64,000 nucleotides of DNA from Eledone cirrhosa (Eukaryota): positions 682,001 to 746,000 of the forward strand of contig OZ024751.1 of NCBI GenBank assembly GCA_964016885.1, given 5' to 3'. Made by a program: the position numbers and the translations under genes. Shown here piece after piece: positions 1 through 64,000 of this stretch. The first letter of the stretch is position 1, and the number at the start of each line of letters is the position of its first letter. The notes beneath the pieces were generated by a model. It made no database searches, was not told where the DNA came from, and saw only the letters and a program-made list of their open reading frames with translations.

Positions 1-3000
1 GTGTCTACAGTATATTGGGAGGTTGTATGTCTATTGTATATTGGGAGGTTGTGTGTCTACTGTATATTGGGAGGTTGTGTGTCTACTGTATATTGGGAGG
101 TTGTGTGTCTACTGTATATTGGGAGGTTGTGTGTCTACTGTATATTGGGAGGTTGTGTGTCTACTGTATATTGGGAGGTTGTGTGTCTACTGTATATTGG
201 GAGGTTGTGTGTCTACTGTATATTGGGAGGTTGTGTGTCTACTGTATATTGGGAGGTTGTATGTCTACTGTATATTGGGAGGTTGTGTGTCTACTGTATA
301 TTGGGAGGTTGTATGTCTATTGTATATTGGGAGGTTGTGTGTCTACTGTATATTGGGAGGTTGTATGTCTACTGTATATTGGGAGGTTGTATGTATACTG
401 TATATTGGGAGGTTGTGTGTCTACTGTATATTGGGAGGTTGTGTGTCTACTGTATATTGGGAGGTTGTATGTCTACTGTATATTGGGAGGTTGTATGTCT
501 ATTGTATATTGGGAGGTTGTGTGTCTACTGTATATTGGGAGGTTGTATGTCTACTGTATATTGGGAGGTTGTGTGTCTACAGTATATTGGGAGGTTGTGT
601 GTCTACAGTATATTGGGAGGTTGTATGTCTATTGTATATTGGGAGGTTGTGTGTATACTGTATATTGGGAGGTTGTGTGTCTACTGTATATTGGGAGGTT
701 GTGTGTCTACTGTATATTGGGAGGTTGTGTGTCTACTGTATATTGGGAGGTTGTGTGTCTACTGTATATTGGGAGGTTGTATGTCTACTGTATATTGGGA
801 GGTTGTATGTCTACAGTATATTGGGAGGTTGTATGTCTACAGTATATTGGGAGGTTGTCTGTCTACTGTATATTGGGAGGTTGTGTGTCTACTGTATATT
901 GGGAGGTTGTATGTCTACAGTATATTGGGAGGTTGTATGTCTACAGTATATTGGGAGGTTGTATGTCTACAGTATATTGGGAGGTTGTATGTCTACTGTA
1001 TATTGGGAGGTTGTGTGTCTACTGTATATTGGGAGGTTGTATGTCTACTGTATATTGGGAGGTTGTGTGTCTACAGTATATTGGGAGGTTGTGTGTCTAC
1101 TGTATATTGGGAGGTTGTGTGTCTACTGTATATTGGGAGGTTGTGTGTCTACTGTATATTGGGAGGTTGTATGTCTACTGTATATTGGGAGGTTGTGTGT
1201 CTACAGTATATTGGGAGGTTGTGTGTCTACTGTATATTGGGAGGTTGTGTGTCTACTGTATATTGGGAGGTTGTATGTCTACAGTATATTGGGGGGTTGT
1301 GTGTCTACTGTATATTGGGAGGTTGTGTGTCTACTGTATATTGGGAGGTTGTATGTCTACAGTATATTGGGGGGTTGTGTGTCTACTGTATATTGGGAGG
1401 TTGTATGTCTACAGTATATTGGGAGGTTGTATGTCTACTGTATATTGGGAGGTTGTATGTCTACAGTATATTGGGAGGTTGTGTGTCTACTGTATATTGG
1501 GAGGTTGTATGTCTACAGTATATTAGGAGGTTGTGTGTCTACAGTATATTGGGAGGTTGTATGTCTACAGTATATTGGGAGGTTGTATGTCTACTGTATA
1601 TTGGGAGGTTGTATGTCTACAGTATATTGGGAGGTTGTGTGTCTACTGTATATTGGGAGGTTGTATGTCTACAGTATATTAGGAGGTTGTGTGTCTACTG
1701 TATATTGGGAGGTTGTATGTCTACTGTATATTGGGAGGTTGTATGTCTACTGTATATTAGGAGGTTGTATGTCTACTGTATATTGGGAGGTTGTATGTCT
1801 ACAGTATATTGGGAGGTTGTATGTCTACTGTATATTGGGAGGTTGTATGTCTACTGTATATTAGGAGGTTGTATGTCTACTGTATATTGGGAGGTTGTAT
1901 GTCTACTGTATATTGGGAGGTTGTATGTCTACAGTATATTGGGAGGTTGTGTGTCTACTGTATATTGGGAGGTTGTATGTCTACTGTATATTAGGAGGTT
2001 GTATGTCTACTGTATATTGGGAGGTTGTATGTCTACTGTATATTGGGAGGTTGTATGTCTACAGTATATTGGGAGGTTGTGTATCTACTGTATATTGGGA
2101 GGTTGTATGTCTACTGTATATTGGGAGGTTGTATGTCTATTGTATATTGGGAGGTTGTGTGTCTACAGTATATTGGGAGGTTGTATCTCTACAGTATATT
2201 GGGAGGTTGTGTGTCTACAGTATATTAGGAGGTTGTGTGTCTACTGTATATTGGGAGGTTGTATGTCTACTGTATATTGGGAGGTTGTATGTCTACAGTA
2301 TATTGGGAGGTTGTGTGTCTACTGTATATTGGGAGGTTGTGTGTCTACTGTATATTGGGAGGTTGTATATCTACTGTATATTGGGAGGTTGTATGTCTAC
2401 TGTATATTGGGAGGTTGTATGTCTACTGTATATTGGGAGGTTGTGTGTCTACTGTATATTGGGAGGTTGTATATCTACTGTATATTGGGAGGTTGTGTGT
2501 CTACTGTATATTGGGAGGTTGTATGTCTACAGTATATTGGGAGGTTGTATATCTACTGTATATTGGGAGGTTGTATATCTACAGTATATTGGGAGGTTGT
2601 GTGTCTACTGTATATTGGGAGGTTGTGTGTCTACTGTATATTAGGAGGTTGTGTGTCTACAGTATATTGGGAGGTTGTATGTCTACTGTATATTGGGAGG
2701 TTGTGTGTCTACTGTATATTGGGAGGTTGTATATCTACTGTATATTGGGAGGTTGTGTGTCTACTGTATATTGGGAGGTTGTGTGTCTACTGTATATTGG
2801 GAGGTTGTGTGTCTACTGTATATTGGGAGGTTGTATGTCTACTGTATATTGGGAGGTTGTATGTCTACTGTATATTGGGAGGTTGTGTGTCTACTGTATA
2901 TTGGGAGGTTGTGTGTCTACTGTATATTGGGAGGTTGTGTGTCTACTGTATATTGGGAGGTTGTGTGTCTACTGTATATTGGGAGGTTGTGTGTCTACAG

Positions 3001-6000
3001 TATATTGGGAGGTTGTATGTCTACTGTATATTGGGAGGTTGTGTGTCTACTGTATATTGGGAGGTTGTGTGTCTACTGTATATTGGGAGGTTGTGTGTCT
3101 ACTGTATATTGGGAGGTTGTGTGTCTACTGTATATTGGGAGGTTGTGTGTCTACTGTATATTGGGAGGTTGTATGTCTACAGTATATTGGGAGGTTGTGT
3201 GTCTACAGTATATTGGGAGGTTGTGTGTCTACTGTATATTGGGAGGTTGTATGTCTACAGTATATTGGGAGGTTGTGTGTCTACTGTATATTGGGAGGTT
3301 GTGTGTCTACAGTATATTGGGAGGTTGTATGTCTACTGTATATTGGGAGGTTGTGTGTCTACAGTATATTGGGAGGTTGTATGTCTACAGTATATTGGGA
3401 GGTTGTGTGTCTACTGTATATTGGGAGGTTGTGTGTCTACAGTATATTGGGAGGTTGTGTGTCTACTGTATATTGGGAGGTTGTGTGTCTACTGTATATT
3501 GGGAGGTTGTGTGTCTACTGTATATTGGGAGGTTGTGTGTCTACAGTATATTGGGAGGTTGTATGTCTACTGTATATTGGGAGGTTGTGTGTCTACAGTA
3601 TATTGGGAGGTTGTATGTCTACTGTATATTGGGAGGTTGTGTGTCTACAGTATATTGGGAGGTTGTGTGTCTACTGTATATTGGGAGGTTGTGTGTCTAC
3701 TGTATATTGGGAGGTTGTGTGTCTACTGTATATTGGGAGGTTGTGTGTCTACTGTATATTGGGAGGTTGTGTGTCTACTGTATATTGGGAGGTTGTGTGT
3801 CTACTGTATATTGGGAGGTTGTATGTCTGCAGTATATTGGGAGGTTGTGTGTCTACTGTATATTGGGAGGTTGTATGTCTGCAGTATATTGGGAGGTTGT
3901 GTGTCTACTGTATATTGGGAGGTTGTATGTCTACTGTATATTGGGAGGTTGTATGTCTACTGTATATTGGGAGGTTGTATGTCTACTGTATATTGGGAGG
4001 TTGTATGTCTACTGTATATTGGGAGGTTGTATGTCTACTGTATATTGGGAGGTTGTGTGTCTACTGTATATTGGGAGGTTGTATGTCTACTGTATATTGG
4101 GAGGTTGTATGTCTACAGTATATTGGGAGGTTGTGTGTCTACTGTATATTGGGAGGTTGTATGTCTACAGTATATTGGGAGGTTGTGTGTCTACTGTATA
4201 TTGGGAGGTTGTATGTCTACAGTATATTGGGAGGTTGTATGTCTACTGTATATTGGGAGGTTGTGTGTCTACTGTATATTGGGAGGTTGTATGTCTACTG
4301 TATATTGGGAGGTTGTATGTCTACAGTATATTGGGAGGTTGTGTGTCTACTGTATATTGGGAGGTTGTATGTCTACTGTATATTGGGAGGTTGTATGTCT
4401 ACTGTATATTGGGAGGTTGTATGTCTACTGTATATTGGGAGGTTGTATGTCTACAGTATATTGGGAGGTTGTATGTCTACAGTATATTGGGAGGTTGTAT
4501 GTCTACTGTATATTGGGAGGTTGTATGTCTACAGTATATTGGGAGGTTGTATGTCTGCTGTATATTGGGAGGTTGTATGTCTACAGTATATTGGGAGGTT
4601 GTATGTCTACACTATATTGGGAGGTTGTGTGTCTACTGTATATTGGGAGGTTGTGTGTCTACTGTATATTGGGAGGTTGTATGTCTATAGTATATTGGGA
4701 GGTTGTATGTCTACAGTATATTGGGAGGTTGTATGTCTACTGTATATTGGGAGGTTGTGTGTCTACAGTATATTAGGAGGTTGTGTCTCTACAGTATATT
4801 AGGAGGTTGTATGTCTACTGTATATTGGGAGGTTGTGTGTCTACTGTATATTGGGAGGTTGTGTCTCTACAGTATATTAGGAGGTTGTATGTCTACTGTA
4901 TATTGGGAGGTTGTGTGTCTACTGTATATTGGGAGGTTGTGTCTCTACAGTATATTAGGAGGTTGTATGTCTACTGTATATTGGGAGGTTGTGTGTCTAC
5001 TGTATATTGGGAGGTTGTGTCTCTACAGTATATTAGGAGGTTGTATGTCTACTGTATATTGGGAGGTTGTGTGTCTACTGTATATTGGGAGGTTGTGTCT
5101 CTACAGTATATTAGGAGGTTGTATGTCTACTGTATATTGGGAGGTTGTGTGTCTACAGTATATTAGGAGGTTGTGTGTCTACTGTATATTGGGAGGTTGT
5201 GTGTCTACTGTATATTGGGAGGTTGTGTCTCTACAGTATATTAGGAGGTTGTATGTCTACTGTATATTGGGAGGTTGTATGTCTACAGTATATTGGGAGG
5301 TTGTATGTCTATTGTATATTGGGAGGTTGTGTCTCTACAGTATATTGGGTGGTTGTATCTCTACTGTATATTGGGAGGTTGTATGTCTACTGTATATAGG
5401 GAGGTTGTATGTCTACTGTATATTGGGAGGTTGTATGTCTACTGTATATTGGGAGGTTGTATGTCTACTGTATATTGGGAGGTTGTATGTCTACTGTATA
5501 TTGGGAGGTTGTATGTCTACAGTATATTGGGAGGTTGTATGTCTACTGTATATTGGGAGGTTGTATGTCTACAGTATATTGGGAGGTTGTATGTCTACTG
5601 TATATTGGGAGGTTGTATGTCTACTGTATATTGGGAGGTTGTATGTCTACTGTATATTGGGAGGTTGTATGTCTACACTATATTGGGAGGTTGTATGTCT
5701 ACAGTATATTGGGAGGTTGTATGTCTACTGTATATTGGGAGGTTGTATGTCTACTGTATATTGGGAGGTTGTATGTCTACTGTATATTGGGAGGTTGTAT
5801 GTCTACACTATATTGGGAGGTTGTGTGTCTACTGTATATTGGGAGGTTGTATGTCTACTGTATATTGGGAGGTTGTATGTCTACAGTATATTGGGAGGTT
5901 GTGTGTCTACTGTATATTGGGAGGTTGTGTGTCTACTGTATATTGGGAGGTTGTATGTCTACAGTATATTGGGAGGTTGTATGTCTACAGTATATTGGGA

Positions 6001-9000
6001 GGTTGTATGTCTACAGTATATTGGGAGGTTGTATGTCTACAGTATATTGGGAGGTTGTATGTCTACTGTATATTGGGAGGTTGTATGTCTACTGTATATT
6101 GGGAGGTTGTATGTCTACTGTATATTGGGAGGTTGTATGTCTACACTATAATGGGAGGTTGTGTGTCTACTGTATATTGGGAGGTTGTATGTCTACTGTA
6201 TATTGGGAGGTTGTATGTCTACAGTATATTGGGAGGTTGTGTGTCTACTGTATATTGGGAGGTTGTGTGTCTACTGTATATTGGGAGGTTGTATGTCTAC
6301 AGTATATTGGGAGGTTGTATGTCTACAGTATATTGGGAGGTTGTGTGTCTACAGTATATTGGGAGGTTGTATGTCTACTGTATATTGGGAGGTTGTATGT
6401 CTACAGTATATTGGCAGGTTGTGTGTCTACAGTATATTGGGAGGTTGTGTGTCTACTGTATATTGGGAGGTTGTGTGTCTACTGTATATTAGGAGGTTGT
6501 ATGTCTACAGTATATTGGGAGGTTGTATGTCTACTGTATATTGGGAGGTTGTATTTCTACTGTATATTGGGAGGTTGTATGTCTACACTATATTGGGAGA
6601 TTGTATGTCTACTGTATATTGGGAGGTTGTATGTCTACTGTATATTGGGAGGTTATATGTCTACAGTATATTGGGAGGTTGTATGTCTACTGTATATTGG
6701 GAGGTTGTATGTCTACTGTATATTGGGAGGTTGTGTGTCTACTGTATATTGGGAGGTTGTGTATCTACAGTATATTGGGAGGTTGTATCTCTACAGTATA
6801 TTGGGAGGTTGTATGTCTACTGTATATTGGGAGGTTGTGTGTCTACTGTATATTGGGAGGTTGTATGTCTACACTATATTGGGAGGTTGTGTGTCTACAG
6901 TATATTGGGAGGTTGTATGTCTACTGTATATTGGGAGGTTGTATGTCTACTGTATATTGGGAGGTTGTATGTCTACTGTATATTGGGAGGTTGTGTGTCT
7001 ACTGTATATTGGGAGGTTGTATGTCTACTGTATATTGGGAGGTTGTATGTCTACTGTATATTGGGAGGTTGTGTGTCTACTGTATATTGGGAGGTTGTAT
7101 GTCTACTGTATATTGGGAAGTTGTATGTCTACTGTATATTGGGAGGTTGTATGTCTACTGTATATTGGGAGGTTGTATGTCTACTGTATATTGGGAGGTT
7201 GTATTTCTACTGTATATTGGGAGGTTGTATGTCTACACTATATTGGGAGGTTGTATGTCTACTGTATATTGGGAGGTTGTATGTCTACTGTATATTGGGA
7301 GGTTGTATGTCTACTGTATATTGGGAGGTTGTATGTCTACAGTATATTGGGAGGTTGTGTGTCTACTGTATATTGGGAGGTTGTATGTCTACAGTATATT
7401 AGGAGGTTGTATGTCTACAGTATATTGGGAGGTTGTATGTCTACACTATATTGGGAGGTTGTATGTCTACTGTATATTGGGAGGTTGTATGTCTACAGTA
7501 TATTGGGAGGTTGTATGTCTACTGTATATTGGGAGGTTGTATGTCTACTGTATATTGGGAGGTTGTGTGTCTACTGTATATTGGGAGGTTGTATGTCTAC
7601 AGTATATGGGGAGGTTGTATGTCTACTGTATATTGGGAGGTTGTATGTCTACTGTATATTGGGAGGTTGTGTGTCTACTGTATATTGGGAGGTTGTGTGT
7701 CTACAGTATATTGGGAGGTTGTATCTCTACAGTATATTGGGAGGTTGTATGTCTACTGTATATTGGGAGGTTGTGTGTCTACTGTATATTGGGAGGTTGT
7801 ATGTCTACAGTATATTGGGAGGTTGTGTGTCTACAGTATATTGGGAGGTTTTATGTCTACTGTATATTGGGAGGTTGTGTGTCTACAGTATATTGGGAGG
7901 TTGTATGTCTACTGTATATTGGGAGGTTGTGTGTCTACTGTATATTGGGAGGTTGTATGTCTACAGTATATTGGGAGGTTGTGTGTCTACAGTATATTGG
8001 GAGGTTGTATGTCTACTGTATATTGGGAGGTTGTCTGTCTACTGTATATTGGGAGGTTGTGTGTCTACTGTATATTGGGAGGTTGTATGTCTACAGTATA
8101 TTGGGAGGTTGTGTGTCTACAGTATATTGGGAGGTTGTATGTCTACTGTATATTGGGAGGTTGTGTGTCTACTGTATATTGGGAGGTTGTATGTCTACAG
8201 TATATTGGGAGGTTGTGTGTCTACAGTATATTGGGAGGTTGTATGTCTACACTATATTGGGAGGTTGTGTGTCTACAGTATATTGGGAGGTTGTGTGTCT
8301 ACTGTATATTGGGAGGTTGTATGTCTACTGTATATTGGGAGGTTGTATGTCTACAGTATATTGGGAGGTTGTATGTCTACTGTATATTGGGAGGTTGTGT
8401 GTCTACAGTATATTGGGAGGTAGTGTGTCTACAGTATATTGGGAGGTTGTGTGTCTACAGTATATTGGGAGGTTGTGTGTCTACAGTATATTGGGAGGTT
8501 GTGTGTCTACAGTATATTGGGAGGTTGTATGTCTACTGTATATTGGGAGGTTGTATGTCTACAGTATATTGGGAGGTTGTATGTCTACAGTATATTGGGA
8601 GGTTGTATATCTACAGTATATTGGGAGGTTGTATGTCTCCTGTATTTTGGGAGGTTGTATGTCTACAGTATATTGGGAGGTTGTGTGTCTACAGTATATT
8701 GGGAGGTTGTATGTCTACTGTATATTGGGAGGTTGTATGTCTACAGTATATTGGGAGGTTGTATGTCTACAGTATATTGGGAGGTTGTATGTCTACAGTA
8801 TATTGGGAGGTTGTATGTTTACTGTATATTGGGAGGTTGTATCTCTACAGTATATTGGGAGGTTGTATGTCTACAGTATATTGGGAGGTTGTATGTCTAC
8901 TGTATATTGGGAGGTTGTATGTCTACAGTATATTGGGAGGTTGTATGTCTACAGTATATTGGGAGGTTGTATGTCTACTGTATATTGGGAGGTTGTATCT

Positions 9001-12000
9001 CTACAGTATATTGGGAGGTTGTATCTCTACAGTATATTGGGAGGTTGTATGTCTACAGTATATTTGGAGGTTGTATGTCTACAGTATATTGGGAGGTTGT
9101 GTGTCTACAGTATATTGGGAGGTTGTATGTCTACTGTATATTGGGAGGTTGTGTGTCTACTGTATATTGGGAGGTTGTATGTCTACAGTATATTGGGAGG
9201 TTGTGTGTCTACAGTATATTGGGAGGTTGTATGTCTACACTATATTGGGAGGTTGTGTGTCTACAGTATATTGGGAGGTTGTGTGTCTACTGTATATTGG
9301 GAGGTTGTATGTCTACTGTATATTGGGAGGTTGTATGTCTACAGTATATTGGGAGGTTGTATGTCTACTGTATATTGGGAGGTTGTGTGTCTACAGTATA
9401 TTGGGAGGTTGTGTGTCTACAGTATATTGGGAGGTTGTGTGTCTACAGTATATTGGGAGGTTGTGTGTCTACAGTATATTGGGAGGTTGTGTGTCTACAG
9501 TATATTGGGAGGTTGTATGTCTACTGTATATTGGGAGGTTGTATGTCTACAGTATATTGGGAGGTTGTATGTCTACAGTATATTGGGAGGTTGTATATCT
9601 ACAGTATATTGGGAGGTTGTATGTCTCCTGTATTTTGGGAGGTTGTATGTCTACAGTATATTGGGAGGTTGTGTGTCTACAGTATATTGGGAGGTTGTAT
9701 GTCTACTGTATATTGGGAGGTTGTATGTCTACAGTATATTGGGAGGTTGTATGTCTACAGTATATTGGGAGGTTGTATGTCTACAGTATATTGGGAGGTT
9801 GTATGTCTACTGTATATTGGGAGGTTGTATCTCTACAGTATATTGGGAGGTTGTATGTCTACAGTATATTGGGAGGTTGTATGTCTACTGTATATTGGGA
9901 GGTTGTATGTCTACAGTATATTGGGAGGTTGTATGTCTACAGTATATTGGGAGGTTGTATGTCTACTGTATATTGGGAGGTTGTATCTCTACAGTATATT
10001 GGGAGGTTGTATCTCTACAGTATATTGGGAGGTTGTATGTCTACAGTATATTGGGAGGTTGTATGTCTACTGTATATTGGGAGGTTGTATGTCTACAGTA
10101 TATTGGGAGGTTGTATGTCTACAGTATATTGGGAGGTTGTATGTCTACAGTATATTGGGAGGTTGTATGTCTACTGTATATTGGGAGGTTGTATGTCTAC
10201 AGTATATTGGGGGGTTGTATGTCTACTGTATATTGGGAGGTTGTATGTCTACAGTGTATTGGGAGGTTGTATGTCTCCTGTATTTTGGGAGGTTGTGTGT
10301 CTACTGTATATTGGGAGGTTGTGTGTCTACTGTATATTGGGAGGTTGTGTGTCTACTGTATATTGGGAGGTTGTATGTCTACAGTATATTGGGAGGTTGT
10401 ATGTCTACTGTATATTGGGAGGTTGTATGTCTACAGTATATTGGGAGGTTGTATGTCTACTGTATATTGGGAGGTTGTATGTCTACTGTATATTGGGAGG
10501 TTGTATGTCTACTGTATATTGGGAGGTTGTATGTCTACAGTATATTGGGAGGTTGTATGTCTATAGTATATTGGGAGGTTGTATGTCTCCTGTATTTTGG
10601 GAGGTTGTGTGTCTATAGTATATTGGGAGGTTGTATGTCTCCTGTATTTTGGGAGGTTGTGTGTCTACTGTATATTGGGAGGTTGTGTGTCTACTGTATA
10701 TTGGGAGGTTGTATGTCTACTGTATATTGGGAGGTTGTGTGTCTACTGTATATTGGGAGGTTGTATGTCTACTGTATATTGGGAGGTTGTGTATCTACTG
10801 TATATTGGGAGGTTGTATGTCTATTGTATATTGGGAGGTTGTGTCTCTACTGTATATTGGGAGGTTGTATGTCTACTGTATATTGGGAGGTTGTATGTCT
10901 ACTGTATATTGGGAGGTTGTGTATCTACTGTATATTGGGAGGTTGTATGTCTACTGTATATTGGGAGGTTGTATGTCTACTGTATATTGGGAGGTTGTAT
11001 GTCTACAGTATATTGGGAGGTTGTATGTCTACACTATATTGGGAGGTTGTGTGTCTACAGTATATTGGGAGGTTGTATGTCTACTGTATATTGGGAGGTT
11101 GTATGTCTACAGTATATTGAGAGGTTGTATGTCTACAGTATATTGGGAGGTTGTGTGTCTACAGTATATTGGGAGGTTGTATGTCTACTGTATATTGGGA
11201 GGTTGTGTGTCTACTGTATATTGGGAGGTTGTATCTCTACAGTATATTGGGAGGTTGTATGTCTACTGTATATTGGGAGGTTGTATGTCTACTGTATATT
11301 GGGAGGTTGTGTGTCTACTGTATATTGGGAGGTTGTATGTCTACTGTATATTGGGAGGTTGTATGTCTACTGTATATTGGGAGGTTGTATGTCTACTGTA
11401 TATTGGGAGGTTGTGTGTCTACTGTATATTGGGAGGTTGTATGTCTACTGTATATTGGGAGGTTGTATGTCTACTGTATATTGGGACGTTGTGTGTCTAC
11501 TGTATATTGGGAGGTTGTGTGTCTACTGTATATTGGGAGGTTGTATGTCTACTGTATATTGGGAGGTTGTATGTCTACTGTATATTGGGAGGTTGTGTGT
11601 CTACAGTATATTGGGAGGTTGTGTGTCTACAGTATATTGGGAGGTTGTATGTCTACTGTATATTGGGAGGTTGTATGTCTACTGTATATTGGGAGGTTGT
11701 ATGTCTACTGTATATTGGGAGGTTGTATGTCTACTGTATATTGGGAGGTTGTGTGTCTACTGTATATTGGGAGGTTGTATGTCTACTGTATATTGGGAGG
11801 TTGTATGTCTACTGTATATTGGGAGGTTGTGTGTCTACAGTATATTGGGAGGTTGTGTGTCTACAGTATATTGGGAGGTTGTATGTCTACTGTATATTGG
11901 GAGGTTGTATGTCTACTGTATATTGGGAGGTTGTATGTCTACTGTATATTGGGAGGTTGTATGTCTACTGTATATTGGGAGGTTGTATGTCTACTGTATA

Positions 12001-15000
12001 TTGGGAGGTTGTATGTCTACAGTATATTGGGAGGTTGTATGTCTACCGTATATTGGGAGGTTGTATGTCTATAGTATATTGGGAGGTTGTATGTCTCCTG
12101 TATTTTGGGAGGTTGTGTGTCTACTGTATATTGGGAGGTTGTATGTCTATTGTATATTGGGAGGTTGTGTCTCTACAGTATATTAGGAGGTTGTATGTCT
12201 ACTGTATATTGGGAGGTTGTGTGTCTACTGTATATTGGGAGGTTGTATGTCTACTGTATATTGGGAGGTTGTATGTCTACTGTATATTGGGAGGTTGTAT
12301 GTCTACAGTATATTGGGAGGTTGTATGTCTACTGTATATTGGGAGGTTGTATGTCTACTGTATATTGGGAGGTTGTGTGTCTACTGTATATTGGGAGGTT
12401 GTATGTCTACTGTATATTGGGAGGTTGTATGTCTACTGTATATTGGGAGGTTGTATGTCTACAGTATATTGGGAGGTTGTATGTCTACTGTATATTGGGA
12501 GGTTGTATGTCTACTGTATATTGGGAGGTTGTGTGTCTACAGTATATTGGGAGGTTGTATGTCTACTGTATATAGGGAGGTTGTATGTCTACTGTATATT
12601 GGGAGGTTGTATGTCTACTGTATATTGGGAGGTTGTATGTCTACTGTATATTGGGAGGTTGTATGTCTACAGTATATTGGGAGGTTGTATGTCTACAGTA
12701 TATTGGGAGGTTGTATGTCTACTGTATATTGGGAGGTTGTATGTCTACAGTATATTGGGAGGTTGTATGTCTACTGTATATTGGGAGGTTGTGTGTCTAC
12801 AGTATATTGGGAGGTTGTATGTCTACTGTATATTGGGAGGTTGTATGTCTACTGTATATTGGGAGGTTGTATGTCTACTGTATATTGGGAGGTTGTATGT
12901 CTACTGTATATTGGGAGGTTGTATGTCTACTGTATATTGGGAGGTTGTGTGTCTACAGTATATTGGGAGGTTGTATGTCTACTGTATATTGGGAGGTTGT
13001 ATGTCTACAGTATATTGGGAGGTTGTATGTCTACAGTATATTGGGAGGTTGTGTGTTTACTGTATATTAGGAGGTTGTGTGTCTACTGTATATTGGGAGG
13101 TTGTATGTCTACAGTATATTGGGAGGTTGTATGTCTACAGTATATTGGGAGGTTGTATGTCTACAGTATATTGGGAGGTTGTGTGTCTACAGTATATTGG
13201 GAGGTTGTATGTCTACAGTATATTGGGAGGTTGTATGTCTACAGTATATTGGGAGGTTGTATGTCTACAGTATATTGGGAGGTTGTACGTCTACAGTATA
13301 TTAGGAGGTTGTATGTCTACAGTATATTAGGAGGTTGTGTGTCTACAGTATATTGGGAGGTTGTATGTCTACAGTATATTGGGAGGTTGTATGTCTACAG
13401 TATATTAGGAGGTTGTATGTCTACAGTATATTGGGAGGTTGTATGTCTACAGTATATTGGGAGGTTGTATGTCTACTGTATATTGGGAGGTTGTATGTCT
13501 ACAGTATATTGGGAGGTTGTATGTCTACTGTATATTGGGAGGTTGTGTGTCTACTGTATATTGGGAGGTTGTATGTCTACAGTATATTGGGAGGTTGTAT
13601 GTCTATTGTATATTGGGAGGTTGTATGTCTACTGTATATTGGGAGGTTGTATGTCTACAGTATATTGGGAGGTTGTATGTCTACTGTATATTGGGAGGTT
13701 GTATGTCTACTGTATATTGGGAGGTTGTATGTCTACTGTATATTGGGAGGTTGTATGTCTACTGTATATTGGGAGGTTGTATGTCTACAGTATATTGGGA
13801 GGTTGTATGTCTACTGTATATTGGGAGGTTGTATGTCTACTGTATATTGGGAGGTTGTATGTCTATTGTATATTGGGAGGTTGTATGTCTACAGTATATT
13901 GGGAGGTTGTGTGTCTACTGTATATTGGGAGGTTGTATGTCTACAGTATATTGTGAGGTTGTGTGTCTACTGTATATTGGGAGGTTGTATGTCTACAGTA
14001 TATTGGGAGGTTGTATGTCTATTGTATATTGGGAAGTTGTATGTCTACAGTATATTGGGAGGTTGTATGTCTACTGTATATTGGGAGGTTGTGTGTCTAT
14101 TGTATATTGGGAGGTTGTGTGTCTACTGTATATTGGGAGGTTGTATGTCTACAGTATATTGGGAGGTTGTGTGTCTACTGTATATTGGGAGGTTCTATGT
14201 CTACACTATATTGGGAGGTTGTATGTCTACAGTATATTGGGAGGTTGTGTGTCTACTGTATATTGGGAGGTTGTATGTCTACAGTATATTGGGAGGTTGT
14301 ATGTCTACTGTATATTGGGAGGTTGTGTGTCTACTGTATATTGGGAGGTTGTATGTCTACAGTATATTGGGAGGTTGTATGTCTACTGTATATTGGGAGG
14401 TTGTATGTCTACAGTATATTGGGAGGTTGTATGTCTACACTATATTGGGAGGTTGTATGTCTACAGTATATTGGGAGGTTGTATGTCTACTGTATATTGG
14501 GAGGTTGTGTGTCTACAGTATATTGGGAGGTTGTATGTCTATAGTATATTGGGAGGTTGTATGTCTATTGTATATTGGGAGGTTGTATGTCTACTGTATA
14601 TTGGGAGGTTGTGTGTCTACTGTATATTGGGAGGTTGTATATCTACTGTATATTGGGAGGTTGTGTGTCTACTGTATATTGGGAGGTTGTATGTCTACAG
14701 TATATTGGGAGGTCGTATGTCTACAGTATATTGGGAGGTTGTATGTCTATTGTATATTGGGAGGTTGTATGTCTACTGTATATTGGGAGGTTGTGTGTCT
14801 ACTGTATATTGGGAGGTTGTGTGTCTACTGTATATTGGGAGGTTGTATGTCTACTGTATATTGGGAGGTTGTATGTCTACTGTATATTGGGAGGTTGTAT
14901 GTCTACAGTATATTGGGAGGTTGTATGTCTACAGTATATTGGGAGGTTGTATATCTACAGTATATTGGGAGGTTGTATGTCTACAGTATATTGGGAGATT

Positions 15001-18000
15001 GTGTGTCTACTGTATATTGGGAGGTTGTATGTCTACAGTATATTGGGAGGTTGTATGTCTACAGTATATTGGGAGGTTGTGTGTCTACTGTATATTGGGA
15101 GGTTGTATGTCTACAGTATATTGGGAGGTTGTATGTCTACAGTATATTGGGAGGTTGTATGTCTACTGTATATTGGGAGGTTGTATGTCTACTGTATATT
15201 GGGAGGTTGTGTGTCTACTGTATATTGGGAGGTTGTATGTCTACTGTATATTGGGAGGTTGTATGTCTACACTATATTGGGAGGTTGTATGTCTACTGTA
15301 TATTGGGAGGTTGTATGTCTACAGTATATTGGGAGGTTGTATGTCTACTGTATATTGGGAGGTTGTATGTCTACTGTATATTGGGAGGTTGTATGTCTAC
15401 ACTATATTGGGAGGTTGTATGTCTACTGTATATTGGGAGGTTGTATGTCTACAGTATATTGGGAGGTTGTGTGTCTACAGTATATTGGGAGGTTGTATGT
15501 CTACAGTATATTGGGAGGTTGTATATCTACAGTATATTGGGAGGTTGTGTGTCTACAGTATATTGGGAGGTTGTATGTCTACTGTATATTGGGAGGTTGT
15601 ATGTCTACTGTATATTGGGAGGTTGTATGTCTACAGTATATTGGGAGGTTGTGTGTCTACAGTATATTGGGAGGTTGTATGTCTACTGTATATTGGGAGG
15701 TTGTGTGTCTACTGTATATTGGGAGGTTGTATGTCTACTGTATATTGGGAGGTTGTATGTCTACAGTATATTGGGAGGTTGTGTGTCTACAGTATATTGG
15801 GAGGTTGTATGTCTACTGTATATTGGGAGGTTGTATGTCTACTGTATATTGGGAGGTTGTATGTCTACTGTATATTGGGAGGTTGTGTGTCTACTGTATA
15901 TTGGGAGGTTGTGTGTCTACTGTATATTGGGAGGTTGTGTGTCTACTGTATATTGGGAGGTTGTATATCTACTGTATATTGGGAGGTTGTGTGTCTACTG
16001 TATATTGGGAGGTTGTATGTCTACTGTATATTGGGAGGTTGTGTGTCTACTGTATATTGGGAGGTTGTATGTCTACTGTATATTGGGAGGTTGTATGTCT
16101 ACTGTATATTGGGAGGTTGTGTGTCTACTGTATATTGGGAGGTTGTATATCTACTGTATATTGGGAGGTTGTGTGTCTACTGTATATTGGGAGGTTGTAT
16201 GTCTACAGTATATTGGGAGGTTGTATGTCTACTGTATATTGGGAGGTTGTATGTCTACTGTATATTGGGAGGTTGTATGTCTACTGTATATTGGGAGGTT
16301 GTGTGTCTACTGTATATTGGGGGGTTGTGTGTCTACTGTATATTGGGAGGTTGTATATCTACTTTATATTGGGAGGTTGTGTGTCTACTGTATATTGGGA
16401 GGTTGTATGTCTACTGTATATTGGGAGGTTGTGTGTCTACTGTATATTGGGAGGTTGTATGTCTACTGTATATTGGGAGGTTGTATGTCTACTGTATATT
16501 GGGAGGTTGTGTGTCTACTGTATATTGGGAGGTTGTATATCTACTGTATATTGGGAGGTTGTGTGTCTACTGTATATTGGGAGGTTGTATGTCTTCTGTA
16601 TATTGGGAGGTTGTGTGTCTACTGTATATTGGGAGGTTGTATGTCTACTGTATATTGGGAGGTTGTATGTCTACTGTATATTGGGAGGTTGTGTGTCTAC
16701 TGTATATTGGGAGGTTGTATATCTACTGTATATTGGGAGGTTGTGTGTCTACTGTATATTGGGAGGTTGTATGTCTACAGTATATTGGGAGCTTGTATGT
16801 CTACTGTATATTGGGAGGTTGTATGTCTACTGTATATTGGGAGGTTGTATGTCTACTGTATATTGGGAGGTTGTGTGTCTACTGTATATTGGGAGGTTGT
16901 GTGTCTACTGTATATTGGGAGGTTGTATATCTACTGTATATTGGGAGGTTGTGTGTCTACTGTATATTGGGAGGTTGTATGTCTACTGTATATTGGGAGA
17001 TTGTGTGTCTACTGTATATTGGGAGGTTGTATGTCTACTGTATATTGGGAGGTTGTATGTCTACTGTATATTGGGAGGTTGTGTGTCTACTGTATATTGG
17101 GAGGTTGTATATCTACTGTATATTGGGAGGTTGTGTGTCTACTGTATATTGGGAGGTTGTATGTCTACTGTATATTGGGAGGTTGTATGTCTACAGTATA
17201 TTGGGAGGTTGTGTGTCTACTGTATATTGGGAGGTTGTATGTCTACAGTATATTGGGAGGTTGTGTGTCTACTGTATATTGGGAGGTTGTGTGTCTACTG
17301 TATATTGGGAGGTTGTATGTCTACTGTATATTGGGAGGTTGTATGTCTACTGTATATTGGGAGGTTGTATGTCTACAGTATATTGGGAGGTTGTGTGTCT
17401 ACTGTATATTGGGAGGTTGTGTGTCTACTGTATATTGGGAGGTATATCTACTGTATATTGGGAGGTTGTGTGTCTACTGTATATTGGGAGGTTGTATGTC
17501 TACTGTATATTGGGAGGTTGTATGTCTACAGTATATTGGGAGGTTGTGTGTCTACAGTATATTGGGAGGTTGTATGTCTACTGTATATTGGGAGGTTGTA
17601 TGTCTACAGTATATTGGGAGGTTGTATGTCTACAGTATATTGGGAGGTTGTGTGTCTACTGTATATTGGGAGGTTGTGTGTCTACTGTATATTGGGAGGT
17701 TGTATGTCTACTGTATATTGGGAGGTTGTATGTCTACTGTATATTGGGAGGTTGTATGTCTACTGTATATTGGGAGGTTGTATGTCTACTGTATATTGGG
17801 AGGTTGTATGTCTACTGTATATTGGGAGGTTGTGTGTCTACTGTATATTGGGAGGTTGTATATCTACTGTATATTGGGAGGTTGTGTGTCTACTGTATAT
17901 TGGGAGGTTGTATGTCTACTGTATATTGGGAGGTTGTATGTCTACAGTATATTGGGAGGTTGTGTGTCTACTGTATATTGGGAGGTTGTATGTCTACAGT

Positions 18001-19215
18001 ATATTGGGAGGTTGTATGTCTACTGTATATTGGGAGGTTGTGTGTCTACAGTATATTGGGAGGTTGTATGTCTACAGTATATTGGGAGGTTGTATGTCTA
18101 CTGTATATTGGGAGGTTGTGTGTCTACTGTATATTGGGAGGTTGTATGTCTACTGTATATTGGGAGGTTGTATGTCTACTGTATATTGGGAGGTTGTATG
18201 TCTACTGTATATTGGGAGGTTGTATGTCTATTGTATATTGGGAGGTTGTATGTCTACTGTATATTGGGAGGTTGTATGTCTACTGTATATTGGGAGGTTG
18301 TATGTCTATTGTATATTGGGAGGTTGTATGTCTACAGTATATTGGGAGGTTGTATGTCTACTGTATATTGGGAGGTTGTATGTCTACAGTATATTGGGAG
18401 GTTGTATGTCTACAGTATATTGGGAGGTTGTATGTCTACAGTATATTGGGAGGTTGTATGTCTACTGTATATTGGGAGGTTGTGTGTCTACTGTATATTG
18501 GGAGGTTGTATGTCTACTGTATATTGGGAGGTTGTATGTCTACTGTATATTGGGAGGTTGGGTGTCTACTGTATATTGGGAGGTTGGGTGTCTACTGTAT
18601 ATTGGGAGGTTGTATGTCTACTGTATATTGGGAGGTTGTATGTCTACTGTATATTGGGAGGTTGTATGTCTACTGTATATTGGGAGGTTGTATGTCTACA
18701 GTATATTGGGAGGTTGTATGTCTATTGTATATTGGGAGGTTGTATGTCTACTGTATATTGGGAGGTTGTATGTCTATTGTATATTGGGAGGTTGTATGTC
18801 TACTGTATATTGGGAGGTTGTATGTCTACTGTATATTGGGAGGTTGTATGTCTACTGTATATTGGGAGGTTGTATGTCTACAGTATTTTGGGAGGTTGTA
18901 TGTCTATTGTATATTGGGAGGTTGTATGTCTACTGTATATTGGGAGGTTGTATGTCTACTGTATATTGGGAGCTTGTATGTCTACTGTATATTGGGAGGT
19001 TGTATGTCTACAGTATATTGGGAGGTTGTATGTCTACTGTATATTGGGAGGTTGTATGTCTACTGTATATTGGGAGGTTGTATGTCTACTGTATATTGGG
19101 AGGTTGTATGTCTACAGTATATTGGGAGGTTGTATGTCTACAGTATATTGGGAGGTTGTATGTCTATAGTATATTGGGAGGTTGTATGTCTACAGTATAT
19201 TGGGAGTTTGTGTGT
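1..19215. repeat. 26-bp tandem satellite, about 739 units, consensus GGGAGGTTGT(A/G)TGTCTAC(T/A)GTATATT; continues past the left window edge
   Basis: Unit read directly. The 26-bp register is the same at base 1 and at about 17,440; a 3-bp deletion occurs near 17443; the array ends at tgggagtttgtgtgtc. Confidence 0.99.
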
Positions 19216-19230
19216 CATATATCTATATTA

Positions 19231-19530
19231 CATATCACATAACTAAACCACATGTCACATAACTATACCGCATGTCACATAACTATACCCCATGTCACAT
19301 AACTATACCCCATGTCATATAATTATACCCCATGTCACATAACTATACCACATGTTATATAACTACTCCACCATTTGCTATATAAGTAGATGTGTAGCAT
19401 AACCATACATGAACATCCCATGTTGCATAACTGCATTACATGTTATATGACCATTCCACATGTTATTTAACTACATCATATGTTCCACAACTACCCAACA
19501 TGTTTTATAACTATTCCTACATGTTAATTA
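19231..19530. repeat. 20-bp minisatellite CATGTCACATAACTATACCC, decaying rightwards
   Basis: About 7 clear units at 19231-19370, then degenerate catg..cataact units. Confidence 0.9.
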
Positions 19531-19576
19531 TTCTGTACAGAGGTAGTTTATACAGTTTTCATCATCCTAGTTACTG

Positions 19577-19757
19577 TTAACCCTTTAGTATTTAAACCAT
19601 AAATATGGCCCCAGAATTCTCTCATTCGTTTCTGTTCAAACCGGCTGTAACCGGCCACTCATACAGATGTTAATATATTGTTCTCAAAATAAATAGCATC
19701 AAAATCTCAAAGATTCGATATTATGTGAAATGATTATGTATGATAAAGCCTTTACCA
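19577..19757 (+). mobile_element. Truncated piggyBac-like MITE (TTAA-CCCTTTAG family)
   Basis: Left end TTAACCCTTTAGTATTTAAAC; interior matches the complete copies at 26993 and 30463. Confidence 0.6.
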
Positions 19758-19774
19758 CAATTTCCTTGGTTTAA

Positions 19775-20203
19775 TCATGGGTCTCGAATAATCATTCCCC
19801 ACTGCTTATTAATTTTTCTGATCTTTTTCCACCCCATCCCCACTTTGTAAATTTTCCTAATCTTTCTCCGACGAAATTGCTATTTTAAGTGGTAGCATTC
19901 CTGCGACAATTAATTTTCTTTATACATTAAAAAACATAATACATGACAAAAAAAGTACATTAATAGAAATCTCATATGTTATAAAACAACAATGAATAAT
20001 TCTGGTTTTAAAAAAAAACCAATGGAGACAAACCTAGAAAAATTACCTCCCACCCTGCTTATTCCAACACCCCCTGCTTATTCCACCCCCACTCCAATTA
20101 TTCCACTACCCCCGCTTATTCCACCTCCACTCAGCTTATTCCCCCCTGCTTATTCCCCCCCCCTGCTTTTTCCAACCCTCTATTATTTGGGACCTGAGAA
20201 TAT
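19775..20203. mobile_element. Probable degenerate MITE with C-rich CTGCTTATTCC subterminal repeats
   Basis: Imperfect inverted ends gggtctcgaataat / attatttgggacc and repeated ctgcttattcc motifs. Confidence 0.35.
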
Positions 20204-20316
20204 TAGAGTATATAAGGTAAATCGAACAACTTAATATTGTAAAACTAGGGGTCATTTCAAGTAGTTTGGTATTAAAAGGGTTGTTGGTATCTGTTGATAT
20301 TTCTTTAATTTTGCAG

Positions 20317-20618
20317 GAGGAGACCAACTGTGACCTGTTCAATAGCATCAATAATGTTAGCAATTCATTCTCCATGAACTCCTTCAATGGCAGCATCCTG
20401 TCTGAGAAACAAGGACCAGACAAAGATATCGTAGAGACAGCATCAGTAAATCCCATTGAATTCAAGCTGCGGCAGTCAGAATATATGGAAGTTCAGAAAC
20501 AGCAGGCTGAATTTATGGAGGCCCAGAAGCAGCAGGCTGAATTTATGGAGGCCCAAAAGCAACAGGCTGAATTTCTGGAAGCCCAGAAACAGCAAGCTGA
20601 GAAATTGGCAGAGGAAAG
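20317..20618 (+). CDS. Internal coding exon of the host gene with four QAEFMEAQKQ-type decapeptide repeats
   Basis: Pyrimidine tract plus ttgcAG acceptor; AG|GTTGGT donor; open frame EETNCDLF...EKLAEER; the repeats differ at several synonymous positions; ends in phase 2. Confidence 0.8.
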
Positions 20619-20699
20619 GTTGGTAATAAAGACCCAATGTGTTAAGTATGTCGAACCATTGTTAATAGAGTATGGAAATTTACAGTTCACATCTATGAA

Positions 20700-20948
20700 G
20701 GTTTAGCTGATCTTTTACAAGGTTGCATTTCATTAAAGGTTTCTCTGGTATTTTAATGATGGTGGCCCTACTCCTATCATATTGACTGTACAGCTTATAC
20801 CTATGTAGGGTTATTTAACTGACTTCCTATGAGGCTGCATCTCATAGTGGGTTTTATGGGTGTTTTAATGATAGGGGCCTTAGTCCTATCATGTTGTTCT
20901 TACAGCTCACAGATATGCATGGTTATTTAGTTCACCGCCTATGAGGCC
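20700..20948. repeat. Diverged tandem pair of about 110 bp; related pair at about 30845-31020
   Basis: Repeated ttttaatgat..ggcc..tcctatcat and cctatgaggc blocks. Confidence 0.55.
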
Positions 20949-21064
20949 AGCTAATATATATATATATATATTAGACCACACGTGATCCGTTGGGCTATGT
21001 TCACTTAAAAATAATTAAAATATATACAGACATGTATATAATGTAAAATGAAATTGGAAGGCCC

Positions 21065-21096
<32 letters not shown>

Positions 21097-21389
21097 TTTG
21101 TTTATGCCACGAAACTACGTAGTCGAGGAATTTAGGAGCAGTTTAGGTATGATACATTTTATTACTAATTATATCTAAATGTTTCTTCTCTCTTCATAAT
21201 GTATTTTTAACTCTGATACTGGTTCAGTCTGGTTCAAACTGAATTGGTCTGTCCCAGTCATTCATTGAGCAACATCGGTGAAGTTGGCACCCTTAACTCA
21301 CAGTTGGGTGCGGATGCATTCATGTATATATGTGTGTGTCCGCATGTATCTGTGTGTTTCTAAATATATATATATATATATATATATAG

Positions 21390-22980
21390 TGTAATGTGGA
21401 GTTACTGTAGGTTCACCCGGGTGAGCACTCGATGTTTAGGTTCACTTCTGTGTCGAGGTGGAGAGCAAAACAGAGTGTATCATAATAAAATAAAACAAGG
21501 ACGAGTGGTTACTCCTTCATTATGTTTATTGGTTGGTGACATGCATTTCGCCACTGATCAGCTCAAGGTTCGATCTGTATTGATCTAGCCCGACTCTGTA
21601 ATCCACGGCTCGTCAGACCCCTTTTAATGTTAATGAAAAAATGATTATACATGGCGTATGAGAAAGACTGATGTTCTTATTCTGGTCAGTGAAGTTAGTT
21701 TTGATTGGTGGGTTAATTCAGAGGGTTGTTTTTGCCTGTAGTGTAGGTGGGGGGTTGGGTGTTTGTAAAGTCATATAGATAGATATATACATGCGGCCAC
21801 ACACACACACAGCATATACATACACGTGTGTATATATACATCAGTGGGGATACATGGTATGGGCATGTCTGTAAACATACGTACACACAGACACACACAC
21901 ACTCGACCGTATCCATGCCTGCACAAAGCATATGGATCTATACACACTGACAGATGCATTGGCAGGCGTACATAAGTGCATACACATATAAGTAGGATAA
22001 ACATATCTGTGCACACACATAACCAGTGATGGAACACGCTGTGGGCAGGGGTATAGACGTACACTCACATACACACAGGCACATGCATATAAATCCATGC
22101 ACATGTAGACACCCACGCACACTTACATACATATACATACATGCACACACATACATGTATACATATATATGCTCACATACATATATATATATATATACAT
22201 ATACACCAGATATACTGGCGTAAGTTATGGAGCATATTGTGAGCGTGGCTGTAAAGGTATACGCACACATAGACGGTCATGCTTGTCCATGGGCATACTG
22301 GCTCTCACAACCGCAAGCACACGGCATGGGTATAACTCTCGTTTAAGCATGCGTACATACACCCATGTCTACACGTGCACATAAGTGCACCCATGCGTAC
22401 ACAGATACTCACGATCACATGTACAGACAGACATGCACCTGCATGCACATCGCCCCACACAGGGGTGGTAGAGAGAGTATGAGGAACAATGTTGAATAGT
22501 GGTGGTGAAGTTACAGGTACAATGTGGTGAAATGTGTGTTGCTGGTTGTATGGTCGTACCTCGTTGGGATGTGGTATGTATTGGTGAGGTTGATAGTTGT
22601 GGATGTACCGTGATGTGTTTGGTGGTGGTGGGGGTGATGAATGCGACATGACATTTACAGGATCGAATCCTACAATGGGTTATATGTCAAAATATGACAG
22701 AAAACAATGTCTATTTGCGTTTCTAAGGGTCTGTGTGGGTTTAGCGGCATTGTGCTTCTGGTCTGGTCATTGTAAGCTATCTTCTCATTGTACCCAGCCT
22801 TTTCATATATACACACACATGGAGTGGGGAGACCCAAGAAGACCTGGTATGAGATAATAAAAGCCGACCATACCCAATTACACCTCTCAAAGGCGATGAC
22901 ACGTGACCTCTGGTGTCATGCAATAATGCAGAAGACCTGACTTCCCACGGGTACAAGCCGAAGCTGATGCATATAGACAA
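21390..22980 (-). mobile_element. Probable non-coding Penelope-like remnant with hammerhead and CA/TG-rich body
   Basis: Minus-strand hammerhead followed by AATAAAC, the same layout as the end of the Penelope-like element at 36.1 kb. Boundaries are approximate. Confidence 0.4.
21535..21619 (-). ncRNA. Type I hammerhead ribozyme with a long stem II insert
   Basis: Minus strand: GGT CTGACGA GCCG...TGGC GAAA TGCATG TC ACC; GUC cleavage triplet. Confidence 0.7.
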
Positions 22981-23048
22981 TATGGAGGTACCACGTCAAA
23001 AAAAGCACCCAGCCCACAGGGTCAGTAGGTCACAACATAACCACACAT

Positions 23049-23530
23049 ATTGTTAACCAGGTAATACTAGAGGGTGTCATACTAAAGGATTGGTGCAGCA
23101 GCATCATTGTCAACTGATACATGGGTAAAGGTGATGCACTAGATAGAGGAAACTATAGAGGTATAAAGCTGATGGACCAGGTCATGAAAGTAACGGAAAG
23201 AGTTATAGCATAGTTGATTAGGGACCGGGTAAAACTAGATGAGATGCAGTTTGGGTTTGTGCAAGGCAAAAGCACCACTGATGCCCTCTTCCTTGTGAGG
23301 CAGTTACAGGAAAAGTACCTAGCTAAAAGTAAGCTGCTCTACCTGGCATTTGTAATCTGGTGGGCTCTTAGAAAAAGGATTAGATGAATTGCTTATGAAA
23401 GCCGTACAAGCCATGTATAGGGGAGCAGTCAGCAAAGTTAGGGTTAACAATGACTATAGCGAGGAATTTAGCATACAGGTCGGTGTCCATCAGGGCTCTG
23501 TTCTTAGCCCTCTCCTGTTTATTATAGTTC
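23049..23530 (+). mobile_element. RTE LINE reverse transcriptase fragment (pseudogene)
   Basis: DEMQFGF, LQEKYL and VGVHQGSVLSPLLF motifs, with stops and deletions. Confidence 0.9.
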
Positions 23531-23610
23531 TAGCTGAGGTGCCCGGTAATACCCGGGAGCAGGTGTTTCAAGTTTGAATGTCATTTACCTATGGTTTAAA
23601 TTTCATATGG
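23530..23610 (+). mobile_element. Possible Helitron/Helentron-like terminus truncating the RTE fragment
   Basis: CTAG followed by hairpin CCCGG-TAATAC-CCGGG exactly where RTE homology stops. Confidence 0.35.
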
Positions 23611-23704
23611 ATATATATATATAAATCAGAATGGAATCAATTTGAAACTGGTTAGACCATTACTGAACAGAGTACTCGATGTTTGGGGTAGTAGGGTATG
23701 GTTA

Positions 23705-23864
23705 TATTATAAAGAGTTGGGACCCAATGGCTGAGCTCTTGCCATTTCAACAGCTAGTTCCATACAGGTCCCAACGGTTAAGCTCTTGCTGTTTCAACAG
23801 CTAATTCCAGAGTCTGGAACTAGCTGTTGAAACAGCAAGAGCTCAGCTGTCGGGTCCTGACCCT

Positions 23865-23872
<8 letters not shown>
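23705..23872. mobile_element. Fold-back MITE with ~58-bp inverted arms and an extra internal copy of the arm
   Basis: gctgagctcttg..tttcaacagctagttcca occurs twice forward and once inverted. Confidence 0.7.
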
Positions 23873-23917
<45 letters not shown>

Positions 23918-24312
23918 CATCTTATGCAAAATCACTGAGGGGTAGATCCCAATAAAGTAATCTAAAATAAGAATATTTCACAATCATCTTTCCCTTGGGA
24001 TATAGTCTTAGTTAAGCAACCTAAAGCTAACAGGCTTCACTAAGTTCCTTTACTGCAGTTTCCAAGACCAAGAAACAGTACTGACCATCCCAATAGATTG
24101 AGACAATCCATCTTGACAGAATATCGTTTCCTCAGAGGGTTTCTGTAAGGTATAATAATAATAATGAAAATTAATCTTTAAGTGAAGTGAAAACAAGCAA
24201 TCATTCTTTCATATCATTGATATTTGAATAAATGTCATATATTTATGTTGTATTATTATTGTTATTGTTTAAATAAAATAAATAAATAAATCATTATTAT
24301 TGTTATTATTAG

Positions 24313-24454
24313 GCAACAAAGACAGAATGACAATAAAGTCTATAAATATATGGTTTTGAATCATGAAAAGAAAATTTTGGAGACTCTTCGAACACTCTGG
24401 AAAGGAAACCAGTTCTGTGATGCCATGTTACAGAATGAATGTGTGTCTATCCCG
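24313..24454 (+). CDS. Coding exon with the N-terminal start of a BTB/POZ domain (Kelch-like or other BTB protein)
   Basis: ttAG acceptor and CCG|GTAAGT donor. Phase 2 joins the previous exon, giving RQQRQNDNKVYKYMVLNHEKKILETLRTLWKGNQFCDAMLQNECVSIP, which fits the BTB start pattern H..LL..L..L......FCD..L. Confidence 0.8.
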
Positions 24455-24500
24455 GTAAGTTTCAGCCTATTGTTATCTTAATTAGCTCTTTTGTTACTAT

Positions 24501-24812
24501 ATACAAAGGGTCAGCTGAAAAGTTCATAGACTGACGAAGATACTCTCATGGATTGACCAAATGTGGTTTATTTTTCAACATTGTCCCTGGAAAGCAACAA
24601 TGCAGTTATTAATAATTGTTTCTATTTTTGGCACAAGGCCAGTGTATTACTGGTACTTTATTTTATCGACCCCGTAAGGCAAAGTTAACCTCGGCGAGAT
24701 TTGAACTCAATTGCAGTTATTAATAATAACAGTTGAAATTAATGGATGCAAGATTTCACAGCTCTAACATCACTCCTTCATACTCAGCCTGTGAAAGTTT
24801 CAGCCTACCCAT
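24501..24812. mobile_element. Mariner-type MITE interrupted by a SINE
   Basis: Imperfect TIR gggtcagctgaaaagttcatag / ctgtgaaagtttcagcctaccc; uninterrupted relative at 26252-26447. Confidence 0.75.
24617..24711 (-). mobile_element. 5'-truncated Nin/Deu-domain-like SINE with target-site duplication
   Basis: TGCAGTTATTAATAA(T) flanks both sides (24601 and 24712); a single copy is present in the empty MITE at about 26349. Confidence 0.85.
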
Positions 24813-24937
24813 GGAGTTCTGTGTCCTTCGTTTGTAAATTTATTTTTGAAAAATAATTTTTTAAGGTTTCCTCTTAAAAAATTGTTTTTTGTTTGTTGCC
24901 TTGTCCTTTGTTAATTTTCTTAAGTTTTTATATACAT

Positions 24938-24970
<33 letters not shown>

Positions 24971-25318
24971 GTTTAACGTCCATGTTCCACGCTTGCATGG
25001 GTTTGGACGAGAGTTTTCCCACTTGAGGCAAGAGTGGTTGTCTTGCTCGCATAGGACTGTCTGGCGGGTTTTCTACAACTGGATGCCCTTCCTAACACCA
25101 ACCACATTTACAATGTGGGACTGGGAGGTTTTTACCGTGTTACCTACACGGCCACATTACAGCGTGGACTGTGTGTTTTTTTTGTCGTGACACCTACACG
25201 ATCTCATTTGTTTCGGGCTGGATGTTGTGGCACCAACATAACTTTACATTGAAAGGGGCGGTGTGGATGGGGTGGGGGTGGTGGGACGGGGGTGTATTTT
25301 GTTAGAGATGCCTACTGA

Positions 25319-25322
<4 letters not shown>
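24938..25322 (-). mobile_element. RTE family A 3' UTR with (GAT)n tail
   Basis: Reverse complement of 25880-26245. Confidence 0.9.
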
Positions 25323-25360
<38 letters not shown>

Positions 25361-25363
<3 letters not shown>

Positions 25364-26245
25364 GATGGAAAATGTTCAGAGAGCTTATACCACTATTGGC
25401 CGCTAAAGGGTTCTCTCTAAAAATGAAGGGCAGGCTGTATGATGCCTGCATACGAACAGCAATGTTACGTGGCAGTGAGACCTGGGCATTGTGTGCAGAG
25501 GATATACGCAGCTTGGAGAGAAACGAAGCTTGCATGCTCCGCTGGATGTGTAATAGTAACATACGTGAACGGCAAAGCATAAATGTACTAAGGGAGAAAT
25601 TAGAAATAAGAGGGATCAGATGTTGTTTACTTGAGAGAAGACTACGTTGGTATGGTCACGTGATGCGCATGAAAGACGACAGCTGTATAAAAAAGTGCAG
25701 GGCAATAAAAATAGACAGTAGCCACGGAGTAGGCAGACCCAGAAAAACCTGGGACGACTTGATAAATTCCGACCTCACACACTTACACCTCTCCAAGGCA
25801 ATGTCACTGGACCGAGAGCTTTGGCGCTACACAGTAATAGAGAAGACCCGCCTTACCTAAGTACAAAGTGAAACCTACTACAGTCAGTAGGCACCTCTAA
25901 CAAAATACACCCCCGTCCCACTACCCCCACCCCATCCACACCACCCCTTCAATGTAAAGTTATGGTGGTGTCACAACATCCAGCCCGAAACAAATGAGGT
26001 CATGTAGGTGTCACGACAAAAAAACACACAGTCCACGCTGTAATGTGGCCGTGTAGGCAACACGGTACAAACCTCCCAGTTCCACACTGTAAATGTGGTT
26101 GGTGTTAGGAAGGGCATCCAGCCGTAGAAAACCCGCCAGACAGTCCTATGCGAGCAAGACAACCACTCTTGCCTCAAGTGGGAAAACCCCCGTCCCAAAC
26201 CCATGCAAGCGTGGAATATGGACGTTAAACGATGATGATGATGAT
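25361..26245 (+). mobile_element. 5'-truncated RTE LINE family A (C-terminal ORF 25372-25860 plus 3' UTR)
   Basis: MLRGSETW, RRLRWYGHVMR and GRPRKTW motifs; tail ggacgttaaac(gat)n. Confidence 0.93.
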
Positions 26246-26251
26246 ATATAT

Positions 26252-26447
26252 ATATGAGGCTCTGCTGAAAAGTTCACAGGCTGACCAAGATACTCTCGGA
26301 TTTACCAAATGAAGTTTATTTTTCAACATAGTCCCTGGAAAGAAACAATGCAGTTATTAATAAGAAGAGTTGAAATTAATGCATGCAAGATTTCACAGCT
26401 CTAACTCCTTTATAGTAAGCCTATGAACCTTTCAGCCTACCCTCGTA
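26252..26447. mobile_element. Mariner-type MITE, uninterrupted copy
   Basis: TA-flanked imperfect TIRs tgaggctctgctgaaaagttcacaggct / agcctatgaacctttcagcctaccctcg. Confidence 0.75.
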
Positions 26448-26663
26448 TATTTATAATGAAAGACACTGCCTGTGATTTCCAAATCAATTAGAAAATTAAG
26501 AATTTGTTGGAATTAGTAATATAACTAACCATTTCATTACCATATTTCTTTCTAATACACAACACTATCTATGATTTTCAAGTCATTTTTGAAAAAGAAA
26601 AAAAAAATGGTGGGATTTAGTAATATAACTTTCCCAGTATTAGACTGCTGTTTGGAACATAAC

Positions 26664-26869
26664 TTAAACCTTTAGCATTTACATTACTCTATATATACTT
26701 TTGTGATATTTCACGATAAAGGCTTTATCTCTCATATTATCTCACATAATATAGAAGCTACGAGATTTTGAGAACAATGCCTTAACATAAGTATAAGTGG
26801 CCAGCTAAGGCCGGTTTGAACAGAGAGAATTCTGGCCAGATATGGCCGGTTTAAATGCTAAAGGGTTAA
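26664..26869 (-). mobile_element. piggyBac-like MITE
   Basis: TTAA at both ends; TIR CCTTTAGCATTTA / TAAATGCTAAAGGG. Confidence 0.8.
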
Positions 26870-26992
26870 CAGAGGTTCTTACAATTATGATAGGTTTTTG
26901 GATAAATGCAAGCAATTTCATCCTTTTGTTTATAAGGAAAAACACTGCCTATGATTTGGAGGAATTTAATAAAATAATGAACTTTCTTATTA

Positions 26993-27176
26993 TTAACCCT
27001 TTAGCATTTAAACCGGCTATATGTGGCCAGAATTCTCTAACCTTTTTCTGTTCAAACTGGCTATAACTGGTCACTCATACTGATGTTAAGGCATTGTTCT
27101 CAAAATAAATAATATCAAAATCTCATAGATTCAATATTATGTGAGATATAGAGTAATGTAAATGCTACAGGATTAA
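26993..27176 (+). mobile_element. piggyBac-like MITE
   Basis: TTAA-CCCTTTAGCATTTA ... TAAATGCTACAGGA-TTAA. Confidence 0.8.
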
Positions 27177-27629
27177 GGTTATATTTGAACATAACTTAGC
27201 TGAGGTTCTTACTTAAAATTATGATGGAAATTTTTAGATAAATATGAATATTTTAAAATAAACAGTTTAGTTTTGTAGAACCAGGGACAGGTTCAGGCTG
27301 TTTGGTATCAAAATGGTTAATTAACTAATTGTTGCTCTAGCTGGGACCCTGATTGGATGGTGGTTATCCGTATGTAATTTACTTTAATCTGTTAGTTGTA
27401 GCAAAGAATAGTTAATAGAGAGGTTTATCTAGAACCACAATTTCCCATTGTTGGGGAAATGTTAGGATTCTCCCTGAGAATTACATTAAAAGTTGATGTA
27501 ATTGTGGAATGCTCGGGCACTTGCATGCTAAATCAGTGATCAAACCATTGAAACACTCTGTCAAAACCAACACAGATCCATTTGAATACCAAGAAAAATA
27601 GTGAAGGAACGAGACAGAATAAGTGAATA

Positions 27630-27958
27630 AAGAAAGACCCCCTTTCGGTCACGAATAACCATGGTTTTGCACCTAGAAAGTTTCCCTCTGAGGCACAAGC
27701 CTGGGCAGGGTTTGTTTATGGAAGACCAGTAGTCGCTCATGTATTCCAGTTTCCACTCTCTACAACACTGATGTTTTCAAGGGAAAGGCAATGGCTGGAA
27801 CAGCTTCGCATCAGTGACGTCACAGCTCGTTTTTACAGCTGAGTAAACTGGAGTAACATGAAATAAAGTGTTTTGCTCAAGGACACAACGCATCACCCGG
27901 TCCGAGAATCGAACAAACAACCTCTCAATTGCACGACCAACGCTCTAAGCGCCTTCAC
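27630..27958 (-). mobile_element. Diverged tRNA-derived SINE (CORE-like TCCTTGAGCAA domain)
   Basis: Head and centre homologous to 34479-34620; different 3' part. Confidence 0.65.
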
Positions 27959-28038
27959 ATGATGAAGAAATGCTGACGTAAAAATAAGCTCTGAATATGT
28001 CATGGAAAGAAAAAATAAGTAAAAAAATTATTGCTACA

Positions 28039-28229
28039 TAATTGTTTCTACTTTTGGCACAAAGCCAGCTATTACCCCAGTGTATTACTGGAACTTTGTT
28101 TTATCAACCCCCGTAAGGATGAAAGGCAAAGTTAACCTCGGTGGGATTTGAACTCAGAATGGCAAGGGCCATAACTCAATGCGTCAAAGTATGGCGTCTG
28201 ACCTTCTACTGATACTGCCAATCCACCGC
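28039..28229 (-). mobile_element. Nin/Deu-domain-like SINE
   Basis: Reverse complement of B-box GAGTTCAAATCC and GCCTTTCATCCTTACGGGG domain. Confidence 0.85.
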
Positions 28230-28640
28230 TACATAATGACAACAAATTTTAGTGGGTCAAGGGAGATAATTTATCATTTATCACAAAATTTCTCAATTTT
28301 TTTTTTTAGGATTATCCGCTCATTTTCACCAGCTTATATTTTATTAGCTTCTCTACTGTAAGTCGATAAAAATTATATATTAAAAATAAAATTTTAATAT
28401 TGAAAAAAAAAAAAAATTAATTTACTGAATAACTGAAGGTGGCATCTTTACCTGTAACTACCAATTAATTTGTATTCTTTGCTCCTTCAATACTTTGTAT
28501 CTTGCCTTCCAGAGCTCCTTTTGAGTCTCTCAGTAACCCATCCCCGTACCTGGTACATGGCAGTAGTGCCAACTTTAGAAATCATGGTTCTGGTGAGGCC
28601 AATTACATGAATGTTCACAAGCTTATTAAATCTGATACAA

Positions 28641-30207
28641 TATTTGATGTCTAGGTGTATGATATCTAGGTGTATTTGATATCTAGGTATATTTGATATC
28701 TAGGTGTATTTGATATCTAGGTATATTTGATATCTAGGTGTATGATATCTAGGTGTATTTGATATCTAGGTATATTTGATATCTAGGTATATTTGATATC
28801 TAGGTATATTTGATATCTAGGTGTATGATGTCTAGGTGTATTTGATATCTAGGTATATTTGATATCTAGGTATATTTGATATCTAGGTGTATGATGTCTA
28901 GGTGTATTTGATGTCTAGGTGTATTTGATGTCTAGGTGTATTTGATGTCTAGGTGTATTTGATATCTAGGTATATTTGATATCTAGATGTATTTGATATC
29001 TAGGTATATTTGATATCTAGGTATATTTGATATCTAGGTGTATTTGATATCTAGGTGTATTTGATATCTAGGTGTATTTGATATCTAGGTATATTTGATA
29101 TCTAGATGTATTTGATATCTAGGTGTATTTGATATCTAGGTGTATTTGATATCTAGGTATATTTGATATCTAGATGTATTTGATATCTAGGTGTATTTGA
29201 TATCTAGATGTATTTGATATCTAGGTGTATTTGATATCTAGGTGTATGATATCTAGGTGTATTTGATATCTAGGTATATTTGATATCTAGGTGTATTTGA
29301 TATCTAGGTATATTTGATATCTAGGTGTATTTGATATCTAGGTGTATTTGATATCTAGGTATATTTGATATCTAGGTGTATTTGATATCTAGGTGTATTT
29401 GATATCTAGATGTATTTGATATCTAGATGTATTTGATATCTAGATGTATTTGATATCTAGGTGTATTTGATGTCTAGATGTATTTGATATCTAGGTATAT
29501 TTGATATCTAGATGTATTTGATATCTAGCTGTATTTGATATCTAGGTGTATTTGATATCTAGATGTATTTGATATCTAGGTATATTTGATATCTAGGTGT
29601 ATTTGATATCTAGGTATATTTGATATCTAGATGTATTTGATATCTAGGTATATAATTGTTTAACCCATGCTAGCGTGGAAGATGGACGTTAAACGAAGAT
29701 GATGATGATAATTATTTCTACTTTTGGCACAAGGTCAGCAATTACCCCAGTACATTACTGGTGCCTTATTTTATCGACCCCGTAAGGATGAAAGACAAAG
29801 TTAACCTCGGCAGGATTTGAACTCAGACTATAAAGGGTCGTAACTCTATACTACAAAGCATGGCGTCCGACTCTCTATCGATACTGGCAGTCCACCGCCC
29901 ATATCTAGGTATATGATATCTAGGTATATGATATCTAGGTATATATGATATTTAGGTATATGATATTTAGGTATATGATATTTAGGTATATAATATCTAG
30001 GTATATAATATCTAGGTGTATGATATCTAGGTATATGATATCTAGGAGTATTTGATATCTAGATGTGTTTGATATCTAGGTGTATTTGATAACTAGGTGT
30101 ATTTGATAACTAGGTGTATGATATATAGGTATATGATATCTGTACATTTGAGGTCTAGATGTATTTGATATCAAGGTATATGATGTCTCGGTGTATTTGA
30201 TATTTAA
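28641..30207. repeat. 17-bp minisatellite GATATCTAGGT(G/A)TATTT with 15-bp variant, split by retroposon insertions at about 29655-29900
   Basis: Units read directly; the left block is mostly 17-mers, the right block has many 15-mers. Confidence 0.95.
29709..29900 (-). mobile_element. Nin/Deu-domain-like SINE inserted in the minisatellite, next to a short RTE-type tail (29664-29708, +)
   Basis: Matches the reverse complement of 50748-50938. Confidence 0.85.
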
Positions 30208-30462
30208 ATGTAACCTGTAATCATCACATTAATTACCAGATAAAATCCAATACAAGATCCCACCCAGAGAAATATGATTCATCTAATTTGTCTTATTCTC
30301 TAACTAACTCTCATTATTGAGTTGCTGTTTGGGACATAACTTAACAAAGGCTTTTCCATAAAATTATAATGGAAGGTTCTTTGATAAATATAAACACATT
30401 AAAGTAAACAGTTTTGTATCATAGAACTGGGGGCAGTTTCAAGTGGTTTCTTATCAAAATAG

Positions 30463-30661
30463 TTAACCCTTTAGCATTTAAACCAGCTGCATCCGGCCAG
30501 AATTCTTTCACTTCTTTCTGTTCAAACTGGCCAGAACTGGCCACTCATACTGATGTTAAGGTATTGTTATCAAAATCACAGATTCGATATTATGTGAGGT
30601 AAAGCCTTTACTGCAAAAATACAATAGTATATGTAGAGTAATATAAATGCTACAGGGTTAA
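30463..30661 (+). mobile_element. piggyBac-like MITE
   Basis: TTAA-CCCTTTAGCATTTA ... TAAATGCTACAGGG-TTAA. Confidence 0.8.
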
Positions 30662-31054
30662 AGTTGGGTTGCTGTTGTTTATCTCTCGACTAGTCCTCAT
30701 CAAACAGAAATATAATCAAAGGCTTTATCATCTTTGTTTTGTTTAATAGTTTATACAAATTTGGCTGGTGGGGATTGTTCATAAAATCTAGGTATGGATT
30801 CCATAACCTTTGGAAAATCATGTAAAAGTTCTGTGACAAAATAAGTTTAGTATCCTCCTGTGAGGTTGAATATCATAGGCTTCTCAGGTGTTTTCATAAT
30901 TAGAGCCTAAGCTTAATTCTTTTGTTACATTTCACACTTCTCCAGGTTTAGCTCGCTTCCTATCAGGTTGAATATCATAGGAGGATTCTCATGTGATTTA
31001 ATGATAGGAGCCCCAGTCACATTATATATATATATCATTATATATATATATATA

Positions 31055-31204
31055 TATAGAAATAAAAGGAAAGCACAAACAAGGGATAGTCTCCTCTTCA
31101 GTTGTCTGCTGGGGGCCTTGGACATTTCAATGCATTGAGACCCCCAGCAGACAACTGAAGAGGAGACCTGTCCTTTGTTTGTGCTTTCCTTTTATTTCTC
31201 TATA
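31055..31204. repeat. Inverted repeat with ~60-bp arms between TA microsatellites
   Basis: gaaataaaaggaaagcacaaac..tctcctcttcagttgtctgctggggg versus its reverse complement. Confidence 0.85.
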
Positions 31205-31341
31205 TATATCATCATCATCTCATCATCATCTTCGTTTAACATCCATATATATATATATATATATATACACACATGCATACACCATCATCATCGTTTAACA
31301 TCCATTTTCCACACTAGCATGGGTTAGACACATACATATAT

Positions 31342-31398
<57 letters not shown>

Positions 31399-31437
31399 GG
31401 AGGGAGAGAGAGAGAGAGAGAGAGACACACACACAAA

Positions 31438-31484
<47 letters not shown>

Positions 31485-31520
31485 ATATATATTTATATAT
31501 TTAAAAATTATTTATATTAA

Positions 31521-34330
31521 AAATTAAGCTTAGATTAGTTGAGGCAAGAGACTACTGACAATCATCTCTGCCTATGCTACTCAAGCAGGCCTAGGTAAAG
31601 AAGAGAAAGACTGCTTTTATGAGCAACTTTTACAAACAACCACAATGACAGAGGACGGAGATATTGTTATGCTAGCAGGGGACTTCAATGGTCATGTTGG
31701 ACAGCTACAGGATGGTTACACTGCGGTACATGGTGGGCACGGTTACGGCTCAAGAAATGAAGAAGGAGTGAGACTTCTTGAATGTTGTGATGCAAGTACA
31801 CTGACTATTTGCAACACTAACTTCCAGAAACCTGCCAACCATCTAATAACCTACAAATCAGGCGAGCACATAAGCCAGATTGATTTATTACTAGTTAGGC
31901 AGCGGGACAGGCAGATGGTGTCAAATACCAAGGCATACCCTGGGGAAGAATGTACTCCACAGCATAGGTTAGCCGTTAGTGATATCTCAGTAAGCAAGAG
32001 ATGGAATGAGACATATAGGAAGGTGTGGAGAAGAAAGGTCTGGAAGCTAAAAGACCTTTCACTAAAATACAAATTTAGGAAAGCCCTTCAAGATGTGTAT
32101 GACGAAAAAAAGACAATTTACAGATGTATGACATAGATAATAACTGGAATTTCTTATGTGACCACTTACTGCAGGCTACTGATGAAACTTGTGGCTGGAG
32201 CAGAGCTCCAACCAGACAGAGAGTGACCTGGTGGTGGAACAGCACAGTAGATAAGGCCATTAGAGACAAAAGACTAGCATGGAAGGCTTGGAAAAAGGGT
32301 GGGAGTAGAGAAGGATATACAGCCGCTAAGAGAGAAGCTAGACGTCAGGTGTATTTAGCACGTAGGGAGGCTGAGAGTAGGAGGTTTACCATGTTCTGTG
32401 ATGGGAAGATCAGAGTTGTGCGGTGATCCACATTGCAAGGCAATGTGTCAATGCAAATCAGGATGTTGTTGGAGATAAATGTGTCCGGAATGATGCTGGT
32501 GTACTTAGTGTCATGAATGATCAGAAAAAGGAGGCCTGGAAATGTCATTATGAGAGACTGATGAATGTGGAGAACGAATGGGAGAGAGAGAAATTACCCT
32601 CAGTAGATCCGACAGAGGGACCAGCTATTGAGATTGACAAATATAGGGTCAAGAGGTGATTAAGGAAATGAAAAATGGTAAGGTTGCTGGAACGTCGGGG
32701 ATAGTTGCTGAGATGCTGAAGGCATCAGGGGACGTAGGCACTAAACTGGTTGCACGCATCATCAATCAGGCTATATATGGTGGTGTCATACCCAAAGACT
32801 GGTGCAGCAGTATTCTCATAACATGCTACAAAGGTAAAGGGGATGCTCTGGAGAGGAGCAATTATAGGAGTATAAAAGTGATGGATCAGGTTATGAAAGT
32901 GGCAGAAAGGATATTAGCACAACTAATTAGAGAAAAGGTCAAACTAGATGAGATGCAGTTTGGTTGTGGGCCTGGGAAAAGTACAACAGATGCCCTCTTC
33001 TTGGTGAGACAATTACAAGAGAGGATCTTAGAAAGAATAAGCCACTATACTTAGCCTTTGTTGACCTAGAGAAGGCCTTTGATAGGGTACCCCAATCTGT
33101 CATCTGGTGGTCTCTAAGGAAACTAGGTGTTGAGGAATGGCTTGTGAGGACAGTGCAAACTTTGTACAGAGGTGCTGTTACTAAAGTTAGGGTAGGAATG
33201 GAGTTTAGTGAGGAATTCCAGATACAAGTAGGAGTACATCAGGGTTCGGTCCTCAGCCTGCTCTTGTTCATTATAGTCCTCCAAGCCATAACAGAGGAGT
33301 TTAAGACTGGCTGTCCATGGGAACTTCTCTATGCTGACGATCTGGTTCTTAAAGCAGAATCAGTAGAGGAGCTAGAGAATAAATTCTGGCTATGGAAACA
33401 GCAGTTGGAAGCAAGAGGACTGAGAGTGAACCTAACTAAGACAAAAGTGTTGATGAGTAGAAAAGAGGACAAAACTCTGATTTCGTCAAGGAAATGGCCA
33501 TGTTTGATATGCAGAAAAGGAACTGGCATAAATTCTATAAAATGCACACAATGCAGATCCTGGGTACACAAGAGATTTAGTGGGATAGCAAGCAAACTAA
33601 CAGGTAGGGAGAAATACATATGCAGTAGATGTACAGGGAAATTAGACAGTAGAAATCGCATTGATAGACATTTTTCAAATGCAGGCGGGTGCTATAGAAG
33701 TGGTGGATAGCTTCCGGTACCTAGGAGATCAGATTAGCATGGGGGGGGGGTTGTTCCGAGGCCATAGTATCTAGAATAAGGACGGGTTGGAAGAAGTTTA
33801 GGGAGCTGCTTCTGCTGATGAAGAAGGGTTTCTCCCTGCATACAAAAGGCCGGTTATATGATGCCTGTGTGAGGAGCGCAATGCTGCATGGTAGTGAGAC
33901 ATGGGCAGCAACTGCAGAGGATATGCGACGGCTGGAGAGGAATGAGGCAAGCATGCTCCATTGGATGTGCAATGTCAATGTGCGTGAACGACCCAACATG
34001 AATGTGTTGAGAGAGAAACTGTGTCTGAGAGGGATAGAATGTAGTGTGCGAGAGAGCAGACTGAGGTGGTATGGACATGTCATGCGCATGGAGGATGACT
34101 GATGAGTGAAGAAGTGCCAGGAAATGCCAGTTGAAGGAAGACGTGGTAGAGGTAGACCATGAAAAACATGGGCTGAGGTGGTGAGAACAGACCTCAGATG
34201 ACTGAAGCTCATGGTGGAGATGACGAAGGACCATGACAAGTTGAGAGATGCTGTGCTGAATAACACCCGTCTCACCCTTGCAAGCAGGGAAAAGCGGACG
34301 TAAAATGATGATGATGATGATGATGATGAT
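31521..34330 (+). mobile_element. RTE LINE family B, 5'-truncated and frameshifted (APE, RT, PHD-like finger)
   Basis: AGDFNGH, QHRL, FVDLEKAFDRV, QGSVLS and LYADD motifs; short 3' end cccttgcaagcagggaaaagcggacgtaaa(atg)n. Confidence 0.95.
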
Positions 34331-34377
34331 TTATATATATGTATATATTTATATATATGTATATATTTATATATATT

Positions 34378-34408
<31 letters not shown>

Positions 34409-34414
34409 ATTTAT

Positions 34415-34461
<47 letters not shown>

Positions 34462-34478
34462 AATATATATATATCTAT

Positions 34479-34810
34479 GGAGGCACATGGCTTAGTGGTT
34501 AGAGTATTGGCCTTGCAATCGAAAGGTTGTGAGTTCAATTCTCAGACTGGGTGATGTGTTGTTTCCTTGAGCAAGACACTTTATTTCACATTGCTCCAGT
34601 TTACTCAGCTGTAGAAATGCGATGATAGGGACTGGGGTCCCTATCATTCCACTGCAAAGTGGTCGTGGAGGTGCCACGGCAAAAAAGCACCCAGCACTCA
34701 CTGTAAATGAGGTTGGTGTTAGGAAGGGCATCCAGCTGTAGAAATCAAGCCAAAATCAGTTCCCATCCCACCCTTGCAAGCAGGGAAAAAGCGGACGTAA
34801 AATGAAATGA
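34479..34810 (+). mobile_element. tRNA-derived SINE with CORE-like domain, AGGAAGGGCATCC domain and RTE-B tail
   Basis: A box TGGCTTAGTGG, B box GAGTTCAATTC; 3' end nearly identical to the RTE-B end at 34274-34310. Confidence 0.9.
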
Positions 34811-34829
34811 ATATAAATATATATATATA

Positions 34830-34883
<54 letters not shown>

Positions 34884-34886
<3 letters not shown>

Positions 34887-34930
34887 TCCGATGACTCCAA
34901 ACGAAAGTATGGAAGAAACAGTTGTCAGCA
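34884..34930 (+). ncRNA. Minimal type I hammerhead with variant core CCGATGA
   Basis: TGCT CCGATGA C TCCAAAC GAAA GTATGGA A GAAA CAGTTG TC AGCA. Confidence 0.7.
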
Positions 34931-35120
34931 ATTAAATGATTTGAACTTAACTTTGATATTTGTGTAATTTATATTCCTTCACTGTAAAACACCTGATTTT
35001 CCTACATTGAGCTATTTCCCTTATTGGTGATAAGGTAGTAATAAATTACTGACCTTTCCTGTTTATAGTATATACATAACTATAAATAATATCATTATTA
35101 TTATTATTATTATATATATA

Positions 35121-35310
35121 AGGGTGGTGGATTGGCAGTATCGGTAGAGGGTCGGATGCCATGCTTTCCAGCATAGTTACGTCCCGTTACGATCTGAGTT
35201 CAAATCCCGCCGAGGTTGACTTTGCCTTTCATCCTTACGGGGTCGATAAAATAAAGTACCAGTAATGCACTGGGTAATTTGCTGGCCTTGTGCCTAAAGT
35301 AGAAACAATT
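35121..35310 (+). mobile_element. Nin/Deu-domain-like SINE
   Basis: ggattggcagtatcggtag head, B box GAGTTCAAATCC, GCCTTTCATCCTTACGGGGTCGATAAAATAAAGTACCAG. Confidence 0.9.
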
Positions 35311-35330
35311 ATTATTATTATATATATATA

Positions 35331-35980
35331 CACATCGACCCAATAGAGGGACCAGCAGTGTTAGTCGAAGGTAGTATAGTAAGTAAGGCAATCAAAGATA
35401 TGAAGACGGGTAAGGCAGCTGGGCTTTCGGAAATAGTTGCTGAAATGCTGAAAGCTTCTGGAACGGTGGGGCACACCATGGTCACCCGGATAGTAAACCA
35501 AGTCATACAGAATGGAGTTGTTCCGAAGGACTGGCGTAGCAGCATCATCATTAACTGCTACAAGGGTAAAGGAGATGCCCTAGATAGGAGTAACTTGCCT
35601 AAGTACAAAGCGAAACCTACAGTCAGTAGGCACCTCTTAACAAATATACATGCCCGTCCCACTACCCCCACCCCATCCACACCACCCCTTTCGATGTAAA
35701 GTTATGTTCGTACCAAAACATCCAGTCCGAATTAAATGAGGTCGTGTAGGTGTCACGACAAAAAAACACAGTCCACGCTGTAATGTGGCCGTGTAGGTAA
35801 CACGGTAACAACCTCCCAGTCCACACTGTAAACGTGGTTGGTGTTAGGAAGGGCATCCAGCCGTAGAAAACCCGCCATGCAATCCTATACGAGCAAGACA
35901 ACCAATTTTGCCTCAAGTGGGAAAATTCCCGTCCAAACCCATGCAAGCATGGAAGATGGACGTTAAACGATGATGATGAT
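35331..35980 (+). mobile_element. Internally deleted RTE family A copy
   Basis: The pre-RT segment (CYKGKGDALDR) is fused at about 35594 directly to the ORF stop and 3' UTR. Confidence 0.9.
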
Positions 35981-36044
35981 ATATTATTTAGGTTAGTTAG
36001 TTCACCACTGGATAGAACTGGTCATTCCATATGGTCAATCTTGA

Positions 36045-38420
36045 TGTAATATTATGGAGAGTACTCAACGTAATGCAACTCACCCGTCTTCGTTTGTGTA
36101 GTTGGTGGTGCGAGTACGGAGTTAATTATTATAAAATAACAGGAGGCTGGACTGGTATAAATCCTTGAAATGTTTATTATACCATGATGACTTCACTGAC
36201 CGGGTTCTGTATGAATCCGGTGATATCATCAGGTATTCGAAATATATACAAAGGAATATAACAGATAAAATCCATGGGGCTGAAAATCAGAGACAAGAGG
36301 ACGACCGACTATTTAGCAGCTTCTACCTCGAGTGTTGATTATTAAGTCTACTTATGACCATCTGGTGAGGGGGCGTAAGCTTATAATGTGCTACTACCTC
36401 CCCGTCAAAGAGAAAAGGTCATGCCACAATCAGGCTGACAGGGTGTAAATGCATTAATTATTCATAGTTCAAAATAAATAATAATTAAGAAATTTAGAAG
36501 TTAACTAAAAATTATGTATAGAAAGATACAGGGTGGTATATATGGATATATATTAGGTATTAGTGATACAGTATACTTTAGGTAAATGATAACCGTTATA
36601 ATTTTATTTAATAAATTTTGGCGTGTTACAGTGAAATACATATATGTATATAAGAAAAACAATAATAAATGCATGGATAATTCAGAGTTCAAAATAAGGT
36701 CTATAATAATTTATAGTTTGTATATTTGCTCTATATTTGAATCATGGATATAAAAATGCAGTAGGTATATTTAAAAACGTAGAAAATATAATTACATACA
36801 TATTATAAATAAGAGATCAAAAACGCATGAGAGATTCAGAGTTAGAAATAAGTTCCGTAAAAATGTATGAGTTGGATATTAAACAAAAATTTAAAACTTA
36901 GGAAGATAAAGATAGAGAAATAAAGAAATAATGGTATGGATCAAAGTTAATAATATTATGTTATGTATATCAATGTTCCGGCATGTTATTGAACAAGTGT
37001 CTTTCATTCGAGCGTTATTTCTTCTATAGATAGTTATAAGATAATGCAATATTAAAGGCCATTAATGTTTTTCGTCTGACAACCAAGTTTTTAATGGTTT
37101 AGTGTTTCTCTCTCTTTTTCTCTCGTTTTGTGGGAGGCTAAAAATGTGGACGTAGTTTTATGGAGGCAACTAGAGAATAATTCACTTTTTTTGTTAATTA
37201 GGGTCTCATAGTTATTAATAATCAACAGGGTCCCCATTGTACAGAGCACGAAGTTATTTGATATACTAGAGTTGCGGTAAACTCCACAGTTCTGAAGTTT
37301 TGTCCAAAGAATGGAGTATTTTAAATTCCTCTCCAGATGACTGATTTAGTTCTAGTTCTTATCCTCGATTTATTTGGCGTATGGGTGTTTGAATTATAAT
37401 TATTAGAGTTTCTCTTATATATGTTATTATTTTTATTAAGATTAATACTTGGATTATTATTATCTACATATTCTATATTATTCATATATCCTGCTCTTTT
37501 TAATGCGTTTATTAATTCGTTTTTGCACACTATTTACTATAGCTTTTTTTTACAGATTTAGGGTGATTGGAATGTTTACTAATATAGTTTCAGTTTTCAT
37601 TGGGCTTATGAAAAAGGTAATAGAAGCCAGTGTTTAAGTTAAAGGTAACGTCTAGGAAATTAACTATTTTGGTACCATTTTCTACTTCTAACTTAAGGTT
37701 GTACATTTTAAAGAATTCTATTATACTTTTCTTTACTCTAGTTAGTTCTATATTGTTGTGTTTGACCACGGTAAATAAAATGTCGTCCCTATATAAACCA
37801 CCGGTAATCTCTGGCAGTTTTCTATTTATCATATTTAATATGAAAATTCCCAGAAGATCTATGATTTGCGCGGAATCTGATGCCCCCATAGTGATATCAA
37901 AGTTTTTATCTCTATCTGAGCGGGTCCAATATTCGTTGTGTGAAGTTAATAAGAATTCTTCTGGCTGTTAGTATTATATCGATTTCATCCGTGGTTATAT
38001 CAGTATGCTTATAAGCATATGAAAGAGCCTTATTTAGAAGGTTAGGTGTTATGGAAGAATAGTAGCTAGTAATGTCCATCTGGATGAATTTATGGTTTTT
38101 CTTTTCTTATCTTCTATAGAAGATAAGAAAAGAAAAACCATAAATTCGTGTACCATTCTATGACTTCGTGTGTATCTTTCCACAAGCACAAATTAGATCT
38201 CAATTTAAGAGTGGGTAATATTCTATCTATGATGTTTTTACTGATTACTCCAATATCCGATTTCGATGGAGCAATCAGTCTAACTGGCATCTCTTCCTCA
38301 AAGTTTCTTTTGTGATCAAAAGAATTTTATTAATATTTGTATTTTAATATTAATAACTCTGGAAAATTATTTGCCGTAGAGTGGTTCCAATCTACTGTAA
38401 AACTCATTCTTTGATATACT
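36045..38420 (-). mobile_element. Degenerate Penelope-like retroelement (RT plus 3' region)
   Basis: FIQMDITSYYSSI, MGASDSAQIIDLLG, GLYRDD and VNFLDVTFNL motifs typical of PLE RT; hammerhead-like remnant at the distal end. Confidence 0.85.
36179..36236 (-). ncRNA. Degenerate hammerhead-like motif at the end of the Penelope-like element
   Basis: ATAC CTGATGA..CCGG..CCGG..GAAG TCATCATG GTAT then AATAAAC; GAAG instead of GAAA. Confidence 0.35.
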
Positions 38421-38455
38421 CATTGAATCTTGTTTAACTCTTTAATATATATATT

Positions 38456-38494
<39 letters not shown>

Positions 38495-38533
38495 ATTTAT
38501 ATATATATATATATACATATATTTATATATATT

Positions 38534-38568
<35 letters not shown>

Positions 38569-38575
38569 ATATATA

Positions 38576-38606
<31 letters not shown>

Positions 38607-38649
38607 TTATTTATATATATATATATATTTATTTATATATATATATATA

Positions 38650-38680
<31 letters not shown>

Positions 38681-38719
38681 TTATTTTTATATATATATAT
38701 ATATTTATTTATATATATA

Positions 38720-38752
<33 letters not shown>

Positions 38753-38783
38753 TTATTTATTTATATATATAAATAAATATATT

Positions 38784-38813
<30 letters not shown>

Positions 38814-38817
<4 letters not shown>

Positions 38818-39220
38818 GTTATATTTGGGGAGGGTCATATTTGCGTAATATTGCCAGAATTAATAACAGAACACACTCACTGTTTGGTTGGTTTTCGCTT
38901 CTCGCTGTCTTTTATATATATATATCTGCGATCTAACTTACTCGGTCCTCAATGTTGCCATTGACTGACCGGCGGTCAAAAATAATACAGATACAATATA
39001 GACAAACACATATATATATAGTTTACATAATTTACATAAATCTTTCGTTGCACATCTGCAACATCGTCAGTGGTGTTATATTCATTGTTCCTCCTGTTGT
39101 GTTGTATGTCTACGCCATTTTTTTTTGTTCAGTATGACCCTCAAATATGACCCTCCCCAAATATAACAATATCTGTTTCGACACACGATTTCATATAAAA
39201 AACCTCGCAAAACTATATTT
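38814..39220. mobile_element. MITE-like element with 31-bp inverted repeat
   Basis: atattgttatatttggggagggtcatatttg versus caaatatgaccctccccaaatataacaatat (39141-39171). Confidence 0.65.
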
Positions 39221-39275
39221 ATATATATATTTATATATATATATATTTATATATATATATATTTATATATATACA

Positions 39276-39697
39276 TCATTTCATTTTACGTCCGCTTTTT
39301 CCCTGCTTGCAAGGGTGGGACGGGAACTGATTCTGGCTTGATTTCTACAGCTGGATGCCCTTCCTAACACCAACCTCATTTACAGTGAGTGCTGGATGCT
39401 CTTTTGCCGTGGCACCTCCACGACCACTTTGCAGTGGAATGATAGGGACCCCAGTCCCTAACATCTCATTTCTACAGCTGAGTAAACTGGAGCAATGTGA
39501 AATAAAGTGTCTTGCTCAAGGAAACAACACATCACCCGGTCTGAGAATTGAACTCACAACCTTTCGATTGCAAGGCCAATGCTCTAACCACTAAGCCATG
39601 TGCCTCCAACCACTAAGCCATGTGCCTCCAAACCACTAAGCCATGTGCCTCCAAACCACTAAGCCATGTGCCTCCAACCACTAAGCCATGTGCCTCC
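39276..39697 (-). mobile_element. tRNA-derived SINE (RTE-B tail) with its 5' 23-24 bp tandemly repeated five times
   Basis: Reverse complement of 34479-34810; aaccactaagccatgtgcctcc repeats at 39586-39697. Confidence 0.9.
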
Positions 39698-40342
39698 ATA
39701 CACACACACATATACACATATATATGTGTATATATATACACATACACAAACATATACACATACATACATACCCACATAAATATCAACATATCCATACATA
39801 CACATACATATATACAACCACACACATATATATACACATATATATATAGAAATATGAATATATATATATATGCATACACATTCACATACATAACCATACA
39901 CACATACATATACATACATACATACACATAATCATACGTATATACACACGTACATACAAACACATACATACACACATATATACATGCATACATATGCATG
40001 CACAATATTAGAAAAATATACACACACCTCTACATATTCACACACACAAATAAATATAAGAAAAAATATATCTAAAAAAATAATAAAGACAAAAGTTGAC
40101 AGCGATACAGTCAACAAATAAATGAAAAAACACACGTGGTAAGCAATACACACAAATGCACGTACACATACATACGTAAAAATAAATACATACACACACT
40201 CTCACACATAAATATACATATACATACATACACACTCTCACACATAAATATACATATACATACATACGCATACACAAATACATACACACACACACACATA
40301 CACATATACACACACATATACATACACATATATATATATACA

Positions 40343-40406
<64 letters not shown>

Positions 40407-40423
40407 CATATATATCATCATTC

Positions 40424-40756
40424 ATCATTTCATTTTATGTCCGCTTTTCCCTGCTTGCAAGGGTGGGACGGGAACTGATTCTGGCTTGATTTCTACAGCT
40501 GGATGCCCTTCCTAACACCAACCTCATTTACAGTGAGTGCTGGGGGCTTTTTTGCCGTGGCACCTCCACGACCACTTTGTAGTGGAATGATATGGACCCC
40601 AGTCCCTATCATCTCATTTCTACAGCTGAATAAACTGGAGCAATGTGAAATAAAGTGTCTTGCTCAAGGAAACAACACATCACCCGGTCTGAGAATTGAA
40701 CTTACAACCTTTCGATTGCAAGCCCAATGCTCTAACCACTAAGCCATGTGCCTCCA
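40424..40756 (-). mobile_element. tRNA-derived SINE (RTE-B tail)
   Basis: Reverse complement of 34479-34810. Confidence 0.9.
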
Positions 40757-40766
40757 TATATATATA

Positions 40767-40802
<36 letters not shown>

Positions 40803-40828
40803 TGAAATAAATAACATAAGGCAATTAT

Positions 40829-40886
40829 TCCATTTACAAGTGGTTTCTTAAAAGCAAAAAATTTTGCTTTCAATCATCAGAATGAA
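40829..40886 (-). ncRNA. Minimal type I hammerhead ribozyme
   Basis: TTCATT CTGATGA TTGAAAGCAAAA TT TTTTGCTTTTAA GAAA CCACTTG TA AATGGA. Confidence 0.75.
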
Positions 40887-41520
40887 AAAATCCTGGTCTA
40901 TTTATTGAAATTGGATTTTAAAAAACAAAAATGCAATCTATATGAAAGTGAGGCTGGAGAAGGAAGAAGGAAAGGAAAAATAAAATAAAAACACACATGC
41001 AAACACACACACACACACGATTATATATATCATTTCATCATCATCATTTCATTTTACGTCCGCTTTTTGCAAGGCCAATGCTCTAACCACTAAGCCATGT
41101 GCCTCCAACCACTAAGCCATGTGCCTCCAACCACTAAGCCATGTGCCTCCAAACCACTAAGCCATGTGCCTCCAACCACTAAGCCATGTGCCTCCAACCA
41201 CTAAGCCATGTGCCTCCATACACACACACATATACACATATATATGTGTATATATATACATATACACAAACATATACACATACACACATAAATATCAACA
41301 TATCCATACATACACATACATATATACAACCACACACATATATATACACATATATATATAGAAATATGAATATATATATATATATATGCATACACATTCA
41401 CATACATAACCATACACACATACATATACATACATACATACATACACATAATCATACGTATATACACACGTACATACAAACACATACATACACACATATA
41501 TACAAGGCATACATATGCAT

Positions 41521-42525
41521 GCCCACAGAATACTACCTCATTCCATTGCACAGATGGTTCTATAGAAATAGTGGACACCTTCCGTTACCTGGGTGACAAA
41601 ATCAGTAGTGGGGGAGGGTGCTCTGAAAGTACAGTAGCTAGAGTCAGAACGGGATGGAAAAAGTTCAGAGAGCTTATACCACTATTGGCCGCTAAAGGGT
41701 TCTCTCTAAAAATGAGAGGCAGGCTGTATGATGCCTGCATACGAACAGCAATGTTACATGGCATTGAGACCTGGGCATTGTGTGCAGAGGATATACGCAG
41801 ACTGGAGAGAAACGAAGCTTGCATGCTCCGCTGGATGTGTAATAGTAATATACGAGAACGGCAAAGCATAAACGAACTAAGGGAGAAATTAGGAATAAGA
41901 GGGATCAGACGTTGTTTACTCGAGAGAAGACTATGTTGGTATGGTCACGTGATGCGCATGAAAGACGACAGCTGTATAAAAAAGTGCAGGGCGATAAAAA
42001 TAGACGGTAGCCACGGAGTAGGCAGACCCAGAAATACCTGGGACGACTTGATAAATTCCGACCTCACACACTTACACCTCTCCAAGACAATGTCACTGGA
42101 CTGAGATCTTTAGCGCTACACAGTCATACAGAAGACCCGCTTTGCCTAATTACAAAGCGAAACCTACAGTCAGTAGGCACCACTAACAAAATACACCCCC
42201 CCGTCCCACTACCCCACCTCATCCACACCACCCCTTAAATGTGAAGTTATGTTGGTACCACAACATCCAGTCCGAAAAAAATGAGGTCGTGTAGGTGTCA
42301 CGACAAAAAAAACGCAGTCCACGTTATAACGTGGCAGTGTAGGTAACACGGTAAAAACCTCCCAGTTCCACACTGTAAACATGGTTGGTGTTAGGAAGGG
42401 CATCCAGCCGTAGAAAACCCGCCAGACAGTCCTATATGAGCAGGACAACAAATCTTGCCTCAAGTGGGAAACCTCCCATCCAAACCCATTCAAGCGTGGA
42501 AGATGGACGTTAAACGATGATGATG
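41521..42525 (+). mobile_element. 5'-truncated RTE family A
   Basis: ORF 41571-42104 (FRYLGD...) plus 3' UTR and GAT tail. Confidence 0.93.
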
Positions 42526-42528
42526 ATA

Positions 42529-42589
<61 letters not shown>

Positions 42590-42591
42590 TT

Positions 42592-42635
<44 letters not shown>

Positions 42636-42637
42636 TT

Positions 42638-42677
<40 letters not shown>

Positions 42678-42679
42678 TT

Positions 42680-42717
<38 letters not shown>

Positions 42718-42720
<3 letters not shown>

Positions 42721-42936
42721 AGGCGTGTGGCTGAGTGGTTAGAGAATTGGATTCGCAATCGTAAGGTTGTGAGTTTGATTCCTGGACCAGGTGATGCGTT
42801 ATGTCCTTGAGCAAGACACTTTATTTCACGTTGCTCCTTCTACCTGGAGTTGCGACCGATAGATAGTATTAGCAATTGGAAAGACCAACGGAAACATTGT
42901 TCCCTCGGTCCGATTTGATGAAAGTCGATCGTTCCT
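42718..42936 (+). mobile_element. tRNA-derived CORE-like SINE, second subfamily
   Basis: A box TGGCTGAGTGG, B-box-like GAGTTTGATTCC, TCCTTGAGCAAGACACTT; distinct tail. Confidence 0.8.
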
Positions 42937-42963
42937 ATATATATATATATATATATTTATATA

Positions 42964-43023
<60 letters not shown>

Positions 43024-43100
43024 ACGAAGGAAATGTGGTAAGGAACGAGGTGGACCATAACGCACCAAAGTACTCAATACTTAGGGTAGTAGAGTGGGTA

Positions 43101-43240
43101 ATAGGAACAAGTAGGAACCCGACGGCTGAGCTCAAGCCGTTTCGACGGAATTAGCTGTCGAATTAGCCGTCGAATTAGCCATCCAGAATTAGCCGTCAAA
43201 ACGGCTTGAGCTCAACCGTCGGGGTCCTACTCGTTCCTAT
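43101..43240. mobile_element. 140-bp fold-back MITE with internal GAATTAGCCGTC repeats
   Basis: ~48-bp inverted arms ataggaac..gacggctgagctcaagccgttt; four internal 12-13-bp units. Confidence 0.75.
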
Positions 43241-43368
43241 ATTTATATATATATATATATTTATTTATTTATTTATATATATCTATATATATATATATTT
43301 ATTTATATATATATTTATTTATATACTCTTTTACCTGTTTCAGCCATCCGGCTGAGGCCATGCTTGCG

Positions 43369-43588
43369 TGAAGGCGTGTGGCTGAGTGGTTAGAGAATTG
43401 GATTCGCAATCGTAAGGTTGTGAGTCCGATTCCTGGACCAGGCAATGCGTTATGTCCTTGAGCAAGACACTTTATTTCACGTTGCTCCTTCTACCTGGAG
43501 TTGCGCGACCGATAGATAGTATTAGCAATTGGAAAGACCAACGGAAACATTGTTCCCTCGGTCCGATTTGACGAAAGTCGATCGTTCC
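43369..43588 (+). mobile_element. Second copy of the SINE at 42718
   Basis: Near-identical sequence. Confidence 0.8.
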
Positions 43589-44081
43589 TTTTATATATAT
43601 GTTTATATATTTATGTTTATATATTTATGTTATATATATGTTATATATATATGTTTATATATATATATATTTATTTATATATATGTTTATATATATATAT
43701 ATTTATTTATATATATGTTTATATATATATATTATATATTTATATATATGTTTATATATATATTTTTATATATATATATTATATATTTATATATATGTTT
43801 ATATATATATATGTTTATATATATTTATATATATTTATATATATATATATTTATATATATGTTTATATATATATATGTTTATATATATTTATATATATTT
43901 ATATATATATATATTTATATATATTGGAATAAATGCTCTGAAATAGCGATATATATGTGAATATAGACATAGAATATTCGAAAATATTCTGTATGTTTAT
44001 AATAAACATTTTGAAGACCTAATCGCTATAGAATAGAATACGTCACGTATTACAATTAGATTCTCGATAAAAGCAAGGGAA

Positions 44082-44124
44082 GTAATCTACGCGTTTCATT
44101 CTTATTAGAAATCTTCAGGACTAC
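44082..44124 (-). ncRNA. Minimal type I hammerhead ribozyme, tandem copy 1
   Basis: GTAGTC CTGAAGA T TTCT AATA AGAA T GAAA CGCG TA GATTAC on the minus strand. Confidence 0.85.
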
Positions 44125-44391
44125 ATATCCAGTGCTTTTATCGAGAATGACACAGCTAGAGACTTATAGAATACTTAGCTGTGTACAGGAACTGGTTTGA
44201 AAGAGCGGTTGCCGGTCCGGCAGAAATTAGAAATTGGAATAAATGCTCTGAAATAGCGATATATATGTGAATATAGACATAGAATATTCGAAAATATTCT
44301 GTATGTTTATAATAAACATTTTGAAGACCTAATCGCTATAGAATAGAATACGTCACGTATTACAATTAGATTCTCGATAAAAGCAAGGGAA

Positions 44392-44434
44392 GTAATCTAC
44401 GCGTTTCATTCTTATTAGAAATCTTCAGGACTAC
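44392..44434 (-). ncRNA. Minimal type I hammerhead ribozyme, tandem copy 2
   Basis: Identical motif 310 bp from copy 1. Confidence 0.85.
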
Positions 44435-44731
44435 ATATCCAGTGCTTTTATCGAGAATGACACAGCTAGAGACTTATAGAATACTTAGCTGTGTACAGGA
44501 ACTGGTTTGAAAGAGCGGTTGCCGGTCCGGCAGAAATTAGAAATTGGAATAAATGCTCTGAAATAGCGATATATATGTGAATATAGACATAGAATATTCG
44601 AAAATAAGAGCATTTATTCCAATTTCTAATTTCTGCCGGACCGGCAACCGCTCTTTCAAACCAGTTCCTGTACACAGCTAAGTATTCTATAAGTCTCTAG
44701 CTGTGTCATTCTCGATAAAAGCACTGGATAT

Positions 44732-44774
44732 GTAGTCCTGAAGATTTCTAATAAGAATGAAACGCGTAGATTAC
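44732..44774 (+). ncRNA. Minimal type I hammerhead ribozyme, inverted copy
   Basis: Same motif on the + strand; stem I extended by a 16-bp helix 44708-44723 / 44781-44796; predicted cut after GUA at 44768. Confidence 0.85.
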
Positions 44775-44954
44775 TTCCCTTGCTTTTATCGAGAATCTAA
44801 TTGTAATACGTGACGTATTCTATTCTATAGCGATTAGGTCTTCAAAATGTTTATTATAAACATACAGAATATTTTCGAATATTCTATGTCTATATTCATT
44901 TATATATATGTTTATATATATATGTTTATATATTTATATATATATTTATATATA

Positions 44955-46260
44955 TCATCATCATCATCATCATCAGGTTTAGCGTCCGTGTTCCACGCTT
45001 GCATGGGTTTGGACGGGGGTTTTCCCACTTGAGGCAAGAGTGGTTGTTTTGCTCGCATAGGACTGTCTGGCGGGTTTTCTACAGTTGAATGCCCTTCCTA
45101 ACACCAACCACATTTACAGTGTGGGGCTGGGAGGTTTTTACCGTGTTGCCTACACGGCCACATTACAGCGTGGACTGTCTGGCGGGTTTTCTACAGCTGG
45201 ATGCCCTTCCTAACACCAACCACATTTACAGTGTGGGGCTGGGAGGTTTTTACCGTGTTGCCTACACGACCACATTTACAGCGTGGACTGTGTGTTTTTT
45301 TGTCGTGACACCTACACGATCTCATTTGTTTCGGCCTGGATGTTGTGGGACCAACATAACTTTACATTGAAAGGGGCGGTGTGGATGGGGTGGAGGTGGT
45401 GGGACGGGGGGGGGGGGGGGGTTGATAGAGATGCCTACTGACTGTAGTAGGTTTTTACTTTGTATTTAGGTAAGGCGGGTCTTCTCTATTACTGAGTACC
45501 GCCAAAGGTCTCGGTCCAGTGACATTGTCTTGGAGAGGTGTAAGCGTGTGAGGTCGGAATTTATCAGCTCGTCCCATGTTTTTCTGGGTCTGCCTACTCC
45601 GTGGCTACCGTCTATCTTTATTGCCCTGCACTTTGTTATACAGCTGTCGTCTTTCATGCGCATCACGTGACCGTACCAACGTAGCCTTCTCTCGAGTAAA
45701 CAACATCTGATCCCTCTTATTTCTAATTTTTTTCTTAGTTCGTTTATGCTTTGCCGTTCACGTATATTACTATTGCACATCCAGCGGAGCATGCAAGCTT
45801 CGTTCCTCTCTAGTCTGCGTATATCTTCTGCACACAATGCCCAGGTCTCACTGCCATGCAGCATTGCTGTTCTTATGCAGGCATCGTATAACCTGCCTTT
45901 CATTTTTAGGGAGAACCCTCTAGCGGCTAATAGTGGTATAAGCTCTCTGAACTTTTTCCATCCAGTTCTGACTCTAGCTACTGTACTTTCAGAGCACCCT
46001 CCCCCACTGCTGATTTTGTCACCCAGGTAACGGAAGCTGTCCACTATTTCTATAGAACCCTCTGCGCAGTTGAAGGAGCTAGTATTTGTGGGCACTTGCT
46101 GCTACTTATTGCACCAGAGCACCGGCCACATGTAAAATCTATGTTCTTAGTTAGCTTACCTGTGATCCCACTACATCTTTTATGCACCCATACTTTGCAT
46201 TTGGGACATAAAATGGAGTTTCTACCTACGCCTTTCCTACACACTGAGCATGGCCATTTC
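44955..46260 (-). mobile_element. 5'-truncated RTE family A with a ~113-bp duplication in the 3' UTR
   Basis: ORFs 46050-46262 and 45466-46095; ggactgtctggcgggttttctacag occurs twice. Confidence 0.93.
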
Positions 46261-46899
46261 ATGTTTATATATATATCTTTATATATTTATATATATATTT
46301 ATATATATGTTTATATATATATGTTTATATATATTTATATATATATATATTTATATATATGTTTATATATATATGTTTATATATATATGTTTATATATTT
46401 ATATATATATATTTATATATATATATTTATATATATATATATTTATATATATATATTTATATATATATATATTTATATATATATATTTATATATATTTAT
46501 ATATATATATTTATATATATATATATTTATATATATATATATTTATATTGATTATACACAAGTTTAACTAGTGCAAAGTTGCAAGTTCAGTGTAAGTTTG
46601 AAGGCCTAGAAAGGTAAAGTCACTTTAGATGGAATTTGCATAATTATATGATCAGTTGTATGAGAAGTTGCTTGCGTACAAGCGGCGGTTCTGTAAAATT
46701 ACCCAAAGATCAGTCTGGCAGTGTGGAAGAATATAGCGCAGTAAGCACAGCTGAATACATGTAGTGCAGCTCCCTGGAGGGAGAACAAAGGCTTGATGAT
46801 GGTGTTCCAAGTTGTTTAATGGTAAGTCCACCGCCAGTAAGTCGGGTCAATGTGTGGTGTTGGGAGCCTCAGGTGTAATGGTGGTTAATTGGTTGTCGG

Positions 46900-47941
46900 G
46901 GTCCATCTATAGAAAGATTGTTGTAGTCTATGGCCGCAATTGATGACAGTTTCAGCCCGACTATTTATGAGGTCCTGGGGTGCTTGCACTATATAGTATA
47001 GTTCCATTAGGCAGAGTTGGTAGCTTTTTAAAAAATTGTATGGTGTTGTTTGGTTCACAATTTCCTAATAAGTGATGAAGCTAATGTTAGAGTCATTTAA
47101 CTGGGTGATATAGTTAGCGAGGGAGGTAGAGTATCTAAACTGCTTATTCCTAAAAGAGTGGAGGTGTGCTCGAAATCTGGTCTTGAACGACCCAGAGGTA
47201 GCTCCTATGTAAGACTTGACACTATTATGACTAGTAACCGTACATCTATAGATAATGTTTTTAGTCAGGCAGTAGCCTCGGAGTGGACAGTTTGCAGGAT
47301 TACGACAATTGCAATGTTTATTACGGTCACCTCTAAGGTGAGTGTTGGTATTAATTGTAATATTATCGCCATCACCATAGCTACTATTATTGTAGTTGGC
47401 ATTATTATAGCTATGAACACGTGAAGTGGTGCCATGCCCACCTCTCATGTTATAGCGTCTTCTACAGCCATTGTTAGAGCTGTGAAGGTTACTAACCCTG
47501 TCGTCAGTCTCACTACTGGTGCAGCACTTAGTTTCTAGTGTTGTGCTATTGTGTAAACCGCTGCTAATACCTATCCTGGTTTCTACCATCGTTATCAAGT
47601 GGGGCGAAAGAATTGCTAAGGTTAACCGAGTTGTCATATTCCCTAAAATTCTCATTACTAGGATGTTGTATACTAGTGATTTTGTTTTTACTTATTGCTA
47701 TGAGGTCGGCTAGATTAGGTGTAGTAGAATAGGAGATTTTTACGTTATTCTTATTGAGGATTTTTCTGTATCTGTGGTTAGGTGGAAAGTTCTTCTCTAA
47801 GGCGCCGAAGAAGATTCTGGGTAAATTGGAGGCCACACTCCGAGAGTAGAGGGGATAGAACCATAGGACATTACGGTGGCGGTTATGCGTAGTTCTGGGG
47901 TTACTATGGCCGTTGTTGCCGAGGTGGGTGTCCGAAAGCAC
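46900..47941 (-). mobile_element. Penelope-like element fragment: linker plus GIY-YIG endonuclease
   Basis: RNVLWFYPLYS..KISYSTTPN, CNCRNPANCPLRGYC, IIYRCTV..YIGATSGSFKTRFRAH; frameshifted. Confidence 0.9.
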
Positions 47942-49428
47942 CGAAATATGGCTTTCTCAAGAATCTGTCATTTGTGTATCGAGGAAATTTTTTATATAAT
48001 TAACTGTCTATATAACTGTTTATATAATTAACTATTAATTTAAAAACAGAATTATTCAGTTCTTGCAGACATTGCCAAAAATCCACTTTCCGAAGTATTT
48101 TTAATCTATAATATTCATTACACTTGACTACATCTTATACACCTTTAAAATGATCCTATTATTTACTGAGGTTTTCTTTAAAAAACGTAAATTTTTTAAA
48201 TGATCTTCCTTCTTAAATTTAGTATTTTTACCAATTGATATTCTTTTCCTAATGATAATCTTCTTAATCTATTTTTTTAGATTTATATATATTTTTTTTA
48301 GATTGATACTTTTTAATTGACATTCTGAAAGATATCCTCTTTACGATAGTTCTTCTCTAGACTTATCTAATAATACATTTTTCCTCTCTTTAATCTTCAA
48401 ACTTTTCACACATCTTTTGACGTAGATAATATATAATAGAAATTCTCATCCTTGAAAAACATGTAATATAAAGTACCTTATAATCTCATATAAAATAATA
48501 TATAATTTTCTCTAATGGTTAGCAAATCATATTGGAGTTATCTTTTCCTTTACAATTGAGCAAACATAGACATGATAACATGTATGATAAATTATATAAT
48601 TTCGCTAAATTAATAATGTTCTGAAAATATTTACAATGTTGGATGAAAATATTTGAATCTACAAATTGTTCTTCTCTTACAATTTGAACTACGTCTTTTT
48701 CTTAAACATTTATGTAAAATGTAAAATAACATCCTTCATAACTCATATTAGAAATGTAAACAATTAATAAGTGTTTTATTTCTATAAAATCACCAATAAT
48801 ACTTATACTTGCACACTTATTAATCTATATAGATATTTATATACTTACAACCTGTTGTAATGTAATAAGAAAAAATGTATTTACAACCATAATTCTTCAT
48901 ATAATCTAATTGATTATATATACAATATTATAACTCATAATATAGCTAAATATATATTTTTTAAATTCTGGAATCATATTCCACCATTCCTACAAACAGT
49001 TAATTCTTTTTTACAAGCTTTTCTTTCGTTCTCTTTCTTCTTCCTACACATACATATATATCCTAATAATTATTTAAATCTACCTAGCGTTTAATATAAC
49101 GTTTTATTTTATACCTCAACCTCATTTGCATATTCATCTTAATAATTTGAAATATTTGACTTTTCCTCTCTTTCCCCTCTTTCCTTTTACTGTCCAGGAA
49201 AAACTTGAACCGTTAATTTCTCTTGATATTTCGCTCCTTATAACAGTCTTTCCTCTCTCTGTTTGGTTGAGCACATCTCTTTGAGTGGTTTTGGGATGCC
49301 ATTTCTAGCACCTCGTCCCTCAGATACCACTGGTTCACTGTCCCATGCATGCTGTCACATCTCTCTGCCGCGGGTTGCAAGATGGTTATCTTATATTTTC
49401 TTAGAGTTGTCTGGAATGTATTTGCCTT

Positions 49429-49511
49429 ACACACGCTGATGACCCATAGGCGCTGCCATTTCAGTCAATAATTTCTTGGCGAAACAGATCTCTTTGGAGT
49501 TGTACATGTGT
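49429..49511 (+). ncRNA. Type I hammerhead ribozyme, mildly degenerate
   Basis: ACACACG CTGATGA CCCATAGG..TCTTGGC GAAA CAGATCTCTTTGGAGTTG TA CATGTGT. Confidence 0.6.
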
Positions 49512-49886
49512 GTCATATAGTTATAGAGGTGCGTATGCGCATTTTAATTTATATTTTTAATTATTGTGTGTCTACCCTGCCTTTCATAGGTTATAGATTC
49601 CATACACTGGTGGTTTCCCTGTTTTATTGATGGCAAACACACTCTCTCTCTCTCTCTCTCTAGTGTGTTACCCTTTCTACATATTGTATTTTAAAGAGCT
49701 CAGGATTCCTTTTCCTTTGAGCACATAATTTACAGGGAATAACGAGAGTCTATGGCTCCGTTAATTTATCTTGATATATATTTATATATATATATATTTA
49801 TATATATTTATATATATATATATTTATATATATTTATATATATCAATGATATTAATAAATGGAAACTATATTTATAAAACCATATT

Positions 49887-49947
49887 TATTCTATTATATA
49901 TATTTCAAGGGTACCAAAACTTTGGTACGCTCTCATCAGATAAAATA
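49887..49947 (-). ncRNA. Minimal type I hammerhead ribozyme
   Basis: TATTTTAT CTGATGA GAGCGTACCAAA GT TTTGGTACCCTT GAAA TATATA TA ATAGAATA. Confidence 0.75.
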
Positions 49948-50747
49948 CAAAATTTGTTTTATAAATAGTGACAAACCCTTAACAGTTTAGGTTCCGTTTG
50001 GATAGTGAGAGGATGGAGGAAAAAAGAGGAAGAAAGGAAAAAGAACAAATATTTCAAATTATTTTGATGAATATGCAAATGAAGTTGAAGCGTAGGGCTG
50101 AAAAAAATCGTTATTTTTAGACGTTAGGTAGATTTAAATAATTATTAGGACATATAAAGAAGAAAGAGAAGTTTATATTAATATTAGAGTGTACGGCTAT
50201 GTTTGCTTCATTATAAAGGAAAAGATAACTCCAATATTAGTTCTTAAACTATTAACGTTAGATTTGTCGTAATATAATAAGATAAAATGTACTTACAACC
50301 ATAATTCCTCATATAATCTAATAATGATTATATATAAAATATTATAACTGATGCTTTAGTTATATTTTAAATTTCTTGATTGATATTCTACCACTTCAAC
50401 AATATTTTAATTTTTAACGTTTTAATTTATAAATTTACGTACACTCTAATATTAATATAAGCTTCTCTTTCTTCTTTGTCTTTGTGTGTATTTGTTCTCA
50501 TCGCTCCACATAACGACGTGTTATCCTTGCTTTTTTCTGTTCATTGCCAAGGAACGTCTTCACGAACCAAAGTATCATCTTTCTGTTTTCCTTTGGTTGC
50601 AACGTTTTTCGAAATATTTACTTCTGCGTTCACAGAATGATTTTTTTTAGTTTCAGAAGATCCCCTTAAAAGTGAAAGCAGCGATTCTTTGCTTAAACTT
50701 TATCTGTTATTTTAATAAATATATATTTATTGTGTGCATTATATATA

Positions 50748-50938
50748 GGGCGGTGGATTGGCAGTATCGGTAGAGGGTCGGACGCCATGCTTTGACGCAT
50801 AGAGTTACGGTCCTTGCCATTCTGAGTTCAAATCTCGCCAAGGTTAACTTTGCCTTTCATCCTTACGGGGTCTATAAAATAAAGTACCAGTAATGCACTG
50901 GGTAATTGCTGGCCTTGTGCCAAAAGTAGAAACAATTA
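50748..50938 (+). mobile_element. Nin/Deu-domain-like SINE
   Basis: Full-length family member. Confidence 0.9.
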
Positions 50939-50954
50939 TATATATATATATATA

Positions 50955-52241
50955 CAGGGTGCGGACGATATTTGTTCACAAGCTTATTGTCTAGGAAAAA
51001 ATAACACAGTAGTTTTATTTTTTAAGATATATTTATCAAACTTGGGTCAGTTTGTCTTCATAACTTGTTCTTTTGATCTCACTCGATAAACCCACCATTG
51101 GCTTTGATGACGGCCTCGGAACTGGCTACAGTCCTTCGTCACTGTCCCCCCGACTTAGGCCCCTAAAGGCACTTGTAATCCTGGCCTTCAGATCGTCTTT
51201 CGTATTGCAGCTAGATCTGTTGGTGTCTCGTTCCACTGCGCCCCACACAAAGAAGTCGAGGGGATTGCAGTCAGGCGAGCTGGGAGGCCAGATGTCAGGT
51301 GAAGTGTGGTCGACGAAGTTCTCTGACAGCCAGGCTTGGGTCTTTCGGCTGGCATGGCAGGGCGCTGAGTCTTGCTGCCACATGTACGGCCTACCTGGTC
51401 GATCCAGGGCTTTAATACCTCGCTCAGAATGCGGATGTAGCCATTGGTATTCAGCTTGAGGCCCTCAGGGAAGAAGTGAGGTGGCATGACATCACCTTGA
51501 CTGCTGACGACACCTAAGACAAATGTTGTCGCTGGAAACTTTGTCTGCATGACTCTGGGCACGTCTTTGGATGAGACAGCGAGCCACCTGTTGTTCTGGG
51601 AGTTGATCTTCTGGTCTTGGCAGAAGTTTTTTCTCGTTGGAGAAAAACCACAGCATGTCTGGCTCCAGTGGGTGTTTCAACTTGTTGATCACGCTTCTTT
51701 GCTTCAGTCGCTTTTCTTGCATCACCTTTGACAGAAATTGTCCTTTCCTCATCTTGTATGAAACGTAGCGAATGTCTTCATGCACCACCAGCCTAATGAG
51801 CTTTTCATCCATGCCTTTCTCCCTTGCAATAGCACGCATCGACTTGCTAGGTTCATTGTTGATGATATCCTGAACTTCAGCAACGAACTCGTGAGTTCTG
51901 AAGGCGTCAGATCGTCGATCATGTGTTTTCCTCTCTAATGTTGCTTCGTAGTCGAATCCTGAATCTTCCAATTCCTTTCTGACCTTTTCCACCATTCTCC
52001 TGCTGACGCTGAGAAAGTCTGAAATTTCCTTATTTGTCCTCCCGGCGCGGATTCCAAGAAGAACTCTGTGTCTCTTCCACAAATTTGGAGGTTCAAAATT
52101 ATTCTATAATCAATTATTCTGAAAATAAATAATGGAAATATAGTCACCGTTTTTATGAAGACAAGAGTGACAATGGAAGTAAAAAAAAATTTGCATAAAA
52201 TTAGCAGTTGAAAATTGCAAACAAATATCGTCCACACCCAT
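50955..52241 (-). mobile_element. Tc1/mariner DD37D (maT-type) transposon, frameshifted
   Basis: TIR TA-CAGGGTGCGGACGATATTTGTT / aacaaatatcgtccacaccc; QQDSAPCH and WPPSSPDCNPLD motifs with 37 residues between the last two Asp. Confidence 0.93.
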
Positions 52242-52269
52242 GAAACAAAGTTCTGTTTAAATCATTTAT

Positions 52270-52318
52270 CTGCTTACAATTGTTTCTTCCAAACCGAGGT
52301 TTGGAGTCTTCGGAGCAA
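52270..52318 (-). ncRNA. Minimal type I hammerhead with variant core CCGAAGA
   Basis: TTGCT CCGAAGA C TCCAAACC TC GGTTTGGA A GAAA CAATTG TA AGCAG. Confidence 0.72.
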
Positions 52319-52858
52319 TTATTCAGTGATTTTTAACATACTTGACCTCCTTTTCAACACAAGAGACATATAGAAACATATGTATATATTGACCCACAGT
52401 GGGTTGACATCCATTATAATAATATAGCATGGTAATTTACATACAAAGATTACAGTCATATTAAAGGACAAAATTAAAATTAAAATAAAACATTGGCAGT
52501 CTACTAAGATAAAGCAAAAGGGAAGTTTGGAGTAGCCAGTGTATGCAACAGTCACACGTGTGGCATGCACGCGTGTCCTATTTATACAAGATTATAGTGC
52601 GGCAGATTGTTACAAGTAAAACAAGCAGTCAAAGCAGGGAATCAAGAGCATCATGGGGGTGAACTGGTTAAGCATTATTTACACACACCTGTACGATAGA
52701 GAAGCCCGTGTGTGGAGAAACACCAAAAATATCAAAAATATTACAAATGAGAAGCAAAACAGCACCACTGTCCTCGTACACACCACCACTCTCACAATCC
52801 AGGAAACGCAATTTATAGACTATATATGTATGTATGTATAATCAGTTATATATATATG

Positions 52859-52972
52859 TGTTCAAATCCCGCCGAGGTTAACTTTGCCTTTCATCCTTAC
52901 AGGGTCGATAAAATAAAGTACCAGTAATGCACTGGTTAATTGCTGGCCTTGTGCTAAAAAGTAGAAACAATT
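52859..52972 (+). mobile_element. 5'-truncated Nin/Deu-domain-like SINE
   Basis: Runs from the B box to the tail. Confidence 0.85.
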
Positions 52973-53377
52973 ATATATATATATATTTATTTATTGATAC
53001 ATATGCTGGGTCCATCAACTTCTTATTATATTTATATATATATATATATAAAAATTCACGAGAGAAAAAAAAAAGTGCTTAAAAAGCGGGCTCCTAACCT
53101 CAAGATTCCGAGTACGATTCTAGGCAGGGACCTGAACAAACGTTAATAATAACATCACTAGGACACCATCAGGCTGGAGAGTACATTAGCCGAAACGTTG
53201 TGTTGACAACAAAAGAAGATGAGGACACCTATCTGTCCAATATATATAATGTAAATAATTCCTCTTCTCAAAAATATAGAACAGTATATATATATATATA
53301 TATAGATATATAAATGAAGTATTTCTGTAGGAAAGGTAAAGGAAAAGAGAGTGCTCTATGTAGGCTACAGAGCTTTT

Positions 53378-53568
53378 TAGTTATGTAATAAATAACAGAT
53401 AATTATTTCATTTACCAGTGGTTTCTTGAGGACAGATATTTATATCTGTTTTCAGTCATCAGAAAGACTTACTATTCTTTCTGATGACTGAAGACAGACA
53501 TAAATATCTGTCCTCAAGAAACCACTGGTAAATGAAATAATTATCTTATGTTGTTTATTACATAGCTA
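53378..53568. ncRNA. Palindrome carrying two divergent hammerheads (53408-53467 minus, 53476-53535 plus)
   Basis: TCTTT CTGATGA CTGAAGACAGA..TCTGTCCTCAA GAAA CCACTGG TA AATGA in each arm; 8-nt spacer. Confidence 0.7.
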
Positions 53569-53598
53569 TATATATATATTGTGTGCATTGATGAATTA

Positions 53599-53769
53599 GC
53601 GGTAGAGGGTCGGATGCCATGCTTTGACGCATAGAGTTACGGCCCTTGCCATTCTAGTTCAAATCCCGCAGAGGTTAACTTTGCCTTTCATCCTTACGGG
53701 GGCGATAAAATAAAGTACCAGTAATGTACTGGGTAATTGCTGGCCTTGTGCCAATAGTAGAAACAATTA
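53599..53769 (+). mobile_element. Nin/Deu-domain-like SINE with TSD
   Basis: Family sequence flanked by attgtgtgcatt at 53578 and 53781. Confidence 0.85.
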
Positions 53770-53789
53770 TATATATATATATTGTGTGC

Positions 53790-53831
<42 letters not shown>

Positions 53832-53834
<3 letters not shown>

Positions 53835-56040
53835 TCATCATCATCGTTTAACATCTATCTTCCACGCTAGCATGGGTTAGATGGGAGTTGTCCCACTTGA
53901 AGCAAGATTGGTCGGGTGACCGTGTCTCACTCGTATAGGACTGTCTGGCAGGTTTTCTATGGCTTGATGCCCTTCCTAACACCAACCACATTTACAGTGT
54001 GGAACTGGGAACTTTTTACTGTGTTACCTACATGGCCACATTACAGCGTGGACTGTGTGTTTTTTTTTATGACACCTACACGATCTCATTAGTTTGGACT
54101 GGATGTTGTGGTACCAACATAACTTTATAGAGAGAGGGTGGTGTTGGCGGGAGTGGGAGGATGAAATGGGGTAGTGGATTGGGGTGTGTTTGGTTTGGGG
54201 GTGCCTACTGACTGTAGGTTAACTTTGTACATAGGCAAGGCAGGTCTTCTGTATTACTGCGTTGCGCGAAAGATCTCGATCCAGTGACATTGTCTTGGAG
54301 AGGTGTAAGTGTGTAAGGTCGGAATTTATCAATTCGTCCCAGATTTTTCTGGGTCTACCTACTCTGTAACTTCCCTCAATTTTCATCGCTCTGCACTTTT
54401 TTATACAGCTATCGTCTTTCATGCGCATCACGTGACCGTACCAATGTAGTCTTCTCTCAAGTAAACAGCATCTGATCCCTCTTATTCCTAATTTCTCACT
54501 TAGTTCATTTATGTTTTGCCGTTCGTGTATATTACTATTACACATCCAACAGAGCATGCATACTTTGTTCCTTTCCAGTCTTCGCACATCCTCTGCACAC
54601 AATGCCCATGTCTCACTGCCATGCAACATTGATGTTCGTATACAAGCATCATACATTTCAATTTCAGAGAAAAATCATTTGTAGCCAACAGCGGTATAAG
54701 CTCTCTGAACTTTTTCCATCTCGTTCTAACTCTGGCTACTGTACTTTCAGAACACCCACCACCACTGCTGATTTTGTCACCCAGGTAACAGAGTGTCCAC
54801 TATTTCTATGGAACCATCTGGGCAGTAGAAGGTGCTAGTATCCTGTGGGCACTTGATACTAATTGCAACTGAGCATCGGCCACATATAAAATCTACATTC
54901 TTAGATAGCTTGCCTGTGATTCCACTACATCTCTTATGTACCCATAGTTTGCATTTGGGACATAGAATGGAATTTCTACCTACTCCTTTCCTACATACTG
55001 AGCATGGTAATTTCCCAGAGGGCACCTGTGCCCTATTTTCCTTCCTACATACTAGAACTCTAGTCTTAGACAAGTTAACTTTGAGGCCTTTTGATTCTAG
55101 GCCTTGCTTACATCTTTGGAATTACTTCTCTAGTTCCGCCATAGATTCAGCTATGAGCGTTAGATCATCTGCATATAGAACTTCACATCAGCAGCCAGTC
55201 TTAAACTCCTCTGTTATAGCCTGAAAGGCAAAAATAAACAGGAGGTGGTTCAGGATAGAGTCTTGATGAACACCGACTTTTACGCTAAATTCTTCACTAT
55301 ATTCATTGTTAATTCTAACCTTAATGACTGTATCTTTATACATGGCTTGTATAGCTCTCACAAGCCATTCATCTACTCCAAGCTTTCTAAGGGCCCACCA
55401 GATAATGGAGCGTGGGACTCTGTCAAAGGCTTTCTCCAAGTCAACAAAAGCTAAGTAGAGGGGTTTACTTTTAGCTAGGTACTTCTCCTGTAGATAAGGC
55501 CTTATCTGCCCATTTTTCAGCTAACATAATTCCTACTCCACCCAGTCCGTTGTCATTTCCCACCCAGAAAAGTTTATAGCATCGTTTTTTTACCCACAAT
55601 GAATCTAGCAGACCCTCTCCACCTAGTCTCTTGAACACAACAAACATCAACTTCCTTACATTAGAGCATCTCTACAACCTCATTTGAGCGACCTTTCAAT
55701 GTACCTACGTTCATGGTACCAACTCTGAAGTTGGGTGGGTGGAATGGATGGGTTGGAGAGGCAGGGAGGGATGTGGGAGACGGAATTGTGTTGGTCATCC
55801 ATGTCTGAAATAAAGATGTGTCCTTGCATTCTCGCCCTGCAGTGGGAGGTGAATTTATCTTTATCTGTGACATTGTCATTGAGTGTTCAGACTTTCCACT
55901 TAGTAAACCGAAAAACAACCAGGTCTAAACTTAAGGAGTAATAACCGAGGTGGTAGCTTTGCTATACAAATTGGTAAGAGAACTTACTATAAACCGCTGA
56001 GTTATGATTGGACCAAATAGCAATGGTGGTGTAGGAGGGC
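53832..56040 (-). mobile_element. Diverged RTE family A-like copy with a large internal deletion
   Basis: The APE start (MNVGTLKGRS..AEKWADK) is joined at about 55492 to RT (LQEKYL); PHD-like finger; 3' UTR. Confidence 0.92.
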
Positions 56041-56073
56041 GAGGAATGGGTAACTTTAAGATATATATATATA

Positions 56074-56253
56074 TTGGCAGTATCGGTAAGGGTCGGACGC
56101 CATGCTTTGAAGCATAGAGTTACCTCCCTTTATGATCTGAGTTCAAATCCCGCCGAGGTTAACTTTGCCTTTCATCCTTACGGGGTCGATAAAATAAAGT
56201 ACCAGTAATGCACTGGAATAATTGCTGGCCTTGTGCCAAAAGTAGAAACAATT
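56074..56253 (+). mobile_element. Nin/Deu-domain-like SINE
   Basis: Family sequence. Confidence 0.88.
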
Positions 56254-56699
56254 ATATATATGTATCATCATCATCATCATCATTTTACATCTGCTTTTCC
56301 CTGCTTGCAGGGAATATATATATATATTTTAAAATATATTTTGTTATGCTGGCTAAATTATGCCCCAAATTCGAGGACTATATTTAAACTCTTAACCTCT
56401 GCTCCCTCCTATCTTCACCCCCCCCCCCCTACATCATGCTGGTTCGCCGCCAATCCCCCCCCCCCCTCCATATATAAAATAAATCCTGAAAGTACGAAAA
56501 ATCAGAATCGCCAATTCCTATTCCGGATGGCTGCTTTCATGGTGTAATGTAACGTACAAATATTTCTTCACTCTTCTCACCATTTTAATTCCTTAGTCCA
56601 TTTGTCATTCTGTATCATTTTTCCCCGAATCCAATCTTTGCTTTTCTACTCGATACTCTAGCGTATTTTCCAAAACAAATCTTGTATTATTGTTTTATG

Positions 56700-59600
56700 C
56701 TTGTTAAATTATGCCCAAAATACGGGGATCTTATTTAAACCTTAACCTTCTCGCTAACTACCCAATATCCCTCCCACCCTCCCCCACGCACCACCATTAT
56801 TACGTGGGCCAATCATAAGTCAGAGGCCTATCCTAACGCTTACCTGGTTGCCTTTCGATATGATGGATGGACTACGGAATTCTGGAGAGTTGAAAAGAAA
56901 AATCTGGACGCTCAGTGACAATGCCAAAGATAAAGACAAATTCACCTCATGGACAAGAATGCAAGGACTCCTCCTCTTTGTTTCGGCCGCGGATGGCTAA
57001 CATAACCCCCCCCCCCCCGCTCCCACCCTCCAAACACAATCCAAAACTTCAGAGTTCGTACCATGAATGTAGGTACCTTAAAGGGTCGCTCTAACGAGGT
57101 TGTAGAAATGCTTGAACGTAAGGAGGTCGATGTTTGTTGTATTCAAGAGACCAGGTGGAGGGGTGGGTCTGCTAGATTCATCGTGGGTAAAGAACGATGC
57201 TATAAGCTTTTCTGGGTGGGAAATGACAATGGGCTGGGTGGAGTAGGAATCATGGTAGCAGAAAAGTGGGCAGATAAGATAATAGACGTAAATAGAGTGA
57301 ACGACAGAATAATTAAAATAAGACTTGTCCTCAATAGAACTACGGTGACAGTAATATCTGTGTACGCACCCCAATCTGGACTGCCCGGCACTATAAAAGA
57401 CAGATTCTATGAGACACTGATGCTCACTACCTCCTAAATAACCGACAGTGACTATATAATTATTGCTGGCGACCTAAATGGTCACGTTGGACAACATTGT
57501 GACGGCTATGACGGAATCCATTGAGGCTATGGGTTTGGTACTAGAAATGAGGAAGGCTCCAGAATCCTGGAATTCTGTGACGCAAATAACCTAACTATCT
57601 GTAACACTAACTTCAAAAAACGAGACAATCACTTGATCACCTACAGATCGGGGTAACACACAAGCCAGGTAGATTATATCCTTACCAGGAGACGTGACAG
57701 AGTGTCTGTTGTAAACACTAAATCCCTCCCCCATGAAGAATGCACGTCTCAACATAGACTCATAATTAGCGACCTCATAGTCAGGACGAGACGTATTCGA
57801 CAATAGAAGAGGACTATCCTCAGGAGAAAAATATGGAAATTAAAGGACCCCATAGCCAGTCATAAATTTAAAAGCATATTACTTGATGCTTTTGATAGTA
57901 AGGAAGAGCAATTAGAGTCGTACAATATAGAGGAACAGTGGGAATTCCTGAAAGCTAACCTGCTGAAGGCGACAGACGAAACCTGTGGCTGGAGCAGGCC
58001 TATAGGCAGGAGGAGAGTAACTTGTTGGGGAACAGTAAGGTGGAGAAGTCAATCAAGGCCAAAAAGCAGGCTTGGAAAGCATGGCGGGATGGGGGAAGTA
58101 GAGAAGACTATCAAGTGGCCAGGAGGGAAGCTAGGAGACAAGTGTACTTCGCAAGAAGGGAAGCAGAGGAAAGAAAGTTCAAGCATGTTCTACAACGCGA
58201 GGATCAAAAACGTGAGGTGTTCAGGATTGCTAGGCAATGTGTCAAGGAAAACAGTGATATTGTCGGGGAGAAGTGTGTCCTAAATGATGATGGTGTACTT
58301 GCCATCACTGACGCTGATAAGAAGGTAGCTTGGAAGTGTCACTACGAAAGGCTACTAAATGAGGAAAATAATTGGGAGAAAGACAGTCTCCCCCACATCG
58401 ACCCAATAGAGGGACCAGCAGTGCAAGTTGAAGGTAGTATAGTAAGTAAGGCGATCAAAGACATGAAGACGTGCAAGGCGGCCGGGCCTTCGGAAATAGT
58501 TGCCGAAATGCTGAAAGCATCTGGAACGGTGGGACACACTATGGTCACCCGGATAGTAAACCAAGTCATACAGAATGGAGTCGTTCCGAAGGACTGGCGC
58601 AGCAGCATCATCATTAACTGCTACAAGGGTAAAGGTGATGCCCTAGATAGGGGAAACTATAGATGCATTAAATTAATTGACCAGGTCATGAAGGTCACAG
58701 AAAAAGTAATAGCGCAACTAATCAGAGAGCGAATTGATCTAGACGAAATGCAGTTTGGGTTTGTGTCATGTAAAAGTACAACAGACGCTCTTTTCATTGT
58801 ACGACAACTACAGGAGAAGTACCTAGCTAAAAGTAAACCCCTATACTTAGCTTTTGTTGACTTGGAGAAAGCCTTTGACAGAGTCCCTCACTCCATTATC
58901 TGGTGGGCCCTTAGAAAACTAGGTGTTGATGAATGGCTTGTGAGAGCTATACAAGCCATGTATAAAGAAACAGTCAGCAAGGTTAAAATTAACAACGAAT
59001 ATAGTGAAGAGTTTAGCGTAAAAGTTGGTGTTCATCAGGGCTCCGTCCTTAGCCCCCTACTATTTATTATTGCCCTTCAGGCTATAACAGAGGAGTTCAA
59101 GACCGGCTGACCATGGGAACTCTTACATGCAGATGATCTAACGCTCATAGCTGAATCAATGGCTGAACTAGAGAAGAAATTCCAAACATGGAAGCATGGC
59201 CTAGAATCAAAAGGCCTTAAAGTTAACTTGTCTAAGACTAAAGTTCTAGTTTGTAGGAAGGAAAATAGGGCACCGGTCCCATCTGGGAAATGGCCATGCT
59301 CAGTGTGTAGGAAAGGAGTAGGTAGAAACTCCATTTTATGTCCCAAATGCAAAGTATGGGTACATAAATGATGTAGTGGGATCACAGGTAAGCTAACTAA
59401 GAATATAGATTTTATATGTGGCCGGTGCTCTGGTGCAATAAGTAGCAGCAAGTGCCCACAGAATACTAACTCATTCCATTGCACAGATGGTTCTATAGAA
59501 ATAGTGGACAGCTTCCGTTACCTGGGTGATAAAATCAGCAGTGGGGGAGGGTGCTCTGAAAGTACAGTAGCTAGAGTCAGAACGGGATGGAAAAAGTTCA

Positions 59601-60479
59601 GGGAGCTTATACCACTATTGGCCGCTAAAGGGTTCTCTCTAAAAATGAAAGGCAGGCTGTATGATGCCTGCATACCAACAGCAATGTTACATGGCAGTGA
59701 GACCTGGGCATTGTGTGCAGAGGATATACGCAGACTGGAGAGAAACGAAGCTTGCATGCTCCACTGGATGTGTAATAGTAATATACGTGAACGGCAAAGC
59801 ATAAACGAACTAAGGGGGAAATTAGAAATAAGGGGGATTAGATGTTGTTTACTCAAGAGAAGACTACGTTGGTATGGTCACGTGATGCGCATGAAAGACG
59901 TCAGCTGTATAAAAACGTGCAGGGCAATAAAAATAGATGGTAGCCACGGAGTAGGCAGACCCAGAAAAACCTGGGACGACTTGATAAACTCCGACCTCAC
60001 ACACTTACACCTCTCCAAGACAATGTTACTGGACCGAGAGCTTTGGCGCTACACAGTAATAGAGAAGACCCGCCTTACCTAAGTACAAAGTGAGACCTAC
60101 TACAGTCAGTAGGCACCTCTAACAAAATACACCCCCGTCCAACTACCCCCACCTCATCCACACCACCCCCACCCCATCCACACCACCCCTTTCAATGTAA
60201 AGTTATGTTGGTGTCACAACATCCTAAACAAATGAGGTCGTGTAGGTGTCACGACAAAAAAACACACAGTCCACGCTGTAATGTGGCCGTGTAGGTAACA
60301 CTGTAAAAACCTCCCACACTGTAAATGTGGTTGGTGTTAGGAAGGGCATCCAGCCGTAGAAAACCCGCCAGACAGTCCTATGCGAGCAAGACAACCACTC
60401 TTGTCTCAAGTGGGAAAACTCCTGTCCAAACCCATGCAAGCGTGGAATATGGACGTTAAACGATGATGATGATGATGAT
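56700..60479 (+). mobile_element. Near full-length RTE LINE family A, inactivated by stops and frameshifts
   Basis: APE from 57063 (CIQETRW), RT 58022-59110, finger, C-terminus ending at 60082, 3' UTR, (GAT)n. The 5' boundary is approximate. Confidence 0.95.
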
Positions 60480-60480
60480 A

Positions 60481-60838
60481 AGTGCTGAGAAGAAAGATGC
60501 ATGGAAGAGCCATTATGATAGATTACGAAATGAGGAGACTGCATGGGAAGAAGAGACCCTACCCCAAGTAGACCCTATAGAGCGGCCAGCAGTACAAGTC
60601 AACAGCAGCGTAGTAAGTAAGGCAATCAAAGATATGAAGACGGGGAAGGCAACCGGCCCATCGGATATGGCTGCCGAGATGTTGAAGGCATCTGGGTCGG
60701 TAGGTCACACCATAACAACACGTATTGTTAACCAGGTAATATCCCAGTCCTATCATCTCATTTCTACAGCTGAGTAAACTGGAGCAATGTGAAATAAAGT
60801 GTCTTCCTCAAGGAAACAACACATCACCCGGTCTGAGA
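60481..60838. mobile_element. Short RTE fragment (+, 60481-60741) joined to a SINE fragment (-, 60742-60838)
   Basis: AWKSHYDRL..MKTGKATGP; reverse complement of the CORE-like SINE centre. Confidence 0.8.
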
Positions 60839-60899
60839 AATGTATATGTTTATATATATGTATATATAATATATATGTTTATATATATATAATGTATAT

Positions 60900-60930
<31 letters not shown>

Positions 60931-60974
60931 ATGACATATATATATAATTATATGTTTATATATATATATATATA

Positions 60975-61004
<30 letters not shown>

Positions 61005-61005
<1 letters not shown>

Positions 61006-62581
61006 CATCATCATCATCATCATCAACGTTTAACGTCCGTGTTCCACGCTTGCATGGGTTTGGACGGGGGTAGTCCCACTTGAGGCAAGAGTGATTGTCT
61101 TGCTCGCATAGGACTGTCTGGCAGGTTTTCTACAGTTGGATGCCCTTCCTAACACCAACCACATTTACAGTGTGGGTCTGGGAGGTTTTTACCGTGTTGC
61201 CTACACGGCCACATTACAGCGTGGACTGTGTGTTTTTTTGTCGTGACACCTACACGATCTCATTTGTTTCGGCCTCGATGGCGCGTCACCAACATAACTT
61301 TACATAGAACGGGGTGGTGTGGATGGGGTGGGGGTGGTGGTGGTGGGACGGGGTGTATTTTGTTAGAGATGCCTACTGGCTGGAGTAGGTTTTACTATAT
61401 ATTTAGGTAAGGCGGGTCTTCTCTGTTACTGAGTACCGCCAAAGGTCTCGGTCCAGTGACATTGTCTTGGAGAGGTGTAAGTGTGTGATGTCGGAGTTTA
61501 TCAGCTCGTCCCAGGTTTTTCTAGGTCTGCCTATTCCGTGACTACCGTCTATCTTTATTGCCCTGCACTTTGTTATACAGCTATCGACTTTCATGCGCAT
61601 CACGTGTCCATACCAACGTAGCCTTCTCTCGAGTAAACAACATCTGATCCCTCTTATCTCTAATTTTTTCCTTAGTTCGTTTATGCTTTGCCGTTCACGT
61701 ATATTACTGTTACACATCCAGCGGAGCATGCAAGCTTCGTTCCTCTCTAGTCTGCGTATATCCTCTGCACACAATGCCCAGGTCTCACTGCCATGCAGCA
61801 TTGCTGTTCGTATGCAGGCATCGTACAACCTGCCTTTCATTTTTAGTGAGAACCCTTTAGCAGCTAATAGTGGTATAAGCTCTCTGAACTTTTTCCAACC
61901 AGTTCTGACTCTAGCTACAGTACTTTCAGAGCACCCTCCCCCACTGCTGATTTTATCGCCCAGGTAACGGAAGCTGTCCACTATTTCTATAGAACCCTCT
62001 GCGCAATTGAAAGAGCTAGTATTTTGTGGGCACTTGCTGTTACTTATTGCACCAGAGCACCGGCCACATGTAAAATCTATGTTCTTAGTTAGCTTACCTG
62101 TGATCCCACTACATCTTTTATGCACCCATACTTTGCATTTAGGACATAAAATGGAGTTTCTACCTACGCCTTTCCTACACACCGAGCACGACCATTTCCC
62201 AGAAGGGACCGCCGCCTTGTTTTCTTTCCTACAAACTAGTACTTTGGTCTTAGCCAGGTTAATTTTAAGTCCTTTTGACTCTAGGGCGTGCTTCCATGTT
62301 TGGAATTTCTTCTCTAGCTCGGCCATTGATTCCGCTATGAGTGTCAGGTCGTCTGCGTATAGGAGTTCCCATGGGCAGCCTGTCTTGAACTCCTCTGTTA
62401 TAGCCTGAAGGGCAATAATAAATAGTAGTGGGCTGAGAACAGCCCTGATGGACGCCAACTTTTACGCTAAACTCTTCACTATATTCGTTGTTAATTCTAA
62501 CCTTGGTGACTGTTTCTTTATACATGGCTTGTATAGCCCTCACAAGCCATTCGTCAACGCCTAGTTTTCTAAGAGCCCACC

Positions 62582-62583
<2 letters not shown>
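61005..62583 (-). mobile_element. 5'-truncated RTE family A
   Basis: ORF 61403-62458 with LYADD, finger and C-terminus; 3' UTR. Confidence 0.95.
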
Positions 62584-62619
<36 letters not shown>

Positions 62620-62836
62620 AATGAATAATAACAGGTAGACATCATAAAAAGGTAATTTATTCCGTGTGCTTACAAGTGTTTCCACGGTGGTACTGCAGCC
62701 TAGTTATGCTACGTGCAAATTCACAAGTACTTGCAAGTACAAGCCCTGCAGTCGGGGTCATACATTTTCCTATAAATAAACATATACATATGTATATATA
62801 TAAACATATATATAAATATATACATATATATATGTA

Positions 62837-64000
62837 CAGGGTGCGGACGATATTTGTTCGCAAGATTACTGTCTAGGAAAAATAAGATTTATTTATCAAA
62901 CTTGGGTCAGTTTGTCTTCATGACTTGTTCTTTCGATCTCACTCGATTAACCCGCCATTGGCTTTGATGACGGCCTCAAGGCGGCCTTGAAACCGGCTAC
63001 AGGCCTTCGTCACTGTCCCCTGACTTAGGCCCCTAAAGGCACTTATGATCCTGGCCTTCAGATCGTCTTTCATATTGCAGCTAGATCTGTTGGGGTCTCG
63101 TTCCACGGTGCCCCACACAAAGAAGTCGAAGGGGTTACAGTCAGGCGAGCTGGGAGGCCAGATTTCAGGTGAAGTGTGGTCGACGAAGTTCTCTGACAGC
63201 CAGGCTTGGGTCTTTCGGCTGGTATGGCAGGGCGCTGAGTCTTGCTGCCACACGTACGGCCTACCTGCAGCTACCTGGTCGATCCAAGGCTTTACTACCT
63301 CGCTCAGAACGCAGATGTAGCCATGGGTGTTCAGCTTGAGGCTCTCAGGGAAGAAGTGAGGTGGCATGACGTCACCTTGACTGCTGATGATGCCTAAGAC
63401 CAATGTTGTCGCTGGAAACTTTGTCTGCATGACTCTGGGCACGTCTATGGATGAAACAGCGAGCCACCTGTTCTGGGAGTTGATCTTCTGGTCTTGGCAG
63501 AAGTTTTTCTCGTTGGAGAAAAACCACAGCATGTCTGGCTCTAGTGGGTGATACAACTTGTTGATCAGCTTCTTTGCGTTCTTCAGTTGCTTATCTTGCA
63601 TCGCCTTTGACAGCAATTGTCCTTTCCTCATCTTGTATGAAACGTAGCGAATGTCTTCATGCACCACCAGCCTAATGAGCTTTTCATCCATGCCTTTCTC
63701 CCTTGCAATGGCACGCATCGACTTGCTAGGTTAATTGTTGATGATATCCTGAACTTCAGCGACAAACTCGGGCGTTCTGAAGGCGTCAGATCGTCGATCA
63801 TGTGTTTTCCTCTCTGATGTTGTTTCGTAGTCGAATCCTGAATGTTCCAATTCCTTTCTGACTTTTTCCACCATTCTCCTGCTGACGCTGAGAAAGTCTG
63901 AAATTTCCTTATTTGTCCTCCCGGCGCAGATTCCACAAATTTGGAGGTTCAAAATTATTCATAATCAATTATTTTGAAAATAAATAATGGAAATATAGTC
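62837..64000 (-). mobile_element. Second DD37D mariner copy, running off the window
   Basis: Same TIR after TA; ORF 62939-63718. Confidence 0.93.

Follow-up and report, generated by a model that had tools for sequence, protein, structure and literature searches.

The analysis of a 64-kb stretch of DNA (64,000 nucleotides, hereafter the window) outlined a locus that is best explained, with a probability of roughly three in four, as one young insertion of an ORF-less 310-bp repeat, likely carried into a (TA)n tract by a Penelope-like element (PLE) that acted in trans through its reverse transcriptase (RT) and GIY-YIG endonuclease. The involvement of a PLE is indicated by the inverted arm of the array, by a 35-nt tail and by the (TA)n target, which together provide better evidence than was available to the first-pass annotation of this DNA when it suggested mobilisation by a Penelope RT. 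Judged by sequence criteria, the unit is likely a member of the non-LTR retrozymes, taken here as non-autonomous PLE derivatives; the array resembles a PLE insertion in its layout, yet it is not an autonomous PLE.

Tandem Repeats Finder detected a direct array at 43923-44606 with a period of 310, 2.2 copies and 100% matches. The two complete units are the same letter for letter and the 64-nt partial copy corresponds to the start of the unit, in agreement with the first-pass annotation, which had described two identical 310-bp units and a partial third over 43923-44898. The direct array accounts for that interval up to 44606, and the remaining segment (44607-44898), missed in the earlier description, is an exact reverse complement of 44268-44559 (292 nt, 100% identity; Table 1). 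The join between the arms is blunt and head-to-head, presents no microhomology and leaves a spacing of 47 nt between them. Read in the ribozyme sense, the arms stand head to head, and degenerate (TA)n sequence borders the outward-facing 3' end of each. These ends lie at unit phase 1 in the direct arm and at phase 36 in the inverted one, an offset of 35 nt that places them 165 and 130 nt, respectively, downstream of the predicted cleavage site (phase 166). The 5' ends lie at phases 64 and 17, and the break in the direct arm falls inside a predicted 8-bp hairpin of the unit. Three predicted cleavage sites are crossed unbroken, two by the 684-nt arm and one by the 292-nt arm, and the unit-to-unit junction is the same each of the three times that it is crossed.

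Table 1. Features of the insertion and neighbouring PLE remnants (window positions; ribozymes, cleavage sites and target-site duplication are predictions or candidates).
Feature	Position	Strand	Remarks
PLE RT remnant	37300..38440	-	YRDD motif; broken (stops, frameshifts)
Degenerate (TA)n array	43592..43922	none	left side of insertion target
Candidate target-site duplication, left copy	43914..43922	+	9 bp (12 bp counting junction bases)
35-nt tail	43923..43957	-	RNA-sense 3' end of direct arm; absent from inverted arm
Unit 1	43923..44232	-	310 bp, non-coding
Type I hammerhead 1	44060..44148	-	core starts 44118, predicted cut after 44088; 16-bp helix at distal end
Unit 2	44233..44542	-	identical to unit 1
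Type I hammerhead 2	44370..44458	-	core starts 44428, predicted cut after 44398
Partial third unit	44543..44606	-	64 nt, 5'-truncated end of direct arm
Inverted 5'-truncated arm	44607..44898	+	292 nt
Type I hammerhead 3	44708..44796	+	in inverted arm; core 44738-44744, predicted cut after 44768
Right-hand remainder of (TA)n target	44899..44934	none	begins with candidate duplication 44899-44907
PLE thumb, CxCX5C linker and GIY-YIG remnant	46890..47960	-	broken; Hydra-clade features

The right flank of the inverted arm consists of a short TA tract followed by a LINE end. An ATGTTT variant is found ten times in the left (TA)n array and twice in the right-hand remainder, and also in two of nine other TA arrays tested. 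The two copies of the candidate target-site duplication (TSD) are the same, giving a match of 9-12 bp where retrozymes are described with TSDs of more than 4 bp when these are present; the match lies in low-complexity DNA and has a chance of about 3-7% of arising given its frequency in the left array. The tail-less end of the insertion falls at the unit's own AUAUAUAU run, and the junction in the window has two mismatches there.

The unit has a GC content of 0.34 and codes for no protein: in a concatemer read on both strands, the longest ATG-initiated ORF spans 30 aa and the longest stop-free stretch 59 aa, which bears out its earlier description as non-coding. No recognisable ORF start or end was found within the 310 bp, and the array locus contains no ORF for RT plus GIY-YIG of the kind that an autonomous PLE would carry. 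Searches of the unit for Pol III A and B boxes, and of its RNA sense for a poly(A) signal, were likewise negative; two T4 runs are present in the RNA-sense unit.

Each of the three predicted ribozymes follows the order GUAGUC (5' arm of helix I), CUGAAGA, UUCU/AGAA, GAAA, CGCG, UA, cut site and GAUUAC. Helix I comprises 6 bp (GUAGUC/GAUUAC) and helix II 4 bp, with outer helices of 3 bp and 16 bp; helix III is the palindromic ACGCGU and the site is GUA. In the third copy, the helix II region maps to 44745-44758 and the palindrome to 44762-44767. The motif had been named a minimal type I hammerhead, and its CUGAAGA/GAAA core, GUA site, ACGCGU palindrome and 16-bp helix were all recovered, but the word minimal does not apply. 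The minimal hammerheads of PLEs are defined by a helix II of 7-8 bp, a helix I of 4-5 bp and a poorly defined loop 1, a combination that the unit does not present, whereas a helix I of 6 bp, a helix II of 4 bp and a tiny palindromic helix III are termed the "canonical" metazoan type in the available part of PMC4209133.

A scan for type I cores and stems over positions 19301-64000 of the window identified five cores, three of which are the array copies, and the same scan returned no cores in any of 100 block shuffles. Folding z-scores were -4.8 for the linear unit, -4.4 for the unit as a circle (58% paired) and -5.2 for the ribozyme region. In the window copy, a U-U mismatch occupies the base of helix II, whose pair probabilities are only about 0.16. 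The search with Rfam hammerhead models that the first-pass annotation had recommended returned no hits at the gathering score in the whole 64-kb window. The best ribozyme match was to HH9, whose 17 bits fall far short of the cut-off of 52 (E 0.79 and 0.058), mainly due to the missing helix III. Rfam matches to MIR841 and MIR8562 were rejected, as they reflect only the long perfect hairpin.

Helix III is predicted to form poorly within one copy, and the folding predictions support a dimer-type ribozyme, as had been proposed. If two copies swap their helix I arms and share a 6-bp helix, the result is a nested double hammerhead, predicted to be 7-16 kcal/mol more stable than two active-like single hammerheads. 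It is the predicted minimum-energy fold in one of four direct-arm contexts and lies 6.4-6.7 kcal/mol above the minimum in the other three. In the accessible text of the respective sources, axolotl ribozymes of similar shape cleave efficiently only as dimers (PMC7229834), the minimal ribozymes of PLEs cleave weakly (PMC4209133) and one of nine predicted Xenopus dimers cleaved in vitro (bioRxiv 10.64898/2026.07.22.740005).

The further proposal that a minus-strand transcript would be cut into the monomer was not sustained by the predictions for a transcript entering at the right flank. In a minus-strand read-through that includes the inverted arm, all 292 nt are predicted to pair with a direct unit, and the double hammerhead lies 104 kcal/mol above the predicted minimum; in a transcript of the opposite (+) strand, the third ribozyme is predicted to be fully masked. 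The 292-bp hairpin expected in read-through RNA probably makes the locus an unpromising source of further monomers, and their release from it would require an internal transcription start.

These features were compared with those of known systems. Non-LTR retrozymes, reported in Metazoa by Cervera and de la Pena in 2020 (PMC7229834) and by Li, Clavereau and Pollet in 2026 (bioRxiv 10.64898/2026.07.22.740005), are defined in the available part of the former as short tandem units of about 150-450 bp with a GC content below 50%. The preprint, as far as its accessible text goes, argues that animal retrozymes are non-autonomous PLE derivatives and applies a rule of two consecutive hammerhead units. 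The resemblance to a retrozyme that had been noted before is substantiated by the size of 310 bp, the GC content of 34%, the lack of ORFs and the type I hammerheads in consecutive units (first and second cores in Table 1). Unlike the metazoan non-LTR retrozymes of these sources, the unit constitutes a new sequence family, its helix I is extended by a 16-bp helix, and its locus carries an inverted arm and a tail. A limited search of the literature, confined to main text, found no retrozyme with an inverted arm and tail.

The layout of the locus has close parallels among PLEs. According to the parts of PMC8557442 available, PLE insertions consist of a partial tandem whose 5' end bears an inverted, 5'-truncated copy; they have a 30-40 bp tail at one end and are biased towards microsatellites. 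The locus likewise presents a partial tandem with an inverted 5'-truncated copy in that position, a 35-nt tail at one end only and (TA)n on both sides, and 10 contigs of sequencing run X1 also lead from the unit into TA runs. For Pen2a_Av and Pen3a, the accessible text of PMC3846280 records two direct and one inverted terminal repeat (pLTR), a TSD of 8-9 bp and a 31-bp tail, and it also describes the mobilisation of PLEs in trans. In PAc, two internal RT start sites, both downstream of the hammerhead, bracket the tail, and hammerhead cleavage is dispensable for insertion (PMC11167929, in the part available). The locus shares with EN+ PLE insertions two direct and one inverted terminal unit set head to head, a tail of 30-40 nt at one end, an AT-rich or (TA)n target and a predicted hammerhead upstream of the proposed RT starts; its candidate TSD, if real, would agree in size as well (about 9 bp). 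It differs from them in having no ORF between or beside the units, its whole repeating body amounting to 310 bp.

Two further comparisons delimit the affinities of the unit. Hydra-clade PLEs target (TA)n and carry hammerheads, as stated in section 11 of PMC8557442, and elements of this type have left CxCX5C remnants at 47 kb in the window; no sequence link between the unit and any Hydra element was found, and this clade would be its putative partner. The non-autonomous Chlamys elements, such as MRC1, are also ORF-less PLE derivatives with pLTRs and head-to-tail multicopy insertions but, going by the accessible text of PMC8557442, they are green-algal and belong to a group generally without canonical hammerheads.

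A plausible route to the observed insertion would begin with the transcription of a tandem source array. In this RNA, neighbouring hammerheads are predicted to swap helix I arms, share the 6-bp ACGCGU helix III and cleave behind GUA, after which the 310-nt monomer may be circularised by a host ligase. Both strands of (TA)n DNA would then be nicked by a PLE protein, for which the Hydra clade is the most plausible origin, and cDNA synthesis would begin at two internal positions that lie 130 and 165 nt beyond the cleavage site, about 35 nt from each other. Joining of a 684-nt and a 292-nt cDNA head to head would leave a one-sided tail, yielding the product seen here. Given that the arms cross cleavage sites unbroken, the RNA template was likely an uncut multimer (about 55%) or a re-ligated circle (about 45%). 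A cut linear monomer was rejected as template, because no arm ends at the cleavage site (phases 64 and 17 versus 166). Both 5' ends lie just past the start site of the other arm, which, as a weak hint noticed after the fact, fits two primers on one template. At the tail-less end, priming may be aided if the AUAUAUAU run base-pairs with the (TA)n target once this is nicked.

Beyond the window, the unit was found in 20 of 24 listed sequencing runs, none of them on record as RNA, with word shares of 0.67-1.00 under 18 organism labels and in 17 studies; four of the 24 (X1, X9, X20 and X23) were inspected at the level of contigs or reads. Run X1 (organism A, share 1.00) is presumed to derive from the same organism, and possibly from the source sample, so it is not independent. 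It contains 611 contigs with the unit, in single pieces at depths of 15 to 3950 (depth not being equivalent to copy number), and the unit is hence an abundant, variable multi-copy family in this run, as retrozymes are. Five sites vary at 5% or more in X1. Four map within the ribozyme (N7, the helix II base and two loop II positions) and the fifth, 44267, to the tail-less end of the unit; none falls in the invariant core, helix I or helix III. At N7, 80% by depth corresponds to the usual CUGAUGA, and the variant at the helix II base (17%) gives an A-U pair. All three ribozymes of the locus present one haplotype, including letters that are in the minority in X1 by summed depth at 44424 (20%) and 44414 (32%), a uniformity that a single template or a homogeneous source array would be expected to produce. 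Among the loose ends shown for X1 (6 of 31), an exit from the unit into a TA run at 44259 is common to ten contigs and an exit at 44228 is seen in one, both near the two outer ends seen in the window; the inversion junction is not among the X1 joints listed.

Runs X9 and X20 yielded one 340-nt contig each (depth 14 and 18) that returns after 310 and closes as an unbranched 310 circle. These contigs show three and four differences, all among the X1 variants, and their dominant haplotypes differ from that of X1. Their return at 310, together with the lack of any indel at the 5% listing threshold, suggests that the 310 period is family-wide. Next to none of the unit's words occur in runs X21 and X22, which share their sample with X20. 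In X23 (organism B, another sample, raw reads), no reads were found where 2-9 were expected, assuming one fixed two-unit locus in a genome of 1-5 Gb, a zero too weak to count. Runs X4-X20, dated 2020-2025, contain the unit at shares of 0.67-0.87 under 17 further labels, and one of these runs has only 4 million letters of contigs. Exact-pattern scans for the unit returned no stretches in the metagenome, viral and prokaryote genome contig collections.

The alternative that survives best, although unlikely, is that the units are pLTRs of a coding PLE and that the locus is a heavily 5'-truncated stump rather than a separate non-autonomous family. Opposite-strand hammerhead pairs 100-700 bp apart have been ascribed to truncated PLEs (PMC4209133) and axolotl PLEs carry tandem hammerheads (PMC7229834), to judge from the available parts of both sources, but the repeated crossing of one and the same unit-to-unit junction and the lack of a recognisable ORF start or end in the unit are at odds with a stump. 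An ORF link could be missed in the X1 junction contigs, which are short and for which 6 of 31 loose ends are shown, yet the share of X1 contigs running on for at least 20 unlike letters is 0, and those of X9 and X20 close without branching. Such stumps of another family do occur within the window, at 53378-53568; this pair and the hammerheads with cores at 40880 and 49939 have a long helix II, unlike the retrozyme-type helices of the unit.

The near-identical copies of the unit (98-99%) detected under 17 labels besides organism A are likelier to represent trace DNA (contamination, diet or a cobiont) or close relatives than horizontal spread. Horizontal transfer was not accepted, only X9 and X20 having been examined of the 17 non-A runs and X21 and X22 being near-empty; the zero of X23, itself too weak as a test, was also weighed. 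Contamination from the X1 pool alone agrees poorly with the presence, in X9 and X20, of letters found as minor variants in X1 (P of 0.003 or less if summed depth is equated with allele share, which does not strictly hold). Real presence of the unit in other organisms is possible, and an assembler could have cut a low-copy tandem from its (TA)n flanks. A bolder reading holds that the 310-nt unit is a free ribozyme circle, copied in rolling-circle fashion by a Hydra-type Penelope and recently spread across unrelated animals, with two start sites used at once so that both arms come from one circle. It would explain the copies at 98-99% identity under 18 labels, the 310 circles of X9 and X20 and the haplotypes foreign to X1, but taken as a whole we consider it decidedly improbable.

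Very little probability is assigned to an origin at the DNA level, without an RNA step, in which a satellite-type repeat would have been duplicated and inverted, the hammerhead would be a passenger from an old pLTR and the rearrangement would result from unequal exchange or from a template switch during repair in the unstable TA tract. Local tandem growth by unequal crossover has been proposed in the accessible text of the 2026 preprint (bioRxiv 10.64898/2026.07.22.740005), satellites and TA tracts abound in the window, and the RNA step of the preferred route is itself a proposal. These processes would nonetheless not predict the 35-nt end offset and the head-to-head polarity, the recurrent X1 ends into TA runs or a variation that spares the catalytic core, and the inversion join is devoid of microhomology. 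Finally, an assembly or fold-back artefact behind the inverted arm or the perfect copy identity is considered scarcely credible: all copies are 100% identical and the inversion junction has no independent sighting among the X1 joints listed, yet a fold-back would run on into the mirror image of the left flank, whereas the inverted arm stops at phase 36 and gives way to different DNA (the short TA tract and LINE end), and older inverted pairs with arm identities of 80-96% are present at 49 kb and 53 kb.

The PLE remnants that the first-pass annotation had reported at 37-38 kb and 47 kb do exist, but they are broken and have no significant sequence in common with the unit, so that they do not identify its mobiliser; their order is also wrong for one single element. 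The 47-kb remnant has its GIY-YIG at the C-terminus, and its CxCX5C linker and a CxH after a conserved N match the Hydra clade. The linker between its thumb and endonuclease (47320-47700, minus strand) is long and N/S/T-rich, reminiscent of the N-rich inserts described in the available part of PMC3846280. Pfam searches at E 0.1 returned no families for the three remnant pieces, and their assignment is based on motifs and on ESM Atlas leads (GIY-YIG on 12% of members in the top-ranked cluster and RVT_1 on 32% in one ranked lower). When the unit was compared with the remnants and the other hammerhead elements by sensitive blastn, all matches were AT-rich (best E 0.017); a match of 14 nt at 36168-36181 was attributed to chance. 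The remnants attest to the past presence of a suitable type of enzyme in the genome, not to its having moved the unit.

Several other elements were noted in the window, where inverted PLE-type stumps are common. A second hammerhead family forms a small head-to-head palindrome at 53378-53568 (cores at 53462, minus strand, and 53481, plus strand), with four base differences and one 3-nt gap between the arms over about 93 nt; its right arm ends in (TA)n and it looks like a PLE end stump. A single type I hammerhead at 40786-40886 (minus strand, core 40880, helix II of 12 bp) is 75-80% like this 53-kb family; some 35 nt beyond its cut site it gives way to (TA)n. An older inverted pair (49055-49185 and 50017-50156, 80% identity) adjoins a TA tract, and near it the core at 49939 (minus strand) belongs to a type I hammerhead with an AUA site and a palindromic UAUAUA helix III. 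A degenerate hammerhead-like motif that the scan missed lies at 36165-36250 (minus strand), separated by about 1.1 kb from the 37-kb RT remnant upstream of it. Satellites comprise a 26-bp repeat at 2-19216 (about 739 copies, 95% matches, strong GC skew), which runs off the window start, and a 17-bp repeat at 28641-29653 (60 copies). Many LINE-type RT fragments, with a PHD-like finger, were observed at 57959-62461 and also at 25.3, 41.4, 45.5 and 54.2 kb, together with a large LINE-type inverted pair (59045-60174 and 61311-62440, 90%) and DDE transposase fragments at 51-52 kb and 63 kb.

Taken together, the PLE-type insertion of an ORF-less retrozyme unit is favoured by the footprint at the locus, the recurrent ends in X1, the family-wide period of 310, the lack of ORFs and the spared core, as well as by the Hydra-type remnants in the window, the Hydra clade being one that targets (TA)n and carries hammerheads. 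It is weakened by the lack of an autonomous partner among the elements found, with window remnants devoid of significant similarity to the unit; by the sub-threshold Rfam scores, the helix II U-U mismatch and a double hammerhead that is the minimum in one of four contexts; by the low-complexity TSD, an inversion joint that is not among the listed X1 joints and the missing Pol III box; and by the single cleaving dimer of nine in the preprint and the insertion of PAc without need for cleavage.

The retrozyme class and its link to PLEs are already known. In the portions of the earlier literature available, this link consists of co-occurrence, shared hammerheads and pLTR similarity, and both the enzyme and the form of the template (circle versus linear multimer) are left open. 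What is new here is the sequence family and, as far as the limited literature search goes, the PLE-type footprint on an ORF-less retrozyme unit. If the copies under other labels are truly genomic, they would mean that a non-coding ribozyme element has recently spread by horizontal transfer in a striking manner. With its physical PLE footprint and its membership of a young, abundant and ORF-less family, the locus provides a handle on how animal retrozymes move.
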